Positions 1-54,773 of a stretch of DNA of 54,773 nt are shown here, piece after piece; within the stretch, counting starts at the first letter, position 1, and every line of letters starts with the position of its first letter. The DNA is from Candidatus Hodarchaeota archaeon (GTDB lineage Archaea > Asgardarchaeota > Heimdallarchaeia > Hodarchaeales > Hodarchaeaceae), in contig JAEOTM010000196.1 in NCBI GenBank assembly GCA_016839815.1, positions 1 through 54,773 on the forward strand, written 5' to 3'. The position numbers and the translations under genes were made by a program. The notes under the pieces were generated by a model. The model was not told the origin of the DNA. It did not search any database and saw nothing but the letters and a program-made list of their open reading frames with translations.

Positions 1-151
1 ATTGATTTTGAAAATGCAATTGAGCTTCTGCTAAGCCAGTAGCTGTTCTATCTGCCTCTGTAAAGTGTTTCCATATTGCATAAGGAATCTCTATAGTAAG
101 CTGTTGAGTCATTACAGCTTTTAAAGTTGTATATTTATCGGAAAGTGCCAT
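1..151 (-). CDS. Partial (runs off window start) uroporphyrinogen decarboxylase/MtaA-CmuA (URO-D) family protein
   Basis: Manual translation from ATG at 151: MALSDKYTTLKAVMTQQLTIEIPYAIWKHFTEADRTATGLAEAQLHFQNQ. The P-x3-W-x-HF...LAEA-x3-FQ pattern resembles the URO-D family N-terminus. Confidence 0.55.
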   Translation of the reverse strand, partial: MALSDKYTTLKAVMTQQLTIEIPYAIWKHFTEADRTATGLAEAQLHFQNQ

Positions 152-298
152 ATTAAGTCATTCATAGGGAATAATTCAGGATTTGATTAATCTTATTCCT
201 AACTGCGATCTTTAGTTGACGTAAATAGAAGTCAGTTAATGTAATTCAATCTTCCTATTTCAAGAGAAGAATATTATTTTGGTAAAAAAGGCCAACTC

Positions 299-628
299 TC
301 AGACATGGGACATTTTTCCGCACTTAGGACAGAAAAAAACACCTGTTTTAGGCGCATATTCGGGGATATAGTTGCAATGGGGACAGACATAGGAAAGTTT
401 TGCGAGTTTGAATCGCTCCATTAGTTTGTCTTCTCTTCTTCCAGCTCGGACTCTCATAATGATAAATAAAACTAGGTGGAAGATTATTATTGGAGACAAA
501 TATAAGAGGATCTTTAAATTATATTCCGCTCCTTCAACCCACTCGGTAGGAGGTAAATCATGTAGGAAAATCCATACTTTTTCTCCCCAGTATGCCATTC
601 CATCACTGAGCCAATCTGCGTAATACAT
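299..628 (-). CDS. Small membrane protein with C-terminal zinc ribbon
   Basis: One hydrophobic helix, then CPHC-x13-CPKC; GGAGA SD-like motif upstream. Confidence 0.7.
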   Translation of the reverse strand: MYYADWLSDGMAYWGEKVWIFLHDLPPTEWVEGAEYNLKILLYLSPIIIFHLVLFIIMRVRAGRREDKLMERFKLAKLSYVCPHCNYIPEYAPKTGVFFCPKCGKMSHV

Positions 629-773
629 TGATATTTCTCCAGAGCTATATAGTATGAGTACTAGCTATCAATAACAATTAAAGCCTTTCCTGAATGAATC
701 CCTACAATTACTCACGACATTTTGTTACATTTCAGATCACTTCTTCGGTTTCTCACACTGGAAGGATGACATT

Positions 774-1406
774 ATGAGTCATAAGGGCCGTCATTCCTTA
801 GTTGAACGTTTCAATTCCCTCCATCATTTTTCACAATATCAAAATTTGGGACGTTATCGTTTAGCTCAACTTCTGGGTCTAACTAGAGATCAAACACGAC
901 CTATTCTCGAGTATTTGGTTTTTAAAAGACTCATTAAGAAAATTAGCCGTCGGAAGGGACATTCTCTTACCCAAGAAGGGAACAATTTCATCTTATGGAC
1001 AAAAAAATTCTTCTTTCTTTCCCCTCAACGAGTCTATTTTGGTTCCGATTTTACGGTTGGAGCTAATGATGCTGTGGTGTGCTTAGATGCAGATGGAGTT
1101 GACCATCTTAACACTGTTGTTCTTCGTGATGAAGCTTTGCTTGCAGGTTCTAAAGGGTGCACCGTTTTTTTTCAAACATCTGAAGATCATATCTTTCTTC
1201 TTGATGTAGTTTACCCACCATTGCCCTCTTCCCCTGTAACTTCAAGAAAGATCAGGAAACTAATCAAAACTGTTACTAAAGATCTATCTTGGAAAAATAC
1301 TATTGTTGTTGTTGGAACTGGAGATTCTTTTCCTCTTGCCCAAAAAGGTGCCATGGCTGCTAGCTTGTTATTTATTTCTGAGGACATTAAAAAGGTTCTT
1401 TTGTAA
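774..1406 (+). CDS. Archaeal winged-HTH protein, DUF4443/DUF2111-like
   Basis: N-terminal wHTH (LGRYRLAQLLGL...GHSLTQEG) plus LRDEALLAGSKG and VVVGTG motifs. Confidence 0.65.
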   Translation: MSHKGRHSLVERFNSLHHFSQYQNLGRYRLAQLLGLTRDQTRPILEYLVFKRLIKKISRRKGHSLTQEGNNFILWTKKFFFLSPQRVYFGSDFTVGANDAVVCLDADGVDHLNTVVLRDEALLAGSKGCTVFFQTSEDHIFLLDVVYPPLPSSPVTSRKIRKLIKTVTKDLSWKNTIVVVGTGDSFPLAQKGAMAASLLFISEDIKKVLL

Positions 1407-1411
1407 TTAAT

Positions 1412-1888
1412 TTATTCCCAAAGCTTTGGATTGTGATTTTCGGTTAGGTTTGAAGGTCTAGAGACAAGTAAATGTTCAAACCAAGGCGGAAGGGTAATTT
1501 TTCCATCTATTCTATCTCCGTTTGGTAAATATGGCTTAATATCAATAACTGGTGTTCCTTCAAATGCATCAATATAGTCAAGAAAAATAAAAGATTCCTT
1601 TATATCAACTATATGAGCTAAAGTCATACCAATTGGATTTGGTCGTCTTGGTGATCGTGTCGCAAAGGTTCCCATTTGCTCAGGATGAATTGGGGTATTC
1701 CTGACTCTAGGTGTAGTTATACGGGCGTGTCTAGCCTCTTTCGTATCATTTTCATGAATCCACCATAGAATGAAAATATGAGATATTGTTTCCAATCGAA
1801 ATAGTCCATCTCTGTATTCGGAAAGAATTTCGATGAATGATTTTCCCTCTGCTTTACGAATGTATCCTATTGGTTTGATTTCAAACAA
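1412..1888 (-). CDS. trmO: tRNA m6t6A37 methyltransferase TrmO (TsaA/YaeB family)
   Basis: IKPIGYI, GTFATRSPRRPNPIG and DAFEGTPVIDIKPY signature motifs. Confidence 0.9.
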   Translation of the reverse strand: MFEIKPIGYIRKAEGKSFIEILSEYRDGLFRLETISHIFILWWIHENDTKEARHARITTPRVRNTPIHPEQMGTFATRSPRRPNPIGMTLAHIVDIKESFIFLDYIDAFEGTPVIDIKPYLPNGDRIDGKITLPPWFEHLLVSRPSNLTENHNPKLWE

Positions 1889-2196
1889 TTATTCACACCA
1901 TTTGAATCATGAAAAGATAAGATTGAAATAAGTTTTTTAGAAGTTATCAAGATTATCAATCTCGATTTCCTGTTCTTATACGTATTTCTTTAACGAAAAT
2001 ACTGTTTATATTATATATAAGAAAAAAGCTATTGTGTGTTATAGAATTCTAGTAAAAATTTTTCTTGATTTCACTTTTAGTTAAAATAATTTTTATTAAA
2101 GTACTTTTAAACATATTAAAAACCATCTAATAATAAAATAAATTGTTTAAGCGGGAATTACAGAAAATCGTATAGGTCGTAACCCCTATAATTGCA

Positions 2197-3321
2197 TTGT
2201 TCTGTCGAATCCACAAGCAATTGATCATAATTTATGGGATGAATTTGGAACATCGTTATAGTTATTACACTTTAATCATTATATTCTGTATTTCTTTAGG
2301 AATTACTGCTGTACAAGTCAATTCACAAATTGAAATGGAACAAACATCGTCTTCAAATACTTCTTATCCTTTTACTCTTACAGATGGCCTTGGACGTAAT
2401 GTTACTTTCACTGAAGAGCCACAGAAAGTAATTAGCATTGCTCCTAGTGCAACAGAAATTATATTTGCAGTTGGGGCTGGTGATAAAGTCATTGCAGTGG
2501 ACTTCAGTAGTAATTATCCCAATGAAACAGCATCCTTACCGAAAGTGAATAATTTTCCATCAATTGATTTAGAAGCTTTACTTGTTCTCAACCCTGACCT
2601 TGTTTTTGGTGCGGGAATTACCAGTAATGAAGATGTGGCCGCAATGGAAAATCAGGGAATCCAGGTTTTCATCCTAGCACCGTTTACAATTACTGAAGTT
2701 CTTGATGATATAGGAAATGTAGGGCAAATTCTGAATCATGTAACCGAAGCCAGTACTCTGAAGGATTCAATTCAATCCCGTTTAGACTCTGTACTTGTGA
2801 ATACCTCCTCTCTCTCTTATCGTCCTAAAGTATATCTAGAATTTGCATCTGATCCTCTATACACATTTGGTAAAGGAACCTATGGTCATGATCTCATTGA
2901 ATTAGCAGGGGGTATTAATATTGCCGAGAATGCAACAGATCTGTATCCTCTAGTTGATAATGAATTTGTGATTACAAGTAATCCTGATATTATATTATAT
3001 AGCAAAGGATCTTGGACAACAACAAACAGTTCCTCAATAAGTGCCCGCGTTGGCTGGGGAGCTATTACTGCAGTAAAAAATGGAATGATTTTCCCTATTA
3101 ATGAAGACTGGGTTTCTCGTGGTGGGCCTAGAATTATTGATGGTCTCGAAGCGATCCACTCTAGGGTACAAGAAGTACTGAGAGATAAAGAGTCAAGCCT
3201 AGTAGATACATCAAGCTCAACAAAGATTAATACGGACATTATTCCATTCCAAACCTTTAATATTTTTGGAATTTTGCCTATCTTGGCTGTTATAGTATTC
3301 AGACGACTTCATCAATTATAA
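2197..3321 (+). CDS. btuF: Cobalamin/Fe-siderophore ABC substrate-binding protein (BtuF-like); start may be ATG 2239
   Basis: TLTDGLGRNVT, KVISIAPSATEIIFAVG, LNPDLV, SRGGPRIIDGLE; signal peptide; C-terminal Ser/Thr linker, TM helix and basic tail. Confidence 0.8.
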   Translation: MFCRIHKQLIIIYGMNLEHRYSYYTLIIIFCISLGITAVQVNSQIEMEQTSSSNTSYPFTLTDGLGRNVTFTEEPQKVISIAPSATEIIFAVGAGDKVIAVDFSSNYPNETASLPKVNNFPSIDLEALLVLNPDLVFGAGITSNEDVAAMENQGIQVFILAPFTITEVLDDIGNVGQILNHVTEASTLKDSIQSRLDSVLVNTSSLSYRPKVYLEFASDPLYTFGKGTYGHDLIELAGGINIAENATDLYPLVDNEFVITSNPDIILYSKGSWTTTNSSSISARVGWGAITAVKNGMIFPINEDWVSRGGPRIIDGLEAIHSRVQEVLRDKESSLVDTSSSTKINTDIIPFQTFNIFGILPILAVIVFRRLHQL

Positions 3322-3328
3322 TAGATAC

Positions 3329-4492
3329 ATGGGGAACTTTTTATTGTCATTAAGTCGAAAAAACAGGATAAAAAAATCTCTCTCCTACGATTCTCTCACT
3401 CATTATCAAAAGAAGAGATTCTACTGGATATTGTTAATTTTTATTAGCAGCTTTGGACTTATAGTATGCATTCTTGGTGCTCTTATGTTCGGAGCGGCTG
3501 GTCCCTTTGGTCCTGCAAACACACGAATCTTTACAATTATCGATGTTTTACAGGAATTAATGAGAAATCTCCTAAAACCAATCCTAGACTTCTTCCACTT
3601 ACCTGTGAGTGAGGAAGTAAGCCTTTCAAAGGTTATTATATGGGATATTCGACTTCCGAGAGTTCTTATGGGTGCTCTTGTTGGAATGGCATTAGCTGTT
3701 GCAGGAACAGTTATGCAAGCACTTTTTCGTAATCCAATGGCTGATCCATACATTATTGGTTTAGCATCAGGTGCATCTGTAGGAGCCTCAATTGTTATTG
3801 TTGCTGGTAGTTCTTTATTCTTATTTGCAGACTACACACTCCCAATTTTCGCTTTTGGTGGAGCTTTAATTACCATTATACTCGTGTACCAGATTTCTAA
3901 TATCCAAGGAACGATCAGCGTGGATACTTTGCTTCTCTCTGGAATTACAGTTGGATCCTTTATGACAGCAATTACTTCATTTTTAACCTACATCTCTGGG
4001 GAACATTTACGACCAATTGTTTTTTGGTTGATGGGAGGATTATCATTAGTTGAAGGAGATTGGGATTCCGTAATAATTGCAGCGCTTATTATTGTTCCTT
4101 CTTGTCTTATTTGCCTGATACTTGCCAGGCCCTTGAATTTATTATTATTAGGTGAGGAAACAGCCCAATTTCGAGGATTGGATGTTCAGAAAATCCAACG
4201 TATACTTTTAATCCTAGCTACGTTAATGACAGCAGTTTCAGTTGCATTTACAGGAGTGATTGGTTTTGTAGGCCTCATTATACCACATTTAGTCCGGTTG
4301 ATCACAGGACCCGATCATCGCATTCTTCTTCCTGTATCTGCTTTAAGTGGTGCTACTTTTCTGATCCTAGCAGATGTACTTGCTAAAACCATTATCTATC
4401 CTACTGAATTGCCTGTGGGTATAATTACGGCTTTTTGTGGAGCACCATTCTTTCTTTATTTATTACGTAAATATAAAAAAACCAGGTACTAA
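3329..4492 (+). CDS. btuC: FecCD/BtuC-family ABC permease
   Basis: IRLPRV, QALFRNPMADPYIIG, GVIGFVGLIIPHLVR, ELPVGIITAFCGAPFF. Confidence 0.85.
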   Translation: MGNFLLSLSRKNRIKKSLSYDSLTHYQKKRFYWILLIFISSFGLIVCILGALMFGAAGPFGPANTRIFTIIDVLQELMRNLLKPILDFFHLPVSEEVSLSKVIIWDIRLPRVLMGALVGMALAVAGTVMQALFRNPMADPYIIGLASGASVGASIVIVAGSSLFLFADYTLPIFAFGGALITIILVYQISNIQGTISVDTLLLSGITVGSFMTAITSFLTYISGEHLRPIVFWLMGGLSLVEGDWDSVIIAALIIVPSCLICLILARPLNLLLLGEETAQFRGLDVQKIQRILLILATLMTAVSVAFTGVIGFVGLIIPHLVRLITGPDHRILLPVSALSGATFLILADVLAKTIIYPTELPVGIITAFCGAPFFLYLLRKYKKTRY

Positions 4493-4505
4493 TCGAGGGT
4501 TATCT

Positions 4506-5309
4506 GTGGATATAAAAGTTGAAAACGTCTCATTCAAGTTTGATAGGGAAAAAATCCTAGATGCGATATCTTTTAATGCCAAGAAAGGACAGATTCTCGG
4601 GATTATTGGGCCTAATGGTTCTGGGAAAACTACACTATTACGTTGCCTTGCAGGAGTTCTCAAACCGGATCAGGGCACAATCTATATTAAAAGTAAGGAT
4701 GTCCAGACTTATAGTAGAAAAGAACTTGCTCGAATTCTCTCTGTTGTTCCTCAAATTAGTACATTTACCACAGGATTTACAGTTTTCGAGACAGTTCTAA
4801 TGGGCAGATACCCACATCTAGGGATATATCAGCGGGAGTCAGAAAAAGATTATAAAATTGTTACTTCAGCCTTAGATCGGGTGGGAATAACACACCTAGG
4901 AAATAGGGTGGTCACTGAACTTAGTGGAGGAGAAAAACAATTAGTGACTATTGCACTAGGTCTGGCACAAGAACCCACTATTCTGTGTCTCGATGAACCA
5001 ACCTTGCATCTCGATATCAATATGCAGTATAAAATTATGGAGTTAAGTAAAGAAATATGTCGAAATAAGCAGATCGGAGTGATTGTCGTACTTCATGATC
5101 TTGCTCTAGCCGCTCAGTATTGTGATAAGATTATCATATTGAAAGATGGACGAATCCATGCTTTTGGATCTCCAGATGAGGTAATTAGCAGAGAATATAT
5201 CGAATCTACCTATGGAGTAAAGGTTATTGTTGGACGAGACACTGTAACGGATTTAAAGTATATTGTACCGAATTTGCACAGTAAAAAAGAGAGTAGAAGT
5301 GTTAATTAA
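4506..5309 (+). CDS. btuD: BtuD/FepC-family ABC ATPase (start moved to GTG 4506)
   Basis: Walker A GPNGSGKT, LSGGEKQ, LDEPT, VLHDL; GAGGG just upstream of GTG 4506, and this start avoids overlap with the permease. Confidence 0.85.
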   Translation: MDIKVENVSFKFDREKILDAISFNAKKGQILGIIGPNGSGKTTLLRCLAGVLKPDQGTIYIKSKDVQTYSRKELARILSVVPQISTFTTGFTVFETVLMGRYPHLGIYQRESEKDYKIVTSALDRVGITHLGNRVVTELSGGEKQLVTIALGLAQEPTILCLDEPTLHLDINMQYKIMELSKEICRNKQIGVIVVLHDLALAAQYCDKIIILKDGRIHAFGSPDEVISREYIESTYGVKVIVGRDTVTDLKYIVPNLHSKKESRSVN

Positions 5310-5356
5310 TTTAGCTTACAGTAAAAGAATCTAAAGAATAATTGCATTAGGTTTCA

Positions 5357-5716
5357 TTGATGTCGGTAATTCCCCCTTCTATTAGGAAATTTCTTGATTC
5401 GGGACGAGGAGAAATTCGTCAGCTTGAACATGAATATCATATATGGCTAATAGCTACTTTACTTGCAGGTATCACAAGTATCTTACTGATTATTGCTCTT
5501 TTGCTCCTCTTTACTATCGAAAGTAATAATAACCTGATATTCATACGGATAATCATTGGATTAGCATTTATTAGCAATGTAATTATTTTTTCTATAGTTT
5601 ACCAAGAAACGCTATCTCGTAGGCGATATTTACTGGAAATTCAGCGTCTGATGATGAATGGCCTATCTTTCCTTGAATCTATTCGACGTGGATTTCGAGA
5701 TATGTTCGGAAAGTAA
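5357..5716 (+). CDS. Hypothetical two-TM membrane protein
   Basis: Two hydrophobic segments; fills the gap downstream of btuD. Confidence 0.55.
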   Translation: MMSVIPPSIRKFLDSGRGEIRQLEHEYHIWLIATLLAGITSILLIIALLLLFTIESNNNLIFIRIIIGLAFISNVIIFSIVYQETLSRRRYLLEIQRLMMNGLSFLESIRRGFRDMFGK

Positions 5717-5844
5717 GATTCAATCTAGACATATCAACAGAAAACTGTGAATTTACAAATCATTATTAATGGGTACTGAGTTATTAGAAAGTGCATATCA
5801 GTCTAGTACTTACCTGAAGTGCTAGTGCACTGTTTAAACTTTTT

Positions 5845-6258
5845 ATGAGGAAATCACTAATGCCCGAAGCAAATATTCCTGGAATGGCGTTCAAAGCACG
5901 TTTAACTAAAAGAAAAGGGAATCCAGTTGTTGAACTTATTTTTCGTGGAGATGTAGTGACATCTGTCGATTTAGGTGAACACTTGTCGGAAGCAGTTGTT
6001 GAAACGGGTCTGAAAATGGCCTGTAAGGAAGCTGATATCGAGCATCAAGTACCGAAAGCTTTACTAGGACAAGTTGCAGGGGAGTTATATAAAAATGCAG
6101 GTTTAGCCGAAGGTAAATCATTAGTGCCTCAGGAATTTGAAACAGGGTTAGAATCTTCTTCTCTCGACCGTCGATTAGAACTTATTATGAGTACCCTTGT
6201 TAAAATCAATAAGCGTCTGGATAGAATCGAAACCTTACTAGAAGACTCATCTAGTTAA
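5845..6258 (+). CDS. Hypothetical protein with C-terminal coiled coil
   Basis: 137-aa ORF; heptad tail LDRRLELIMSTLVKINKRLDRIETLL. Confidence 0.65.
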   Translation: MRKSLMPEANIPGMAFKARLTKRKGNPVVELIFRGDVVTSVDLGEHLSEAVVETGLKMACKEADIEHQVPKALLGQVAGELYKNAGLAEGKSLVPQEFETGLESSSLDRRLELIMSTLVKINKRLDRIETLLEDSSS

Positions 6259-6367
6259 GAATCGGGAATCTTTCCCAATATCGATTCCAACAACATTCTT
6301 GTAGAAACTAAGTGAATCTTTATATAGATTCATTCATCCGCCTGTTTGAAGAGTATTTCATGCCTTA

Positions 6368-6524
6368 CCCTTGGTAGCTCAGCCTGGAAGCTTTGGTTCA
6401 TGTAGAGCCTTAGTCTAATGAGCCCTCGGCTGTAGACAAATGTCACACCTTTGAGTAATCGATGACGAGGTTGTTAGTCAGGGCAGTCACCGAGTTGTCC
6501 CGTGTTCAAATCACGGCCAAGGGA
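6368..6524 (+). tRNA. tRNA-Tyr(GUA) with two introns (D-loop ~6390-6419; canonical 37/38 intron 6436-6488)
   Basis: Acceptor CCCTTGG/CCAAGGG+A, D stem GCTC/GAGC, anticodon stem CTCGG/CCGAG with GTA at 6432-6434, T arm CCGTG-TTCAAAT-CACGG. The 37/38 intron has a bulge-helix-bulge core: CTGT/GCAG helix with AGA and TCA bulges. CCA is not encoded. Confidence 0.92.
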
Positions 6525-6550
6525 TCTCTTACTTTTACTCATGTTGACTG

Positions 6551-7831
6551 ATGCGAGAGCTTTTCTTAATGGTGAAAAATGGCAACAAGTATATTGTGTT
6601 ACTTTATTGGGACAAAATAACTTGGTACGCATTTGGAGCTATTACAGCAAGTCTTAATCAATCACATATTCCATTTGAAGTTTTCAAAGGAGAGATTATT
6701 CCTAAGATTGAAGAATGGACTAATGATGGTTATTCTGTGATATTTGGAGAATCCTCTCGAAATATGACATTATCAGGATTAAAAACACGCTTAAAAACAA
6801 TTGAGAACACTTTCTCATCAAAAGAAGTTATTTCAGTGATTGGAGGCCCACACGCATCAGGTAATCCGCTTCAAATTTTGAATATGGGTGCTAATTTCGT
6901 TGTTATTGGTGAAGGAGAAGTTACATTCCCCAAATTAATACATTCACTAGAAATGCAGGACTTTTCACTTCAACCACAAATAAACTTACCAGGAATAGCG
7001 TATCTTGACTCAAACAGAGATTTAGTGAAAGCTCCTTCTCGTCCTCGGATTGATCTTAATCACTATTGTCCTTACTCTGCTCATGAACCCTTTCCTCTTC
7101 ACCCACCTATTGAGATCATGCGTGGGTGTGCATTTCGATGTCGTTTCTGCCAAGTACCCTATATGTATGGAAATCCCAGATTTCGCTCAATTGAATCAAT
7201 CGGTAAAATTATTGATCATTATTATCACTACTTCCAACCATTAAAGAAACATGTCGACATCCGTATTATAGCTCCTAACTCATTGGGTTATATGGAGAAA
7301 AAACGCGGAGTTCCTAATATATTTGCCCTTAAAGAACTTATTAAACGCATTCGTCAGTATGAAGTTAGGTTATTTCTTGGAACATTCCCCTCTGAAGTTA
7401 GACCAGAATATATAACAGAAGATGTTGTCTCGTTATTTTCGACAGTGGAAAATACACAAATTTCTGTTGGATTTCAAAGTGGTTCTGATAGGGTGTTATC
7501 TGACATGCGTCGTGGGCATAATGTTGATGCAGGATTGCAAGCATATGAGTTATTAACTGATCAAGGATATACACCGAAGTTTGACTTTATTCTTGGCACT
7601 CCATATGAAACAGAGCAGGATCAATGGGATACTCTAGGTATAATTCGTGAACTAGGTAAAAAATCTCAAGTACGATTGCATTATTTTATGCCTTTGCCTG
7701 GAACACCATGGGCATTAGAAAACCCCTCTCCTCTTTTTCCTCAGGTTCATTCTGAAATAGGTCGTCTTGCACACGATGAGATTCTTTCAGGGGATTTCGA
7801 TCGTCAGTATTCCTTCAGTAAAAGAAAATGA
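6551..7831 (+). CDS. B12-binding domain/radical SAM protein (MJ1487-like); start may be 6569
   Basis: IGGPHASG and VVIGEGE (B12-binding domain); EIMRGCAFRCRFC (CxxxCxxC); FPSEVRPE; GFQSGSD; HYFMPLPGTP. Confidence 0.85.
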   Translation: MRELFLMVKNGNKYIVLLYWDKITWYAFGAITASLNQSHIPFEVFKGEIIPKIEEWTNDGYSVIFGESSRNMTLSGLKTRLKTIENTFSSKEVISVIGGPHASGNPLQILNMGANFVVIGEGEVTFPKLIHSLEMQDFSLQPQINLPGIAYLDSNRDLVKAPSRPRIDLNHYCPYSAHEPFPLHPPIEIMRGCAFRCRFCQVPYMYGNPRFRSIESIGKIIDHYYHYFQPLKKHVDIRIIAPNSLGYMEKKRGVPNIFALKELIKRIRQYEVRLFLGTFPSEVRPEYITEDVVSLFSTVENTQISVGFQSGSDRVLSDMRRGHNVDAGLQAYELLTDQGYTPKFDFILGTPYETEQDQWDTLGIIRELGKKSQVRLHYFMPLPGTPWALENPSPLFPQVHSEIGRLAHDEILSGDFDRQYSFSKRK

Positions 7832-7848
7832 TTATACTCTATTGTGAG

Positions 7849-8106
7849 TTATTTTTTTTTCATTCGGAGCTGTCTTTCAGCATTAAGTTGTCGTTCCGCA
7901 ACATTAATAATTTTGAGGATAACAACAACCCATAACACGGTTGTTAAGATCGATAATGTGCCCCCTGTGTTCCACGTATCGCGCTGTAAGAAACCAATAG
8001 AAATAATATTTTCTAGTATAACCAAACAAGGGAGAATCCATACCAAATTACTTAGAGAAACAATTAATTTGGCCTCAGCTGATTCTAATGTCATATCTTC
8101 TATCAT
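7849..8106 (-). CDS. Small two-TM membrane protein
   Basis: Two hydrophobic helices and a basic tail; GGAG upstream; more plausible than the antisense ORF. Confidence 0.55.
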   Translation of the reverse strand: MIEDMTLESAEAKLIVSLSNLVWILPCLVILENIISIGFLQRDTWNTGGTLSILTTVLWVVVILKIINVAERQLNAERQLRMKKK

Positions 8107-8306
8107 CTAAAGCATAACTCCAATAAAACCTATCTTCCAAGATACTTCAGGTCATGGATCTATTTAAAGATATAAATGACGGAACTTTGAGTAATAGTAT
8201 TAACGCTAAAAGGGTTTAATTTTTCCGTACGGGATAAAATCTCATTTGATAACGATTTCTGCTCCAATTTGGAACTTAGAATCACCTAAACAGAAGTAAG
8301 AGACAT

Positions 8307-9527
8307 TTAAAAATAATCTCGAAGAGTAGCTGGTTGTTTTGGAAAGATATGAGATAATTTACTGAAATCTGAGTGTGAACCGGAAATTTTACCCACCTCT
8401 GCCAATTCTGTGACTGAATATGTTCCAAATAGAATCTGACTTAACGCATTAATAGATAATTGAACATTCGATTCTCGACGCGCTTCCTTTAACTGACAGT
8501 GGCCATTTTCTACCTGCAATTCGAATGTTTTGTTATTCCAAGGACAATGATCGTCTGTAAGAATAAAACTAACCTTTTCTACTAGGTGATTCGGGAACTC
8601 CAACTTCGATACCAGGTTCTCCAAATCTATAATTCTGAACATAGAATTACTCAGATGTCGTTTTTCTTTTATGTCTGGGTTTTTCATATAAAGAAGGTAG
8701 TTTGAGTCAAGAGGAGCAAATTTAATGTACTTTCTTTGGGAATCATGATTTGCGAGGAAATTAAGTAATGCTTGTTTCGTTTCAGGATCGCTACTTACCA
8801 TTTCTCGAACTTCAATGAAAGGGAATTCATTTCGATGATCTTTTTGTTCAAATCTAATAATCACATATCCTAAATCATTGCCATCAAGATCCTGACAAAT
8901 AAATTGAAATCCCCGTGAGTTCCAGCTCCAACCCATAAGCTCTTTCCATATACTTGAAGAACGTTTTACTAATCCATCCGTTTCTTCAGCTACTTTGCCG
9001 TACAGAGCTTGGCAACGGGCATAATCTGGATGAAAATCCTCTTCAATTCGACGATTCGGAGTAGGTTTCTGAGTGATATTTGAGCAACGAATCGTGTACA
9101 CATCGAGGGAGTCTGCATGCGCATACCCAACTTTTTCATAAAATTCATAGGAAAAAGGATAGAGTGCAGACACGAGGTACCCCTTTTTTTGTAGATCTTG
9201 AAACACAAATGTAAATAATTCAGTTATATGGTGTTTTCGTCTGTACTCTGGCTTACAAGCAACAGCTGAAACCCCCGCCATCTTTATCCAAGACCCTCGG
9301 ATACGTTGTGAAAAATCAATAATACCAATGACGGCCGAAATTGTTTTATTTTCTTCTATGACATAGTCTGTTAAAGGATAAATGACTAAAGGAAATGGTT
9401 CTGGTGTTTTCGGAGGGTCATATCGATTTTTCCTTCCTTCGAATGCGTAGACCCTAATTTTTCTAATTGCTTCTTTGTCATTATCAGTAGCTAGTCGACA
9501 GTGCATAGAGATCAACTTGTGGAACAA
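8307..9527 (-). CDS. Eis-family GNAT acetyltransferase (two GNAT domains + SCP2-like C-terminus); start may be ATG 9506
   Basis: GVSAVACKPEYRRK, SALYPFSYEFYEKVGY, FRIID, DDHCPWN, LSQILFG. Confidence 0.85.
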   Translation of the reverse strand: MFHKLISMHCRLATDNDKEAIRKIRVYAFEGRKNRYDPPKTPEPFPLVIYPLTDYVIEENKTISAVIGIIDFSQRIRGSWIKMAGVSAVACKPEYRRKHHITELFTFVFQDLQKKGYLVSALYPFSYEFYEKVGYAHADSLDVYTIRCSNITQKPTPNRRIEEDFHPDYARCQALYGKVAEETDGLVKRSSSIWKELMGWSWNSRGFQFICQDLDGNDLGYVIIRFEQKDHRNEFPFIEVREMVSSDPETKQALLNFLANHDSQRKYIKFAPLDSNYLLYMKNPDIKEKRHLSNSMFRIIDLENLVSKLEFPNHLVEKVSFILTDDHCPWNNKTFELQVENGHCQLKEARRESNVQLSINALSQILFGTYSVTELAEVGKISGSHSDFSKLSHIFPKQPATLRDYF

Positions 9528-9689
9528 AAAATGAGATTTATAATTAGTTATTCCTCTCGGTAAAAACAGATTTCATGTCGAAATACACTAAATTCATATG
9601 GTAAGATAGGAGCTTTAAGAATAAATACTCATAATCAAGAGAATTTATTGTTGATTACAACCCAGTAATACTGGAAATGTGAATAGCTT

Positions 9690-9992
9690 ATGGGTGACAA
9701 AAAAAGACGGATATCCCGTAAACAGGGTCCAGTGTGTGTAAATCATTCTGAACGTTTTGATACGAAAGAATGTGAAAGATGTCACAAATTTTTTTGTCCT
9801 GAATGTATTGTTGAGGATTGGCATGAAAATTTCTTTTCTCAATTTATTGGACAAAAGCGTGATTTTATCCAAAAATTTTATTGTAATCCATGTCAAAAAC
9901 GCGTTGTACGAATCCGAATGGCCGCGTACATTGGGTTATTACTCATGTTCGGTCTTCCCGTTGTAATATGGCTATTTCTCTCCTTCTCATAA
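9690..9992 (+). CDS. B-box-like zinc finger protein with C-terminal membrane anchor
   Basis: CVNH-x8-CERC-x4-CPEC...CNPC followed by one TM helix. Confidence 0.65.
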   Translation: MGDKKRRISRKQGPVCVNHSERFDTKECERCHKFFCPECIVEDWHENFFSQFIGQKRDFIQKFYCNPCQKRVVRIRMAAYIGLLLMFGLPVVIWLFLSFS

Positions 9993-10019
9993 ATTCAACG
10001 CGGGTAGGCGTAAGACAGA

Positions 10020-11690
10020 ATGCCCCAGATCTCATTAAAAGAATACCAGGAAGATCGCTTTGAACGTGGGGTATATGATCGAAGAAATAAACTTAACGAT
10101 TTAACTGGAAAAGAATGGTTATTTTCAACCAAGACCATTATTCCAAAAGTTTATTCTTCCTGTATTCCTACTCAAGCAATTAAACCTACTTTTCGTCCAC
10201 TTCCCGTTGGTTTAAGCCAAGAACTTATTGCTACTTTTACTAAACCGAGAGATACGATTTTAGATCCGTTTGCAGGGATTGGTAGCACGTTAATTGCAGG
10301 ATATTACACAAATAAGAGCAATTCAGCTTCTGAGCGTCTTATAAAAGGGTACTATGATGATTCAACCACTTTAGAAAAATTTAATGAATTGATTAGGCAA
10401 TTAAAAATTTCTAATCTTGAAAAAATTACGTATGAACCATTTTCTCAACTTAAGCATATTTCTAATGAATCAGTAGGGTTTATTTTATCTGATATGCTCA
10501 ATCTGAGAACTACTAAGAATCAGCTAACAGGAACTCATATTAATTTTACGATAGAAGAGATGATACTTGAAACGATAAATAAACTAAAAATTAGCATACC
10601 AAAGTTGATTGAAAACAAGTATTTGGTAATTACAATTCCTTTCTGGAATGGATCAACAAAAACCGAATCAAAGAAACGTCGTGAATGGAATTTTGCTATA
10701 ACAAGGCTTATATCGGACCAAATGAACGTTTTAGGGATGATTTTAAAAGCCGAACGATTCTGGTTTGAACCTTCAAACTCTGCAGATGAGATTACACTTA
10801 TAGAACCAAAACGTCGGATTTTGGTATATCGTAAAGAATCTAGTCTAGCAACAGGAATATCTCCAAATTCTATTCCGACAAAATCAAAATTACCTTTAGG
10901 GCCGACTCTAATGTTGCATCGGAGCTTTCCCCCCTCTTTTGAACATAAGTTACGTGGCCAACATGGTGGAATGAAACCACCTGAATTAATAGAATATTTA
11001 ATTCAACGCTATTCGAAAGCTGAGTCCGATCTCATTCTTGATCCGTTTGCAGGTGTTGGAGGGACTCTATTAGGCTCAACCCTTACTAATCGAAAAGCAG
11101 TTGGAATCGATATTAATACTCAATGGCAAGAGGTTTATTGTGAAGTTTGTCGACGTATGCAATTACATGAACAGACATACGTGGTTGGAGATTCTTCTCA
11201 AATTTTAAATGAGACCATTGAGGACGAAAGTGTCGGAATGATTATGACAGACGTTCCTTATTGGGCAATGGATAAATTAAGAAAAACTAGAGGTCGATTT
11301 TCCAAAGCAGGAGAAAAATCTAGAAACAAACTGCGTTCCTCCTTAAAGCAGTTTGATCAGGCAGCTTTTCTGACTATTCAAGAATGGCATGCCTTACTAG
11401 AGAAGGTCTTTAGTGATTGCTATCCCAAACTTATCCCTGGAAATGTTCTTGCCGTTTTCATCGGAAATATGTATCGAACATTAGAAGAACAGCAAGTAAG
11501 GCGCAAGGTCAAAGTAGGACGATTTCTATTACTTTCTTCATCAGTTGCAGAACTCTTGGTTTCACTTGGATATAAATTTCTTGAAGAAATCGTGTGGTAT
11601 GCACCTGATAAAGCTCTGCACATTTTTGGATACCCCTATTCCTATATTCCGAGTGTTGTTCATCAAAGTATACTCATTTTTAAAAAATAA
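10020..11690 (+). CDS. Amino-type (N4/N6-like) SAM-dependent methyltransferase with two tandem MTase domains
   Basis: Two motif-I copies (ILDPFAGIG, ILDPFAGVG). The second domain has the motif-IV variant TDVPYW; the first has SDML. Confidence 0.75.
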   Translation: MPQISLKEYQEDRFERGVYDRRNKLNDLTGKEWLFSTKTIIPKVYSSCIPTQAIKPTFRPLPVGLSQELIATFTKPRDTILDPFAGIGSTLIAGYYTNKSNSASERLIKGYYDDSTTLEKFNELIRQLKISNLEKITYEPFSQLKHISNESVGFILSDMLNLRTTKNQLTGTHINFTIEEMILETINKLKISIPKLIENKYLVITIPFWNGSTKTESKKRREWNFAITRLISDQMNVLGMILKAERFWFEPSNSADEITLIEPKRRILVYRKESSLATGISPNSIPTKSKLPLGPTLMLHRSFPPSFEHKLRGQHGGMKPPELIEYLIQRYSKAESDLILDPFAGVGGTLLGSTLTNRKAVGIDINTQWQEVYCEVCRRMQLHEQTYVVGDSSQILNETIEDESVGMIMTDVPYWAMDKLRKTRGRFSKAGEKSRNKLRSSLKQFDQAAFLTIQEWHALLEKVFSDCYPKLIPGNVLAVFIGNMYRTLEEQQVRRKVKVGRFLLLSSSVAELLVSLGYKFLEEIVWYAPDKALHIFGYPYSYIPSVVHQSILIFKK

Positions 11691-11715
11691 GTCCCCCTAG
11701 TTTGTAGAAAATATT

Positions 11716-13644
11716 CTACTTTCGTTTTTTCTTTGACATAAATATTCCCAGAGCAAGGATTAACATTATTGCCTGAAAACCAGGAATTATAGATGTACTT
11801 GTCGATCCAGAGGAGGAATTTGTAGTTGAGGAAGAAGAAATTGAAAAGATATCGGAATAGACTATTCCATTTGAGGTATCATTGTAGAACATATATTTAA
11901 CCTTGTATTCACCTTCTGGAAGTGACCCAAGATCAATATTCAGTGCCTGCCAACTCTGGGACTCTCCATCAAATACAAAAATCCCTGAAATCCCTGTTGA
12001 TTCACCTGAAGATGATAAGATTTCATAGGTTGATCCTGTTGCATTAATCCATATAAAACCATTTGAGTCTGTAACAGTAATATTACTCAAATTGAGAATG
12101 TCCTCTAGATAGATCAGAGTACCAGGAGAGATTACTATCCCCTGAGGATTAACAATGAACCAATAATCTTGTGCAGGGGCAGGATTTTCATTATCATGGT
12201 CTGGAGTTCCACTTTCTGTATAAGAACTGATAACCGCATATATCTCATCAGCTGTCATGTTTATTTCCGATGTAGAAAAGTTTCCAAATCCATCAGGTGA
12301 GATCATAACTGGAATGATTTCTGTATTGAGTGGAGTCGTTGTTGTGTTTTTCATGATCATCGTCACGAGAAATCCCTGTGAAGATTCACTTTGGAATTCG
12401 AAAGTGAAGGGGAGATCAATTGGATAGGCGAATTTTAGGTAATCAGTTCCCCAATACGGAACTGAATTTTCCGTTCGTGGCAAGGGTGATGCTGTATATG
12501 TATATTCTGTATCGACGGTTACACTATCATTATAATATCCAAATACTCCCTCTGCAAAAGAAGTATCATCCAGAAAGTTGGCTATAGACCAATTTCGAAA
12601 GATTGCTAAGAATGGAATCATATATCCTCGTTGGATCAATGTTTCTTCTATACTTGCGATTCCATTTTCTGACCGTTGAACTAAATCCTTTATGAAGGCA
12701 TCTCCCCCAAAATGTTCAGCGAGATATAAGAAGAAAGTGTATGATGCTCCATAATTTGCTAGTACTAATGGACCGCTTTGATCCCAATAAGTTAATGAAA
12801 CATCTGGATTATCTCGAAAGTCTCCCCCTACTCCTCCAGAAAATGCATCACCACCAATTAGGTATTCTGCAAACATGGATGCCCCTTCTTCAAACCAAGT
12901 TTCTTCATCATCATCATTGCCAAAATGAATAAGATGTTGAAACTCATGTGCGACTGTATCAATGTTATCCGCAGCTAGAATATCAATATGAAGTATTTCA
13001 GCCTCATTACTGTAACGATTGGAGGGATGAAGTTCGGTGTTCAAATATTGATTGAGTTGATAGAAAAAGCCTGCAACAAATCCAGGTGGGGGAATTTCAT
13101 CTATATCATAAACTAAAATGATAATTTTACTATTCCCATCAATGTCTGGGGGCATCCCAAAAAAGTCCGTTAAGGTTGGATAAACAAGATTTTCAAAGCT
13201 ATCGTTCATATCTAATAATTCTGAATCAGAAACTGCTGTTGTATTTGAGTAAATTAGATTATGGGGACCATTAATTTTCAAGGTTGCATTAATTTGATAG
13301 AATTCATATGGATAAGTTGACACATCTGGAACCCAAAATAAGCGTGAACTTCCAACTTCTTGCTCTGTAGCTTGTATACTATGAGAAATTAGAGATGTTT
13401 CTTTATCTGACTGAAGCGCTTGATTCTTAGACGAAATTACTGAATGTTTTTCTGAATCACCTAGTACAGGTGTTTGTTTAATAGTTACACGTGGTTCAGA
13501 TAATTGTATTAGAGGTGAATCTGCATTCATCGTTAATACTGAAACATGTCCTATTCCAGTACTACAAACAAGTAGAAATAAACTGAGTGAGACTAGCTTC
13601 GACCAAACCAAATTTTTTACCCCAAGATGAGATTTAATGTTCAA
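11716..13644 (-). CDS. Secreted/surface zinc metalloprotease (M30/M6-like) with PGF-type C-terminal sorting signal
   Basis: Signal peptide; AHEFQHLIH zinc motif; WFEEGASMFAE; Ser/Thr linker, then IPGF-TM-KKKRK. Confidence 0.75.
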   Translation of the reverse strand: MNIKSHLGVKNLVWSKLVSLSLFLLVCSTGIGHVSVLTMNADSPLIQLSEPRVTIKQTPVLGDSEKHSVISSKNQALQSDKETSLISHSIQATEQEVGSSRLFWVPDVSTYPYEFYQINATLKINGPHNLIYSNTTAVSDSELLDMNDSFENLVYPTLTDFFGMPPDIDGNSKIIILVYDIDEIPPPGFVAGFFYQLNQYLNTELHPSNRYSNEAEILHIDILAADNIDTVAHEFQHLIHFGNDDDEETWFEEGASMFAEYLIGGDAFSGGVGGDFRDNPDVSLTYWDQSGPLVLANYGASYTFFLYLAEHFGGDAFIKDLVQRSENGIASIEETLIQRGYMIPFLAIFRNWSIANFLDDTSFAEGVFGYYNDSVTVDTEYTYTASPLPRTENSVPYWGTDYLKFAYPIDLPFTFEFQSESSQGFLVTMIMKNTTTTPLNTEIIPVMISPDGFGNFSTSEINMTADEIYAVISSYTESGTPDHDNENPAPAQDYWFIVNPQGIVISPGTLIYLEDILNLSNITVTDSNGFIWINATGSTYEILSSSGESTGISGIFVFDGESQSWQALNIDLGSLPEGEYKVKYMFYNDTSNGIVYSDIFSISSSSTTNSSSGSTSTSIIPGFQAIMLILALGIFMSKKKRK

Positions 13645-13837
13645 TTAAGCCTTAGTTCTATCATTCTTAAATTAATATTCAAATGGGAAACGTCATAATT
13701 TTGATAATTGATCATCAAATTAGGAAGATTTTCAGTTAAAGCCTTTTCGAATCAAATTGTCGCAATTATAGAGCTAAAAAGAAATAAAACTTAAATTTAA
13801 AGTAGTTATGTGTTTTTCTTATCAGTTGAATTCCGCT

Positions 13838-14374
13838 TTAACCTAACCAGAGATATGTGAGGATTCCTAAGCCACAAAACACCGAACCTGAAATTTGCAT
13901 AACCCAAAACCATGCAAGTTCAGGCGTGGGCTTTTCAGTTTGAGCAACGAAATAATCAGATCCCCAAGCTTCAATTTTTTTTCCGATAGAAATTCGATGA
14001 GATTGAGTTACATAGATAAATGCAGTACGTTCACCAAATAGTAATCCTCCAAGATAGATAGGTTCAAGTCCTGAAAATAAATCAATTATATAATGAACCG
14101 CAAGCGCTACTGCAAACATGTTGATTTCAGGATAAGTTCTGATAGGAAAAACGACCCATAATATAAGCACATATAAGTAATCATGAGAAGCCCTTCGAGC
14201 CATTTTTTCTGAAATTTTAAGGCGAACTAAAAATAATTCCAGGAAATCGGAGATTTGACTCCCTAGTATTATAAAAAATATCCAGGTAGGATTAGCTGTT
14301 AATTCAACATCAAAGAATGCAAACCAGAAGAAAATAACTCCAAAAACCCATTCGGTGTGTTTTAAGGCTTCCAT
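13838..14374 (-). CDS. Membrane-bound metal-dependent hydrolase (YdjM-like), paralog 2
   Basis: H-x-EW, GSQISD, RRASH, HYIID motifs; multiple TM helices. Confidence 0.6.
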   Translation of the reverse strand: MEALKHTEWVFGVIFFWFAFFDVELTANPTWIFFIILGSQISDFLELFLVRLKISEKMARRASHDYLYVLILWVVFPIRTYPEINMFAVALAVHYIIDLFSGLEPIYLGGLLFGERTAFIYVTQSHRISIGKKIEAWGSDYFVAQTEKPTPELAWFWVMQISGSVFCGLGILTYLWLG

Positions 14375-14390
14375 TCTATTTCACGTTAAT

Positions 14391-14903
14391 TTAGCTAAAG
14401 TACATTAAAATTCCGATAACAAAAAACCATGAACCCAGAATTGTCAAAAACCATAACCAGGATAGTTCATCACCGATATTTTCTGAACCATGATAAGAAC
14501 TTTTTATCAATTTTCGTACTCTTCCACCGATTGAAATTGACTGTTCCATTGATACTAATCGAATAGCTCCTCTATGTGAGAGTGGAGAAAACAAATAGAT
14601 TGGATCTCGCCCTGCTAAGATATCTTCTAAAATATGCATGATAGATCCAAGAGTTAAAAACGTCACTACAGGAATGAAGTAGCTAATTATTAGAAGAGCA
14701 CCTATGAAGAAAACGGTATGTGAAATCTCACGGTGTCCTTCTTGGAAATTTTTACCTCGGTATAACACCCAGTCGAAAATATCAGGAAAATCAGAACCTA
14801 TTCCCAGTAATAAAAAACTTAGGGCATCTAGAGGAATTTGAAATATTGCACAAAGCATCAATCCAAATCCTAGGGTCCATTCTAAATGCCCAATGGGATC
14901 CAT
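14391..14903 (-). CDS. Membrane-bound metal-dependent hydrolase (YdjM-like), paralog 1
   Basis: GH, GSDFPD, HREISHT, HILED, LFSP motifs. Confidence 0.7.
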   Translation of the reverse strand: MDPIGHLEWTLGFGLMLCAIFQIPLDALSFLLLGIGSDFPDIFDWVLYRGKNFQEGHREISHTVFFIGALLIISYFIPVVTFLTLGSIMHILEDILAGRDPIYLFSPLSHRGAIRLVSMEQSISIGGRVRKLIKSSYHGSENIGDELSWLWFLTILGSWFFVIGILMYFS

Positions 14904-15158
14904 TTATATCTCCTACAGTTAAAATACCTTGTTATATTAGTATGGTCAACGGGGGCTGACAAGAAGGATAAACTATCGGTTTTTCTTTAAATCATTTTGT
15001 GACGTTATTTTATGGAATAATCCTCATTAGGTTAAGAAAAAATCTCCGTTTGAAAGGTAGAGAATAGAGAAATCGTGAGCTTACTTCCCAGCTATTCTTC
15101 TAACCTACAAATGCATGTGTATAACATTATCCTGTGGTAGTAATCCCCATAAAGTTGC

Positions 15159-16946
15159 GTGACTAGAATCAGAATCTTAAGTATTAATTATGATAAATGT
15201 AAACCTGATTTGTGTGGTTACGCCTGTTCAAAATATTGTCCGTTGGTGATTAAGGGTCAAAAAAACGTGATAACTTTTCGAAAAGAGACTGGTAAACCTA
15301 TTATTAACAACAACACATGTTTAATGGCTAAGAAGGGAACATGCGGGATCTGCATAAATAAATGTTTTCCCCGCGCTTTAAGTGTTACTAATTTACCTTC
15401 TGTCGAAACCGCGGGGCTTTTAGTTCATTGTTATGATGAGAATGGCTTTCGATTCTTTGGTGTCCCACAAATTCATACTGGAAAGGTTATTGGTCTACTC
15501 GGAGTTAATGGCATAGGTAAATCAACGATATTAGACATTTTAGCTGGAATGCAACCCAATGGAGGAAATTATCAAGATATCGAAAAGGGATATGAACAAT
15601 TCCTTTCTCAATTGAGGATTTCTAGTTTTCGTCAATTTCTTGCAGAAGTGGAAACAAATGCCTTAAAGGTAGCACATAAACCTCAAATATTTGCTCATCT
15701 CACTAAACTTACAGATCCAGTTTCAGAGATTCTAAGAAAAAGTGATAAGCAAGGTTACTTTTCTATGACAGAAGTAATTGAGCTAATGGAACTTTCACCA
15801 ATTTTAAATCGAAATCCTAGTAAATTATCGGGAGGGGAGTTACAAAGACTGTCCATTGGTATAGTACTATTGCAGAATGCTGATATTTATCTGATTGATG
15901 AACCTTGTACTTTCTTAGACTTCCGACAACGAATTAAAATTGCTAAGATTTTTCACCAGTTAGCTTCTTCAGGGAAAACAGTCTTTATTGCTGAACATGA
16001 TATTGCTATTCTTGACTTTCAGAGTGATTTGATCTATTTATTTTATGGACAACCTCATAAATTTGGGGTTATCTCCTCCTTAGCTTATAGTACTAAAAAA
16101 GGAATTAATAACTTCCTCGTTGGGAGACTAAAAGATGAAAATATCCGAATACGAGGAAAACGTATTGCTTTCACCAGGATAGTGAAAGAAAGAGATTGGG
16201 AAGGAAGACCTGGAGTAGAGTTTCCAGCTTTTCAGAAGCAAGTCGGGACTTTCAGTCTCTCTGTGGATAAAGGGATGAATTATTTTGGTGAAATCCTTTG
16301 TATTCTAGGAGAAAATGGATTAGGAAAAACTACTTTCGCTCGTCATCTTACCCAATCATTGAAATCAGTGACGGTCTCATTTAAACCACAATTTCTTCAC
16401 CGAAGCTTTTCTGGCACAGTACGGGAGTTTCTAACCCAATATTCTAACACGTATATCGATTCTCGTGTGTTTAAAATTCATATTTTAAAGCCGTTCTCAA
16501 TCTCACACCTTTTAGACAAACCAATACAAGCACTAAGTGGTGGAGAACTTCAGCGATGCTTTCTTGCAGGTTGTTTAGGTAAAAAAGCTGATTTATATAT
16601 AATCGATGAAGGAAGCGCTTTTCTAGATGTTGAGGAACGTTTGAAGGCAACTCGGGTGATCCGTCATATAGTATCCAAGAATAGCGCTGCCTGTATTGCT
16701 ATTGAACATGATATTCAAATCGCTGATGCGTTAGCAGATAGAGTTATGCTCTTTGAAGGGATTCCAGGAATTATGGGCCAAACTGTTGGACCATTATCAA
16801 AAAAAGCGGCGCTTAATAGATTTCTAAAAGAAATTGATGTAACTTTTCGTCGGGATCCAGATACAGGTCGTGCCCGTTTAAACAAGTTGGGGAGTCGATT
16901 GGATCGTGATCAACGAAAAAATGATGCCTATTACCATGATTTCTGA
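15159..16946 (+). CDS. rli: ABCE1/Rli1 ribosome-recycling ATPase
   Basis: N-terminal FeS domain (CKPDLC...CP, CGICINKC); two ABC domains (GVNGIGKS, GENGLGKT, LSGGELQR twice); TFRRDPDTGR. Confidence 0.92.
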   Translation: MTRIRILSINYDKCKPDLCGYACSKYCPLVIKGQKNVITFRKETGKPIINNNTCLMAKKGTCGICINKCFPRALSVTNLPSVETAGLLVHCYDENGFRFFGVPQIHTGKVIGLLGVNGIGKSTILDILAGMQPNGGNYQDIEKGYEQFLSQLRISSFRQFLAEVETNALKVAHKPQIFAHLTKLTDPVSEILRKSDKQGYFSMTEVIELMELSPILNRNPSKLSGGELQRLSIGIVLLQNADIYLIDEPCTFLDFRQRIKIAKIFHQLASSGKTVFIAEHDIAILDFQSDLIYLFYGQPHKFGVISSLAYSTKKGINNFLVGRLKDENIRIRGKRIAFTRIVKERDWEGRPGVEFPAFQKQVGTFSLSVDKGMNYFGEILCILGENGLGKTTFARHLTQSLKSVTVSFKPQFLHRSFSGTVREFLTQYSNTYIDSRVFKIHILKPFSISHLLDKPIQALSGGELQRCFLAGCLGKKADLYIIDEGSAFLDVEERLKATRVIRHIVSKNSAACIAIEHDIQIADALADRVMLFEGIPGIMGQTVGPLSKKAALNRFLKEIDVTFRRDPDTGRARLNKLGSRLDRDQRKNDAYYHDF

Positions 16947-16959
16947 AGGATTTTTCTTA

Positions 16960-18105
16960 TCAAACCAATGGAAGAATTGATATCGGAAAACAAAGAGGAA
17001 TTAATAGTAGTAATGCAATAGCAACGACTTTACGAGAGAGAGAAACTTCTGTTACGTCATCTAGCGGTCCTGCGTGACCAGATTGACCGTACATAAAGAG
17101 AATTAAGATAACAAATACAATTAATTCTGGGTTTACGAGAATTATGATCCCAGCACTAATGTATGTAATGATCCGATGAGAATTCTCTGAAAACAAGCTT
17201 CTTGCTACATGTCCACCATCTGCTTGGCCAATAGGTATGAGATTAATACCTGTTAAGAATAAACCCCAGAACCCAGCGTACGCAAATGGGTGTAAAAAGA
17301 TCACTGAATCAACGGTTGGTTGTGGTAAGAGGAGGTCCATTAGAATTTCGAAGATAATTATTTGACCACCAGCAAATGAGCTACTTCCTAGTGACTCGAC
17401 AAATTCCTGAGGTAATGTAGATGCTGGAACTACAGTTGAATTCATAAGGCCTATTACAGAAAATATTATTGCCGCGATAAAACCGAAGATAGGTCCCGTT
17501 AACCCAACATCGAATAGAGAGTTCCGGGTTCTAGTTGGTGTTTTTTGAGTAATAAATGCACCAAAGGTCCCTAAACCAAGAGGCATAGGAATGAAATATG
17601 GCCAACTTGCTTTTATTCCGTGGTGTTTAGACGCGACTAAATGGCCGAGTTCATGAATGCCTATGATGCCCATTAAACCAATGACATATGTGACTCCTAC
17701 ATAGATTGGATGTAAAGAGGGTTGTGCAAGTCTTAGATTTTCCCACATCAACAGACCGACGAAAAATATGGATAACACCGTCAAGAAAAACAAAATTAGT
17801 GGATTTCTTATGCTTTGCTTAATATTCTTCATCTTTTCGGGAATAGGGAAGATATAAATCATGCTTCGTGATTCGTGGATCGGGTGTGGACGGATAAGAG
17901 ACATATATCCCATCGACTCAAGCACCTGATTCACCTGGGTTACATTTCCTCCCAAATCACTTCGCTTAAGAATTTCATAGATAGGAATAATTTCTGATTG
18001 TAACGGAGAGCCTGTTTCTGACATTGGCCGATATTGTTTAGCCGTAACTGTAAAAAATTGGTTAATTAATTCATCGATTTCCGAATATTTCCCGAATCCT
18101 GACAT
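16960..18105 (-). CDS. Site-2 protease (M50 family intramembrane metalloprotease)
   Basis: HELGH, PYFIP, GTFGA, NLIPIGQADGGH. Confidence 0.92.
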   Translation of the reverse strand: MSGFGKYSEIDELINQFFTVTAKQYRPMSETGSPLQSEIIPIYEILKRSDLGGNVTQVNQVLESMGYMSLIRPHPIHESRSMIYIFPIPEKMKNIKQSIRNPLILFFLTVLSIFFVGLLMWENLRLAQPSLHPIYVGVTYVIGLMGIIGIHELGHLVASKHHGIKASWPYFIPMPLGLGTFGAFITQKTPTRTRNSLFDVGLTGPIFGFIAAIIFSVIGLMNSTVVPASTLPQEFVESLGSSSFAGGQIIIFEILMDLLLPQPTVDSVIFLHPFAYAGFWGLFLTGINLIPIGQADGGHVARSLFSENSHRIITYISAGIIILVNPELIVFVILILFMYGQSGHAGPLDDVTEVSLSRKVVAIALLLLIPLCFPISILPLV

Positions 18106-18220
18106 TAGAACTTCATATTGTCTTTGTCAATTGGTTATCAAAAAGGCATTGATACTGGAAATGAAAACTGATGTAGAAAATCAGTCAAGAATAATGAGAT
18201 TTTTTCTTTATGTGAGGAAC

Positions 18221-18772
18221 TTAAATCCTAATTTTGAAATCTCGTAAAGGAAGTGATTCAGGAAGAAGGATATCAAGGAGATCTTCATCACTTTCTTGAG
18301 TAAATGATCTATTGGCCTGAGCTTTTACATATTTAGTAAGTTTTTTTAGTTCAATTGCTGGGAAATTAATTTTAGTTGGTGTGATTAGCATTTTTCCTTC
18401 AGTATTTAATATAATAGCAAATTCGTACAATTTGTTCCAACTAGGTAGACGTATTTCTACAAGAATTGAGATAAATCGTACAAAAGGGAGCTGAATTATA
18501 TTTTTCATCAGAAACGAAACGACTTCTTGTTTGTTACTTTGAATACGAATATCAATCTCGGTACCTAGACATTTAACTCGTAGAATAGGCATTTCTCGCC
18601 AATAAATTTGACTAGGCTTTTTTGAATGGTTACAGTAATTATCAAGAAATTCAATGGTTATTCGTCTCACTTGACCATGGGATAATAGAGTATCTAAAAC
18701 ATGAGCGCGTAAAATCGGGAGAGATACCTGTTCTTTACTCTCGAACATCCTATGAAGAATCTTGCAATCCAT
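18221..18772 (-). CDS. Hypothetical protein
   Basis: 183-aa ORF co-directional with the GTPase cluster; no motif recognised. Confidence 0.55.
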   Translation of the reverse strand: MDCKILHRMFESKEQVSLPILRAHVLDTLLSHGQVRRITIEFLDNYCNHSKKPSQIYWREMPILRVKCLGTEIDIRIQSNKQEVVSFLMKNIIQLPFVRFISILVEIRLPSWNKLYEFAIILNTEGKMLITPTKINFPAIELKKLTKYVKAQANRSFTQESDEDLLDILLPESLPLRDFKIRI

Positions 18773-18854
18773 AATTATCTCAAGAAATCTTAAACATTAA
18801 CAGGTATATTTCGATTTTAGATACAAATATCCGCAAGATCTTTGAGAATACGTA

Positions 18855-19787
18855 CTAACTCTCTGTAATGCTCTGTAATTGAGAGCTAAAAGCAAGAACT
18901 TTGTTATATAGAGAAGCTACAGGTTCGTTTCTTTCCCTGAGTCGACTCTTTGAGAATCCAAAAAATAATGCAAGTCCATTCTCCATGAAACGGATAACAA
19001 ATACACGCTGATCTGATTCGAGTAAAGTTGATGTTGCAGTATTTGTTTCTGAGTCTGCTAACCGTTTAACAACAGCATCAAAGAATTCTCTAACCTCATA
19101 TAAATTGATGTGCTCAAATTTTGATACTTTTTCGACCTTAGTTAGAGGTGCTCCTTCTTTTGTAAAAATTTGAGCCATGTCTGCCATATTGTGTTGGATG
19201 AATGTTTCTAATAAGGGTCGTAATGTCTTCCTTGCACCACTCGCATCTGCATAAACTTCACCCATAGCTTTGAAGATTGAATCAGAAAAAACTGTGGTTT
19301 CATAATATTTAATTTGCTTGGGAATCCCTCCTCCTAGATAATCCTCAATTGTTTTTCTGACTTCCTGCTTCATTTTCTTTGGGATTAAGTCAGCTTTATG
19401 TTGAAAAATAAATAATGTCGCCTCTGGACTAAACTGGGACAATTTTTTTATTGCTAGATCGAGGTAGTACTTAGCACGTGAGATATTTTTTATTTCTATT
19501 GAATCGACTACAAACACAAAAGATTTTACCCCACTAAATATGAATTCTGATAATTCACCAGTAAATCTGTCAAGAAATGCTGTTTGTCCTCCCAGATCGA
19601 AGATGGTTAATTCTGTTCCTGCAACTACTTTTTGTTTCCGTTCGTAGTCAATTGTAGCATTATAATCATCATCTTTACGCGGAATTTTTCCTTCATTAAC
19701 TACTTTTATAATCGTAGATTTACCTGATTGCGCTAATCCCAAGATAAGAACTTTAGAAACTTTTTTCTTCCTTTTTAAATGCGACAT
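18855..19787 (-). CDS. Rag/Gtr-like small GTPase with C-terminal roadblock/longin-like domain
   Basis: G1 GLAQSGKST, G2 ATIDY, G3 DLGGQ, G4 HKAD, G5 TTVF; ~120-aa alpha/beta C-terminal domain. Confidence 0.85.
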   Translation of the reverse strand: MSHLKRKKKVSKVLILGLAQSGKSTIIKVVNEGKIPRKDDDYNATIDYERKQKVVAGTELTIFDLGGQTAFLDRFTGELSEFIFSGVKSFVFVVDSIEIKNISRAKYYLDLAIKKLSQFSPEATLFIFQHKADLIPKKMKQEVRKTIEDYLGGGIPKQIKYYETTVFSDSIFKAMGEVYADASGARKTLRPLLETFIQHNMADMAQIFTKEGAPLTKVEKVSKFEHINLYEVREFFDAVVKRLADSETNTATSTLLESDQRVFVIRFMENGLALFFGFSKSRLRERNEPVASLYNKVLAFSSQLQSITES

Positions 19788-19801
19788 TTTTGTTATAGCT
19801 C

Positions 19802-20608
19802 CTATTGGGAACCAAGTTCCTGAATTACTCCAATCTTCTCCAAGATCATCTCGCGTTCCATTGGATCTGATACATTACGTATTGAAAACCTATTTTTAAA
19901 GCGATTTGAATTGATATTCGAGGCTGAAGCTCCAGCGTGGAACATCAAATGTTGGGAAATTGAATCCTTAAGTTCGATAAGAAAAATTCGTTTAAGAAGA
20001 GTATTTACAAGAATTAGAACGGAGAGTGTTCCTAGATCGGTTTGAAGATTGATCTCTCTTAAATCACCTTGAGAATTTACGGTGTAGAACTGGAGACCAC
20101 CTTTTTCATGAATGTAAGCTGGTTCTTCCTCATCAGGTACTGGTATATACTGATCAGGTGATTCTGAAACTTGCTTTAAACGAGATAAAATTACTTGCAT
20201 TTTTTCTGGATCAGAGAGATCTTTTTCGTCTTTGATCTTCTTTGTTTCTTCCTGTAGGGTTCGTTCAATGGTAGGATGAAGTTGAAAGATTTTTTCTCGA
20301 TTTTCCGATTTAAAAAGCAACCATATGGTCGATTCACGTCCATGTTGGTCAATACGAATATCTGTTGTTTCTGTTGGGGATACAGTAAAGGACATGGCTA
20401 AGGCTTCGATGTTTGGGTTGTTTGGAATCGGAAGTGATCCGTGTAGACGATAATGCTGTCTTTCAGCAAGAGTTCCTGCACCCATGAAGAGGATAGTCAT
20501 ACCAATAACACTGAGATTTTCAGCGGTATCCTCTGGAATGGAAGATAAGTTCAATAGAGGATAGGGGCCCCGATCACCCATGGTTGTGACTATAAGTCCA
20601 GAAAACAC
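19802..20608 (-). CDS. Putative longin/uDENN-like N-terminus + gelsolin-like C-terminal domain protein
   Basis: N-terminal beta-x-D-x-GP-x-P pattern; C-terminal LILVN-x4-RIFLI...helix...SIRNVSD resembles a gelsolin repeat. Confidence 0.5.
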   Translation of the reverse strand: MFSGLIVTTMGDRGPYPLLNLSSIPEDTAENLSVIGMTILFMGAGTLAERQHYRLHGSLPIPNNPNIEALAMSFTVSPTETTDIRIDQHGRESTIWLLFKSENREKIFQLHPTIERTLQEETKKIKDEKDLSDPEKMQVILSRLKQVSESPDQYIPVPDEEEPAYIHEKGGLQFYTVNSQGDLREINLQTDLGTLSVLILVNTLLKRIFLIELKDSISQHLMFHAGASASNINSNRFKNRFSIRNVSDPMEREMILEKIGVIQELGSQ

Positions 20609-20638
20609 GGTTTCGACCTCTTATCGCGAATTTTATTG

Positions 20639-21583
20639 TTATTTTAAAATTTCTAAAATTTCTGTGGTAATATCGAGACAACTTTCTTGTACTCTGGGAT
20701 ATGATTCTTCATCATACTTAAAAACTGATTCCCTTCCAATCAAGATAATTTTGTTCTCTGCATTGATCCGTTTTGTTATCATAACAAAATCTTCGATCCG
20801 AATAATGTCGGCTTGATATTTTGGTCCGAGATCAAAGACGTGAAATTGAGCTAGCATACGAATTATTTGTGGTCCAACATTTGTTTCCCATCCCTCACTT
20901 TTTCCTGAAGCAATTAAGATATCCTGATTATGTCCAATTAGATATGCTCCTGAAAATCCACAGTCGTTCATTTTACTCTCAAGAATTTTTTTGATCTTTT
21001 TTAATTGACGATCACTTGGCTTTTTTATACTTGAATCTCGGTTATTCTTCATTTTCTTGCTATGTTCTACAGCTTTGTTCACGATCTGAGTAAAAACAAG
21101 ATTGGTCATTCTCTGTTGATCTGAACCTTTAAGAGAGACAATGTAAGATGTTATTTCTTGCGGAATAAGTTGTTGGAGATGACTTTCAACATTTTTCTGT
21201 ATTTTAGTTCTTTCTAGATCATTTGGGATTAGATGGCCCCTATTAACTAACAGTATTACCTGAAAATCCTTGTTTACCTCACTGATATCAAAATAAATTT
21301 CTTTAAAATCATTTGTAAGATCATCTATGACTTGATAGGAGATATCATGGACATAGATTAAAGTATTGATTTTTAAATACAATTTTTCTCTCATTGCAGG
21401 TAATATTTGCTTAAAATAAGACTCGTCCTCCTCTTTAAAAGGTCGATTTAACCAATCATAATAAATGAGATTTTCCCGAATTTTCATTCCAGGTTCTGAG
21501 CGTCCTAATTTTAAAAGCTGACTAAAAAGTAAATCCTTCCCAGAGTGTGACAGACCAGCTAATACGATTAGGTTTTGTTGCAA
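20639..21583 (-). CDS. Degenerate Rag-like GTPase with C-terminal roadblock-like domain (start moved to TTG 21583)
   Basis: G1 GLSHSGKD, no DxxG, NRGH at the G4 position; GAGGT upstream of TTG 21583, and this start removes the overlap with the upstream gene. Confidence 0.7.
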   Translation of the reverse strand: MQQNLIVLAGLSHSGKDLLFSQLLKLGRSEPGMKIRENLIYYDWLNRPFKEEDESYFKQILPAMREKLYLKINTLIYVHDISYQVIDDLTNDFKEIYFDISEVNKDFQVILLVNRGHLIPNDLERTKIQKNVESHLQQLIPQEITSYIVSLKGSDQQRMTNLVFTQIVNKAVEHSKKMKNNRDSSIKKPSDRQLKKIKKILESKMNDCGFSGAYLIGHNQDILIASGKSEGWETNVGPQIIRMLAQFHVFDLGPKYQADIIRIEDFVMITKRINAENKIILIGRESVFKYDEESYPRVQESCLDITTEILEILK

Positions 21584-21593
21584 AGCGGTACCT

Positions 21594-22598
21594 CTAGATG
21601 GGGATTTTAAGCATACTTTCAAGTTGATGAGTAAGCAGACGAATAGTCTCTTCAATTTCTGACAATTTTCTTGTTTCCAACATTGATTTCTCATCAGAGG
21701 AGACTAAGAGAATTAAATAATGAGGGGGAACAGATGCTTTAAATAACATAATCTGTCCAATTTTCATTAATTCAGATTTTGAACTTGGAATTAACCATAG
21801 ATCTTTTGATTTATCAAGAATCGTAATAAATTGTTGAATTTCATTGATATTTGTCTCTGATGCACTTATTATAAAATCTGGTTCTACTGTAGAAAGCAGT
21901 AATACTTCATCCAACCGATTCATAAATTTTAATGCATGTAGCACTTGCTGAATAGGCCGCATCCGTAAACGTCGTTGGATAGCTTCTAAATCTTCTTCTT
22001 TTTCCACCACAGATGCTTCTGGAATGATTTCACTGGCTTCAGCTGTTATTCGCTTAAAAGCCTCATGAATTGAATTATCGTATATTGAGGTTTGAAGAAA
22101 TGTAATGTTTTTGGTTTCAACTGCAGTTTGGAACATTTCCATAAGGAATTCCATACGTTCTGCCCTTTGAGTGAGGTCTGGCATTAAATCAGTTTTATGT
22201 AATAGTATATATACTGCAGGTTGGACATCTGACATCTCTTCTAACCGATTAGTGCCTTCGACGAACGCTTTAAGTGAAGCTGGGAACTTGTCTGGTGTGG
22301 AAATATCACAGATGAAAACCAAAACTGCGACATTACTAAAGATGAATGAACTCATACTACTAAGAAAACGTTTCAAGAATACTTCCTGTCCTCCAAGGTC
22401 CATTACAGTGATAGGTTCATCAGCAACTTGTTCTACTTGACGTTCATAGTTCAACGTAGCAGCATAATCAGCAGTTTCTTCTGGAGATTTGCCTCCGAAG
22501 ACAACATCTCGAATAGAAGTTTTTCCTGCCTGAGAAAGACCTAAAAGAATGATTTTCCGAGTACTTTGGGTCTTTAGTTGCTTAAGATAATGACTCAT
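21594..22598 (-). CDS. Rag/Gtr-like small GTPase with C-terminal roadblock-like domain
   Basis: GLSQAGKTSIRDVVF, DLGGQEVF, IFSNVAVLVFICD, HKTD, TSIYDNSIHEAF are all Rag-like. Confidence 0.88.
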   Translation of the reverse strand: MSHYLKQLKTQSTRKIILLGLSQAGKTSIRDVVFGGKSPEETADYAATLNYERQVEQVADEPITVMDLGGQEVFLKRFLSSMSSFIFSNVAVLVFICDISTPDKFPASLKAFVEGTNRLEEMSDVQPAVYILLHKTDLMPDLTQRAERMEFLMEMFQTAVETKNITFLQTSIYDNSIHEAFKRITAEASEIIPEASVVEKEEDLEAIQRRLRMRPIQQVLHALKFMNRLDEVLLLSTVEPDFIISASETNINEIQQFITILDKSKDLWLIPSSKSELMKIGQIMLFKASVPPHYLILLVSSDEKSMLETRKLSEIEETIRLLTHQLESMLKIPI

Positions 22599-22865
22599 TG
22601 TGTAGCCCTTTGAATAATGAAGTAAACTGATTCAATCATGAGTTCTAATAGAAGAAATTTAAGTATGACCAAATAAACCTTCCGATTTAACAAACACTTC
22701 TTTGTTTATGGAATTCGCATTCTAAACAAATATGTTTTGGAATTAACTTCCTGAATTCTCTTATGCCCTCTCATACGCAAATGATAAATAATTACCAAAA
22801 CTAGATGATAAAACTGTTGCAGTTCACGAGTCATGCATATAATTCTGAGAATAGCTTAAGGAGAC

Positions 22866-23999
22866 TTATCCATCGAGACGCTCAAGAACAACCTCTCTTG
22901 CCTTGGGAAGAGCATCTTGACGCTTCTTTTCGTGAGCTTCCATGAACTCTTGAATAATCCCTAGCAGATTCTTTTTGTCTACTCCACACAGCAAATCACC
23001 TTTCCGACAAGATACTTCAATTTCATTTAACTTGTCTTCATCTGCCTGGAAGAAATACCTATATAAGTCAAAAATCCGACAGATTTCAGGTTGCCCACCT
23101 AATTCACGCTGTTCTTCAACCGTGATTCGTCCCCCTGTAAATGCATTCATTATTTTTTTCTTTAAAGACTTTTTAGTTTCAAATAAGGTAAGTACTGACA
23201 TTGGACTTCTTTTTGCCATTTTATCGGAGCCATCTAATCCCTGAATGAGTTTATGAAAAGTGAAACCAGGGAGCATAAACTTGTAAGTATCTTGAAAGTA
23301 CTTTTTACGAACAAAATCGTGTGATAAACGCGCATGAGGTGCTTGATCAGCACCGATAGGTGTCACAGTAGGGAGAGATCCATTGTGAAGCTGTGGTAAT
23401 AATATATCGGCTACCTGAATGAATGCTGCATTATATACCCCTAGTCTATGTTCCCCATAGATGGCTTTCATCATGTTATAAGTTGCATGGGATGACAAGA
23501 GATATCCTAATCTCATAACATCCATTTGATGAGATTGTCGATATACATACGCGTTATCAAGGTTTAATCCAAGTGCAATAAGATCAGCTACATTTTCTAT
23601 GGCATTTTTTTCCGCTTGCTCAAGAGGTAACCGTCCATCCGCATAACTCTCAATATCCGCAATGCAAAAGTATACTTTGCCTCCTAGCTTCTGAAAATAG
23701 ATGACTTCATTACAAGTGATCAGGTTCCCTATATGATATTCTGCAGAGCTTGGTTTGATCCCAGTCATAATTGCAAATGGTTTTTTCTTATTAATAGCAT
23801 CAATCACGGGTTCCAACGAGGTGTGCCCAAACATAATATCCCTATTCATATAATAATGGCGTAATTCCTTTGGTAATGGGCCGATCGCTTCCTCAATAGG
23901 TCTAATCCCAAATTCACTCATTAACCTGTCGTAATCTGTAACTGAACCACCGAAAGCGTCAACTACTGAGTCTGTTGGTGCATTATTATTCGAATTCAT
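22866..23999 (-). CDS. trpS: Tryptophan--tRNA ligase (archaeal type)
   Basis: MTGIKPS, HIGN, QVADIL, PIGADQAPH, KMAKR (KMSKS equivalent), AFTGGR, EQRELGG, CGVDK. Confidence 0.93.
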   Translation of the reverse strand: MNSNNNAPTDSVVDAFGGSVTDYDRLMSEFGIRPIEEAIGPLPKELRHYYMNRDIMFGHTSLEPVIDAINKKKPFAIMTGIKPSSAEYHIGNLITCNEVIYFQKLGGKVYFCIADIESYADGRLPLEQAEKNAIENVADLIALGLNLDNAYVYRQSHQMDVMRLGYLLSSHATYNMMKAIYGEHRLGVYNAAFIQVADILLPQLHNGSLPTVTPIGADQAPHARLSHDFVRKKYFQDTYKFMLPGFTFHKLIQGLDGSDKMAKRSPMSVLTLFETKKSLKKKIMNAFTGGRITVEEQRELGGQPEICRIFDLYRYFFQADEDKLNEIEVSCRKGDLLCGVDKKNLLGIIQEFMEAHEKKRQDALPKAREVVLERLDG

Positions 24000-24206
24000 G
24001 ATCTATATTCACCGTTGATATTTGAAGTAAAAGAATAATTGGAATTTGGATGCTTAACTTTGGATTTACCTTAAGAATTTCCGCTGTACCTAAAATTAAT
24101 GCTGGTGGAGATCCACTAGCGACAACTGCCATTGGTACATCTTTCTCACATCCAATCGATCCAATCAATATATATAATAAAAATTCTCTGATTCTCACAA
24201 ATTTTA

Positions 24207-25658
24207 TTACATTAATTTATGAGTAAAATGATAAAATCCACTTGTTTCGTATAAGAATTGGACGATAATAACGACTGCAATCAGACTTAGTCCTATACAA
24301 AAGGTTAAAACTTCAAGTGATCCGAAAGTTTCAAAAATGTAGCCTCCTCCGACAGTTCCAAATATAGACCCCGTGGACATAATTGCTGACGTGAATCCCA
24401 TTTCTCTTCCACGATTTCCTTCTTTCGTAACGTCTGTTATTAATGCCAGTGATGCTGAACCAAACCCAGAAGCTGATATAAGACATATTAGGATTAAAAG
24501 TATAATCATTAAGTGAGGGATTCGCAAGATAATTCCAGGGGCAAATTCGAGTGGTTTAGACAAGCTGATAGAGAATGGATTGTTAAGTAAGTTTATGAAA
24601 TTTTCAGGTTTAAGTCGAAGAATTGCTGCAAAAACGACCAAGAGCAAACTTGTTCCAACACAACCAAGTATAAGAAAAGGTTTACGACCAATACTATCAG
24701 AAAGCTTTCCAAAAGTTGGTTGTAAAACTCCCATTATTCCCACACCTACTAATGCAACAAAACCAATTGTAGAGGCACCCACGCCACCCGCTGTAACCTC
24801 TTTTAGAATTACTGGGGCATATGTCCCTCCTGCACCTACTAATGTTGTATAGGCTAGCAAAACGAAAGCAAACTTTCTGAATTGTTTATTTTTTAAACTT
24901 TGAAGCATTGCTTTAAACGGATTTATACCTGAATCTTCAGGTTCTGCAAGATCTTCAAATTGTAGAACATCTGCTTTTTCTTCCTCTTTTTCGAGTTTAG
25001 CCCTTTTTGGTTCATAAAAACGGAGTAAGTATAAAGACGATGCGAGGAGAAATAGAAATGTAAAGATGAAGAACGAATTTTCTAATAATAAATCCCAAGC
25101 AATTCCGCCAATTAAGAAACCACTGGCTCCTCCAGCAGAACGCGCTAAGTAAAATTTTCCCATTGTTTCCCCATGATTACTTTCAGGCGAAAGATCGGCA
25201 AACATGGATAAAACAGGCCCAGAAAGCATTGCTGATGCCAAACCTTTGAGGGCACTTGCAGAAAAAAGGATCCAAAATCCATATGTTAGATTGCCATATT
25301 CAGCGAAGATAAATGGAAAAGGTACAAAAGTTAAGCCAGCTAGAAAAGTTCCAGTTACCAATAAAGGTTTTCTACCTATTCTATCGCTCACCGAGCCAAA
25401 AAACGAGGCTGTTGATAAGGATACAAAATAATAAATTGCTAATATGATTGGCAGCTCTGCGTTTGCAAAAAAGCTTTCCCCTCGTTCTGGGATTTCAAGA
25501 AAATAAAGTGGTAAACAGATAACCGAGGAGGAGAAAGCTGATTCTGTTATAGCAACAATCAGCAGGAGTAATCTGACTTGTTCTCTCAATAAAAAGGTAA
25601 TCGGTTGACCGAAGAAAAGCAAGGTGTCCTTTGGTAGTGATAAAGATTTACGAAGCAT
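24207..25658 (-). CDS. MFS transporter
   Basis: GSVSDRIGRK and GKLSDSIGRK (motif A in both halves); about 12 TM helices. Confidence 0.9.
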   Translation of the reverse strand: MLRKSLSLPKDTLLFFGQPITFLLREQVRLLLLIVAITESAFSSSVICLPLYFLEIPERGESFFANAELPIILAIYYFVSLSTASFFGSVSDRIGRKPLLVTGTFLAGLTFVPFPFIFAEYGNLTYGFWILFSASALKGLASAMLSGPVLSMFADLSPESNHGETMGKFYLARSAGGASGFLIGGIAWDLLLENSFFIFTFLFLLASSLYLLRFYEPKRAKLEKEEEKADVLQFEDLAEPEDSGINPFKAMLQSLKNKQFRKFAFVLLAYTTLVGAGGTYAPVILKEVTAGGVGASTIGFVALVGVGIMGVLQPTFGKLSDSIGRKPFLILGCVGTSLLLVVFAAILRLKPENFINLLNNPFSISLSKPLEFAPGIILRIPHLMIILLILICLISASGFGSASLALITDVTKEGNRGREMGFTSAIMSTGSIFGTVGGGYIFETFGSLEVLTFCIGLSLIAVVIIVQFLYETSGFYHFTHKLM

Positions 25659-26016
25659 TTTATCTTTTCCTTTCGTCCTCTAAATTAATCCAACTGTTAT
25701 ATTTGATGTTTATACCAGTCTAACTACCTAATTATGTTTTTCTGAGATCGAACACGTTCTAACTATACATAGGAAGTTGAATGGTATTAGTTGTGCGCCT
25801 AAAGCTTGAAATTTTTTGTGAGTTAAGTTATTGATTCCCACTTTTTTCCTCTTTAATAACGTTACATTACTTCAAGAGCTACTGGACTTAGTTTGGGATA
25901 AATAAGGAATATTTAAAATTTATCCAATATTGGATTCTGTTTCGAGTATGAATATGTCTTTCTTACTCATCACCTAAATACTGATTCTTTCTAAGTGTAC
26001 CTTACAAAATGAGGTT

Positions 26017-26928
26017 ATGAGAAATATGAAAATCTCTCTAGTCGGTCTTAGCGGTTGTGGAAAAACGTCTATCTACTCAACTACATTTGGAGGAATGACT
26101 CCTTTAGAAGTTAAAGATCTTGGCCCTACAGTTATGTATGAAGTCAAAAGTCATAATTATCTTGGGATACAAGTTTCGTTGTGGGATTTTGGAGGTCAAG
26201 AGAAATATCGCCAAAGCTATTTGGAGACACCTAAGTTACTCGCAAATACATCAATTTTAGTTTTCGTTCTTGATCTTCATCATCCAGAAAACTTTGATTT
26301 GGCGAACGAGTACTTTGACAATGTCTATTCAGCGATTAAAGAGCAAGGCGGAGATCCTCGAATAAAAATCTTCTACCACAAATATGATACAGAGGAGTAC
26401 ACACAAGAAGCTCTTGACGAAAATCTTGCTAAGGCCAAAGAGCTCCCTTTTATTGTGAAATATACTCCTCGCGAATTTTTGACTTCAGTATATCGCCAGG
26501 AAGAGCTCAGTGAATTTCTGAAACAAATCCTAATCGCTGACTTTGAAGAGCTAAAGAAGAGCGTTGAAGGTGCACAGGAATTTTTATCAAAATTGAATTC
26601 TAAGATCATAATTACTGATGTTAATGGAAACGTGATTACACATAATATTGAAGGATTTGCTACTGGGATCCAACTCCGTGAGGATCTCAGAGAATATATT
26701 TTCGCCTGTAATGTCTTACGTGAAAACTTTCTCACTTCAGAATCTGCTTCTTTCTCTGCAAGTTCGGAAGTTAAGAAATTGAAGGTATATATCTATAATT
26801 ATGTTCTAACAGTATTAATAATGATGGATGAACAGGGGCCAGCTGATCCACCAGAATCTCTTAACGAGCTGTTAAAAGAGATGGAAATATTTGCAGAATT
26901 ACTTGTTGAGATGAGTAGTGAAGAATAA
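26017..26928 (+). CDS. Rag/Gtr-like small GTPase with C-terminal roadblock-like domain
   Basis: GLSGCGKTS, GPTV, WDFGGQEKY, HKYD, TSVY; C-terminal IIITDVNGNVI is roadblock-like. Confidence 0.85.
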   Translation: MRNMKISLVGLSGCGKTSIYSTTFGGMTPLEVKDLGPTVMYEVKSHNYLGIQVSLWDFGGQEKYRQSYLETPKLLANTSILVFVLDLHHPENFDLANEYFDNVYSAIKEQGGDPRIKIFYHKYDTEEYTQEALDENLAKAKELPFIVKYTPREFLTSVYRQEELSEFLKQILIADFEELKKSVEGAQEFLSKLNSKIIITDVNGNVITHNIEGFATGIQLREDLREYIFACNVLRENFLTSESASFSASSEVKKLKVYIYNYVLTVLIMMDEQGPADPPESLNELLKEMEIFAELLVEMSSEE

Positions 26929-27143
26929 TCAGATAATTACTCATAGAGAATTATAAATTTAAGAATTCATTGATTTACTATTGTTTTCTAAGTCAGATCA
27001 GAATAAATTATATATACCTCATCCATATCAATGGTTTCCATTGTTTCCAGTTACATTTAGCACCATCTATCCAGAAAACTACATCTTAATTATATTGTCA
27101 GTGGGAAATAACACAAATTAAACAATATTGGAGACGTTCATAA

Positions 27144-27641
27144 GTGGTTACAGCAGAAGCTATAGATTCGACATTTCACGAGATACTGAACTCAAGGGAG
27201 AAAGAGAGAAAGCACCTGATTCCGATTTTGCAGGATGTGCAGAAGGAATATGGGTATTTGTCAAAGGAAAATATGTTTAGAATCAGTGAATATCTTGAAA
27301 TGTCACCAAATGAAGTATATGGGGTCGCTTCTTTCTATCAACAGTTTAAATTTATCAAACCTGGAAAACATACCATATCAGTATGTTTAGGCACCGCATG
27401 TTTCGTTAAAGGTGGAAATATTCTTGCAGAAACGGTTAAAACAAAATTAGGAATCGAACCAGGTGAAACTACTGAAGATGGATTATTTAGTTTTGAAAGA
27501 GTTGCATGTCTGGGCTGTTGTGCACTTTCTCCTGTGGTACAGATCGATGACGAAATTTATGGCCAAGTAAAGCCTTCAAAATTACTTCGTCTTATTAATC
27601 GGATGATTAAGAAGGAGAATCCTACGGAGGTACCTAAATGA
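27144..27641 (+). CDS. nuoE: NuoE/HydC-like [2Fe-2S] subunit
   Basis: LIPILQDVQ, VASFY, VCLGTAC, ACLGCCALSP. Confidence 0.9.
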   Translation: MVTAEAIDSTFHEILNSREKERKHLIPILQDVQKEYGYLSKENMFRISEYLEMSPNEVYGVASFYQQFKFIKPGKHTISVCLGTACFVKGGNILAETVKTKLGIEPGETTEDGLFSFERVACLGCCALSPVVQIDDEIYGQVKPSKLLRLINRMIKKENPTEVPK

Positions 27642-29476
27642 CACAAGTAGAATCACTACCTCGTTATTCTCAAAAGACAGTTCTAATATGTAAAGGAACT
27701 GGGTGCGTTTCAACTAAATCAGAAGAAATAAGTAAGGAGTTTGAGGAGCAGCTATTGAACTTTAACCTTCAGGATAAAATTAAGGTAGATTTCACGGGTT
27801 GCCATGGATTTTGTGCTCAGGGGCCTATAGTAATTGTTGAACCTGAAGGCATTATGTATGCTCAGGTTAAGACTCCAGACGTAACAAAGATCGTTAGTTC
27901 ACACCTCAAGGATGGAACTCCAGTCGAAGAGCTTTTTTTCACAGATCCAAAATTAAACAAACGCATTGCTAAGTATTCTGAAATTGATTTTTATAGTAAG
28001 CAAACTAGAATGATTTTGGGGAATTGTGGACATATTAATCCTGAAAACATCGATGCTTATATTGAAACAGGTGGCTATACAGGATTAAAAAAAGCCTTAG
28101 AGAAAACTCCAGAGGAAATCATCCAAATAATCAAAGATTCAGGGCTGAGAGGAAGAGGTGGTGCTGGTTTTTCGACTGGAATGAAATGGCAATTCTGTCA
28201 TGATGCTCCAGGGAGTCAAAAATACATAATATGTAATGCAGATGAAGGAGATCCTGGTGCATTTATGGATCGCTCCCTACTTGAAGCTGATCCCCATAGT
28301 GTATTAGAGGGGATGATTATTGGGGCATTTGCTATTGGTGCATCTCATGGAATTATTTATGTTCGTGCAGAATACCCTCTTGCAATCAAACGATTTAGTC
28401 GTGCCCTTGAAACTGCAAGAGAACGGGGATTTCTAGGAGAAAACATATTGAATTCAGGTTTTTCACTAGATGTTTCTGTGCATGAGGGTGCAGGAGCATT
28501 CGTCTGTGGAGAAGAAACAGCGTTAATGGCTTCTATCGAAGGAAATCGTGGTAATCCACGAACAAGACCTCCCTATCCAGCAACATCTGGGCTCTGGGGG
28601 AAACCTACGAATATTAATAATGTTAAAACATGGGCCTCTGCTTCATGGATATTTAAAAATGGATGGGAAAAATTCCATGAAATAGGAGTTGAAAACGCCA
28701 CAGGTACAGCAATTTTTTCATTAACTGGGAAAGTAAAAAACTTAGGTTTAATTGAAGTTCCTATGGGGACTCCTTTGAAAGACATTGTATTTGAAATTGG
28801 AGGTGGAATCCTTGATGATAGAGAATTCAAGGCCGTACAAACAGGTGGCCCCTCTGGAGGTTGTTTACCACCAAGTCACTTGGATTCTCCTGTTGATTAC
28901 GAAACTATGGCCGCTTCAGGAAGTATTATGGGTTCAGGAGGTATGATAGTTCTTGATGAAACCAATTGTATGGTGAAGCTAGCTCATTATTTCTTAACAT
29001 TTACACAAGCTGAATCTTGTGGAAAATGTATTCCATGTAGAATTGGTACAAGGGCTATGCTATTAATCTTAGAGAAGATTATTACAGGAAAAGGGGAAGA
29101 TAAGGATCTTATGCTCCTAGAAGAGCTTGCATATACTGTAAAAATGGGTTCTCTTTGTGCCTTAGGTCAAACTGCTCCAAATCCAGTATTAACAACACTC
29201 AAGTATTTCCGTAATGAATACCAATCTCATATTTTTGAAAAACGATGTAATTCTAAAGATTGTCAGGATCTAATTAACTATGTTATAGATGAAGAGTTTT
29301 GCAATGGATGTACAACCTGTGCACGCAATTGTCCCGTCAATGCAATTACAGGAGATAAGGGACAAGTCCACTTCATTGATATAGCAATCTGTGTTAAATG
29401 TGGTATTTGTCACTCAAGCTGTCCTAAAAATGCCATCTTTAAAGAAGATAGGCCATATGAGGTGGTGTCACAATGA
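27638..29476 (+). CDS. nuoF: NuoF/HydB-like FMN/NADH subunit with N-terminal thioredoxin-like FeS domain and C-terminal 2x[4Fe-4S]
   Basis: SGLRGRGGAGF, CNADEGDPGAFMDR, GEETAL, ESCGKCIPCR, CNGCTTC...CVKCGIC; architecture typical of bifurcating HydB. Confidence 0.92.
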   Translation: MTQVESLPRYSQKTVLICKGTGCVSTKSEEISKEFEEQLLNFNLQDKIKVDFTGCHGFCAQGPIVIVEPEGIMYAQVKTPDVTKIVSSHLKDGTPVEELFFTDPKLNKRIAKYSEIDFYSKQTRMILGNCGHINPENIDAYIETGGYTGLKKALEKTPEEIIQIIKDSGLRGRGGAGFSTGMKWQFCHDAPGSQKYIICNADEGDPGAFMDRSLLEADPHSVLEGMIIGAFAIGASHGIIYVRAEYPLAIKRFSRALETARERGFLGENILNSGFSLDVSVHEGAGAFVCGEETALMASIEGNRGNPRTRPPYPATSGLWGKPTNINNVKTWASASWIFKNGWEKFHEIGVENATGTAIFSLTGKVKNLGLIEVPMGTPLKDIVFEIGGGILDDREFKAVQTGGPSGGCLPPSHLDSPVDYETMAASGSIMGSGGMIVLDETNCMVKLAHYFLTFTQAESCGKCIPCRIGTRAMLLILEKIITGKGEDKDLMLLEELAYTVKMGSLCALGQTAPNPVLTTLKYFRNEYQSHIFEKRCNSKDCQDLINYVIDEEFCNGCTTCARNCPVNAITGDKGQVHFIDIAICVKCGICHSSCPKNAIFKEDRPYEVVSQ

Positions 29477-31083
29477 ATAAATGGATGAATATTAATGGGA
29501 GACGAGTTGTGTACGAAGAAGGTGAAACTGTACTTGAAGTTGCCACCAAAGCGGGAATTTACATCCCAACACTCTGTGCTAGGCCTGATCTCCCTTCATT
29601 TGGTGCCTGCAGACTTTGTATTATTGATGTAGAAGGAGCTCGTACCTATCCTAATTCCTGTACTCTACCAGCCAGAGAGGGTATGGTTGTAAGAACAGCA
29701 ACTCCAGATCTCCAAGCTGTTCGTCGAAATATATTCCAGTTAATCCTAGCGGAACATCCGAGCTATTGCATTATCTGTAAGGAACACGATGAGTGTGAAA
29801 AAGTCCGGCATGGTGAATATAAAGCTGGACGAGTTATTGGTTGTTTTACCTGTAGTAACAAAGAAATTTGTGAAATTCGTGAAATTTCTGAATATCTGAG
29901 GATAAAAGAAATTCGCTATCCAATGTTATACAAAAATATCCCCTTAGAACGTAATGATCCCTTCCTTGTGAGAGATTATAACCTTTGTATCCTGTGTGCA
30001 CGATGTGTACGTGCATGTCATGATGTTTTGGGATATAGTGCAATTGATTTGACAAAACGTGGACATGATACAAAGATAGGAACTATTCTAGAAGTTTCCC
30101 ATTTAGAAAGTGGATGTGTTTTTTGTGGTCATTGTATTGATGTATGCCCAACAGGTGCTCTCATCGCTCGTGGTTCAACATGGTTTGGTACTCCTGATAA
30201 ATCGGTCACGACTACTTGCAACCTTTGCTCACATGGCTGTCAAATGGTGATTGATGTAAAGTGGGAAAAAGTAGTAAATGTTCATCCTCCGTATGAGCTC
30301 TCAGCTCGACGTGAATACTGCGTAAAAGGACGATTCTGTATCCCGGCGTTATTAAATGGTCGTGATCGACTTAAATACCCAACTATCAAGCGAAAGATGA
30401 TAAAAGAGGAACATCATCCAGTTTCTTGGGATGAAGCAATCTCCCATACTGGCAGTCAATTGAAAAAATATAAACCCGAGGAAATTGGAGTAATCATTTC
30501 TCCCTCGTTAACTGATGAATCAGTATTTATGTTAACAAAGTTTGCTCAAAAAATCAGCGCCAACCCTCTCGTGTTTGAAGAGGAAGGTATCAGTCGTTTA
30601 CATTCTCAAGGAGTAAAAGCATTCGTGTCCACCTTTAGTTCACCCTTGTTTTCTAGACTTGAAGGATTAGAATTAGTCGTACTTCAAGATATTTACGAAT
30701 CACCAACTTCGGAATCTGCTGACGTTGTCTTACCCACGACAGTATTTACTGAGGAGAATGGGACGAAATCAGGGGAAGAATATATGAAATTCAACATCAA
30801 TAAAGCTGTAGAACCTCCAGGTGAAGCCATTCCTAGTTGGAGAATAATTATGCAAATAGCTCAGGCAATGGAGCTAGACGGTTTCAATTATAATACGATA
30901 GATGAACTACAGGACGAAATTATGAGTTCTAAACTCATAGAAATACCAAAAGTTCCAAAACAAAGTTTACAGTATATGGGAATACCTATTGCGGACAAAG
31001 TAGAGGAATTTCGACTATACATAACGACTAAACAGGCTATCAACCAATCGAATGGAAAAGGTGAAATCGATGTCCAAATTTAA
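29473..31083 (+). CDS. NuoG/HydA-N-like FeS subunit with truncated molybdopterin-oxidoreductase domain
   Basis: IPTLC, GACRLC, HPSYCIIC, CILCARC, CVFCGHC, CNLCSHGC...CVKG, ADVVLP; no H-cluster motifs; only 536 aa. Confidence 0.85.
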   Translation: MNKWMNINGRRVVYEEGETVLEVATKAGIYIPTLCARPDLPSFGACRLCIIDVEGARTYPNSCTLPAREGMVVRTATPDLQAVRRNIFQLILAEHPSYCIICKEHDECEKVRHGEYKAGRVIGCFTCSNKEICEIREISEYLRIKEIRYPMLYKNIPLERNDPFLVRDYNLCILCARCVRACHDVLGYSAIDLTKRGHDTKIGTILEVSHLESGCVFCGHCIDVCPTGALIARGSTWFGTPDKSVTTTCNLCSHGCQMVIDVKWEKVVNVHPPYELSARREYCVKGRFCIPALLNGRDRLKYPTIKRKMIKEEHHPVSWDEAISHTGSQLKKYKPEEIGVIISPSLTDESVFMLTKFAQKISANPLVFEEEGISRLHSQGVKAFVSTFSSPLFSRLEGLELVVLQDIYESPTSESADVVLPTTVFTEENGTKSGEEYMKFNINKAVEPPGEAIPSWRIIMQIAQAMELDGFNYNTIDELQDEIMSSKLIEIPKVPKQSLQYMGIPIADKVEEFRLYITTKQAINQSNGKGEIDVQI

Positions 31084-31960
31084 AATTTTAAATAAAGAAG
31101 AATTTGTACCAAATTTTTACAAACTAGAAATCATAGTTCCTGGGATTGCAAAAAAAGCAAAAGCAGGTCAATTTATTTTAGTGATGGTTGATGAGCATTC
31201 AGAGAAAATTCCTTTAACTTTGCTTGATTGGGACAAAGAGAAAGGAACAATTTCCTTCATTGTCCAAGAACTGGGATTATCTACTTCAAAGATGGCTTTC
31301 ATGGAAGAGGGCGACTCTTTCTATAGTATTGTTGGTCCGCTTGGAGAACCAGCATATTTGGATAACTTTGGTACAGTTGTATTAGGAGGAGGATGTTATG
31401 GGGTAGGTGCGGTTTTTCCCATTGCAAAAGAGCTAAAAGCACTTGGTAATTACGTTATAACCATAATTGAAGCCAAAAATGAAAATCTTCTGTACTACGA
31501 GGAAGAGTATAGAACAGTGAGTGATGAGGTAATTCTTGTCACTACTGACGGATCTAAAGGTGAGCGAGGACACATTTATGATGTTCTTGACAATATGATT
31601 GAGGTTCAAAATCGAAAGATCGATCATATTAAGGTAATTGGCTGTAATGTTATGATGAGTAAAGTTTCGAAGCTTACAAAAGAGAAAGGTGCTATTCCAA
31701 CTTATGCGACAGTTACCACAATAATGGTGGATGGAACAGGTATGTGTGGGAGTTGTCGTTTGTCATATGATGGAAAAACAAAGTTTGCGTGTGTGGATGG
31801 ACCAGAATTTGATGCCCATAAAATAGATTGGGAAGAATTAATACAAGTCCGTAACACATCCTATATTACAGATGAAACACTGGGCTTACAGAACTTTTCT
31901 CCCGAATGTCGATCTTTAGCTAAATTTCAGGAAAGAATAAAGGAAGAAGAAGCATCATGA
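31070..31960 (+). CDS. nfnA: NfnA/SudB small subunit of Nfn-type transhydrogenase (start ATG 31070)
   Basis: AGQF, EKIPLT, GPLG, MVDGTGMCGSCR, ACVDGPEFD; GGTGA upstream. Confidence 0.88.
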   Translation: MSKFKILNKEEFVPNFYKLEIIVPGIAKKAKAGQFILVMVDEHSEKIPLTLLDWDKEKGTISFIVQELGLSTSKMAFMEEGDSFYSIVGPLGEPAYLDNFGTVVLGGGCYGVGAVFPIAKELKALGNYVITIIEAKNENLLYYEEEYRTVSDEVILVTTDGSKGERGHIYDVLDNMIEVQNRKIDHIKVIGCNVMMSKVSKLTKEKGAIPTYATVTTIMVDGTGMCGSCRLSYDGKTKFACVDGPEFDAHKIDWEELIQVRNTSYITDETLGLQNFSPECRSLAKFQERIKEEEAS

Positions 31961-33690
31961 AATCTAAAGAGCGAATGCAAATTCCTTTTACAGATATGCC
32001 TACTCAACCTCCTCAGGTTCGGGCTAAAAATTTTCGTGAAGTTCCCTATGGTTATACTGAAGAGATGGCAATCCAAGAAGCAAATCGTTGTTTGAATTGT
32101 AAAAAACCAAAATGTGTAGAAGGATGTCCTGTTCGTGTTCCTATTCCCGAATTTATTTCTTTAGTACAGGAAGGTAAGTTTTTAGAGGCTGCATGGACAA
32201 TTAAAGAGAAGAATGTTCTACCTGCAGTTTGTGGCCGAGTTTGTCCTCAAGAAAGCCAATGTGAAGAAAAATGTATACGAAGTAAGAAAGGACGATCAGT
32301 AGGAATCGGTAATCTTGAGAGATTTGTAGCCGACTATGAAAGACTTAGTGGAAATATTCCAGAACCTACACGTGTGAGGAAAAATGGAAAAAAAGTCGCA
32401 ATTGTTGGGAGTGGCCCTTCGGGACTCACTACTGCTGGAGATTTAATACAACAGGGGTATGAAGTAACAGTCTATGAGGCTTTTCATCTCGGTGGGGGAG
32501 TTCTGGTATATGGTATCCCTGAGTTTAGATTGCCAAAATCAGTTGTTCAATATGAAATTCAGAATCTGGAGAATGCTGGGGTTAAATTTGTCTATGATTC
32601 CGTTATCGGGAGAATTAGAGGAATTGACGAATTGCTTTCCGAAGATGGGTATGATGCAGTTTATCTTGGAGTAGGAGCAGGTTTACCTGTATTTATGAAC
32701 ATACCAGGAGAAAATCTACAAGGAGTCTATTCAGCAAACGAATATTTAACACGTTCAAATCTCATGAAGGCATATCTTTTTCCTGATTATAACACGCCTA
32801 TCTTGACAGGAAAAAATGTTGTTGTTGTTGGGGGTGGAAATGTTGCAATGGACTCTGCAAGGACAGCATTGAGATTAGATGCTGATAATGTATATATTGT
32901 ATATCGTAGGTCAAGAGAGCAGATGCCTGCTAGATTAGAAGAAGTTCATCACGCAGAAGAGGAGGGAGTGCAATTTAAACTATTATCCAATCCAGTAGAA
33001 ATAATGGGTGACGAAAAAGGTCGAATTGAATCAATCAGATGTCAAAGATACCAGCTAGGTGAGCCTGATAAATCAGGTCGTGCCAGACCCGTTCCGATCG
33101 ATGGTGATTATTTTGTGCTAAATACAGATTTAATAATCATTGCGATAGGTAATAAAGCCAATCCCCTAATTACAATGACCACACCGGATTTAGAAGTTAA
33201 TAAGTGGGGAAATATTGTAACAGATGAATTAGGAAGGACAAGTAAACCATTTGTGTATGCTGGTGGGGATATAGTGACTGGTGCTGCTACTGTGATTTCA
33301 GCAATGGGTGCTGGTAGACGTGCTGCTACAGCTATTCATGAAGATCTCTTTCCCCCAACTGAGGAGCCTTCTGAGACCCTTAGTGTTCCTAAAGTTGCGT
33401 TAGAATTAAAACGCGCAACAATCTATCCTAATACTGTTTATTTAAGGCTTAATATTGTGAATTCATCTGAAAAAGAACTGGATCAGGTAAAAATACGAAT
33501 ATCACATGTTCATGAGTTCTTTGAAACAACCATGTTTGAGAAAACGATTCCACGCTGGTCTCCTGCTGAAGAACAAGAAATTGATTGTCCTCGTATAGAC
33601 CAAAACGAAAAAGAATATCTTCTTACAATAAATGATCTTCATGGTAAGATTCTATCAAAAATCATTATTGCTGAAGATGTTAAAAAATAA
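31957..33690 (+). CDS. nfnB: NfnB/SudA (GltD-like) large subunit with an extra ~110-aa C-terminal extension
   Basis: RCLNCKKPKCVEGCP, GRVCPQESQC, GSGPSG, YGIPEFRLP, GGGNVAMD, GGDIVTGAATVI; extension follows AIHEDLFPP. Confidence 0.9.
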   Translation: MKSKERMQIPFTDMPTQPPQVRAKNFREVPYGYTEEMAIQEANRCLNCKKPKCVEGCPVRVPIPEFISLVQEGKFLEAAWTIKEKNVLPAVCGRVCPQESQCEEKCIRSKKGRSVGIGNLERFVADYERLSGNIPEPTRVRKNGKKVAIVGSGPSGLTTAGDLIQQGYEVTVYEAFHLGGGVLVYGIPEFRLPKSVVQYEIQNLENAGVKFVYDSVIGRIRGIDELLSEDGYDAVYLGVGAGLPVFMNIPGENLQGVYSANEYLTRSNLMKAYLFPDYNTPILTGKNVVVVGGGNVAMDSARTALRLDADNVYIVYRRSREQMPARLEEVHHAEEEGVQFKLLSNPVEIMGDEKGRIESIRCQRYQLGEPDKSGRARPVPIDGDYFVLNTDLIIIAIGNKANPLITMTTPDLEVNKWGNIVTDELGRTSKPFVYAGGDIVTGAATVISAMGAGRRAATAIHEDLFPPTEEPSETLSVPKVALELKRATIYPNTVYLRLNIVNSSEKELDQVKIRISHVHEFFETTMFEKTIPRWSPAEEQEIDCPRIDQNEKEYLLTINDLHGKILSKIIIAEDVKK

Positions 33691-33699
33691 ATACCGAGT

Positions 33700-34098
33700 T
33701 TACCTTAGTTCAAGCGTATTGAATGCTGCGATAATGTCATGTGTGGTAATTATACCCACTAAATCATGAGTAGTCGGATCTTTTACTGGGATTCGTTTAA
33801 TCTTTTTTCGGTACATTGTAACAAGGGCATGTTCGATAGTATCATTCGGTGCGATTGTTATTAAACCCTTGGTTGCAATTTCCCTTGTTTGTACTTCACA
33901 CAAGTCTCTACAGTCGGTAATGACCTTTCGTACAATATCACGTTCTGTGATAATTCCAATAACAGTAGAATCTTCGTAGACTAAGACTGAACCAATATTT
34001 TTTTCCATCATTAATTCGGATGCATAAATTACGCTTTTATCACCACTGACAGTTATTAAACCTCTAGTCATTAAGTCTTTAACCTTTGTTACATTCAA
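33700..34098 (-). CDS. Stand-alone CBS-pair protein
   Basis: VKDLMT, IGSVLV, GIITERD, IKRIPV, GIITTHD. Confidence 0.9.
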   Translation of the reverse strand: MNVTKVKDLMTRGLITVSGDKSVIYASELMMEKNIGSVLVYEDSTVIGIITERDIVRKVITDCRDLCEVQTREIATKGLITIAPNDTIEHALVTMYRKKIKRIPVKDPTTHDLVGIITTHDIIAAFNTLELR

Positions 34099-34115
34099 TT
34101 TATATCCCCTTATCC

Positions 34116-35147
34116 TTAAATTCTCTTTATTTTCAAAGTTTCTTCTTCATCCTCAATTTTAAGTAAATATCGTATTCCGTCTTCCTTTTCAGGTGTGAAT
34201 TCAAATTTATTCACCTCATCTTGGTCCCATTGCTCAAATTTTCTTACCAACTTATCCTTTCCAAAAAAACCATGTGATTCATAAATACGGATAACGATAT
34301 TTTCTAAACTGAATGGAGATGTATTTTTCAATGAAATCGTTACTAATTCATCTCCCCGATTGATGGATACAATCTTGATTGTTTTCTGTTTTCCTCGTGC
34401 ATCTTCTTCATTAGTTTGACCAATAACCTTACCATCTTTACTTCTTGGGATGGCAAATCTTAATTTCTTTTTCGGGATTGTACTTACAGTAGAATCTTTA
34501 CTTCTATTAATTACAGTTTTTATTTTTCGTTTTTTTTCTTCCTGGAAAAATGGTTCAAGCTTGCTAAGGGGTGTATTTGGAGTTAATGATTGACAAATTT
34601 TAGTTAATTCTTCTTCGACTAACTTAACATTCTCTGGAGAGAAATCTTCACTTTCATTCCTTTTTGAAGATTCAAGCTGGTATCTCACAAGATAGCAGAG
34701 GTGAGTACTAAAATTCTCCTTTATTTGTTGATAAAATTCCTGTAAGATTTCCTGAGCAATAAAAGAGACTTCTGAAGGAGCTTTTACAATAAGAATGAAC
34801 CTCTCTTTTTGCCATTTCTTTGCTTTCATACCTGACCTTTGTTTCAGCCGTTGTGCATCACATTCGAAGAGAGTAGCTGAATATACTACACCACTAAGTT
34901 CAAGATCCATAGTAGAAAATTTTTCTGATTTAAGAAATTGTTCTTGATGCCACCATGCTGGATGAATTGCTAGAATGGCTATTTCATTTTCATTCGACAT
35001 GAGGATTTTTGGGTAAGTGAACAAGAGAGAATGACCCTGTAATTCATCATAAAAATAGATAAAAAAGCCAAAAGAGCGATCTTTAACCTGTAGATGAAAT
35101 GAATCAATAGGATTTGATTTCCCATTTGGCAAAGAAAAGGTCTCCAA
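34116..35147 (-). CDS. Longin/uDENN-like protein with C-terminal beta-rich domain (paralog B)
   Basis: FFIYFYDELQGHSLLFTYP N-terminal pattern; C-terminal domain shared with 35228-36196 and the NfnB tail. Confidence 0.65.
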   Translation of the reverse strand: METFSLPNGKSNPIDSFHLQVKDRSFGFFIYFYDELQGHSLLFTYPKILMSNENEIAILAIHPAWWHQEQFLKSEKFSTMDLELSGVVYSATLFECDAQRLKQRSGMKAKKWQKERFILIVKAPSEVSFIAQEILQEFYQQIKENFSTHLCYLVRYQLESSKRNESEDFSPENVKLVEEELTKICQSLTPNTPLSKLEPFFQEEKKRKIKTVINRSKDSTVSTIPKKKLRFAIPRSKDGKVIGQTNEEDARGKQKTIKIVSINRGDELVTISLKNTSPFSLENIVIRIYESHGFFGKDKLVRKFEQWDQDEVNKFEFTPEKEDGIRYLLKIEDEEETLKIKRI

Positions 35148-35227
35148 ATTTTTATGTAAATACCCAAATTCAAATTGATTAACTTTTCATTTCAAAATTT
35201 AGGATTTAATCTTTTCCTGTGGCTATT

Positions 35228-36196
35228 TTATAACTTTTTATCTGTAGGGACAATATCCAATGATTTAATTGCTATTGTTTGGTTTTTACTGGTAATTTTT
35301 ATCATATACCCTTCCAAATTTGTAGAGCGTGGGAATTCAAGAATTAAATCCTCTTTTAGAGGCCATTCCTCAAGATCTTGTTCCCATAAATTCTCACTGA
35401 AAAATTCTGTTTTCTTAGACACTTTAATTTTTACTTCTTCTAAGGTCTCTAATTGATTAACTAATATAACTAAAACTTCTTCACCACGTTCTTCGGTGTG
35501 CAAGATACGCATTGTAATTGGGTTTTTATATAAATTCTTTCTAGGAGACTCTTGTGAGAATGCGTGAATCGAAGATGATGAAATTGACAGATCTTGCGAG
35601 GCAAAAAATGGTTTAGTTTTAGATATCGTGTTACCTAGATTTTCCCACACAATAGTAAGGGCTTTTCCGATTTCATCTGCTTTACCTGTTAGTTCTAAGT
35701 ATTTGCGTCTTTTTGTGGGATTAAGTTTCAGGATTTGTCGTTTATACAGGAGTTCGATATCTGAGAGGTAGTTTTCTTGCAGATCGTCACGAAATTGGTC
35801 TAGGGAATCAGGATGAACAGAATCTCCATCTTTCCAAATCTTTAATACAATTCCAAATATGGGTTTTTCTACTGTGGTAGTCACATCTTGTTTATGGGAA
35901 TTTGAACCATGTAATTGAAGTGCAGAGTATACAAATTCAGAAATCTTGAGATCTATTCGCATAGGATTGTGTTCAACTTTCCAGATATAATGTGTTTTCA
36001 AAATATCATGTTCTTCAGAGCTTTTACGTAAATTTGTAGGGATAGAGTAAAGAATTTGGAGACCAAATGTTGTATCAAACGAACATAAATAAAATCCAAT
36101 CAAACTCGGAGAAAATGTATGAGACTTGGTTGTTTTTTCCAGCAATGTAGAATTCTTACTAAAAGGATCTAAATTCATTGTATTTGCTGCCATCAA
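35228..36196 (-). CDS. Longin/uDENN-like protein with C-terminal beta-rich domain (paralog A)
   Basis: GFYLCSFDTTFGLQILYSIP N-terminal pattern; IDLKISEFVYSA matches MDLELSGVVYSA in its neighbour. Confidence 0.65.
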   Translation of the reverse strand: MMAANTMNLDPFSKNSTLLEKTTKSHTFSPSLIGFYLCSFDTTFGLQILYSIPTNLRKSSEEHDILKTHYIWKVEHNPMRIDLKISEFVYSALQLHGSNSHKQDVTTTVEKPIFGIVLKIWKDGDSVHPDSLDQFRDDLQENYLSDIELLYKRQILKLNPTKRRKYLELTGKADEIGKALTIVWENLGNTISKTKPFFASQDLSISSSSIHAFSQESPRKNLYKNPITMRILHTEERGEEVLVILVNQLETLEEVKIKVSKKTEFFSENLWEQDLEEWPLKEDLILEFPRSTNLEGYMIKITSKNQTIAIKSLDIVPTDKKL

Positions 36197-36419
36197 GTGT
36201 TTGCATACAGAAAATTCAATCTGTCTGTTTGATTCTCTTCACGTTCTTTTTATGTTTCAACTAAAAAAATCTTAGTATATTCATGATTGTGAGGGAGAAT
36301 ATCAAATAAATACTTGATCATTAATCGCAATATTTGAACGACAATAACCTATATTCACTTAAATCGTAAAATTAAGACGAAATGTTTCATTAGATCAGGC
36401 ACAATCGGAGCAGAATCTG

Positions 36420-38252
36420 TTGGAATCAAAAATATGGGATGTCATATGCGTGGGAGGTGGCCCTGCCGGGCTTTCGTGTGCAATTCGGGCTGCAGAATTA
36501 GGAAGAAGTGTTCTTGTCCTTGAAGCTAGATCTGGATCGGCTACTGCAGGTAGTATGATGGTTGATGGTTATCCAGGTTTTTTTAGCATAACTCGTCAAG
36601 AATTACTGGATAAAATGGCCAGACAAGCGAAGTATCATGCTACAATCAGATATGCGGAGAAAGTAAGCCGACTAGAACTCGAAGGAAATATAAAACGGGT
36701 TTATTCAACGGTAGTACGGGGCGAATTTTTCTCTGAGGAGATTATGTACGAAGGTAAAACAGTATTAATTGCCACTGGATTACACCCGAAGAAACTTAAT
36801 GTTCCTGGAGAACGAAAATTCCGTTCTAAGGGAATTTATTATAATAATCCTCCAGAGGGGGAATATGAAGAAAAAAATGTTATCATCATTGGTCATAATT
36901 CATGGGCTGTTCGTAATGCTCTTCATTATGATTCAGTAGGAGCACATGTCAGCTTAATTACTGCTAGAAGCACCTTTGATGCTCATCCCGCCTTATTAAG
37001 AAGATTGAACGAGAGTTTTGTAGATATTCGTTTTGGACATGAAGTCATTTCATTTGAGGGTGAGTTAAAAGTTAAAAAAGTGAATTTGAAAAGTCCTGCA
37101 GGTGAGAAGGTTTCGATATTAACTGATATTGTAGTCATTCTAAGTAGTAAAATAAAAAATCGTGAATTATTCATGAATGCTGGCTTAGCCATTACACCTG
37201 AAGGAAAGATCATCATAAACTCAGCAAATCAGGATACTAATCTTTCTGGAGTATTTGCTGCGGGAAGTGCGATAAGAGGAGATTCTATTGTGGGTATTGA
37301 TGCAGCAGAAGGACAAACTGCGGCAATGCAGATTTCTCGACATCTTACCGATCTAGAAAAAGAAGAAAGTGTTTCACAACCAGAAAAATTAACGACTACA
37401 TTAGAACAAAGATTTGTTGAAGGTAAAAGTGTGATTTTGGAAAAGGTTGATCTCTCTACAGAAATAATCAAATGGGTCGTGGAGGCTCCTCGTATTGCAG
37501 AAAAATGTCAACCTGGACAATTTGTCATTATACGTATAAATGATTATGGTGAAAGAATTCCTCTAACAATTGCTGATTTTGATAGGGATGCAGGAACGAT
37601 TACCCTTATTTTTCAGAAAATAGGGAAGAGTACAAAACTAATGGGTAAATTAAAGACGGGAGATCATATTTTGAATTTACTCGGTCCGCTAGGTGCACCA
37701 GTGAAAATTGAAAAGTGGGGAACAGTTGCAGTATTAGGTGGAGGATGTGGAGTTGCACCTGTATTACCGAAAACAAAAGCGATGAGAGAAATTGGAAATT
37801 ATGTGGTAAGTATCATTTCCGCTCGAACAGGATCCCTCCTAATTTGCCAAGATGATATGAAAGAAGCCAGTGATGAATTACACATTGCTACAGATGACGG
37901 TACATTAGGTCACCACGGATTTGGACTGGATTTACTGCAAAAATTCATCAATGAAGGGAGAAAGTTCGATCATGTGGTAGCTGTAGGACCTATCCCTATG
38001 ATGAGGGCCGTTGTAAATTTCACAAAGAAGCATAATATTCCCACTATAGTGTCTTTAGCTCCCTTAATGGTGGATGGAACAGGAATGTGTGGAGCCTGTC
38101 GTGTTACTGTGGGGGGTAAAGTGAAGTTTGCATGTGTAGACGGACCAAACTTCGATGGATTAAAGGTTGATTTTGATGAATTAACTCTTCGGTCACGAGC
38201 ATATCGTTATGAGGAACGAATCTCACTAGAACATATGTCACGTACAAATTAA
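36420..38252 (+). CDS. Fusion of thioredoxin-reductase-like flavoprotein and NfnA/SudB
   Basis: GGGPAG, LIATG, GVFAAG (TrxB fold), then PGQF, ERIPLT, MVDGTGMCGACR, ACVDGP in one reading frame. Confidence 0.85.
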   Translation: MESKIWDVICVGGGPAGLSCAIRAAELGRSVLVLEARSGSATAGSMMVDGYPGFFSITRQELLDKMARQAKYHATIRYAEKVSRLELEGNIKRVYSTVVRGEFFSEEIMYEGKTVLIATGLHPKKLNVPGERKFRSKGIYYNNPPEGEYEEKNVIIIGHNSWAVRNALHYDSVGAHVSLITARSTFDAHPALLRRLNESFVDIRFGHEVISFEGELKVKKVNLKSPAGEKVSILTDIVVILSSKIKNRELFMNAGLAITPEGKIIINSANQDTNLSGVFAAGSAIRGDSIVGIDAAEGQTAAMQISRHLTDLEKEESVSQPEKLTTTLEQRFVEGKSVILEKVDLSTEIIKWVVEAPRIAEKCQPGQFVIIRINDYGERIPLTIADFDRDAGTITLIFQKIGKSTKLMGKLKTGDHILNLLGPLGAPVKIEKWGTVAVLGGGCGVAPVLPKTKAMREIGNYVVSIISARTGSLLICQDDMKEASDELHIATDDGTLGHHGFGLDLLQKFINEGRKFDHVVAVGPIPMMRAVVNFTKKHNIPTIVSLAPLMVDGTGMCGACRVTVGGKVKFACVDGPNFDGLKVDFDELTLRSRAYRYEERISLEHMSRTN

Positions 38253-38258
38253 GGAGTC

Positions 38259-39680
38259 TTGAACAATATGAGTGAAGAACGGGAAAAAAGAAAACAAAAA
38301 ATAAAGAAAAAACGTACCCACATGAGTGTTCAAGAATCTCGTGAGCGGATTCGTAATTTCAACGAGGTTGCTCTTGGGTACACTGCGGAAGAAGTTCTCG
38401 AGGAAGCATCACGCTGTTTGAAATGCAAGAAACCCCGGTGTGTAAAAGGCTGTCCTGTAAATGTTCAAATTCCTGAATTCATTGAAAAAATACTTGAGAA
38501 TGATATTAATGGCGCGAAAGATATTATTCTCTGTACTAATAGTCTTCCAGCTATAACAGGACGAGTATGTCCACAAGAAAACCAGTGTCAAGAATTTTGC
38601 ATTCATCCTAATGCAATTTCCATTGGTAATTTAGAACGATATGTAGCTGATAATGGACAGATTGGAGAAAGACAAACAAAAAGTGATCTTGGAACAAAAG
38701 TTGCAGTTATTGGTTCTGGCCCCTCAGGATTGACGTGTGCAGCTGAACTCGCAACATTAGGCCATAACGTGACTGTTTATGAAGCACTACACGAATACGG
38801 TGGTGTTCTTACTTATGGTATTCCAGAATTTCGGATGCCAAAATCCATTGTTAATGAAGAGATTGAATCTGTCATGGCTTTAGGGGTAAAATTTGAAAAA
38901 GATGTGCTTGTTGGGAGAACAATTACTGTAAATGAGCTTTTAGAGAAACATCAATGTAATGCAGTTTATGTTGCCTCAGGAGCAGGAACACCGAATTTTC
39001 TGGGAATTCCTGGAGAAAATTTCAATGGAGTTTTTTCTGCAAATGAATTTCTTACTCGAGTTAACCTATTGAAAGGATACCAATTTCCAGATTTCGATAC
39101 ACCAGTAACCATCGGGGAAAAAGTAGCTGTTATTGGAGCTGGGAATGTTGCTATGGATTGTGCTCGGACTTCTCTTCGGTTAGGTGCACGAGAGGTCGAT
39201 ATTATCTATCGTCGATCCGAAGGAGAAATACCAGCTCGTTTAGAAGAAATAATTCACGCTAAAGATGAGGGAGTCGTAATTGGAGAATTAACATCGCCCT
39301 TAGAGATAATCGGAGATAATAAAGGGAATGTGGTGGGTCTTAAATGCATGAAAATGGATCTAGGAGAGAAAGATGCCTCTGGTCGTAGAAGACCGATTCC
39401 AATTCCAGAAACAGAGTTTATTTTTCCTGTGGATACAGTGATTATTGCTATTGGTCAACGCCCTAATCAACTGATAGCTCAAACAACTGAAGGACTGGAG
39501 ATTACTAAGTGGGGGACGTTTGTTCATAATGAAGAAACTGGAGCAACAACACGGGAAAGAATTTTTTGTGGAGGAGATGTAGCAACAGGTGCAGCAACAG
39601 TGATACTTGCTATGGAGGCTGGACGAAAAGCAGCTAAAGCAATTCACGAAATGATTCTAGAGAAAGATCTACAAGGGTAG
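38259..39680 (+). CDS. nfnB: Second NfnB/SudA large subunit, no C-terminal extension (start may be ATG 38268)
   Basis: RCLKCKKPRCVKGCP, GRVCPQENQC, YGIPEFR, GAGNVAMD, GGDVATGAATVI. Confidence 0.9.
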   Translation: MNNMSEEREKRKQKIKKKRTHMSVQESRERIRNFNEVALGYTAEEVLEEASRCLKCKKPRCVKGCPVNVQIPEFIEKILENDINGAKDIILCTNSLPAITGRVCPQENQCQEFCIHPNAISIGNLERYVADNGQIGERQTKSDLGTKVAVIGSGPSGLTCAAELATLGHNVTVYEALHEYGGVLTYGIPEFRMPKSIVNEEIESVMALGVKFEKDVLVGRTITVNELLEKHQCNAVYVASGAGTPNFLGIPGENFNGVFSANEFLTRVNLLKGYQFPDFDTPVTIGEKVAVIGAGNVAMDCARTSLRLGAREVDIIYRRSEGEIPARLEEIIHAKDEGVVIGELTSPLEIIGDNKGNVVGLKCMKMDLGEKDASGRRRPIPIPETEFIFPVDTVIIAIGQRPNQLIAQTTEGLEITKWGTFVHNEETGATTRERIFCGGDVATGAATVILAMEAGRKAAKAIHEMILEKDLQG

Positions 39681-39853
39681 ATCGTCCAAAGATCGGACTT
39701 ATATTTTGCTAGATATTATTTGATATTTTCAGAAATCCCAAGACGAGAGGGTTGGGTAATATTTTTGTGTGTCTAATAGTGATAGTAAGAATAATTATGA
39801 CAGAAAGATTTCTTAAACACTTACTACCAAATTAGGGTAGAAGGTGAGAAACC

Positions 39854-40351
39854 ATGAAAGAAAAATGGCAAGTTGTACCAAAAAGGGTGGGGAGAAGTAG
39901 AAAGATTCAAGTCCGCCAATTTGAACCTGAAGAGATATTTATTGAATTTGAATTACATGTAAATGATCCAGATTCCACTCAGGATGCTATAGACGAAGCA
40001 ACACAATTAGCTATTGCCTATCTTGATGCCGAAGAAAAACGATTACGCAAATCTCCTGAGTCCAAACCTCAAGTGAAATCACCTAAACAAAGTGTAAAGA
40101 AGGAATTTACAATACAAATCACAGATGAGGGGAAAAAATTAGGGAAATTCAATATTAACAGATCAAATGATGTTCAATTTGAAAATTTTGTCCATTTATG
40201 GCTTGAAATTGATAATGAAAAGATATATGTCGGATATCTTAGAAAAGATATTGGAGATTTTACAATAAAGGACAAAAATAAGAGTCTTCTAGAGAAGTAT
40301 GGTGTCCAAAGAGGAAAGCATTTTAGAATAATGCAAAAATTAAGTACCTAA
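39854..40351 (+). CDS. Hypothetical protein
   Basis: 165-aa ORF with GGTGA SD; two apparent domains joined by a Lys/Pro/Ser linker. Confidence 0.65.
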   Translation: MKEKWQVVPKRVGRSRKIQVRQFEPEEIFIEFELHVNDPDSTQDAIDEATQLAIAYLDAEEKRLRKSPESKPQVKSPKQSVKKEFTIQITDEGKKLGKFNINRSNDVQFENFVHLWLEIDNEKIYVGYLRKDIGDFTIKDKNKSLLEKYGVQRGKHFRIMQKLST

Positions 40352-40376
40352 ATTGTCACCAAGTTGGGATGAGAAA

Positions 40377-41267
40377 ATGGATCGACAAAGTCGGCATGCA
40401 GGTAGTTGGTATGAAGGTTCGAAAAAAACCTTATCACAACAGATTCATAATTTATTTCTTGACAAACAATGGGGTTATGGAGCGGATCCTCTTGAGAATT
40501 TAGATGATAGGGAATTTGACCCCCATCTTATTGGAATAGTTTCTCCCCATGCAGGATACGTTTATAGTGGACCTATTGCTTCTCATGGGTTTGCAGAAGT
40601 GTTTAAACGGCTGGAGAAAATTGACACAATTGTAATTTTAGGCCCTAATCATCAAGGATTAGGTGCACCCATTTCACTCTATCCTGATGGGCAATGGCAC
40701 AATCCTCTCGGATCTGTGAGTATTGATACGGAGTTTATTGAATATGCTAAGAAGTATGATTTTGGTTCCCTCCAAGGACGAATTGGGTTTGAACGACTTG
40801 CACATGTGAATGAACATTCGATCGATATCCAACTCCCTTTCTTACAGTATCTCTACAAAGGCCAGTTTAAGATTGTACCAATTTGCATTGGAGATCAGTC
40901 TTTTGATCCAACGGTTTCCACACTTTCAGCATTTTTAAAAGATTATATAAGCTCCCATTCAGAAAAAAGAATTCTAGTAGTAGCTAGTAGTGATTTCTCA
41001 CATGAACATAATTATGATCTTGTTGTCAAGAACGATAAGACGATGTTATCCTATTTGGAATCTATGAATCTACAAGAAGCTGAACAATTCAGACAAAGAA
41101 TAAGAATGACCATGTGCGGATATGCCCCCATATTCACCCTTATTCAGACCGCAAAAAATTTGGGGAATCCGTCAGTTCAGGTTCTAAAATACGCGAACAG
41201 CACGGATATACGACCAGGAGGAGGTTATACGGTCGGTTACGCGAGTATTCTAGTTAGATCATCTTAA
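40377..41267 (+). CDS. MEMO1-family protein (AmmeMemoRadiSam protein B)
   Basis: AGSWY, SPHAGYVYSG, GPNH, EHSIDIQLPFLQ, ASSDFSH, TMCG, VGYAS. Confidence 0.92.
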   Translation: MDRQSRHAGSWYEGSKKTLSQQIHNLFLDKQWGYGADPLENLDDREFDPHLIGIVSPHAGYVYSGPIASHGFAEVFKRLEKIDTIVILGPNHQGLGAPISLYPDGQWHNPLGSVSIDTEFIEYAKKYDFGSLQGRIGFERLAHVNEHSIDIQLPFLQYLYKGQFKIVPICIGDQSFDPTVSTLSAFLKDYISSHSEKRILVVASSDFSHEHNYDLVVKNDKTMLSYLESMNLQEAEQFRQRIRMTMCGYAPIFTLIQTAKNLGNPSVQVLKYANSTDIRPGGGYTVGYASILVRSS

Positions 41268-41306
41268 ATTTTTACTTAAAACACCTATTTTATTGGAAAT
41301 AAGAAA

Positions 41307-42269
41307 ATGAGTTCAGATATCTTAGTAGTAGGAAAAGTTGCTTATAAAATCAGTTTCAATGTTCTAAACAACTTCTCAAAATTTACCGAGTTAGACATTC
41401 ATCAGACGGGAAATGCACAACGAGAATATGATGGTATGGCTTCTAATATAGTTTATGGATTAAGTATACTAGGAGATTCACCAATCCTTACTTCTATGGT
41501 GGGTAAAGACTTTGATTGGTACTTCAAACCTCATTTTGAGCAGTTAGGTGTAAAATTAAGGATATTTCATGATTTTGAAAAAGAAACTGCTTGTAACTAC
41601 CATTTAATGGATGAGAATGACCATTACGTCATTTTGCAGCAAAATAATTGTTATAATTACATTGCTGAACAATCCATGGAAGAAAAATTCCCTCCAAAAC
41701 TCTTTGATAAGCTTAATGTAATTTTTGTAGGGACAGGAAAGGTGGAAGCAGATGTAAAATTCCTTAACTATCTTCATGACATGAATAAAAGCATTCCTGT
41801 AGTATATTCCCCTGATGGGAATATAAATGAGGTTTCCCAATGGAGATTCTCTCAACTTTTAGAGAAAATTTCGATACTTATTTGTGAAGAGAGTGAATTA
41901 CAGATTCTCGAAAAAAAGGCTAAAGAATCTCGTTTTGATTTCTTAATGAAATTTCCGCGCCTTAAATATATAATTTCTATGGAGACACGTTCTAAAGTCA
42001 TAATTCATGCAAGAGAAATGAAGATAAAAGTCACTGAAGGACCAATCACAGATGAAATATCTATTGATGGATGGCAAGATGCATTCCGCGCAGGTTTAAT
42101 ATCTGGAGTGTCAAAAAAGAAACCAATTGATGATGCTGCAAAATTGGCTGCCTCACTCGCTTCTTATTATGTAGAATCACAAGGCCATCATAAATACTCA
42201 CCTAGTATTGAACAGGTTCAACTACGAGCATTTGAAGTAAAAACAATTAAGAAAGATAGAATGAACTAG
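41307..42269 (+). CDS. PfkB/ribokinase-family kinase-like protein
   Basis: GMASNIVYGLSILG, VGKDF, DAFRAG; divergent anion-hole region. Confidence 0.78.
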   Translation: MSSDILVVGKVAYKISFNVLNNFSKFTELDIHQTGNAQREYDGMASNIVYGLSILGDSPILTSMVGKDFDWYFKPHFEQLGVKLRIFHDFEKETACNYHLMDENDHYVILQQNNCYNYIAEQSMEEKFPPKLFDKLNVIFVGTGKVEADVKFLNYLHDMNKSIPVVYSPDGNINEVSQWRFSQLLEKISILICEESELQILEKKAKESRFDFLMKFPRLKYIISMETRSKVIIHAREMKIKVTEGPITDEISIDGWQDAFRAGLISGVSKKKPIDDAAKLAASLASYYVESQGHHKYSPSIEQVQLRAFEVKTIKKDRMN

Positions 42270-42279
42270 GACATACAAG

Positions 42280-42657
42280 TTAGGTGGCAATCCCTCTTGC
42301 GGTAGCTCCGTGACTCCATAATGAAATCTGTTTGAAATTAACAAATTCTAACCCTATTTCCTCTAATTCTTTTCTTACAACCATTTTAATACGATTCACG
42401 ATAATGGGCCTTTGATTAACAATTTCATCTTCATTAATATCCTTGAGAATTAAATCAATATGACGTTGAATTTGAAAGTAGAGAAAAACATTAACAGAGT
42501 CAAGATCTAGATTTCCCTCTGTGACTTGTGCGAACAAATCTAGATCCTTTGTATGATAGTTAAGAATACCTCGGAAATCAATTTCAACATTATTATGGGG
42601 AGATATACGTGTATAGGCGAAATCAAGTGAGTAAATACAGTACTCTTTAATTTCCAT
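42280..42657 (-). CDS. Minimal SPFH/band-7-like domain protein
   Basis: Pattern FRG-x3-Y-x3-D...EIVNQR-x2-I-x3-I...L-x3-GLEFVNF resembles the SPFH core. Confidence 0.45.
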   Translation of the reverse strand: MEIKEYCIYSLDFAYTRISPHNNVEIDFRGILNYHTKDLDLFAQVTEGNLDLDSVNVFLYFQIQRHIDLILKDINEDEIVNQRPIIVNRIKMVVRKELEEIGLEFVNFKQISLWSHGATARGIAT

Positions 42658-42674
42658 ATGTAATATGCTTCCTA

Positions 42675-44468
42675 TTAGGTATTACTTGCTATTAACTCCG
42701 TGAAAGTAAATTTATCTACATCTACAAGTCCTTTATCAGTGATCTTCAAATGTGGAATTACTGGAAGGGCCATGAATGATAAAGCCATTAGTGGTTCATC
42801 AAATGTTGACACTTCATCCCGAAAAATATGATTAATTGCTTCTAGTTCATGAAGTAAGGTTTGAAAAGATTGAGTACTCATTAAACCACCAAATGGGAGG
42901 GGGACTTTACCAACCTTATCGTCTGCGATTACAACATATCCCCCTTTGATACCTTGTAGTAAGCTAATTGCTTCTACCATAGTTTCATGATCAGTACCTG
43001 CAACTAATAAATTATGACTATCATGGGCAACAGTTGTAGCCATAGCAAATTGCTCTGCAGTAATCTTAAAACCTTGGATAAATGCGTTTGAAATATTACC
43101 ATTAACCCCATATCTCTCTAAGACAGAAATAGCTAATACATCTTCTTTAGGATTTGGATGAATCCATCCGTCTTTAACCTCTAAAGTTACTTGTTTTAAA
43201 TCAGTGAGGAGGGAATTTGGAAGAACACCGATGACATTGACGGGATAAAATCCGTTTTCTACTGAAGTTTTTGCTTGTAATTTTTCCATGGAAGGAGGAT
43301 TTAAGAGCTTAATTGTATCTTGAGCCCAATCAGGAATCGTAGAATCTGGGAATTCCCACAATAATTCATTGTTTAAGTAGACTAGATTACCTTGAGAAAT
43401 AACGGTTGAAACCTGAAATTCAGATAAATCATCCAATAAAATGACATCAGCTATCTTCCCAGGAGCAATGGAACCGATTTCATTGTGAAGATCTAGGTAT
43501 GTTGCTGCATTAATGGTCACCATTTGAATCGCAGTTAATACATCAATTCCTTCAGCGACAGCCATTCGGACATGAGCATTCATATGGCCATTAGAGACGA
43601 GATCAATCACATTTCGATCATCAGAGCATAGAGTACAATTCCGGAGATCAAGATCCTTATTATTAACAAGTTTTAATACGTTGTGCAGATCTTTAGCAAA
43701 AGATCCCTCTCGTGCCATAGTAATCATTCCTTTTCTTAGTTTCTCCAATAATTCTTCCCCTGTTGTGCTTTCATGATCGGATTTTATTCCCGTGGCGATA
43801 TAGGCATCTAAATCTCTCCCTGAAACGCCTGGACTGTGACCATCGATAACCGAAAGTTGTTTTCCTAAAAGAACTTTCTTCAATACACTTTCATTCTTGA
43901 ATAAGACTCCAGGGTAGTTCATTACTTCCCCTAATCCATAAAAACGAGGTTCTGTTCGAATGAACTCCTCAATTGAATTCTCATCAATTGTAAAGCCAGT
44001 TGTTTCAAGGCCTGGAGCTGCAGGAACACATGAAGGAATCTCTATTAGGAGTCGTAGTGGCTGTTTTTCTGCAAGATCGAGAAGTAATTTCAGACCTTTT
44101 TCTCCCAATGCATTCCCTATCTCATGAGGATCCATTATTGACGTTGTTGTTCCGTGGGGTACTACTAATCTAGCAAATTCTGAAGGTGGAAGCATAGTAC
44201 TTTCAATATGTAAATGAGATTCGATAAACCCAGGTGAGATATATTTTCCTTGTGCATCAACGACTTTTTTACAATTAGTTGGATCAAGGACTCCAGGTTC
44301 CGCAACGTTTGTAATTCGATCTTTATAAATTGCAATATCTGCTAAATATATCTCTCGAGTAAGAACGTTGAGAAGTGATCCATTCAAAATATGAATATCA
44401 GCAGGGATTTCTCCCCGTGCGCACGAAATTAACTCTTTAAGAAACGAAATATCCAAGTAAATCACCAA
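42675..44468 (-). CDS. ade: Adenine deaminase
   Basis: PGFIESHLHIES, DPHEIGN, EVMNYPGV, DGHSP, SDHE, GSIAPGK, AHDSHN, LPVIPHLKITDKGL. Confidence 0.93.
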   Translation of the reverse strand: MVIYLDISFLKELISCARGEIPADIHILNGSLLNVLTREIYLADIAIYKDRITNVAEPGVLDPTNCKKVVDAQGKYISPGFIESHLHIESTMLPPSEFARLVVPHGTTTSIMDPHEIGNALGEKGLKLLLDLAEKQPLRLLIEIPSCVPAAPGLETTGFTIDENSIEEFIRTEPRFYGLGEVMNYPGVLFKNESVLKKVLLGKQLSVIDGHSPGVSGRDLDAYIATGIKSDHESTTGEELLEKLRKGMITMAREGSFAKDLHNVLKLVNNKDLDLRNCTLCSDDRNVIDLVSNGHMNAHVRMAVAEGIDVLTAIQMVTINAATYLDLHNEIGSIAPGKIADVILLDDLSEFQVSTVISQGNLVYLNNELLWEFPDSTIPDWAQDTIKLLNPPSMEKLQAKTSVENGFYPVNVIGVLPNSLLTDLKQVTLEVKDGWIHPNPKEDVLAISVLERYGVNGNISNAFIQGFKITAEQFAMATTVAHDSHNLLVAGTDHETMVEAISLLQGIKGGYVVIADDKVGKVPLPFGGLMSTQSFQTLLHELEAINHIFRDEVSTFDEPLMALSFMALPVIPHLKITDKGLVDVDKFTFTELIASNT

Positions 44469-44488
44469 GAATGGATGATGAAGAATAA

Positions 44489-45337
44489 TTAATGGAAGTA
44501 TTTTGTAATAAGATCTGCCAGACTCTCCGAATCAATCTCTTTTCGTTTATCGATTGATAAGGAGATTGAGTTTGAACTTTTGGAGAACTTTACACAATCA
44601 GTGATATTATCGAGAATTGCTTGTTTCAACATAACTGGTAAGCTCAAACGAAGAAATGCTTTGTTCCGCTCTGCAGTTTGATCCATATTATAATCAACAA
44701 TACTAATCAATTCTTCCGTTCGTGAGATTAAGCTATGAAAATCATCTTTAATAACCGTGACAACGGAGTCTTCACATTCTTTATTTTCTTCGAGTTCAAA
44801 GACTTCTTTCATCGTCGTCGTCATTGGATTAAGAACATTCTCGACAAAGGTAGCTAGCGATGTTTCTAGCTGTTCCTCAAAATCAATCTGAAGAAAATTA
44901 TTGAGGGCTACAAAGTAATCTTTTCTCAAAGGGCGTAATTCTGCAGTCGTTGCATAGAGATTCTTATCCGCTCTTCTTATGGATATTGGGTAAACATCTC
45001 CTCGGAATATTTCTAGATAACCAGTCTCGGGTACTTCTTCCGTGATGAGAGTATAACCTCCAATCAGCTGAGCTAACCCCTCAAAAAATTCAACGGTTAC
45101 CATTGGCATCAATTCTAGTGGATAATCATCATCTGGGCTGACACGATAGTTAACATTATCAACAGGGGAATTGAAAGTAATAATATCAATAATTTCCTGA
45201 GAACCGTCACGATTGATAGTGAAACTAATTTTTTCAGGAGTGACACTAAAGGATTTGAGTGTTTCTATTCCTGGTAAATTGAATTCTCTTGTTGTTGATC
45301 CTTGAATCGAAATCGGGGGATATAACATAAAATGCAT
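44489..45337 (-). CDS. Hypothetical acidic protein
   Basis: 282-aa ORF in a co-directional run; no motif recognised. Confidence 0.65.
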   Translation of the reverse strand: MHFMLYPPISIQGSTTREFNLPGIETLKSFSVTPEKISFTINRDGSQEIIDIITFNSPVDNVNYRVSPDDDYPLELMPMVTVEFFEGLAQLIGGYTLITEEVPETGYLEIFRGDVYPISIRRADKNLYATTAELRPLRKDYFVALNNFLQIDFEEQLETSLATFVENVLNPMTTTMKEVFELEENKECEDSVVTVIKDDFHSLISRTEELISIVDYNMDQTAERNKAFLRLSLPVMLKQAILDNITDCVKFSKSSNSISLSIDKRKEIDSESLADLITKYFH

Positions 45338-45437
45338 GCGGAATTCTCCAAATTACTTTCTTCAATGAGAAACGATAACGTGTAATATATGTGTTTTTTC
45401 CCCCGATTAAGGTTTCGTGTTGACAACTATTTTTCAA

Positions 45438-47255
45438 TTATTTTTCTGATTTTTGGAGTAGATCCGCTAAACCACTTGTTTGAAGCCAATCACGATCAGT
45501 TTGTTTCATACGAGAAAAATCACGTGTTTTTTGTGATTTTTTATCCTTTTTTGTTCTATTATTAGAGCGTTCAAGCATCTGATCAAAAAGGTTCAATGCT
45601 TCACGAGCTGTAAGTTCATTTATACGATCAAAAAACCATGGCTCCAAGCTATTCTTCCGTTTATTTTTTAGCCAGCGAAAATTTCCATCAAGAAATATAG
45701 TTATTCCCCAATCTGTAGGATTACGTTGAATTCTTCCATGTGCTTGTTGAATGGTTATTAATACATCATTTTCAAGAAAATTGGGGTATTTCTGTACCTT
45801 TCTCTGAACTAAAGGGTCGTACATCATAGGAAAAGGAACTTTGGGAATAAGACAAAGTCGTGCTAAATCATCATCTAAGGAAATTCCTTCCCAGGCTGAG
45901 GGAGTGATTAAGACATCACCCTTTTTAGAATTAATGAAAGATTTAACGGCACTATCAGACTTTCCTGCAGAATGAGTTATCACTACTAATCCATTTGCTC
46001 GCGCCAAACCCTCCATTAAACGTGCGAGTTCAAAGCTTGAAGCTAAAATTAGCCCACGTTGTTGATGTTTATACAATGACCTTAAAAAAGGTTGTGCGTG
46101 CTTTTGTATAAAGTCAAAGGTATTTTTTTTCTTATCAGAGGTAGCGGTAGAAAGATTTTGTGCCTCCTTTAGCAAGACGAAGGGATGATTATTTTTATCA
46201 AAGGCAGAAGACTCTCTTATATATAAACAGTGTTTTGAATTAATTCCCAGTAATTTAGCAAGATATTCACCATCACCGATAGTAGCTGACATGAATAGAT
46301 TTTTTCCTCCCCGAAATAACTTTGAAAATATATATGCGATATCAAATGGTTGAATGGATAGTTTTAAACTGTTAGTCGATCGATCTCTTTGAAGAAAAAA
46401 GGCAAGATCAGCGTCTGTTGGATTTTCAATAAGCTCTGAAATTGCAGAGATCAACTCAGTAACCCTCCTGAAATCCCTTAAACTGTCTAAACTAATCGAA
46501 TCGGGTCTTGTATTCATCCGCTGTGCTATAAATAACTCTTTTTGTGCTAGTCCTCCTTTTAATTGACGAAGGAAATCTAATCCTTCTTGCAGTTCTATGT
46601 TAATGTATTTATTATCCTTTAAAAGAGTTTTTTCCCAATTTTGAAAGGTACCAAGCGGCTTTTCGTCATTAACCAGTGATCGCAACAATGACGAGCTGAT
46701 TTCTACTCGGACTAAAGCTTCTAGATTCAATAGATTATGCGCTTCATCGAAAATCCGAAAAGTAGCTTTGTCCTCACCCAGATCTACGTATTTAAATACC
46801 CACCAATTGAGAATTCTTACGTGGCTTTTTCTAATCTCTCTTCGTGCCTTGAGAAGAGGGCATCGTTGACGTGATCGACAAGTTCTAGCATAGGGGGGAT
46901 CAAATGCACAGGGTGAGATATTCGCACCTGATTTAATTATAGGACAATAATAAGCAGCTCTTCCCTTCAAAAGAGCTACTGAAAATCCATGTTTTCTTCC
47001 ATATTGCTGTAAAACCGAATACCAGAAGTCTTGGTGCATTTTATACGGAACAATGATGTCAATCTTTCCATTCGAATTTGCATGGAGATAGTTTGATAAC
47101 AAGCAAGCAGCAATATCCGTTTTTCCAGAACCTGTGGGTAAGGAACAAAAGAAGGAGGAAAAACGAGACCAATTCTCTTGAATTTGGTTAAAAGTTCTCT
47201 GTTGTTGTGGTCTTACAGTTGGGTGAATGATCAGATCAGAAATAGTCAAAGTCAA
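45438..47255 (-). CDS. DinG/XPD (Rad3)-family SF2 helicase
   Basis: RPQQ Q-motif, PTGSGKT, four-Cys FeS region, DEAHNL, MSATI, EGISL, KVPFP, QAHGRIQR. Confidence 0.88.
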   Translation of the reverse strand: MTLTISDLIIHPTVRPQQQRTFNQIQENWSRFSSFFCSLPTGSGKTDIAACLLSNYLHANSNGKIDIIVPYKMHQDFWYSVLQQYGRKHGFSVALLKGRAAYYCPIIKSGANISPCAFDPPYARTCRSRQRCPLLKARREIRKSHVRILNWWVFKYVDLGEDKATFRIFDEAHNLLNLEALVRVEISSSLLRSLVNDEKPLGTFQNWEKTLLKDNKYINIELQEGLDFLRQLKGGLAQKELFIAQRMNTRPDSISLDSLRDFRRVTELISAISELIENPTDADLAFFLQRDRSTNSLKLSIQPFDIAYIFSKLFRGGKNLFMSATIGDGEYLAKLLGINSKHCLYIRESSAFDKNNHPFVLLKEAQNLSTATSDKKKNTFDFIQKHAQPFLRSLYKHQQRGLILASSFELARLMEGLARANGLVVITHSAGKSDSAVKSFINSKKGDVLITPSAWEGISLDDDLARLCLIPKVPFPMMYDPLVQRKVQKYPNFLENDVLITIQQAHGRIQRNPTDWGITIFLDGNFRWLKNKRKNSLEPWFFDRINELTAREALNLFDQMLERSNNRTKKDKKSQKTRDFSRMKQTDRDWLQTSGLADLLQKSEK

Positions 47256-47453
47256 GAGTTTTCTCCTTTGAAAAAATATTCTAGCAAGTATTCAAAACAT
47301 TCTAGTTTCTGGAGATGAGATATCCCTAACTTCAATTCTTTACTAAACAATTTTAATAACTTGAGATTTTCTTTCGTCTGAATCCAAATTAAATCGGACT
47401 CCCTTACTTCCAAATATATGAACAAAATTAGTAAACAAAAGGAGCTAAGACGG

Positions 47454-47702
47454 ATGGTAGATGCTGTCATATTATTGTGTGTCATGCCTGGAACTGAGCA
47501 GACTGTAAAGGAGAAAGTTCTTGAGTTAAATGAAGTTAGAAAATGCAATATTACTTTTGGAGAATATGACTTATTCTTAGACGTCAAAGCAAAAAATGTA
47601 AAAACCTTAGGGAGTTTTGTTACGAAAGAGATTCGTCGAGTCTCTGGTGTAACGAAATCAATAACATTGATAATTAGTGAATCCTTAGAAGATAATGGAT
47701 GA
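47454..47702 (+). CDS. Stand-alone Lrp/AsnC ligand-binding (RAM) domain protein
   Basis: A-x-IL...PG-x-E...TFGEYD...IRRVSGVTKSITLI; GGAG upstream of ATG 47454. Confidence 0.85.
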   Translation: MVDAVILLCVMPGTEQTVKEKVLELNEVRKCNITFGEYDLFLDVKAKNVKTLGSFVTKEIRRVSGVTKSITLIISESLEDNG

Positions 47703-47719
47703 GCTTCTGAGAATTCCAA

Positions 47720-48823
47720 TTACTCGAAGATTTTGAGAGCTGCCTCCTGAATATGACAGTGAACTAGTTCTGAGATTTGAAAATCACATTGAGAACCAGG
47801 AATATGAATTCTTAATACTTTTATATCATTTTTATCAACTTTTCCAACTTTTAATGAAATTAATACCAATAATGTGACCTGATTAAACATTGGTTCGGGA
47901 ATAACAGAGATAATCTTCCCTTCAAATGAATTTTTGCGGTTAAAAGGTGTTTTAGCAATAGATATAAGGGTGGGATTTATATAAATCCCTTTAACTTTCG
48001 CAGAAAAATCGTAATCATCTGGGATATTAATTTCAATACCCCCAATCTCACTTATTAATTTTAATGACTTGGATTCCGCAATTTCCCTCATAGAAGTGAC
48101 TTTATACAAATTTTTAAGGCCTAATGCAATAGCTACTTCGATAGAGCGTGGATTATTGTTGATTTCTACTGGTGATCCCTCTTGTAAAATCTTCCCCTGA
48201 TTTAAAACCACAATTTTATCAGCAAGCATTTTTGCCTCTTCTAAATCATGAGTAACAAAGAGAGTTGTAATATTAGACTCGTTTTGAATTCTACGGATAT
48301 AAATTGCTAATTGCTCACGTAATTGGGCATCAATATTACTTAATGGCTCATCTAGTAGAAGTAATTTGGGTGATGGAGCCAATGCTCGTAACAGGGCGAC
48401 TCGTTGTTGTTGACCACCACTAATTTCATGAGGTTTTCGATTTAAGACATCAATTAGTTCGCTAAGTATAGCTAATTCTTGGATCTTAGCGTTAATAAAA
48501 TCTTGTCCTAATTTTTGGGCTCTGAGACCAAAAGCAATGTTCTCAAAGACTGAAAGATGAGGAAAAAGGGCTTGATTTTGAGGGACATAACCAATATTTC
48601 TAGATTCAATCGGTGAATGGGTAATATCATCTGAATTGACAAGGATGGATCCCTGTTGAGGAGATAAAATACCTACAATAGTTTTAAGGATTGTAGTCTT
48701 ACCACATCCGGATGGGCCTACAATTGCAATTAATTTCCCTTCTTGGCCTGTAAACGAGATGTTATCAAGAACCCATTGTTCCTCATACTTGTATGATAGC
48801 TTGTTAATCTCCAAATAAGCCAT
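47720..48823 (-). CDS. ABC ATPase of thiamine/Fe(III)-type transporter (ThiQ-like)
   Basis: GPSGCGKT, ALFPHLSV, ISGGQQQR, LLDEP, VTHD. Confidence 0.85.
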   Translation of the reverse strand: MAYLEINKLSYKYEEQWVLDNISFTGQEGKLIAIVGPSGCGKTTILKTIVGILSPQQGSILVNSDDITHSPIESRNIGYVPQNQALFPHLSVFENIAFGLRAQKLGQDFINAKIQELAILSELIDVLNRKPHEISGGQQQRVALLRALAPSPKLLLLDEPLSNIDAQLREQLAIYIRRIQNESNITTLFVTHDLEEAKMLADKIVVLNQGKILQEGSPVEINNNPRSIEVAIALGLKNLYKVTSMREIAESKSLKLISEIGGIEINIPDDYDFSAKVKGIYINPTLISIAKTPFNRKNSFEGKIISVIPEPMFNQVTLLVLISLKVGKVDKNDIKVLRIHIPGSQCDFQISELVHCHIQEAALKIFE

Positions 48824-48851
48824 TTCTATATACCTTCGATTTCGTAATTCC

Positions 48852-50573
48852 TCATATTCTAAAATCTACCTTCCCTAAGCGATCAATAATCATAAAACTT
48901 CCAGCAGTAATAAGAACGAGTAGTGATGCGAACGCAGCAGCGGCACCAATATCTTTCATACCAATTAATCTGTAAATACCTACAGGGATAGTCGCGAAAT
49001 TTGATTTCGAAAGGAAGTATGTCGCTCCAAATTCCCCAATTGAGATGGAAAAACTGAATAATCCTGCTACAACAATCCCAGGTAATAATTGAGGTAGTTC
49101 TATCTTAAAGAACGCTCCTAATCGTGATACCCCTAAACTTCGAGCGACATTAACAGTTGTCTGATCAATATTCGATCGTGTAGCTGCAATAATACGATTT
49201 GCAAATGGGAAAGCGACTAAAGTTTGAGCTATAATAATTATTAGTGAAATATTGTCATAAATTGGTGTTTCACGATATAGACTGAACAGTGAAAAGGCAA
49301 GAGTAATAGAAGAGACCGTCAAAGGAAGAATCACTATGATCCCTGTAATCGATCGAAAGAGAGTTATCTTAGGTCTTCCCTTATATGTTGTTTCATAATT
49401 TGAACCATAGTTAAGTAAGATAGCAAGGAGGGGAGCAACGAGAATCACTCCTATTCCAAATAATAGACTATTAGTTATCATATTGAGCGGATGTAAGCCG
49501 ATAAAGGAGCTGATTTCTTGATCAAATAGCTTGGAATAATTGAGGAAAGTAAACATATTTTCAGAAGTCGTTAATGAAGTGTAAAAAACTCCAGCAATAG
49601 GAAGCACACAAATAAAGCCAACCAAAAGGAAATAAATCCCGATTAGTGTATTTCGTATCAAGGATTTTCGCGAATAAGGACGATCAATCAAACTTTTTTC
49701 AATATCCCAAGCAAATCTTTCTGTAGGAATCTCATATTTATTTGAAAGATATAGATAGAGGAGAATAACGAAAATATTGATGAGCAGTTGAATTATTGTA
49801 AGGGCAGCTGCGGCATTATAATTAAAATAAACCCAAACATAATTAAAAATTCTAACCTCCAATGTTTGAAAATAACCCCCCCCGAATTTTAGGACAATCG
49901 CGAAACTATTGAATGAATAAATAAAAACAAGCAAAGAAGCTGCAGCTAAAACAGGAAATATCTGAGGAAACTGTATATTCCGGAATATTGTCCATTTACT
50001 AGCCTTTAAACTTTTAGCAACCGTAATGAGATCGGGATCAATATTTTTCCAACCTATCTCAGTTAATCGTATTATCACTGGAATATTATAGAATATATGT
50101 GCAAGAATAATTCCCTCATACGTATTAGTGATATCTATTAATTGAAATCCAGTTAAATCCCTCCAAAAATTATTAACTAGACTCCCTTTATCAAAAACCG
50201 AATAAAAACCCAATAAAACTACGATTGGTGGAAGAATGAATGGAATGGTTAAGAAACTCCTAATTAAATTACGGAAAGGAAAGTTATAGTGAGCTAGAAT
50301 ATACGATCCAGGAATTCCGATCAATAAGCAAAGAAAAGTAGTAAAAAGTGCCTGTTGAACATCCCAGAAAAAAAATTTTTGATTGAGGGGATGGCCCAAA
50401 ACCTCTGTGAAATAGGAAAAAGTGACAAGACTTCCATCATCAAAAACACCAAAAGCCATTAGAAGAATATTAATTAAAGGAACAATGAAAAAAATTGCTA
50501 AAAATGAACCAGGTATGACTAAAATCGCAAAAGCTTTGAGAGAATTCCGTTTTATGAGCATAGAAGTCAACAC
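48852..50573 (-). CDS. thiP: ABC permease, ThiP/FbpB family (duplicated TM domains)
   Basis: PFILPPIVV, AHIFYNIP, two EAA-like loops, SIGEFGAT. Confidence 0.8.
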   Translation of the reverse strand: MLTSMLIKRNSLKAFAILVIPGSFLAIFFIVPLINILLMAFGVFDDGSLVTFSYFTEVLGHPLNQKFFFWDVQQALFTTFLCLLIGIPGSYILAHYNFPFRNLIRSFLTIPFILPPIVVLLGFYSVFDKGSLVNNFWRDLTGFQLIDITNTYEGIILAHIFYNIPVIIRLTEIGWKNIDPDLITVAKSLKASKWTIFRNIQFPQIFPVLAAASLLVFIYSFNSFAIVLKFGGGYFQTLEVRIFNYVWVYFNYNAAAALTIIQLLINIFVILLYLYLSNKYEIPTERFAWDIEKSLIDRPYSRKSLIRNTLIGIYFLLVGFICVLPIAGVFYTSLTTSENMFTFLNYSKLFDQEISSFIGLHPLNMITNSLLFGIGVILVAPLLAILLNYGSNYETTYKGRPKITLFRSITGIIVILPLTVSSITLAFSLFSLYRETPIYDNISLIIIIAQTLVAFPFANRIIAATRSNIDQTTVNVARSLGVSRLGAFFKIELPQLLPGIVVAGLFSFSISIGEFGATYFLSKSNFATIPVGIYRLIGMKDIGAAAAFASLLVLITAGSFMIIDRLGKVDFRI

Positions 50574-50603
50574 AGTTAAGTTAAGAACGCTGGAAATTTG
50601 AGA

Positions 50604-51827
50604 TTATAGACGTTTTTTCCTCTTTCTAAACAACACAGGAATTGCCAGTATCATCAAACCAAGGATCGTAGAATAAAGTTCAAAGCTCGGAGCGCCTACA
50701 ATTACTCGTTCCCATTGATCTTTCCAATATGCTAGATTATCTGCTAATAGATCGGGTGATAGCAGATCATTCAGTCTGTAAACATCATCTGGATGGATAA
50801 CCGATTCTTCAAAACATGGAGAGAGATTAACCTCGGTATTAGCAGGATACATCCATTGGTGTTCAGGAATTTCACTCTGTAAGGAAGGACTCAAAAACCA
50901 ATCAATAAATTGCTTAGCATTTTCTCTATTAGGTGCATCCTTAACCAGACCGATTCCCTCAATTTGAAGCCACGCATTTTGTTGATTTCCTTCATGGGTT
51001 ACAACTGCAGAAGTGCTATCATCACCCCATTGGCAATAACTATAGGCAGGTGACGTTCCATAGGAAACCATAATAGGTTTGCTTTCATCTTCAAAGAAAA
51101 TCACAAATGCATCACTCCAAGAGTCAGTGAGTGTAATTTGATTGCGAGAGGTTCTCCACCAATCACGCCAGTTTTCTCCTAATAACCCATGAAAATTGAT
51201 CTCAGGATCACCATAAACGGCAATAGTCCATAATAGAAATCCCAATCCCGGACTACTATGTAAAGGATTTTCTACAATGAGCATAGGAAGTAGATCTGAA
51301 GTAAGAAGACTATCTAGGGTCAAATTCTGCAGTTCTGGATGAGTAGAAGTATTAATAATTTGATTCTGATAGTAAAAACTGATTATCCCATAATCATATG
51401 GAATAAGGAAGTATTGAGGGTCGAGGTTCTGGATTAAGTTAGGATCAATCTGCGAGATTGGTGCGGGAGTATATGATTCTAAAATCGAGGAAATATCCTC
51501 AATTAAATGGATAAGAGTATTATCAATACCAATTACTACATCAGCCACAGGATTACTTTTTTCCAATTCTAACCTCGTTAAGAGTTCATTCGCATCATTA
51601 AATCGTCTAATCCGAATTTCCCCTTCAGGTATACCAGAAAACTGTGAAAAATTACCTGCGATATTAAAATATGGATCTTTTAGCAAACTAACATACGTGT
51701 AAATTTCTAATCGGGTCGCTTGACTTTTTTCTATCTTGAAGGATGCAAATGATAGTGAGGTGCTATTGAAGCTAAATATCAATATTAATGCTAAGAGTAA
51801 AAGACGAGTATTAATTTTTACTTGCAT
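50604..51827 (-). CDS. thiB: Thiamine ABC substrate-binding protein ThiB/TbpA with C-terminal sorting signal (start ATG 51827)
   Basis: IYTYVS, ADVVIGIDN, PYDYG, SSPGLGFL, VSYGTSPAY, QIEG, QWMYP; tail APSF-TM-RKRKKR; GGTGA SD. Confidence 0.88.
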   Translation of the reverse strand: MQVKINTRLLLLALILIFSFNSTSLSFASFKIEKSQATRLEIYTYVSLLKDPYFNIAGNFSQFSGIPEGEIRIRRFNDANELLTRLELEKSNPVADVVIGIDNTLIHLIEDISSILESYTPAPISQIDPNLIQNLDPQYFLIPYDYGIISFYYQNQIINTSTHPELQNLTLDSLLTSDLLPMLIVENPLHSSPGLGFLLWTIAVYGDPEINFHGLLGENWRDWWRTSRNQITLTDSWSDAFVIFFEDESKPIMVSYGTSPAYSYCQWGDDSTSAVVTHEGNQQNAWLQIEGIGLVKDAPNRENAKQFIDWFLSPSLQSEIPEHQWMYPANTEVNLSPCFEESVIHPDDVYRLNDLLSPDLLADNLAYWKDQWERVIVGAPSFELYSTILGLMILAIPVLFRKRKKRL

Positions 51828-51888
51828 AAAATCACCCAAATTTAAGTCGCGTACTTTTAAAGGTACATATATCAAAAATGCTTAAAAA

Positions 51889-51916
51889 TATAGGTCTGTG
51901 TTATAGTTGAGCTATA
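51889..51916. promoter_or_regulatory. Candidate ThiR operator (overlapping imperfect palindromes) upstream of thiB
   Basis: TATAGGTCTGTGTTATA (51889-51905) overlaps TATAGTTGAGCTATA (51902-51916), directly upstream of a minus-strand TTTTTAAG TATA-like box. Confidence 0.35.
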
Positions 51917-51964
51917 TCGAATCTTGATTTCTCTCCCTAAATCGAGGCTTTGTTTGATGGGATC

Positions 51965-52879
51965 TCATTGAATATTGAGCGAAGAAAAGCCCAAGCGCGC
52001 AAGATTCAGAAATTTTGAGCTTGGAATTCCCCGCTCAGGAAATGTATACGCATTATTTTTCATACGGAAAACCTGAAGGGCATACCAAAGCGTAGACATC
52101 AGATTCATTAAATTTTTATACAGAGAGACCGCTTGAAAGTCAATGTTTATTGAATTATGATGTGCATAGAGGTTGATAATTCGTTTTTCTAATTCTGGAG
52201 GAATTGAATTTTGCGTAACAAGATAAGCAAGATCTAGAAGCGGATCTCCAATTGTAGTATATTCCCAATCAATAAGGATACAATCATGATTAGACTGAAT
52301 AATATTTGAAAAAACTAAATCTCCATGAAGCCGTGTAATGTGATCAGACCGCGCTACGTTATCTAGTTCTTCTCTCTTCTCTTTATAAAAAGAAGAAATG
52401 GCACGATATTCTGGGAAATTCTCTTTTTGAGGTGGATTAATGTCTTTGTACTCTCGTAGATAGCGATCAAGGACATCGAAGTAATCAAAATCCGCCTCAC
52501 ACGTATAATGTAGTTTATGAAGAGAAGAAAGAGTAGTAATCAAACTATTCAAATTAGATTCGAGATCCACGTGATCCATAATTTTTCCGTTAATCCAATT
52601 CCTTGCAATGAAAAATCTATTATCCTGTTCGTAAGAGCTAAAAAATTTGGGCATGAATTTGAAATTAGTAAGCGATTTTAGAGCAGTTCTTTCACGAGAA
52701 TATCGTAATTGAATTGGATCATTCTTTTCATCCCGCTGTAAGTATTCCTTCAGAAGATAATCTTTATTTATTAGGATATTACGATTATTCAACCCTCCCT
52801 TAATAAATTGAATGGACTTGATCTTTGAAGGTAGAATAGATTCTGGAATATTTGCTAAAGGAGTTAAATCAGATGTCAT
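51965..52879 (-). CDS. APH/choline-kinase-family phosphotransferase (possible thiamine kinase)
   Basis: GGLNNRN, LHGDLVFSNI, LIDWEY, GDPLLDLA. Confidence 0.8.
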   Translation of the reverse strand: MTSDLTPLANIPESILPSKIKSIQFIKGGLNNRNILINKDYLLKEYLQRDEKNDPIQLRYSRERTALKSLTNFKFMPKFFSSYEQDNRFFIARNWINGKIMDHVDLESNLNSLITTLSSLHKLHYTCEADFDYFDVLDRYLREYKDINPPQKENFPEYRAISSFYKEKREELDNVARSDHITRLHGDLVFSNIIQSNHDCILIDWEYTTIGDPLLDLAYLVTQNSIPPELEKRIINLYAHHNSINIDFQAVSLYKNLMNLMSTLWYALQVFRMKNNAYTFPERGIPSSKFLNLARLGFSSLNIQ

Positions 52880-53013
52880 ACGGAAATAATCCTTGAATAG
52901 TACATTTACGTAGAGATCATTGAGATAGTATTAGTTAAAGGAAATTCGAGCAAATCTTTAATATCTCATGAGTCAGCTTTCGAATAAATTGATTCAAACT
53001 TTTGTGAAAAGCT

Positions 53014-53922
53014 ATGAATTTTATATGTGAAATTGTTCCCTCAAGTTTTTTAACTCCTCTAAGACGAATCATTGCTCAAAAATTATCAAGTGAAGGATTG
53101 AAACAAACAGAAATTGGATCACTACTGGGCGTATCGCAACCAGTGATTTCCTCATATCTAAGCTCGGCCTCAAGTCCACCTAGTTCGATTACAAGTAATC
53201 CTTTATTTAAAGGGCTAGTTTCCAAGATAATTACAAGAGTAACCGAGGAAACTATTACAAATATCGAATTGATAGAAGAAATCTGCGATGTTTGTCAAAC
53301 TTTTAGAACCGCTGGACCATTATGCGAAGCACATCGGAGAATGTCAGAGATAGACTTCTTACCAAATTGTTCCATCTGTTTTCCCTCTGAAACTTCACGA
53401 AAAATCTTTGATGACAGATTAAGTGTAACAAAAGAGTTGTATGAAGCTGCAATTAAACTAGTTGCGTCAGGAGAGCGATTTGCGAGCTTAATTCCAGAAG
53501 TAGGTTGTCAATTTGTAGGAACGACAGAAGACACACAGGAGATTAAAGATATTGCAGGGTTCCCAGGTCGAATAATAAAAGTCAAAGATAAGGGACAGAT
53601 CATCTCGTACCCGGAATTTGGACAAGGGGCAACTCTAGCACAGATACTGGGTTATTTCAAAAGACAATCATCAAAATTTAATTCTTTAATATCTATACGA
53701 CGAACCGATAATATTCTCAAAATAATTTCTCCGAAAAAAGAAGTTCTATTAACCGTGGAAGCAGATAAAGATTGGATTCAAACCTTACAGGCCTTTTCTA
53801 CTCAAGAAATTCAGGAAATCGAGATCATTGCTGATGCGGGAGGAATTGGGCTTGAACCCCTCATCTATCTATTTGGGAAGACTCCTAACGATATTATTGA
53901 GTTTCTATTATCCAAATTTTAA
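53014..53922 (+). CDS. thiR: ThiR-like regulator (HTH + ThiN thiamine-phosphate-synthase-like domain)
   Basis: GLKQTEIGSLLGVSQPVISSYL HTH; Cys/His cluster; LIPEVG, DIAGFPGRI, GGIGLEP ThiN motifs. Confidence 0.8.
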   Translation: MNFICEIVPSSFLTPLRRIIAQKLSSEGLKQTEIGSLLGVSQPVISSYLSSASSPPSSITSNPLFKGLVSKIITRVTEETITNIELIEEICDVCQTFRTAGPLCEAHRRMSEIDFLPNCSICFPSETSRKIFDDRLSVTKELYEAAIKLVASGERFASLIPEVGCQFVGTTEDTQEIKDIAGFPGRIIKVKDKGQIISYPEFGQGATLAQILGYFKRQSSKFNSLISIRRTDNILKIISPKKEVLLTVEADKDWIQTLQAFSTQEIQEIEIIADAGGIGLEPLIYLFGKTPNDIIEFLLSKF

Positions 53923-54177
53923 CAGATAGACGAATTGAACAAGGGGAGAGAGGGATGTAAGGTGAAAATGTTCACTTAATTTTACCTACTTCTATAGTGA
54001 AAAAGATGGACAGATCAAACCTTCTGAAAGACCGTATCAAGAGAGAAATCCATATAATACACTGATATCACATTATGGTATTAATTGGAATAGCAGCATT
54101 AGATTCAAGTATGTGAGTAACCATATCCTTGTCTAGAAGAAGAACTATTCGATTCTAGAATTTCAACAGGTGTATTT

Positions 54178-54773
54178 ATGCTAGAAAACGCGAAACATTG
54201 GTCAAGGCAAGGTATACTAGTATTTCTATTAGTTATCGTAGTATTCACTAATATACCTCTAATTAAACCGGTGGTACAGATTGAAGATACTATTGCACCA
54301 GTAGTTACTATTATAACGCCTGTAAATGGATCCATTTTTGAACATGGAACCGATGTAGCCTATTCTTACACAGTAGAAGATCTTAGTGGTGTATTTGTGA
54401 GAGTATGGTTAAATGGAATTTTAGTTCCAGATACTGAGGTATTCACAGGGCTTGCAGTAGGAGTTTATACGCTTTCTATTGAAGCTGTTGATGATAGTGG
54501 CAATGTTGGCTCAGATGAGATGGTTTTCTTTATACAAGAGATTAGTCCTACAGAAGTGATAATAACCTCACCTGTTAATTCGACAACTTTTGAATTTGGA
54601 GACTCTATTATATGCACATACGACGTCACAAATTATCGTAAAGGAGATATTGTCTTATACTTTGATGGAAATATCGTACCAGATACTGGGGTATTAGCCC
54701 CTCCTGAGATTGGGGTTCACAATTTTACAGTAATAATTCAAGATGATTACGAAATATTGACAAGTGACCAAAT
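54178..54773 (+). CDS. Partial (runs off window end) surface protein with Ig-like repeats
   Basis: Manual translation: MLENAKHWSRQGILVFLLVIVVF...DTIAPVVTIITPVNGS...GVYTLSIEAVDDSGN, then a second repeat VIITSPVNST...GVHNFTVIIQD; AGGTG upstream. Confidence 0.75.
   Translation, partial: MLENAKHWSRQGILVFLLVIVVFTNIPLIKPVVQIEDTIAPVVTIITPVNGSIFEHGTDVAYSYTVEDLSGVFVRVWLNGILVPDTEVFTGLAVGVYTLSIEAVDDSGNVGSDEMVFFIQEISPTEVIITSPVNSTTFEFGDSIICTYDVTNYRKGDIVLYFDGNIVPDTGVLAPPEIGVHNFTVIIQDDYEILTSDQ

Follow-up and report, generated by a model that had tools for sequence, protein, structure and literature searches.

A Rag-family GTPase encoded among longin-fold, CBS, and cdom-tagged redox proteins in a Hodarchaeales genome: a candidate Asgard-wide module

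A Rag/Gtr-family GTPase gene of a Candidatus Hodarchaeota archaeon lies among genes for two longin-fold proteins (LngA and LngB), a CBS-pair protein, and a redox enzyme subunit that ends in the same domain (hereafter cdom) as the two longins. We favor the reading, which we consider about evenly balanced between right and wrong, that this locus is one copy of an Asgard-wide Rag-GTPase module in which cdom would dock the enzyme and the longins, LngA and LngB would switch the GTPase, and the CBS protein and the redox enzyme would modulate the switch.

At the heart of amino-acid sensing upstream of TORC1, eukaryotes have Rag GTPases and the longin-domain GAPs that act on them. Asgard archaea encode many Rag-like GTPases and longins without having lysosomes or TOR, and according to published work, the genes are rarely linked, which leaves few clues to the pairing of regulators with clients and to the sensed input. 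The module described here supplies a concrete partner set: a single GTPase orthogroup, a single longin family whose basic loop may be catalytic, a CBS protein, and a redox enzyme that carries the tag. These proteins can be expressed and assayed directly, as an archaeal counterpart to eukaryotic nutrient sensing that is open to testing.

Organization of the locus

The window (the whole stretch of DNA analyzed, 54,773 nt) carries the genes in question between positions 26017 and 39680. On the forward strand, the gene for the 303-residue GTPase (P0003; 26017–26928; Pfam Gtr1_RagA, 75.3 bits; cut-off, 22) is followed after 215 nt by a NuoE-like gene (27144–27641; Pfam, and above the NCBIfam NuoE cut-off), a NuoF-like gene (27638–29476; Pfam, with an NCBIfam score of 485.8 that is below the equivalog cut-off of 558.65), and a gene for a truncated NuoG/molybdopterin-like protein of 536 aa (29473–31083; Pfam, with an NCBIfam score of 226 that is below the equivalog cut-off of 470); within this NuoE, NuoF, and NuoG-like run, a candidate NADH module of the NuoEFG/HydABC type, starts overlap the preceding stops. 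The first copy of an NfnA/SudB-like FAD/NAD(P) subunit (31052–31960; PRK06222, 329.8 bits against a cut-off of 220; Pfam DHODB_Fe-S_bind) and an NfnB/GltD-like protein of 577 aa (NfnB1, P0075; 31957–33690; TIGR01316, 597.7 bits over residues 18–463 against a cut-off of 471.75) come next on the same strand, and the tail of NfnB1 (about 33409–33687, forward strand) matched a local cdom HMM with an E value of 2.7e-20.

The reverse strand carries LngB (322 aa; 35228–36196), LngA (343 aa; 34116–35147), and, closing this unit, the gene for a stand-alone CBS-pair (Bateman) protein of 132 aa (33700–34098; Pfam CBS, 90.7 bits in two stretches). LngB and LngA are separated by 80 nt, or by 95 nt if LngA begins at the alternative TTG at 35132, the position aligned with the start of its homologs, and only 17 nt lie between LngA and the CBS gene. 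The CBS gene and NfnB1 are convergent with stop codons 9 nt apart, and LngB is divergent from a second nfnA across 223 nt. This second forward-strand pair comprises a TrxR-like domain fused to NfnA (36420–38252) and an NfnB without cdom (38259–39680), both assigned by Pfam and NCBIfam. Both Nfn gene pairs scored above the PRK06222 and TIGR01316 cut-offs, as the small FAD/[2Fe-2S] and the GltD-like large subunit of an NADPH-ferredoxin oxidoreductase of the NfnAB/SudAB type. The initial annotation had placed a Rag-like GTPase directly upstream of nuoEFG-nfnAB and a same-strand longin-longin-CBS unit between two nfnAB sets, divergent from the second; the open reading frames and the Pfam and NCBIfam assignments agree with both placements. 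Three further Rag-like genes are found in the window at 18855–22598, 3.4 to 7.2 kb upstream of the GTPase. A scan for promoters and terminators, in which a bacterial consensus was applied to an archaeal host, gave a site count not above that of shuffled sequence.

A C-terminal domain shared by the longins and the redox enzyme

The cdom is an Ig-like domain of approximately 90 aa at the C termini of LngA, LngB, and NfnB1, and its HMM matched exactly these three proteins in this genome, all of them at this locus. In profile comparison by hhalign, the NfnB1 tail gave 94.8% (E 5e-8) with the LngA profile and 90.6% with the LngB profile. We refer to loci with NuoEFG-NfnAB as type A and to sister loci with an FrhB-like enzyme instead as type B; the cdom HMM matched NfnB1 in nine of nine type-A loci and the FrhB-like protein in eight of eight type-B loci, where cdom ends this oxidoreductase, whose gene takes the same place in the locus. 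In other families, cdom is also C-terminal on an arrestin-like protein of the module. The nine type-A NfnB1 tails form one clade (100/99), the mean identity of the NfnB1 tail to the FrhB-like tails (29%) is slightly above that to the longin tails (22–24%), and the deep branches of the cdom tree (91 columns) are unresolved, with no donor of the NfnB1 tail to be named. Ig-like folds are common in structure-search results.

Recurrence of the module across Asgard families

The GTPase consists of an N-terminal G domain and a conserved C-terminal domain of approximately 130 aa. A profile built from 15 orthologs matched the PDB chains 8yl2_A (8.9e-22), RagA (5.3e-17), Gtr1 (2.8e-15), RagC (2.3e-9), and Arf1 (7e-9), which, together with the score above the Gtr1_RagA cut-off, makes the protein a member of the Rag/Gtr family that is nearer to Rag/Gtr than to Arf; the 8yl2_A match extends to residue 207, and the C-terminal part has no covering Pfam model. 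The nucleotide-binding motifs GLSGCGKT, T38, DFGGQ, HKYD, and TS[IV] are invariant in the 15 orthologs, and HKxD at G4 is typical of Rags. The C-terminal part is a candidate for the roadblock domain through which Rag/Gtr GTPases dimerize. Orthologs of this type are present in 153 of 400 Asgard genomes, one per genome, and share 49% identity between families over the full length. Rag/Gtr GTPases work as dimers of two Rag paralogs; any second partner would thus have to come from outside this orthogroup, the other Rag-like genes of the window being those at 18855–22598.

The cdom was found in 179 of the 400 genomes. The domain and the Rag ortholog share ten families (f1, f13–f18, f20, f21, and f32) and are absent from the same others, the sole exception being f9, which has cdom without the Rag ortholog. 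In eight of the families sampled, including f13, f14, f15, f17, f20, and f21, the Rag gene directly follows a cdom-tagged oxidoreductase; this holds for all seven f20 loci (7/7), and the distance from the cdom end of the oxidoreductase to the matched Rag start is about 90–140 nt in 16 listed non-f1 genomes. Genes for an LngA-type longin and a CBS protein belong to this cluster or adjoin it in f1, f13, f14, f15, f17, f21, and f32, and one f15 locus reads LngA, CBS, oxidoreductase, Rag, and arrestin-like protein in a tight run on one strand. The CBS protein, a tandem CBS pair with two motifs in Pfam, is encoded next to LngA in seven families, and the two are also fused as LngA-cdom-CBS, both in a 644-aa protein of f17 and in the representative P0079 (641 aa), and probably in f16. 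The arrestin-like protein (approximately 390 aa) follows Rag in other families and is absent here; it was considered as an equivalent of LngB and rejected, since hhalign gave a weak match in the tail alone. In f20, the largest family, 16 genomes were compared: LngA shares a contig with the GTPase at a distance of 12–65 kb in 15 of them, and in the remaining one the two genes are about 790 kb apart. This position outside the GTPase operon counts against the reading that we favor.

Synteny within the family to which this genome belongs also includes housekeeping genes (a TrpRS/TyrRS-type synthetase, Memo, and PfkB) and was therefore rejected as evidence on its own. The conservation on which the initial annotation had staked its case extends far beyond Hodarchaeales, as seen in the GTPase–oxidoreductase pair, the LngA and CBS neighbors, and the fusions. 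Taken together, the recurrent Rag–oxidoreductase order, the shared cdom, the LngA and CBS neighbors, and the fusions make a functional tie between the GTPase, the longins, the CBS protein, and the redox enzyme well supported at the level of sequence and gene order. The proposed coupling of redox enzyme, CBS protein, longins, and GTPase stands as a functional tie but not as written with regard to the redox enzymes and the second longin, and its direction and any GAP or GEF activity are putative.

The tie could also run in the opposite direction, with the cdom-tagged oxidoreductase being regulated, assembled, or localized by the GTPase and the longins, joined in other families by the arrestin-like protein, so that the output would be the activity or placement of the enzyme rather than a cell-wide nutrient signal. 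The oxidoreductase is the most constant neighbor of the GTPase, cdom labels the enzyme as belonging with the other proteins and was kept on the new enzyme after the swap, and solo LngA paralogs adjoin redox genes (MvhD/FlpD, HycI protease, and desulfoferrodoxin). However, the CBS sensor and a GAP-like basic loop in LngA fit a metabolite-reading switch equally, and the metalloenzyme maturation GTPases HypB, UreG, and CooC belong to a different GTPase class from Rag. We regard this reversed signal as a serious alternative, albeit one with a clearly smaller chance than the reading that we favor.

Lineage specificity of the NuoEFG-NfnAB enzyme

Bifurcating Nuo and Nfn enzymes had been taken as the redox partner of the GTPase. 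NuoEFG-NfnAB occurs at the module solely in type-A loci, that is, in one subclade of this genome's own family; eight sister genomes have the FrhB-like enzyme in its place, and Nuo or Nfn was never seen in the gene cluster in the other families sampled. Judged from these neighborhoods, the tie of NuoEFG-NfnAB to the GTPase module is lineage-specific, electron bifurcation by the enzyme is putative, and the usual partner is an FrhB-like flavin/FeS protein, so that a general role for Nuo and Nfn is not supported. The second nfnAB adjoins the module in every locus of the own family that reaches that far, was not beside it in the other families sampled, and, lacking cdom, appears to be a mere neighbor rather than the part of the system that it had been thought to be.

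In its literal form, the earlier idea would have the two longins receive the NAD(P)H/ferredoxin status from the bifurcating NuoEFG-NfnAB and from the second NfnAB and then switch the adjacent GTPase. The genes are contiguous, and NfnB1 has its cdom, with tails of a single clade, throughout the type-A loci; nevertheless, the FrhB-like enzyme of the sister genomes, the clusters of other families with no Nuo or Nfn, the second nfnAB without cdom, and the putative nature of the bifurcation render this version unlikely.

Fold, paralogy, and basic loop of LngA and LngB

The AlphaFold2 (AF2) models of LngA and LngB, which have moderate mean confidence (pLDDT 68.7 and 69.7, respectively), both show a beta-beta-alpha-beta-beta-beta-alpha topology. 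When the LngB model was compared with 48,161 PDB representatives, the top seven matches were all longin-domain chains (Z 8.8–11.0), the best being a Loki Roadblock-Longin domain (8yqg; Z 11.0), followed by GATOR1, SEAC, FLCN-FNIP2, C9orf72-SMCR8, and Lst4 entries (Z 10.4–8.8); other longins (TRAPP, VAMP7, and AP sigma) gave Z 7.3–7.9. The LngA model gave the same ranking picture, with VIA Z scores of 9.1–9.8 to GATOR1/SEAC chains over 128–137 residues. The background stated by the tool is Z 7–8, relative to which the values of 9–11 for LngA and LngB are only moderately higher, a point against the reading that we favor. The models indicate that both proteins carry a longin domain fold. The name "longin" given to both reading frames in the initial annotation is borne out at the level of fold, by AF2 topology and structure searches, with no match in the family libraries.

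LngA and LngB align from end to end as paralogs (BLASTP E 2e-8; hhalign 99.1%, E 1.5e-18). LngA consists of the longin domain (residues ~24–145), a helical hairpin (~150–215), a disordered linker, and cdom (~254–343), and LngB has the identical order of parts but lacks the basic loop. This loop of LngA, R100-x-K102-x-R104-x-G106, has its residues kept in 14–15 of 15 LngA-type proteins from eight families, and LngB has no Arg in the aligned stretch; the loop is a candidate for the catalytic arginine finger that GAP-type longin pairs carry on one subunit. The longin pair of the initial annotation survives in part: LngA-type proteins are widespread, but LngB was seen solely in this genome's own family; in another family, one locus has two adjacent LngA-type genes.

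In the family libraries and sequence databases, LngA and LngB stand apart. Neither has a Pfam family at E ≤ 0.01, PDB sequence searches with LngA, LngB, and the LngA-family profile gave no usable match, and the lack of any Pfam or PDB sequence match to NPRL2, FLCN, or named longins was counted against a GATOR1/FLCN-like reading. On the same grounds, membership of LngA and LngB in the NPRL2/NPRL3 (GATOR1) family is not supported by sequence. Searched against 1.84 billion proteins, the LngA profile recovered a family of 83 representative clusters, mostly of 300–390 aa; the NPR2, NPR3, and folliculin Pfam domains were absent from the eight odd or weak clusters scanned, and a protein atlas query with LngA returned solely unnamed Asgard clusters. 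In the AF2 models, the longin domain is followed by the helical hairpin, the disordered linker, and an Ig-like beta-sandwich, with no DENN domain. A complex prediction for the LngA longin, the LngB longin, the GTPase G domain, and GTP, scored as one assembly of all four components, gave ipSAE 0.17 and 0.21 (mark, 0.32) and speaks neither for nor against binding. The GP motif is the signature of the GAP-type longins NPRL2, FLCN, SMCR8, and C9orf72 (PMC12290439). All 15 LngA-type proteins and LngB have G38, followed by H, Q, or N in the LngA-type proteins and by L in LngB. The loop that precedes strand 2 accordingly has G-H in LngA and G-L in LngB, and the absence of GP was counted against a GAP-type longin.

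Most longin/DENN modules are exchange factors or scaffolds, and LngA and LngB could be such proteins or serve another GTPase (e.g., one of the 18221–22598 cluster), with the GTPase at 26017 not being their client. Mon1-Ccz1, TRAPP, and DENN longin folds are among the structural matches (Z 7.3–7.9), the GP motif is lost, and the three Rag-like genes 3.4–7.2 kb upstream are possible true clients, which also counts against the reading that we favor. However, the ortholog of the 26017 type, which matches its profile with E values of 1e-99 to 1e-116 against about 1e-15 for the other Rag-like genes, is alone in traveling with the cdom proteins across families, and the upstream cluster has candidate accessory proteins of its own; we consider this alternative rather improbable. 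The reading already disfavored, by which the genes have no functional link, owe their order to common descent, and encode in cdom a generic appendage of Ig-like fold, has the housekeeping synteny and the commonness of Ig-like folds in its favor but is very hard to reconcile with a domain confined to three proteins at one locus, a linkage that outlasts rearrangements, enzyme replacement, and strand changes across 8–10 families, the LngA-CBS fusions, and the coinciding phyletic patterns.

Discussion

In the mechanism that we favor, the module elsewhere usually comprises an FrhB-like flavin/FeS oxidoreductase, the Rag GTPase, the arrestin-like protein, an LngA-type longin, and the CBS protein. 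In the subclade of this genome, NuoEFG-NfnAB would have replaced the FrhB-like enzyme, with cdom moving onto NfnB1, and the longin would have been duplicated, with LngA retaining the basic loop and LngB losing it. The cdom may dock the oxidoreductase subunit and the longins into one assembly, either mutually or on the GTPase. LngA and LngB would then pair asymmetrically, in the manner of the GATOR1/FLCN longin dimers, and control the nucleotide state of the Rag-like GTPase, most likely by acting as a GAP via the R-x-K-x-R loop. The activity of the dimer could be modulated by the CBS protein, on binding an adenylate or a comparable ligand, and by the redox enzyme, through the NAD(P)H/ferredoxin state.

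GATOR1 NPRL2-NPRL3 (yeast SEACIT Npr2-Npr3) is the GAP for RagA/B (Gtr1), and FLCN-FNIP (yeast Lst7-Lst4) is the GAP for RagC/D (Gtr2). The present locus resembles GATOR1 in having two paralogous longins, one of which (LngA) has a conserved basic/Arg element, and a Rag-family GTPase as partner, here by genomic neighborhood; GATOR1/SEAC entry chains are among the best structural matches (Z 9.1–10.4 over 128–142 residues), in which NPRL2 and NPRL3 chains are not told apart. By contrast, LngA and LngB have no sequence-level relationship to NPRL2/NPRL3, end in a helical hairpin and an Ig-like cdom where NPRL2/3 have C-terminal domains of their own, and have G-H or G-L instead of G-P before strand 2; DEPDC5 is absent here, and the partners comprise a CBS protein and a redox enzyme. 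FLCN-FNIP and C9orf72-SMCR8 are longin heterodimers with one catalytic subunit, to which LngA-LngB can be likened, and FLCN-FNIP2, Lst4, and C9orf72-SMCR8 entry chains are within the top seven for LngB (Z 8.8–9.8), but LngA and LngB have neither a DENN domain nor a sequence match to these proteins.

Asgard longin/roadblock proteins and Rag-like GTPases have already been described, and Heimdallarchaeia are reported to encode NPRL2-like and FLCN-like longins that carry an Arg finger (PMC10933270, Tran et al. 2024; 10.1101/2020.10.19.343400, Liu et al. 2020; PMC12290439, Traffic 2025). The same three works state that small GTPase genes are generally outside longin/roadblock operons (for strain MK-D1) and that most such Asgard genes lack conserved neighborhoods, ask which GTPases GAP-like longins serve, and give an operon of a DENN protein, a LAMTOR1-like protein, and a Rab-like, not Rag, GTPase (PMC10933270; 10.1101/2020.10.19.343400; PMC12290439); 15 Asgard longins are treated in PMC12290439. 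LngA and LngB belong to the same organisms and protein classes, and their best single match is the Lokiarchaeota Roadblock-Longin 8yqg. Descriptions of the cdom tag, the oxidoreductase–Rag gene pair, or the LngA-CBS fusion did not turn up in the literature searched.

More tentatively, a Rag switch with a GATOR1/FLCN-like longin regulator and a CBS protein, docked by an Ig-like tag to a flavin/FeS oxidoreductase, might be a redox/energy-sensing forerunner of the Rag nutrient pathway, with an asymmetric longin heterodimer that would be a separate invention of Hodarchaeales, parallel to NPRL2-NPRL3 and FLCN-FNIP. If the coupling is true, the Rag switch would ancestrally have read the redox/energy state rather than amino acids.

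Among prokaryotic systems, the bacterial MglA-MglB is similar in that a small GTPase is encoded beside a roadblock/longin-class regulator. MglB, the GAP of the pair, forms a homodimer of roadblock fold that lacks an Arg finger, MglA-MglB controls polarity, and we know of no redox enzyme or CBS partner of this pair. As for AMPK gamma and other Bateman proteins, the CBS pair is encoded with or fused to the regulator that it presumably controls, but the CBS protein here is a stand-alone protein of 132 aa rather than a kinase subunit.

Gene organization of the locus

ORF calls and Pfam/NCBIfam searches found every gene named in the initial annotation where it had been placed, and that observation is therefore confirmed. 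The window belongs to a Hodarchaeales (Heimdallarchaeia, Asgard) genome, and public records assign the nearest homologs of the two unassigned ORFs described below (LngA and LngB) to the same groups. The Rag/Gtr-type GTPase (P0003; 303 aa; 26017–26928, + strand; Gtr1_RagA, 75.3 bits) is separated by 215 nt in the ORF calls from a run of overlapping + strand genes for NuoE-, NuoF-, NuoG-, NfnA-, and NfnB-like (577 aa) proteins, which ends at 33690. Three consecutive genes lie on the − strand, namely, the longin-like ORF LngB (322 aa, 35228–36196), its companion LngA (343 aa, 34116–35147), and a CBS-pair protein (CBS; 132 aa, 33700–34098), and a second set, consisting of a TrxR-like/NfnA fusion and a second NfnB, starts at 36420 on the + strand, divergent from LngB. 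In the NfnA of this set (36420–38252, +), the N-terminal domain is thioredoxin-reductase-like (TIGR01292 at 150 bits, short of the cut-off), and the fusion is retained in all sister loci. A 165-aa ORF (39854–40351, +), for which no Pfam or NCBIfam family was matched, lies between the second NfnB and Memo in every sister genome (54–78% identity).

A separate co-directional cluster (18221–22598, −) holds three additional Rag-like genes, at 21594–22598 (Gtr1_RagA, 119.6 bits), 20639–21694 (a weak match, 23 bits), and 18855–19787 (110.8 bits), together with two ORFs without any Pfam family (19802–20608 and 18221–18772), all on the − strand. Weaker Rag-like tblastn matches (26–33% identity to P0003) recurred in the sister genomes, upstream of the genes for the MFS transporter and the tRNA synthetase.

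Predicted longin fold of LngA and LngB

Neither LngA nor LngB matched any entry in the family libraries or in a sequence search of the PDB. The two proteins are full-length paralogs of each other (BLASTP, E = 2e-8; profile–profile, 99.1%, E = 1.5e-18). Their AlphaFold models, built with 25 and 29 homologs, had pLDDT values of 68.7 and 69.7, which represent moderate confidence, and both run from an N-terminal β-β-α-β-β-β-α domain through a long helical hairpin and a disordered linker to a C-terminal β-sandwich. When the LngB model was compared with all 48,161 PDB representatives, the best seven chains were all longin domains: a Lokiarchaeota Roadblock-Longin domain (8yqg_B, Z = 11.0), a chimeric GATOR1 complex (8fw5_B, 10.4), the SEA complex (8adl_S, 10.2), FLCN–FNIP2–Rag–Ragulator (6ulg_N, 9.8), the lysosomal folliculin complex (6nzd_H, 9.3), C9orf72–SMCR8 (7o2w_A, 9.0), and the Lst4 longin domain (4zy8_C, 8.8). 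These values exceed the background of Z = 7–8 only moderately, and the TRAPP, VAMP7, and adaptor sigma longins came next (Z = 7.3–7.9). The LngA model gave the same picture. We therefore read both models as a longin fold with closest likeness to the GAP-type longins, a resemblance that is not proof of homology. The longin call in the initial annotation thus holds at the fold level (Z = 8.8–11.0 for LngB) but not in the sequence and family libraries. A profile of diverse LngA-family members reached only 83 clusters, and no named eukaryotic family, among 1.84 billion representative proteins.

An alignment of 15 LngA-type proteins from eight families showed conserved G38, L42, and P46 around strands 1 and 2, followed by H62, W65, and D81-L82-E83, and a basic loop, R100-x-K102-x-R104-x-G106, kept in 14 to 15 of the 15 sequences. 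LngB retains most of this framework, with K in place of E83 and a loop without arginine. Of the GP signature published for GAP-type longins (PMC12290439), LngA and LngB have the glycine but lack the proline. The second, loop-less longin was seen only in the window's own family; therefore, the heterodimer-like LngA–LngB pair seems to stem from a local duplication. In a tree of the C-terminal domain, the tails of LngA and LngB grouped together, subject to a long-branch caveat.

A C-terminal domain shared with the redox enzyme

The NfnB-like protein of the first set is approximately 100 residues longer than its second-set paralog, and this tail is homologous to the C-terminal β-sandwich of LngA (hhalign, 94.8%) and LngB (90.6%). 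An HMM of this ~90-aa Ig-like domain (cdom) matched three proteins of this locus and no others in the genome. Twenty loci of sister genomes were compared and sorted into two types. Type A, comprising the window and eight other loci, has the arrangement described here. The eight type B loci lack NuoEFG–NfnAB; instead, an FrhB/FdhB-like flavin/FeS protein of ~490 aa with cdom at its C-terminus is encoded after the CBS gene, convergent with the GTPase gene and abutting it at the 3′ ends. Since the same position is cdom-tagged in both types, the tag stays with the locus position rather than with the enzyme family. Synteny within the family also extends to the class-I tRNA synthetase, MFS transporter, Memo, and PfkB, and it tells little of function by itself because these unrelated flanking genes are syntenic too.

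Distribution and gene order across Asgard archaea

Among 400 Asgard genomes, cdom was present in 179 and orthologs of this GTPase (E ≤ 1e-50) in 153, mostly as a single copy; between families the orthologs share 49% identity over their full length. Both occur in the tool-labelled families f1, f13–f18, f20, f21, and f32, and both are missing from the same families, including 62 other genomes of the window's class. The sole family with differing patterns is f9, which has cdom but no GTPase ortholog (0/3 genomes). Its locus encodes an FrhB-like protein with a cdom tail (L089:8735–10189, +), near which no LngA was found.

The synteny across related genomes called for in the initial annotation was borne out, as GTPase–oxidoreductase adjacency recurs outside f1. 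In 16 listed non-f1 genomes, the cdom end of the FrhB-like gene lies ~90–140 nt ahead of the matched Rag start on the same strand, and in f20, the largest family, local annotation showed the FrhB-like cdom gene followed by Rag in 7/7 loci. LngA and CBS genes lie in or beside the cluster in f13, f14, f15, f17, f21, and f32, and one f15 locus carries LngA, CBS, oxidoreductase, Rag, and an arrestin-like gene as a tight same-strand run. In f20, LngA is placed outside the GTPase operon because the two are 12–65 kb apart on the same contig in 15 of the 16 genomes compared (~790 kb in the other).

A further copy of the Rag ortholog (L108:9749–10657, +; profile E = 4e-136) lies away from the module in one complete sister genome, and no cdom protein is encoded within 10 kb of it. 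The strand opposite the module often carries two or three more genes a few kb away (L083, L084, L086, L087, L101, L104, L109, and L110), which encode an FeS protein of ~450 aa together with one or two cdom-free FrhB-like paralogs.

Relation to known systems and proposed mechanism

NPRL2-like and FLCN-like longins have been reported in Asgard archaea, and the same papers describe GTPase and longin genes as mostly unlinked and their clients as not readable from the genome (PMC10933270; 10.1101/2020.10.19.343400; PMC12290439). Our literature search found no published description of this module. The closest known systems are GATOR1 (NPRL2–NPRL3) and FLCN–FNIP, both acting on Rag GTPases and both similar to the module in fold, asymmetric pair, and GTPase class. 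LngA and LngB, however, are not sequence members of either, and they lack the NPRL C-terminal domains of the former, the DENN domain of the latter, and the GP motif.

The direct observations comprise only folds, paralogy, domain sharing, fusions, co-occurrence, and gene order. The parts of the module most likely act as one assembly, in which cdom would dock the longin proteins and the oxidoreductase subunit to each other or to the GTPase; LngA–LngB would then set the nucleotide state of the GTPase, most likely as a GAP through the basic loop, and CBS and the redox enzyme would supply the metabolic input. The main rival is the reverse direction, in which the GTPase and longins control the oxidoreductase instead of reporting on it. 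The coupling of redox and adenylate status to GTPase switching proposed at the outset is partly supported, on stronger and somewhat different grounds: the linkage of GTPase, longins, CBS, and redox enzyme recurs across families, but NuoEFG–NfnAB is confined to type A, and type B has the FrhB-like protein in its place.

Fusions and neighboring genes

A single 644-aa protein of f17 (L087:10780–12711, −) combines LngA, cdom, and four CBS motifs, and the 641-aa representative P0079 has the same longin–cdom–CBS fusion; a truncated ORF suggests such a fusion in f16 too. Two sister genomes contain additional solo LngA paralogs (L040:6438–7502, L044:12506–13531, and L047:12479–13501), with no GTPase within the 20 kb examined. 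Their neighbors encode an amine-oxidase-like flavoprotein, HycI protease, MvhD/FlpD and FeS proteins, desulfoferrodoxin, and aconitase.

In other Asgard families, a cdom-tailed protein of ~390 aa is usually encoded directly after the Rag ortholog (L085:5790–6968, +; L081:6070–7242; L087:6865–8049); this gene is absent from the window's genome. Its first ~290 residues gave an Atlas feature score of 0.85–0.87, a structural TM of 0.45–0.65, and one weak Arrestin_C Pfam match, and we treat an arrestin/Vps26-like identity as a lead only. In f14, a V4R-domain protein (L081:4593–5864, −) is encoded after the arrestin-like gene, and a Peptidase_C25 protein (L081:10059–12080, −) between LngA and the oxidoreductase.

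Follow-up and report, generated by a model that had tools for sequence, protein, structure and literature searches.

A shared Ig-like domain marks a conserved Asgard gene cluster of a Rag/Gtr-family GTPase, longin proteins, and a redox flavoenzyme

NfnB, P2, and P3, three proteins encoded close together in a Hodarchaeaceae genome, end in homologous domains of ~95 residues, which are called DOM here. DOM is a family of Ig-like β-sandwich domains that no existing family model covers and to which the NfnB tail genuinely belongs. The domain marks a conserved Asgard gene cluster that is built around a Rag/Gtr-family GTPase and in which a redox flavoenzyme, a CBS sensor, and longins resembling Rag GAPs are also encoded. 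On the comparative evidence, DOM is somewhat favored (probability roughly 0.55) to be an assembly module common to its bearers, by which a ferredoxin/NAD(P)H-type enzyme is brought into a complex of Rag GTPase and longins.

Organization of the locus

The window, a stretch of 54,773 nucleotides, belongs to a MAG that is 89.5% complete with an estimated contamination of 7.8%. The ORF coordinates of NfnB, P2, P3, and the second NfnB match those of a first-pass annotation made from the sequence alone. A Rag/Gtr1-family GTPase of 303 aa (26,017–26,928, + strand; Pfam Gtr1_RagA, E = 6.5e-21), whose ortholog is syntenic with DOM-bearing genes across Asgard families, is followed by genes for NuoE-like, NuoF-like, NuoG/Fdh-like, and NfnA proteins (27,144–31,960, + strand; Pfam 2Fe-2S_thioredx, Complex1_51K, Fer2_4/Molybdopterin, and DHODB_Fe-S_bind). 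These genes overlap or abut and lie upstream of NfnB (577 aa, 31,957–33,690, + strand). The NfnB core (aa 1–465, 31,957–33,351, + strand) is composed of Fer4_20 and FAD/NAD(P)H Rossmann domains (Pfam Fer4_20, E = 8.6e-43; Pyr_redox_2, E = 2.2e-36) and matches NCBIfam TIGR01316 with 597.7 bits (cut-off 471.75). It is connected to the tail domain by a Pro/Glu-rich linker (33,352–33,399, + strand) that has no family match and is variable among 10 NfnB::tail orthologs.

The opposite strand carries a P3-P2-CBS operon that comprises P3 (322 aa, 35,228–36,196, − strand), P2 (343 aa, 34,116–35,147, − strand), and, as its last gene, a CBS-pair protein (132 aa, 33,700–34,098, − strand; Pfam CBS, E = 7.4e-26). 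Divergently transcribed from it are a TrxR-like::NfnA fusion (36,420–38,252, + strand) and NfnB2 (473 aa, 38,259–39,680, + strand), which form a pair and were both assigned by Pfam. The position of the pair beside P3 is conserved across the genus, irrespective of which enzyme carries the tail.

DOM is common to NfnB, P2, and P3

The Pfam and NCBIfam models for NfnB/GltA end at about residue 463–465 of the 577 (TIGR01316 at aa 463) and leave ~110 residues without assignment. Outside the genus, the most similar NfnB cores (66–72% identity) stop at query position 466–479 and have no tail, as the first-pass annotation had stated for ordinary NfnB. Its central claim, a C-terminal domain common to the NfnB tail and the two neighboring proteins, was borne out. 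DOM is located at aa 482–577 of NfnB (33,400–33,687, + strand; alignments, independent HMM scores, and dN/dS), aa 248–343 of P2 (34,119–34,406, − strand; alignments and the AF2 model m9cf73108c6f7, strands at 257–342), and aa 220–322 of P3 (35,231–35,539, − strand; alignments and the AF2 model m1c96a400373d, strands at 227–315). In BLASTP, the NfnB tail matches P2 with an E-value of 2e-4 and P3 with 2e-6. The three-way alignment reproduces the reported spacing, L-x12-FF-x11-W-x3-E, with a Lys nine residues past Y-x3-I; its invariant positions are L23, I28, F36, F37, W49, E53, P60, Y69, I73, and K83. HMMs that were built with no NfnB tail, from copies that FrhB, P2, or P3 carries in other genomes, score NfnB tails at 26–91 bits (E = 3e-9 to 1e-29). 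The window’s genome contains exactly three copies of DOM, and none is found on NfnB2, in line with the earlier observation that the second NfnB lacks the tail. No Pfam model exceeds its threshold on any DOM, and no description of the domain was found in Pfam or in the literature searched, in agreement with the first-pass annotation, which knew of none.

A pairwise identity of just 21–28% and the contamination estimate of the MAG might suggest that the similarity is due to chance or composition, or that the NfnB extension is an artifact of assembly or annotation. However, independent-profile E-values reach down to 1e-29, and 10 species of the genus have full-length NfnB::tail frames of 581–588 aa in their genomes, with 69–100% identity over residues 1–577. 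The tail is also under purifying selection (dN/dS 0.06–0.12). A chance or artifactual origin, including the assembly chimera that had been considered for the extension, is thereby refuted, and its probability is negligible.

DOM folds as an Ig-like sandwich

In the AF2 models of P2 and P3, DOM is a seven-strand Ig-like sandwich (pLDDT mostly 66–91, given as 10-residue block means) that is preceded by a disordered linker. The sandwiches match Ig-like domains with Z-scores of 9–10.8, which agrees with the β-rich, Ig-like module proposed earlier. Matches of the P2 sandwich include 9i25_C (Z 10.8) and the PDEδ/Arl2 complex (1ksh_B, Z 9.3), and RhoGDI2 is matched with Z 7.2; PDEδ and RhoGDI do not stand out here, as dozens of unrelated Ig-like domains match at least as well. 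The domain is characterized by an N-x-[SG] signature where the second strand ends and by a conserved aromatic pair, [FL]-F, where the fourth strand begins. The residues that every bearer has in common (N, F, W, Y) seem to serve the fold, and they therefore reveal no conserved interface. The DOM profile weakly matches CARDB/NPCBM_assoc-type repeats in giant, probably surface, proteins; an hhalign comparison with one CARDB segment was not significant (probability 1.35%, E = 0.038). No recognized secretion-related domains were found on DOM proteins.

P2 and P3 are longin proteins

The N-termini of P2 and P3 are longin domains with the topology ββ-α-βββ-αα. Together with the following helices, they span aa 24–192 in P2 (34,572–35,078, − strand; structural matches) and aa 29–196 in P3 (35,609–36,112, − strand; hhalign and structural matches). 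P3 is a paralog of P2 (hhalign of the N-termini, probability 98.3%, E = 1.7e-14). Their top structural matches are NPRL2/NPRL3, Npr2, FLCN, FNIP2, and Lst4 (Z ~9–10). For P2, these include 9v0j_A (Z 9.8 over 131 aa, 3.0 Å), 7t3b_B (Z 9.7), 8dhb_J (Z 9.7), and 6ulg_N (Z 9.0). For P3, a Foldseek-independent search of 48,161 chains gave FNIP2, the SEA-complex chain 8adl_S, the GATOR1 chain 8fw5_B, a Lokiarchaeota longin, Lst4, and FLCN as the top six (Z 9.2–10.2). At the sequence level, neither protein matches the Pfam NPR2 or Folliculin models or any PDB chain. Of the longin/uDENN-like character ascribed to both proteins, the longin part is upheld; a DENN or uDENN part was not found in either protein, whose C-terminal half consists of helices, the disordered linker, and the sandwich. 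In every family examined, the P2-like proteins conserve a loop, S-x-R-x-K-x-R-[SA]-G-[ML], which contains R100, K102, and R104 of P2 (34,836–34,850, − strand) and is missing in P3. At the position of the Gly-Pro motif, as defined in passages of PMC12290439, P2 has Gly-His and P3 has Gly-Leu.

The redox enzyme was exchanged within the genus

Among 22 species genomes of the genus, the tail bearer at the locus is an FrhB/FdhB-like Fe-S flavoprotein in 12 and NfnB in 10, and both occur together in none. In the loci fetched, FrhB-like::DOM and NfnB::DOM are found at one and the same position, flanked by the Rag and CBS genes. The NuoEFG-like/NfnAB cassette, which is restricted to the NfnB-type subclade, replaced the FrhB-like gene there, and DOM was kept, now on NfnB. 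The window’s genome has no FrhB-like ortholog (the tail alone matches, with 36% identity and E = 3e-9). The three FrhB-type genomes searched (G007, G009, and G010) have no ortholog of the tail-bearing NfnB core, and the best match is the NfnB2 ortholog at 53–55% identity. NfnB tails score best with the FrhB tails of the genus (49–57 bits versus 33–41 with P2 tails and 26–35 with P3 tails). The FrhB/FdhB-like flavoprotein is the widespread and probably ancestral bearer of DOM. The earlier emphasis on Nfn is corrected accordingly: its link with DOM is a derived condition confined to a single subclade.

FrhB-like::DOM stands alone in G001 and G016, two species of the genus, and also in family f9, with no P2/P3 and no Rag ortholog detected. 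DOM therefore has some longin-independent role. In G001, DOM (51% identity, core 71%) is not disproportionately diverged, the ratio being like that of other lineages.

An Asgard-wide cluster around a Rag/Gtr GTPase

In the phylum-wide comparison, the domain is present in 178 of 400 genomes. The usual cluster contains FrhB-like::DOM, the Rag/Gtr GTPase, a longin::DOM gene, a CBS gene, and a possibly arrestin-like::DOM gene. Regarding the locus as NfnB plus longins was correct in that these bear DOM, but the system also has the GTPase, the CBS protein, and a third bearer, which outside the genus is a ~390-aa, possibly arrestin-like protein. In families f13, f14, f15, and f17, the genes for CBS, P2::DOM, FrhB::DOM, Rag, and X385::DOM are co-directional; f21 and f32 cluster the same DOM-bearing genes with Rag and show no CBS match. 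The CBS gene adjoins the P2-like gene in f1, f13, f14, and f15 and is fused to P2-like::DOM in f17. Frames of 632–645 aa are also present in f16/f17, and one fusion protein consists of a P2-like part, DOM, and four CBS domains.

No gene pair is tighter or more widespread than FrhB::DOM with Rag directly behind it (f13, f14, f15, f17, f20, f21, and f32). This pair is found in 4/4 f20 genomes, where P2-like::DOM genes lie 13–45 kb away or on other contigs. Rag orthologs (42–49% identity) adjoin FrhB-like::DOM genes in seven other families. DOM and the Rag ortholog co-occur in the same nine families (f1, f13–f17, f20, f21, and f32), no named family has the Rag ortholog without DOM, and most remaining families have neither. 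Because related genomes are not independent, the raw counts overstate this phyletic match. Worldwide, DOM is represented by 80 representative clusters among 1.84 billion proteins, and the stronger matches scanned are FrhB-like proteins and one P2-like::CBS fusion.

Possible roles of DOM

The usual bearers are an FrhB/FdhB-like [4Fe-4S] flavoprotein, one or two longins with a longin domain closest to those of the eukaryotic Rag GAPs NPRL2/3 and FLCN/FNIP, and, outside the genus, the ~390-aa protein; the gene for a CBS-pair protein lies next to that of the longin or is fused with it. As a common assembly or recruitment module, DOM would put the redox enzyme, the CBS protein, both longins, and probably the Rag-like GTPase in one complex, either through contacts between DOMs or because every DOM docks on a partner common to all. 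A coupling between the GTPase switch and redox or energy state could follow. Homology, fold class, synteny, the exchange of enzymes with DOM retained, and purifying selection are observed; that the proteins bind one another, including the tether between NfnB and the longins put forward earlier, which partner is bound, and whether DOM has a part in signaling are inferred.

The Ig-like sandwiches of PDEδ and RhoGDI bind small GTPases, and both PDEδ-Arl2 and RhoGDI2 are among the matches of the DOM sandwich. DOM might thus be a Rag-GTPase-binding (effector or regulator) domain whose bearers dock separately on the neighboring GTPase with no DOM–DOM contact, which would make the redox enzyme a client or effector of the GTPase and not a partner of the longins. 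The FrhB::DOM-Rag pair and the agreeing phyletic patterns point the same way, but the generic nature of the structural matches and the retention of FrhB::DOM without a Rag ortholog in G001, G016, and f9 render this tentative at best. This reading and that of an assembly module overlap, as both place the proteins in one complex. It is likewise rather doubtful that DOM acts separately on each protein, by homo-oligomerization, stabilization, or binding to membranes or cell structures, and was spread by local duplication and shuffling with no enzyme-longin link implied. Ig-like sandwiches are common general-purpose appendages, DOM stays conserved where FrhB::DOM stands alone, and the weak similarity to the repeats of giant proteins fits as well. 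Left unexplained are why NfnB, with tail-less close relatives, gained and kept DOM exactly on replacing FrhB::DOM and why DOM is nearly confined to cluster members among the representatives worldwide. It is quite improbable that DOM senses small molecules or lipids in a pocket akin to the hydrophobic cavity of PDEδ/UNC119/RhoGDI, which would give all bearers a common ligand input; the fold-level resemblance and the conserved aromatic pair suit it, but that resemblance is generic and ~95 residues are few compared with the 140–150 of lipid-binding sandwiches.

Comparison with known systems

NfnAB/SudAB is an NADH-dependent ferredoxin:NADP+ oxidoreductase. The 577-aa protein shares its TIGR01316-type core of Fer4_20 and Pyr_redox_2 and its position after an NfnA-type gene but differs by a C-terminal linker and DOM of 112 residues together, which its closest relatives in other Heimdallarchaeia families do not have. 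With Ig-like (E-set) domains of the CARDB/NPCBM_assoc/DUF11 type, DOM has in common the seven-strand sandwich, the N-x-[SG] signature, and the weak profile matches. Unlike these, it sits on redox enzymes and longins instead of giant repeat proteins, reaches no Pfam threshold, and has no significant hhalign match to the CARDB segment. The β-sandwich “ear” or appendage of adaptins, a small sandwich that recruits partners at the end of a flexible linker, may serve as an analogy in concept alone, as Pfam GAE-type matches are far under threshold (E = 0.08).

GATOR1 (NPRL2-NPRL3) and FLCN-FNIP/Lst7-Lst4 are longin heterodimers that act as GAPs of Rag/Gtr GTPases. P2 and P3 resemble them as paralogous longins whose genes are neighbors and lie close to that of a Rag/Gtr-family GTPase, and their best structural matches are these very proteins (Z 9.2–10.2 over 125–141 residues). 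The phylum-wide Arg/Lys loop in P2, but not P3, may recall the split into a catalytic and a noncatalytic subunit. P2 and P3 differ in carrying the Ig-like sandwich in place of a DENN or NPRL2-specific C-terminal domain, in having no sequence-level match, and in the replacement of Gly-Pro. GAP activity of P2 and P3 is putative. Two studies describe Asgard NPRL2-like and FLCN/SMCR8-type longins that are structurally close to eukaryotic GAP longins, with Rag or Arf-related GTPases as their proposed targets (Liu et al., bioRxiv 10.1101/2020.10.19.343400; Traffic 2025, PMC12290439). By keyword search, the main text of both makes no mention of FrhB, F420, CBS, or a β-sandwich, and passages of PMC12290439 make none of an operon with a redox enzyme. 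As far as these passages go, P2 and P3 share with the longins described there that they are Asgard longins near the eukaryotic GAP longins.

Gene order around the tail-bearing NfnB

The Rag/Gtr1-family GTPase gene of the locus lies on the forward strand (26017-26928; Gtr1_RagA PF04670, E 6.5e-21, 75.3 bits against a cut-off of 22). Between it and NfnB, in the same direction, stand NuoE-, NuoF- and NuoG-like genes followed by an NfnA-type gene (31052-31960, +; DHODB_Fe-S_bind, E 2.2e-13) that overlaps the start of NfnB (31957-33690, +; 577 aa). The NuoG/formate-dehydrogenase-like subunit (29473-31083, +) contains its Fe-S domains and, according to Pfam, fragments only of the molybdopterin domain, and is probably an electron-relay subunit without a catalytic site. 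Three reverse-strand genes converge on NfnB: a CBS-pair gene (33700-34098, -) and the genes of two longin proteins, P2 (34116-35147, -; 343 aa) and P3 (35228-36196, -; 322 aa). Divergent from P3 are a 610-aa fusion of a thioredoxin-reductase-like flavoprotein with an NfnA-type domain (TrxR-like::NfnA, 36420-38252, +) and a second NfnB of 473 aa (NfnB2); the two are kept together beside P3 in the fetched genus genomes that bear the locus. A 165-aa uncharacterised gene and a Memo-like gene (39854-41267, +) lie 3' of NfnB2, a position that is constant in all genus genomes inspected, including those without the longin block. The open reading frames found here for the NfnB, P2 and P3 region match those described in the first-pass annotation.

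A C-terminal domain shared by NfnB and two longin proteins

NfnB consists of an N-terminal two-[4Fe-4S] Fer4_20 domain (E 8.6e-43) followed by the FAD- and NAD(P)H-binding Rossmann region (Pyr_redox_2, E 2.2e-36), and scores 597.7 bits against the TIGR01316 cut-off of 471.75. The family models end at about residue 463-465 of 577. The remaining tail aligns with the C-termini of P2 and P3 through invariant L, I, FF, W, E, P, Y, I and K residues, and the residue spacing originally read from the three segments is reproduced exactly. Their proposed similarity is borne out by BLASTP of the tail (E 2e-4 against P2, E 2e-6 against P3) and by HMMs built only from non-NfnB copies of other genomes, which recognise NfnB tails at 26-91 bits. 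P2 and P3 are themselves full-length paralogues (BLASTP E 2e-8). The genome holds exactly three copies of the shared domain, termed DOM here, namely the NfnB tail, P2 and P3; NfnB2 has no tail, as had been noted before.

The tail evolves with a dN/dS of 0.06-0.12 as compared to 0.02-0.04 for the NfnB core, values that are approximate because dS is high and that indicate purifying selection on the tails. Together with the comparison of NfnB across genomes, this ratio rules out an assembly chimera, one of the conditions that the first-pass annotation named as refuting its proposal. That either the DOM similarity or the NfnB extension is an artefact of any kind has next to no probability.

In AlphaFold2 models, the strands of DOM (residues 257-342 of P2 and 227-315 of P3) form a seven-strand Ig-like β-sandwich that matches many Ig-like domains at Z 8-10.8, none of them specific, in agreement with the beta-rich, Ig-like module first proposed. 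The P2, P3 and FrhB tails give no match to the CARDB, NPCBM_assoc or DUF11 family HMMs at the gathering threshold, and no Pfam model reaches threshold on any DOM sandwich tested. The NfnB tail matches DUF2393 weakly (E 0.017, 15.6 bits against a cut-off of 26), and the DOM profile matches CARDB/NPCBM_assoc-like repeats, again weakly. Membership in CARDB was dropped because hhalign against a CARDB segment is not significant (probability 1.35%).

Longin domains of P2 and P3

The AlphaFold2 models of P2 (mean pLDDT 72.8) and P3 (mean pLDDT 69) both start with a ββ-α-βββ-αα domain; long helices come next, then a disordered linker and finally the DOM sandwich. DSSP places the strands of P3 at 32-41 and 45-52, a helical stretch at 54-72, further strands at 79-82, 88-95 and 113-121 and two helices at 129-157 and 160-193; P2 is analogous, so that both take on the longin topology. 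When Foldseek's candidates are re-aligned, P2 superposes on NPRL2 in GATOR1 (9v0j_A, Z 9.8 over 131 residues at 3.0 Å; 7t3b_B, Z 9.7), FLCN (8dhb_J, Z 9.7), the SEA-complex chains 8adl_S and 9h4q_T (Z 9.4-9.6) and FNIP2 (6ulg_N, Z 9.0). A scan of 48,161 chains with P3, made independently of Foldseek, returned as its best six FNIP2, SEA-complex 8adl_S, GATOR1 8fw5_B, a Lokiarchaeota longin, Lst4 and FLCN (Z 9.2-10.2), with individual scores of Z 10.2 for 6ulg_N and 8adl_S, Z 10.1 for 8fw5_B and Z 9.4 for 4zy8_C; other longins reach Z 7.4-8.6, which puts the Rag-GAP type ahead by just 1-2 Z. These structural matches identify both modelled N-termini as predicted longin domains, nearest to Rag-GAP longins by a small margin, and the earlier longin-type assignment gains support from topology and superposition alike (Z 9-10.2).

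The N-termini of P2 and P3 are homologous to each other (hhalign probability 98.3%, E 1.7e-14). Neither protein has a Pfam match at E <= 1, the NPR2 and Folliculin models included, and no DENN match appeared in Pfam or fold searches. The relation to NPRL2 and FLCN is one of fold only, since searches of the P2 and P3 family profiles against PDB sequences gave no longin, NPRL or FLCN chain and returned nothing or chance capsid matches. P2 carries a loop, S-x-R-x-K-x-R-[SA]-G-[ML] (R100, K102 and R104; window 34836-34850, -), that P2-like proteins keep in every Asgard family examined and that P3 lacks. This Arg/Lys loop (residues 100-104) is a candidate arginine finger.

Exchange of the redox enzyme within the genus

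The DOM profile matches every one of the other 21 species genomes in the genus (21/21), usually in three clustered copies. In 12 genus genomes the third bearer is a protein of ~490-510 aa with 2x[4Fe-4S], FrhB_FdhB_N/C and a C-terminal DOM (FrhB::DOM), as exemplified by L032:8854-10329 (FrhB_FdhB_C E 2e-43, FrhB_FdhB_N E 7e-21; others likewise). In the fetched loci, its gene has the Rag gene on one side and that for CBS on the other. The same place is taken in 10 genus genomes, including that of the window, by the NuoEFG-like/NfnAB cassette with NfnB::DOM, and none of the genus genomes has both. A search of the window's genome for an FrhB-like orthologue found none; only the tail of the query matched, to that of NfnB (36% identity, E 3e-9). 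Conversely, the three FrhB-type genomes searched (G007, G009 and G010) hold no orthologue of the tail-bearing NfnB core, and the nearest NfnB cores elsewhere, from other Heimdallarchaeia families at 66-72% identity, have no tail. This distribution indicates that one redox enzyme was swapped for another and that DOM was carried over to the new enzyme.

By HMM score the NfnB tails are most like the FrhB tails of the genus, with which they have 14 invariant positions in common. A maximum-likelihood tree (quick search only; 84 DOMs, 102 columns) joins the NfnB tails into one clade (SH-aLRT 99) inside an unresolved group with the FrhB and P3 tails, for which reason the tree does not settle the donor; the HMM scores favour the FrhB tails.

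Two genus genomes, G001 and G016, keep FrhB-like::DOM and are without CBS, P2, P3, TrxR-like::NfnA, NfnB2 and the Rag orthologue. The genes from CBS to NfnB2 were apparently lost as one block (in G001 at L034, G001:C4:32001-50000). Relaxed constraint on the G001 DOM was sought and none was found, its DOM/core identity ratio being like that of other lineages. Two further P2-like::DOM paralogues, both unlinked, are present in the large genome G007 (5.9 Mb), on contigs C6 and C41 (L036:8585-9610, -; L037:8093-9115, -).

Distribution and synteny across the Asgard archaea

DOM occurs in 178 of 400 Asgard species genomes (43-row profile). It is near-universal in some families and almost missing from others, most other Heimdallarchaeia families among them. 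The Rag orthologue (E <= 1e-55) occurs in the same families, and 150 of the 400 genomes, from 9 family-level groups, contain both. In the genus itself, G001 and G016, both without P2 and P3, have no Rag orthologue, and neither has G004 (74% complete). Worldwide DOM is rare: a threshold of E <= 1e-3 yields 80 representative clusters. The homologues of FrhB::DOM, whose sole annotation is an F420 hydrogenase beta-subunit domain, stem from metagenome-assembled genomes labelled Hel-, Frey-, Hod-, Heimdall-, Loki-, Odin-, Sigyn- and Thorarchaeota.

A further bearer, X385, is found outside the genus. It is a protein of ~380-400 aa with conserved Cys residues and a C-terminal DOM, and its gene adjoins the Rag gene in the family-level groups f13-f15, f17, f20, f21 and f32 (L054:8069-9241, -; L062:5808-6971, +; L068:6424-7620, +; and 8 more in the family alignment A8). 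Arrestin_C matches 8/11 X385 members below threshold (best E 8.4e-4; 14-18 bits in those scanned individually, against a cut-off of 27.7). X385 may be arrestin-like, because this sub-threshold match extends over positions 7-136 of the 137 in the profile, almost its full length. X385 was also considered as the counterpart of P3 and rejected by sequence, as its N-terminus shows no similarity to those of P2 or P3 in hhalign.

In f13, f14, f15 and f17 the genes for CBS (fused to P2 in f17), P2-like::DOM, FrhB-like::DOM, Rag and X385::DOM are co-directional; f21 and f32 likewise have these DOM-bearing genes in a cluster with Rag, where no CBS match was found. In 4/4 f20 genomes the Rag gene directly follows FrhB::DOM with X385::DOM nearby, and P2-like::DOM is located elsewhere, beside a GNAT gene. 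The f17 fusion (P0106, L056:10776-12671, -) joins a P2-like longin, DOM and four CBS domains in 631-645 aa, and judging by frame length the same fusion is probably present in f16. This natural fusion speaks for a joint action of P2 and the stand-alone CBS protein in the window.

Two kinds of neighbouring gene accompany these loci. In f20, a ~160-aa gene follows P2-like::DOM (L058:10683-11177, +; L066:9620-10096, +; same place in L059, L063 and L067), and the two that were scanned are GNAT acetyltransferases. In f13 and f14, a 670-870-aa gene lies between P2-like::DOM and FrhB-like::DOM (L054:12058-14079, L061:9429-12044, L055:10123-12654; all -); the two scanned are peptidases C25 (gingipain-like) with a CarboxypepD_reg domain.

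Possible role of the shared domain

Our preferred reading, somewhat probable (roughly 55%), is that DOM serves the members of a complex centred on a Rag GTPase as their common module for assembly or recruitment. It would bring the two longins and the CBS protein together with a ferredoxin/NAD(P)H-type enzyme. Chief among the arguments is the replacement of the enzyme with retention of DOM, followed by the synteny, the CBS fusion and the rarity of DOM. Against it count the lone FrhB::DOM of G001, G016 and group f9, in which DOM divergence is usual, and the f20 longin genes, which are unlinked from the FrhB::DOM-Rag pair. One alternative, that DOM is an independent appendage shared solely through local shuffling, seems unlikely, and the carrying over of a domain during enzyme replacement is the kind of evidence that usually signals physical partnership. 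Direct binding of DOM to the Rag-type GTPase is doubtful to a similar degree, and a function as a ligand pocket is most improbable. Co-folding P2 and P3, both at full length, with the NfnB tail as partner scored 0.00 in a run without controls and is neutral on binding.

The assembly-module reading can be extended to a speculative mechanism, which we hold unlikely as a whole, in which DOM glues together a proto-Rag complex. The flavoenzyme (FrhB-like, or NfnAB in this clade) would be a ferredoxin/NAD(P)H-linked, stoichiometric subunit held by DOM. Control of an NPRL2/FLCN-like longin GAP would lie with its redox state and with the CBS protein, acting as an adenylate sensor. The GAP would be P2, which has the Arg loop, in a pair with P3 or with a different DOM bearer such as the possibly arrestin-like X385. 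The GAP would in turn set the nucleotide state of the Rag-family GTPase.

Comparison with Rag-GAP systems

The core of eukaryotic nutrient sensing consists of Rag GTPases and longin-type GAPs, in which NPRL2 Arg78 and FLCN Arg164 are the catalytic arginines. In the cluster described here, the genes of a Rag-type GTPase, a CBS sensor, a redox flavoenzyme and the Rag-GAP-like longins are neighbours, and three of the encoded proteins share one private domain. The cluster offers a concrete, testable answer on the function and input of Asgard Rag-type GTPases and longins. The strongest point is the natural experiment within the genus, in which NfnAB took the place of the FrhB-like enzyme and DOM was carried over to it. 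If the partnership is confirmed, archaeal redox metabolism would be linked to a GTPase switch, and eukaryogenesis research would gain a defined complex to reconstitute.

NPRL2-like and FLCN-type longins of Asgard archaea have already been published (PMC12290439; Liu et al., bioRxiv 10.1101/2020.10.19.343400). The main texts searched nowhere mention the shared sandwich, the FrhB-like/NfnB partner or this cluster. The Gly-Pro motif described before strand 2 of the longin domain (PMC12290439) is not kept: P2-like proteins have an invariant G-H at this place, whichever of the examined families they come from, and those of the P3 family a G-L, so that the Gly stays and the Pro does not. The presence of the Arg/Lys loop, a mere candidate for the catalytic arginine, in P2 and its absence from P3 recall the asymmetry of NPRL2/NPRL3 and FLCN/FNIP. 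Should the proposed mechanism be true, the locus would encode a pre-eukaryotic relative of GATOR1/FLCN nutrient sensing whose input is redox and energy, not amino acids.
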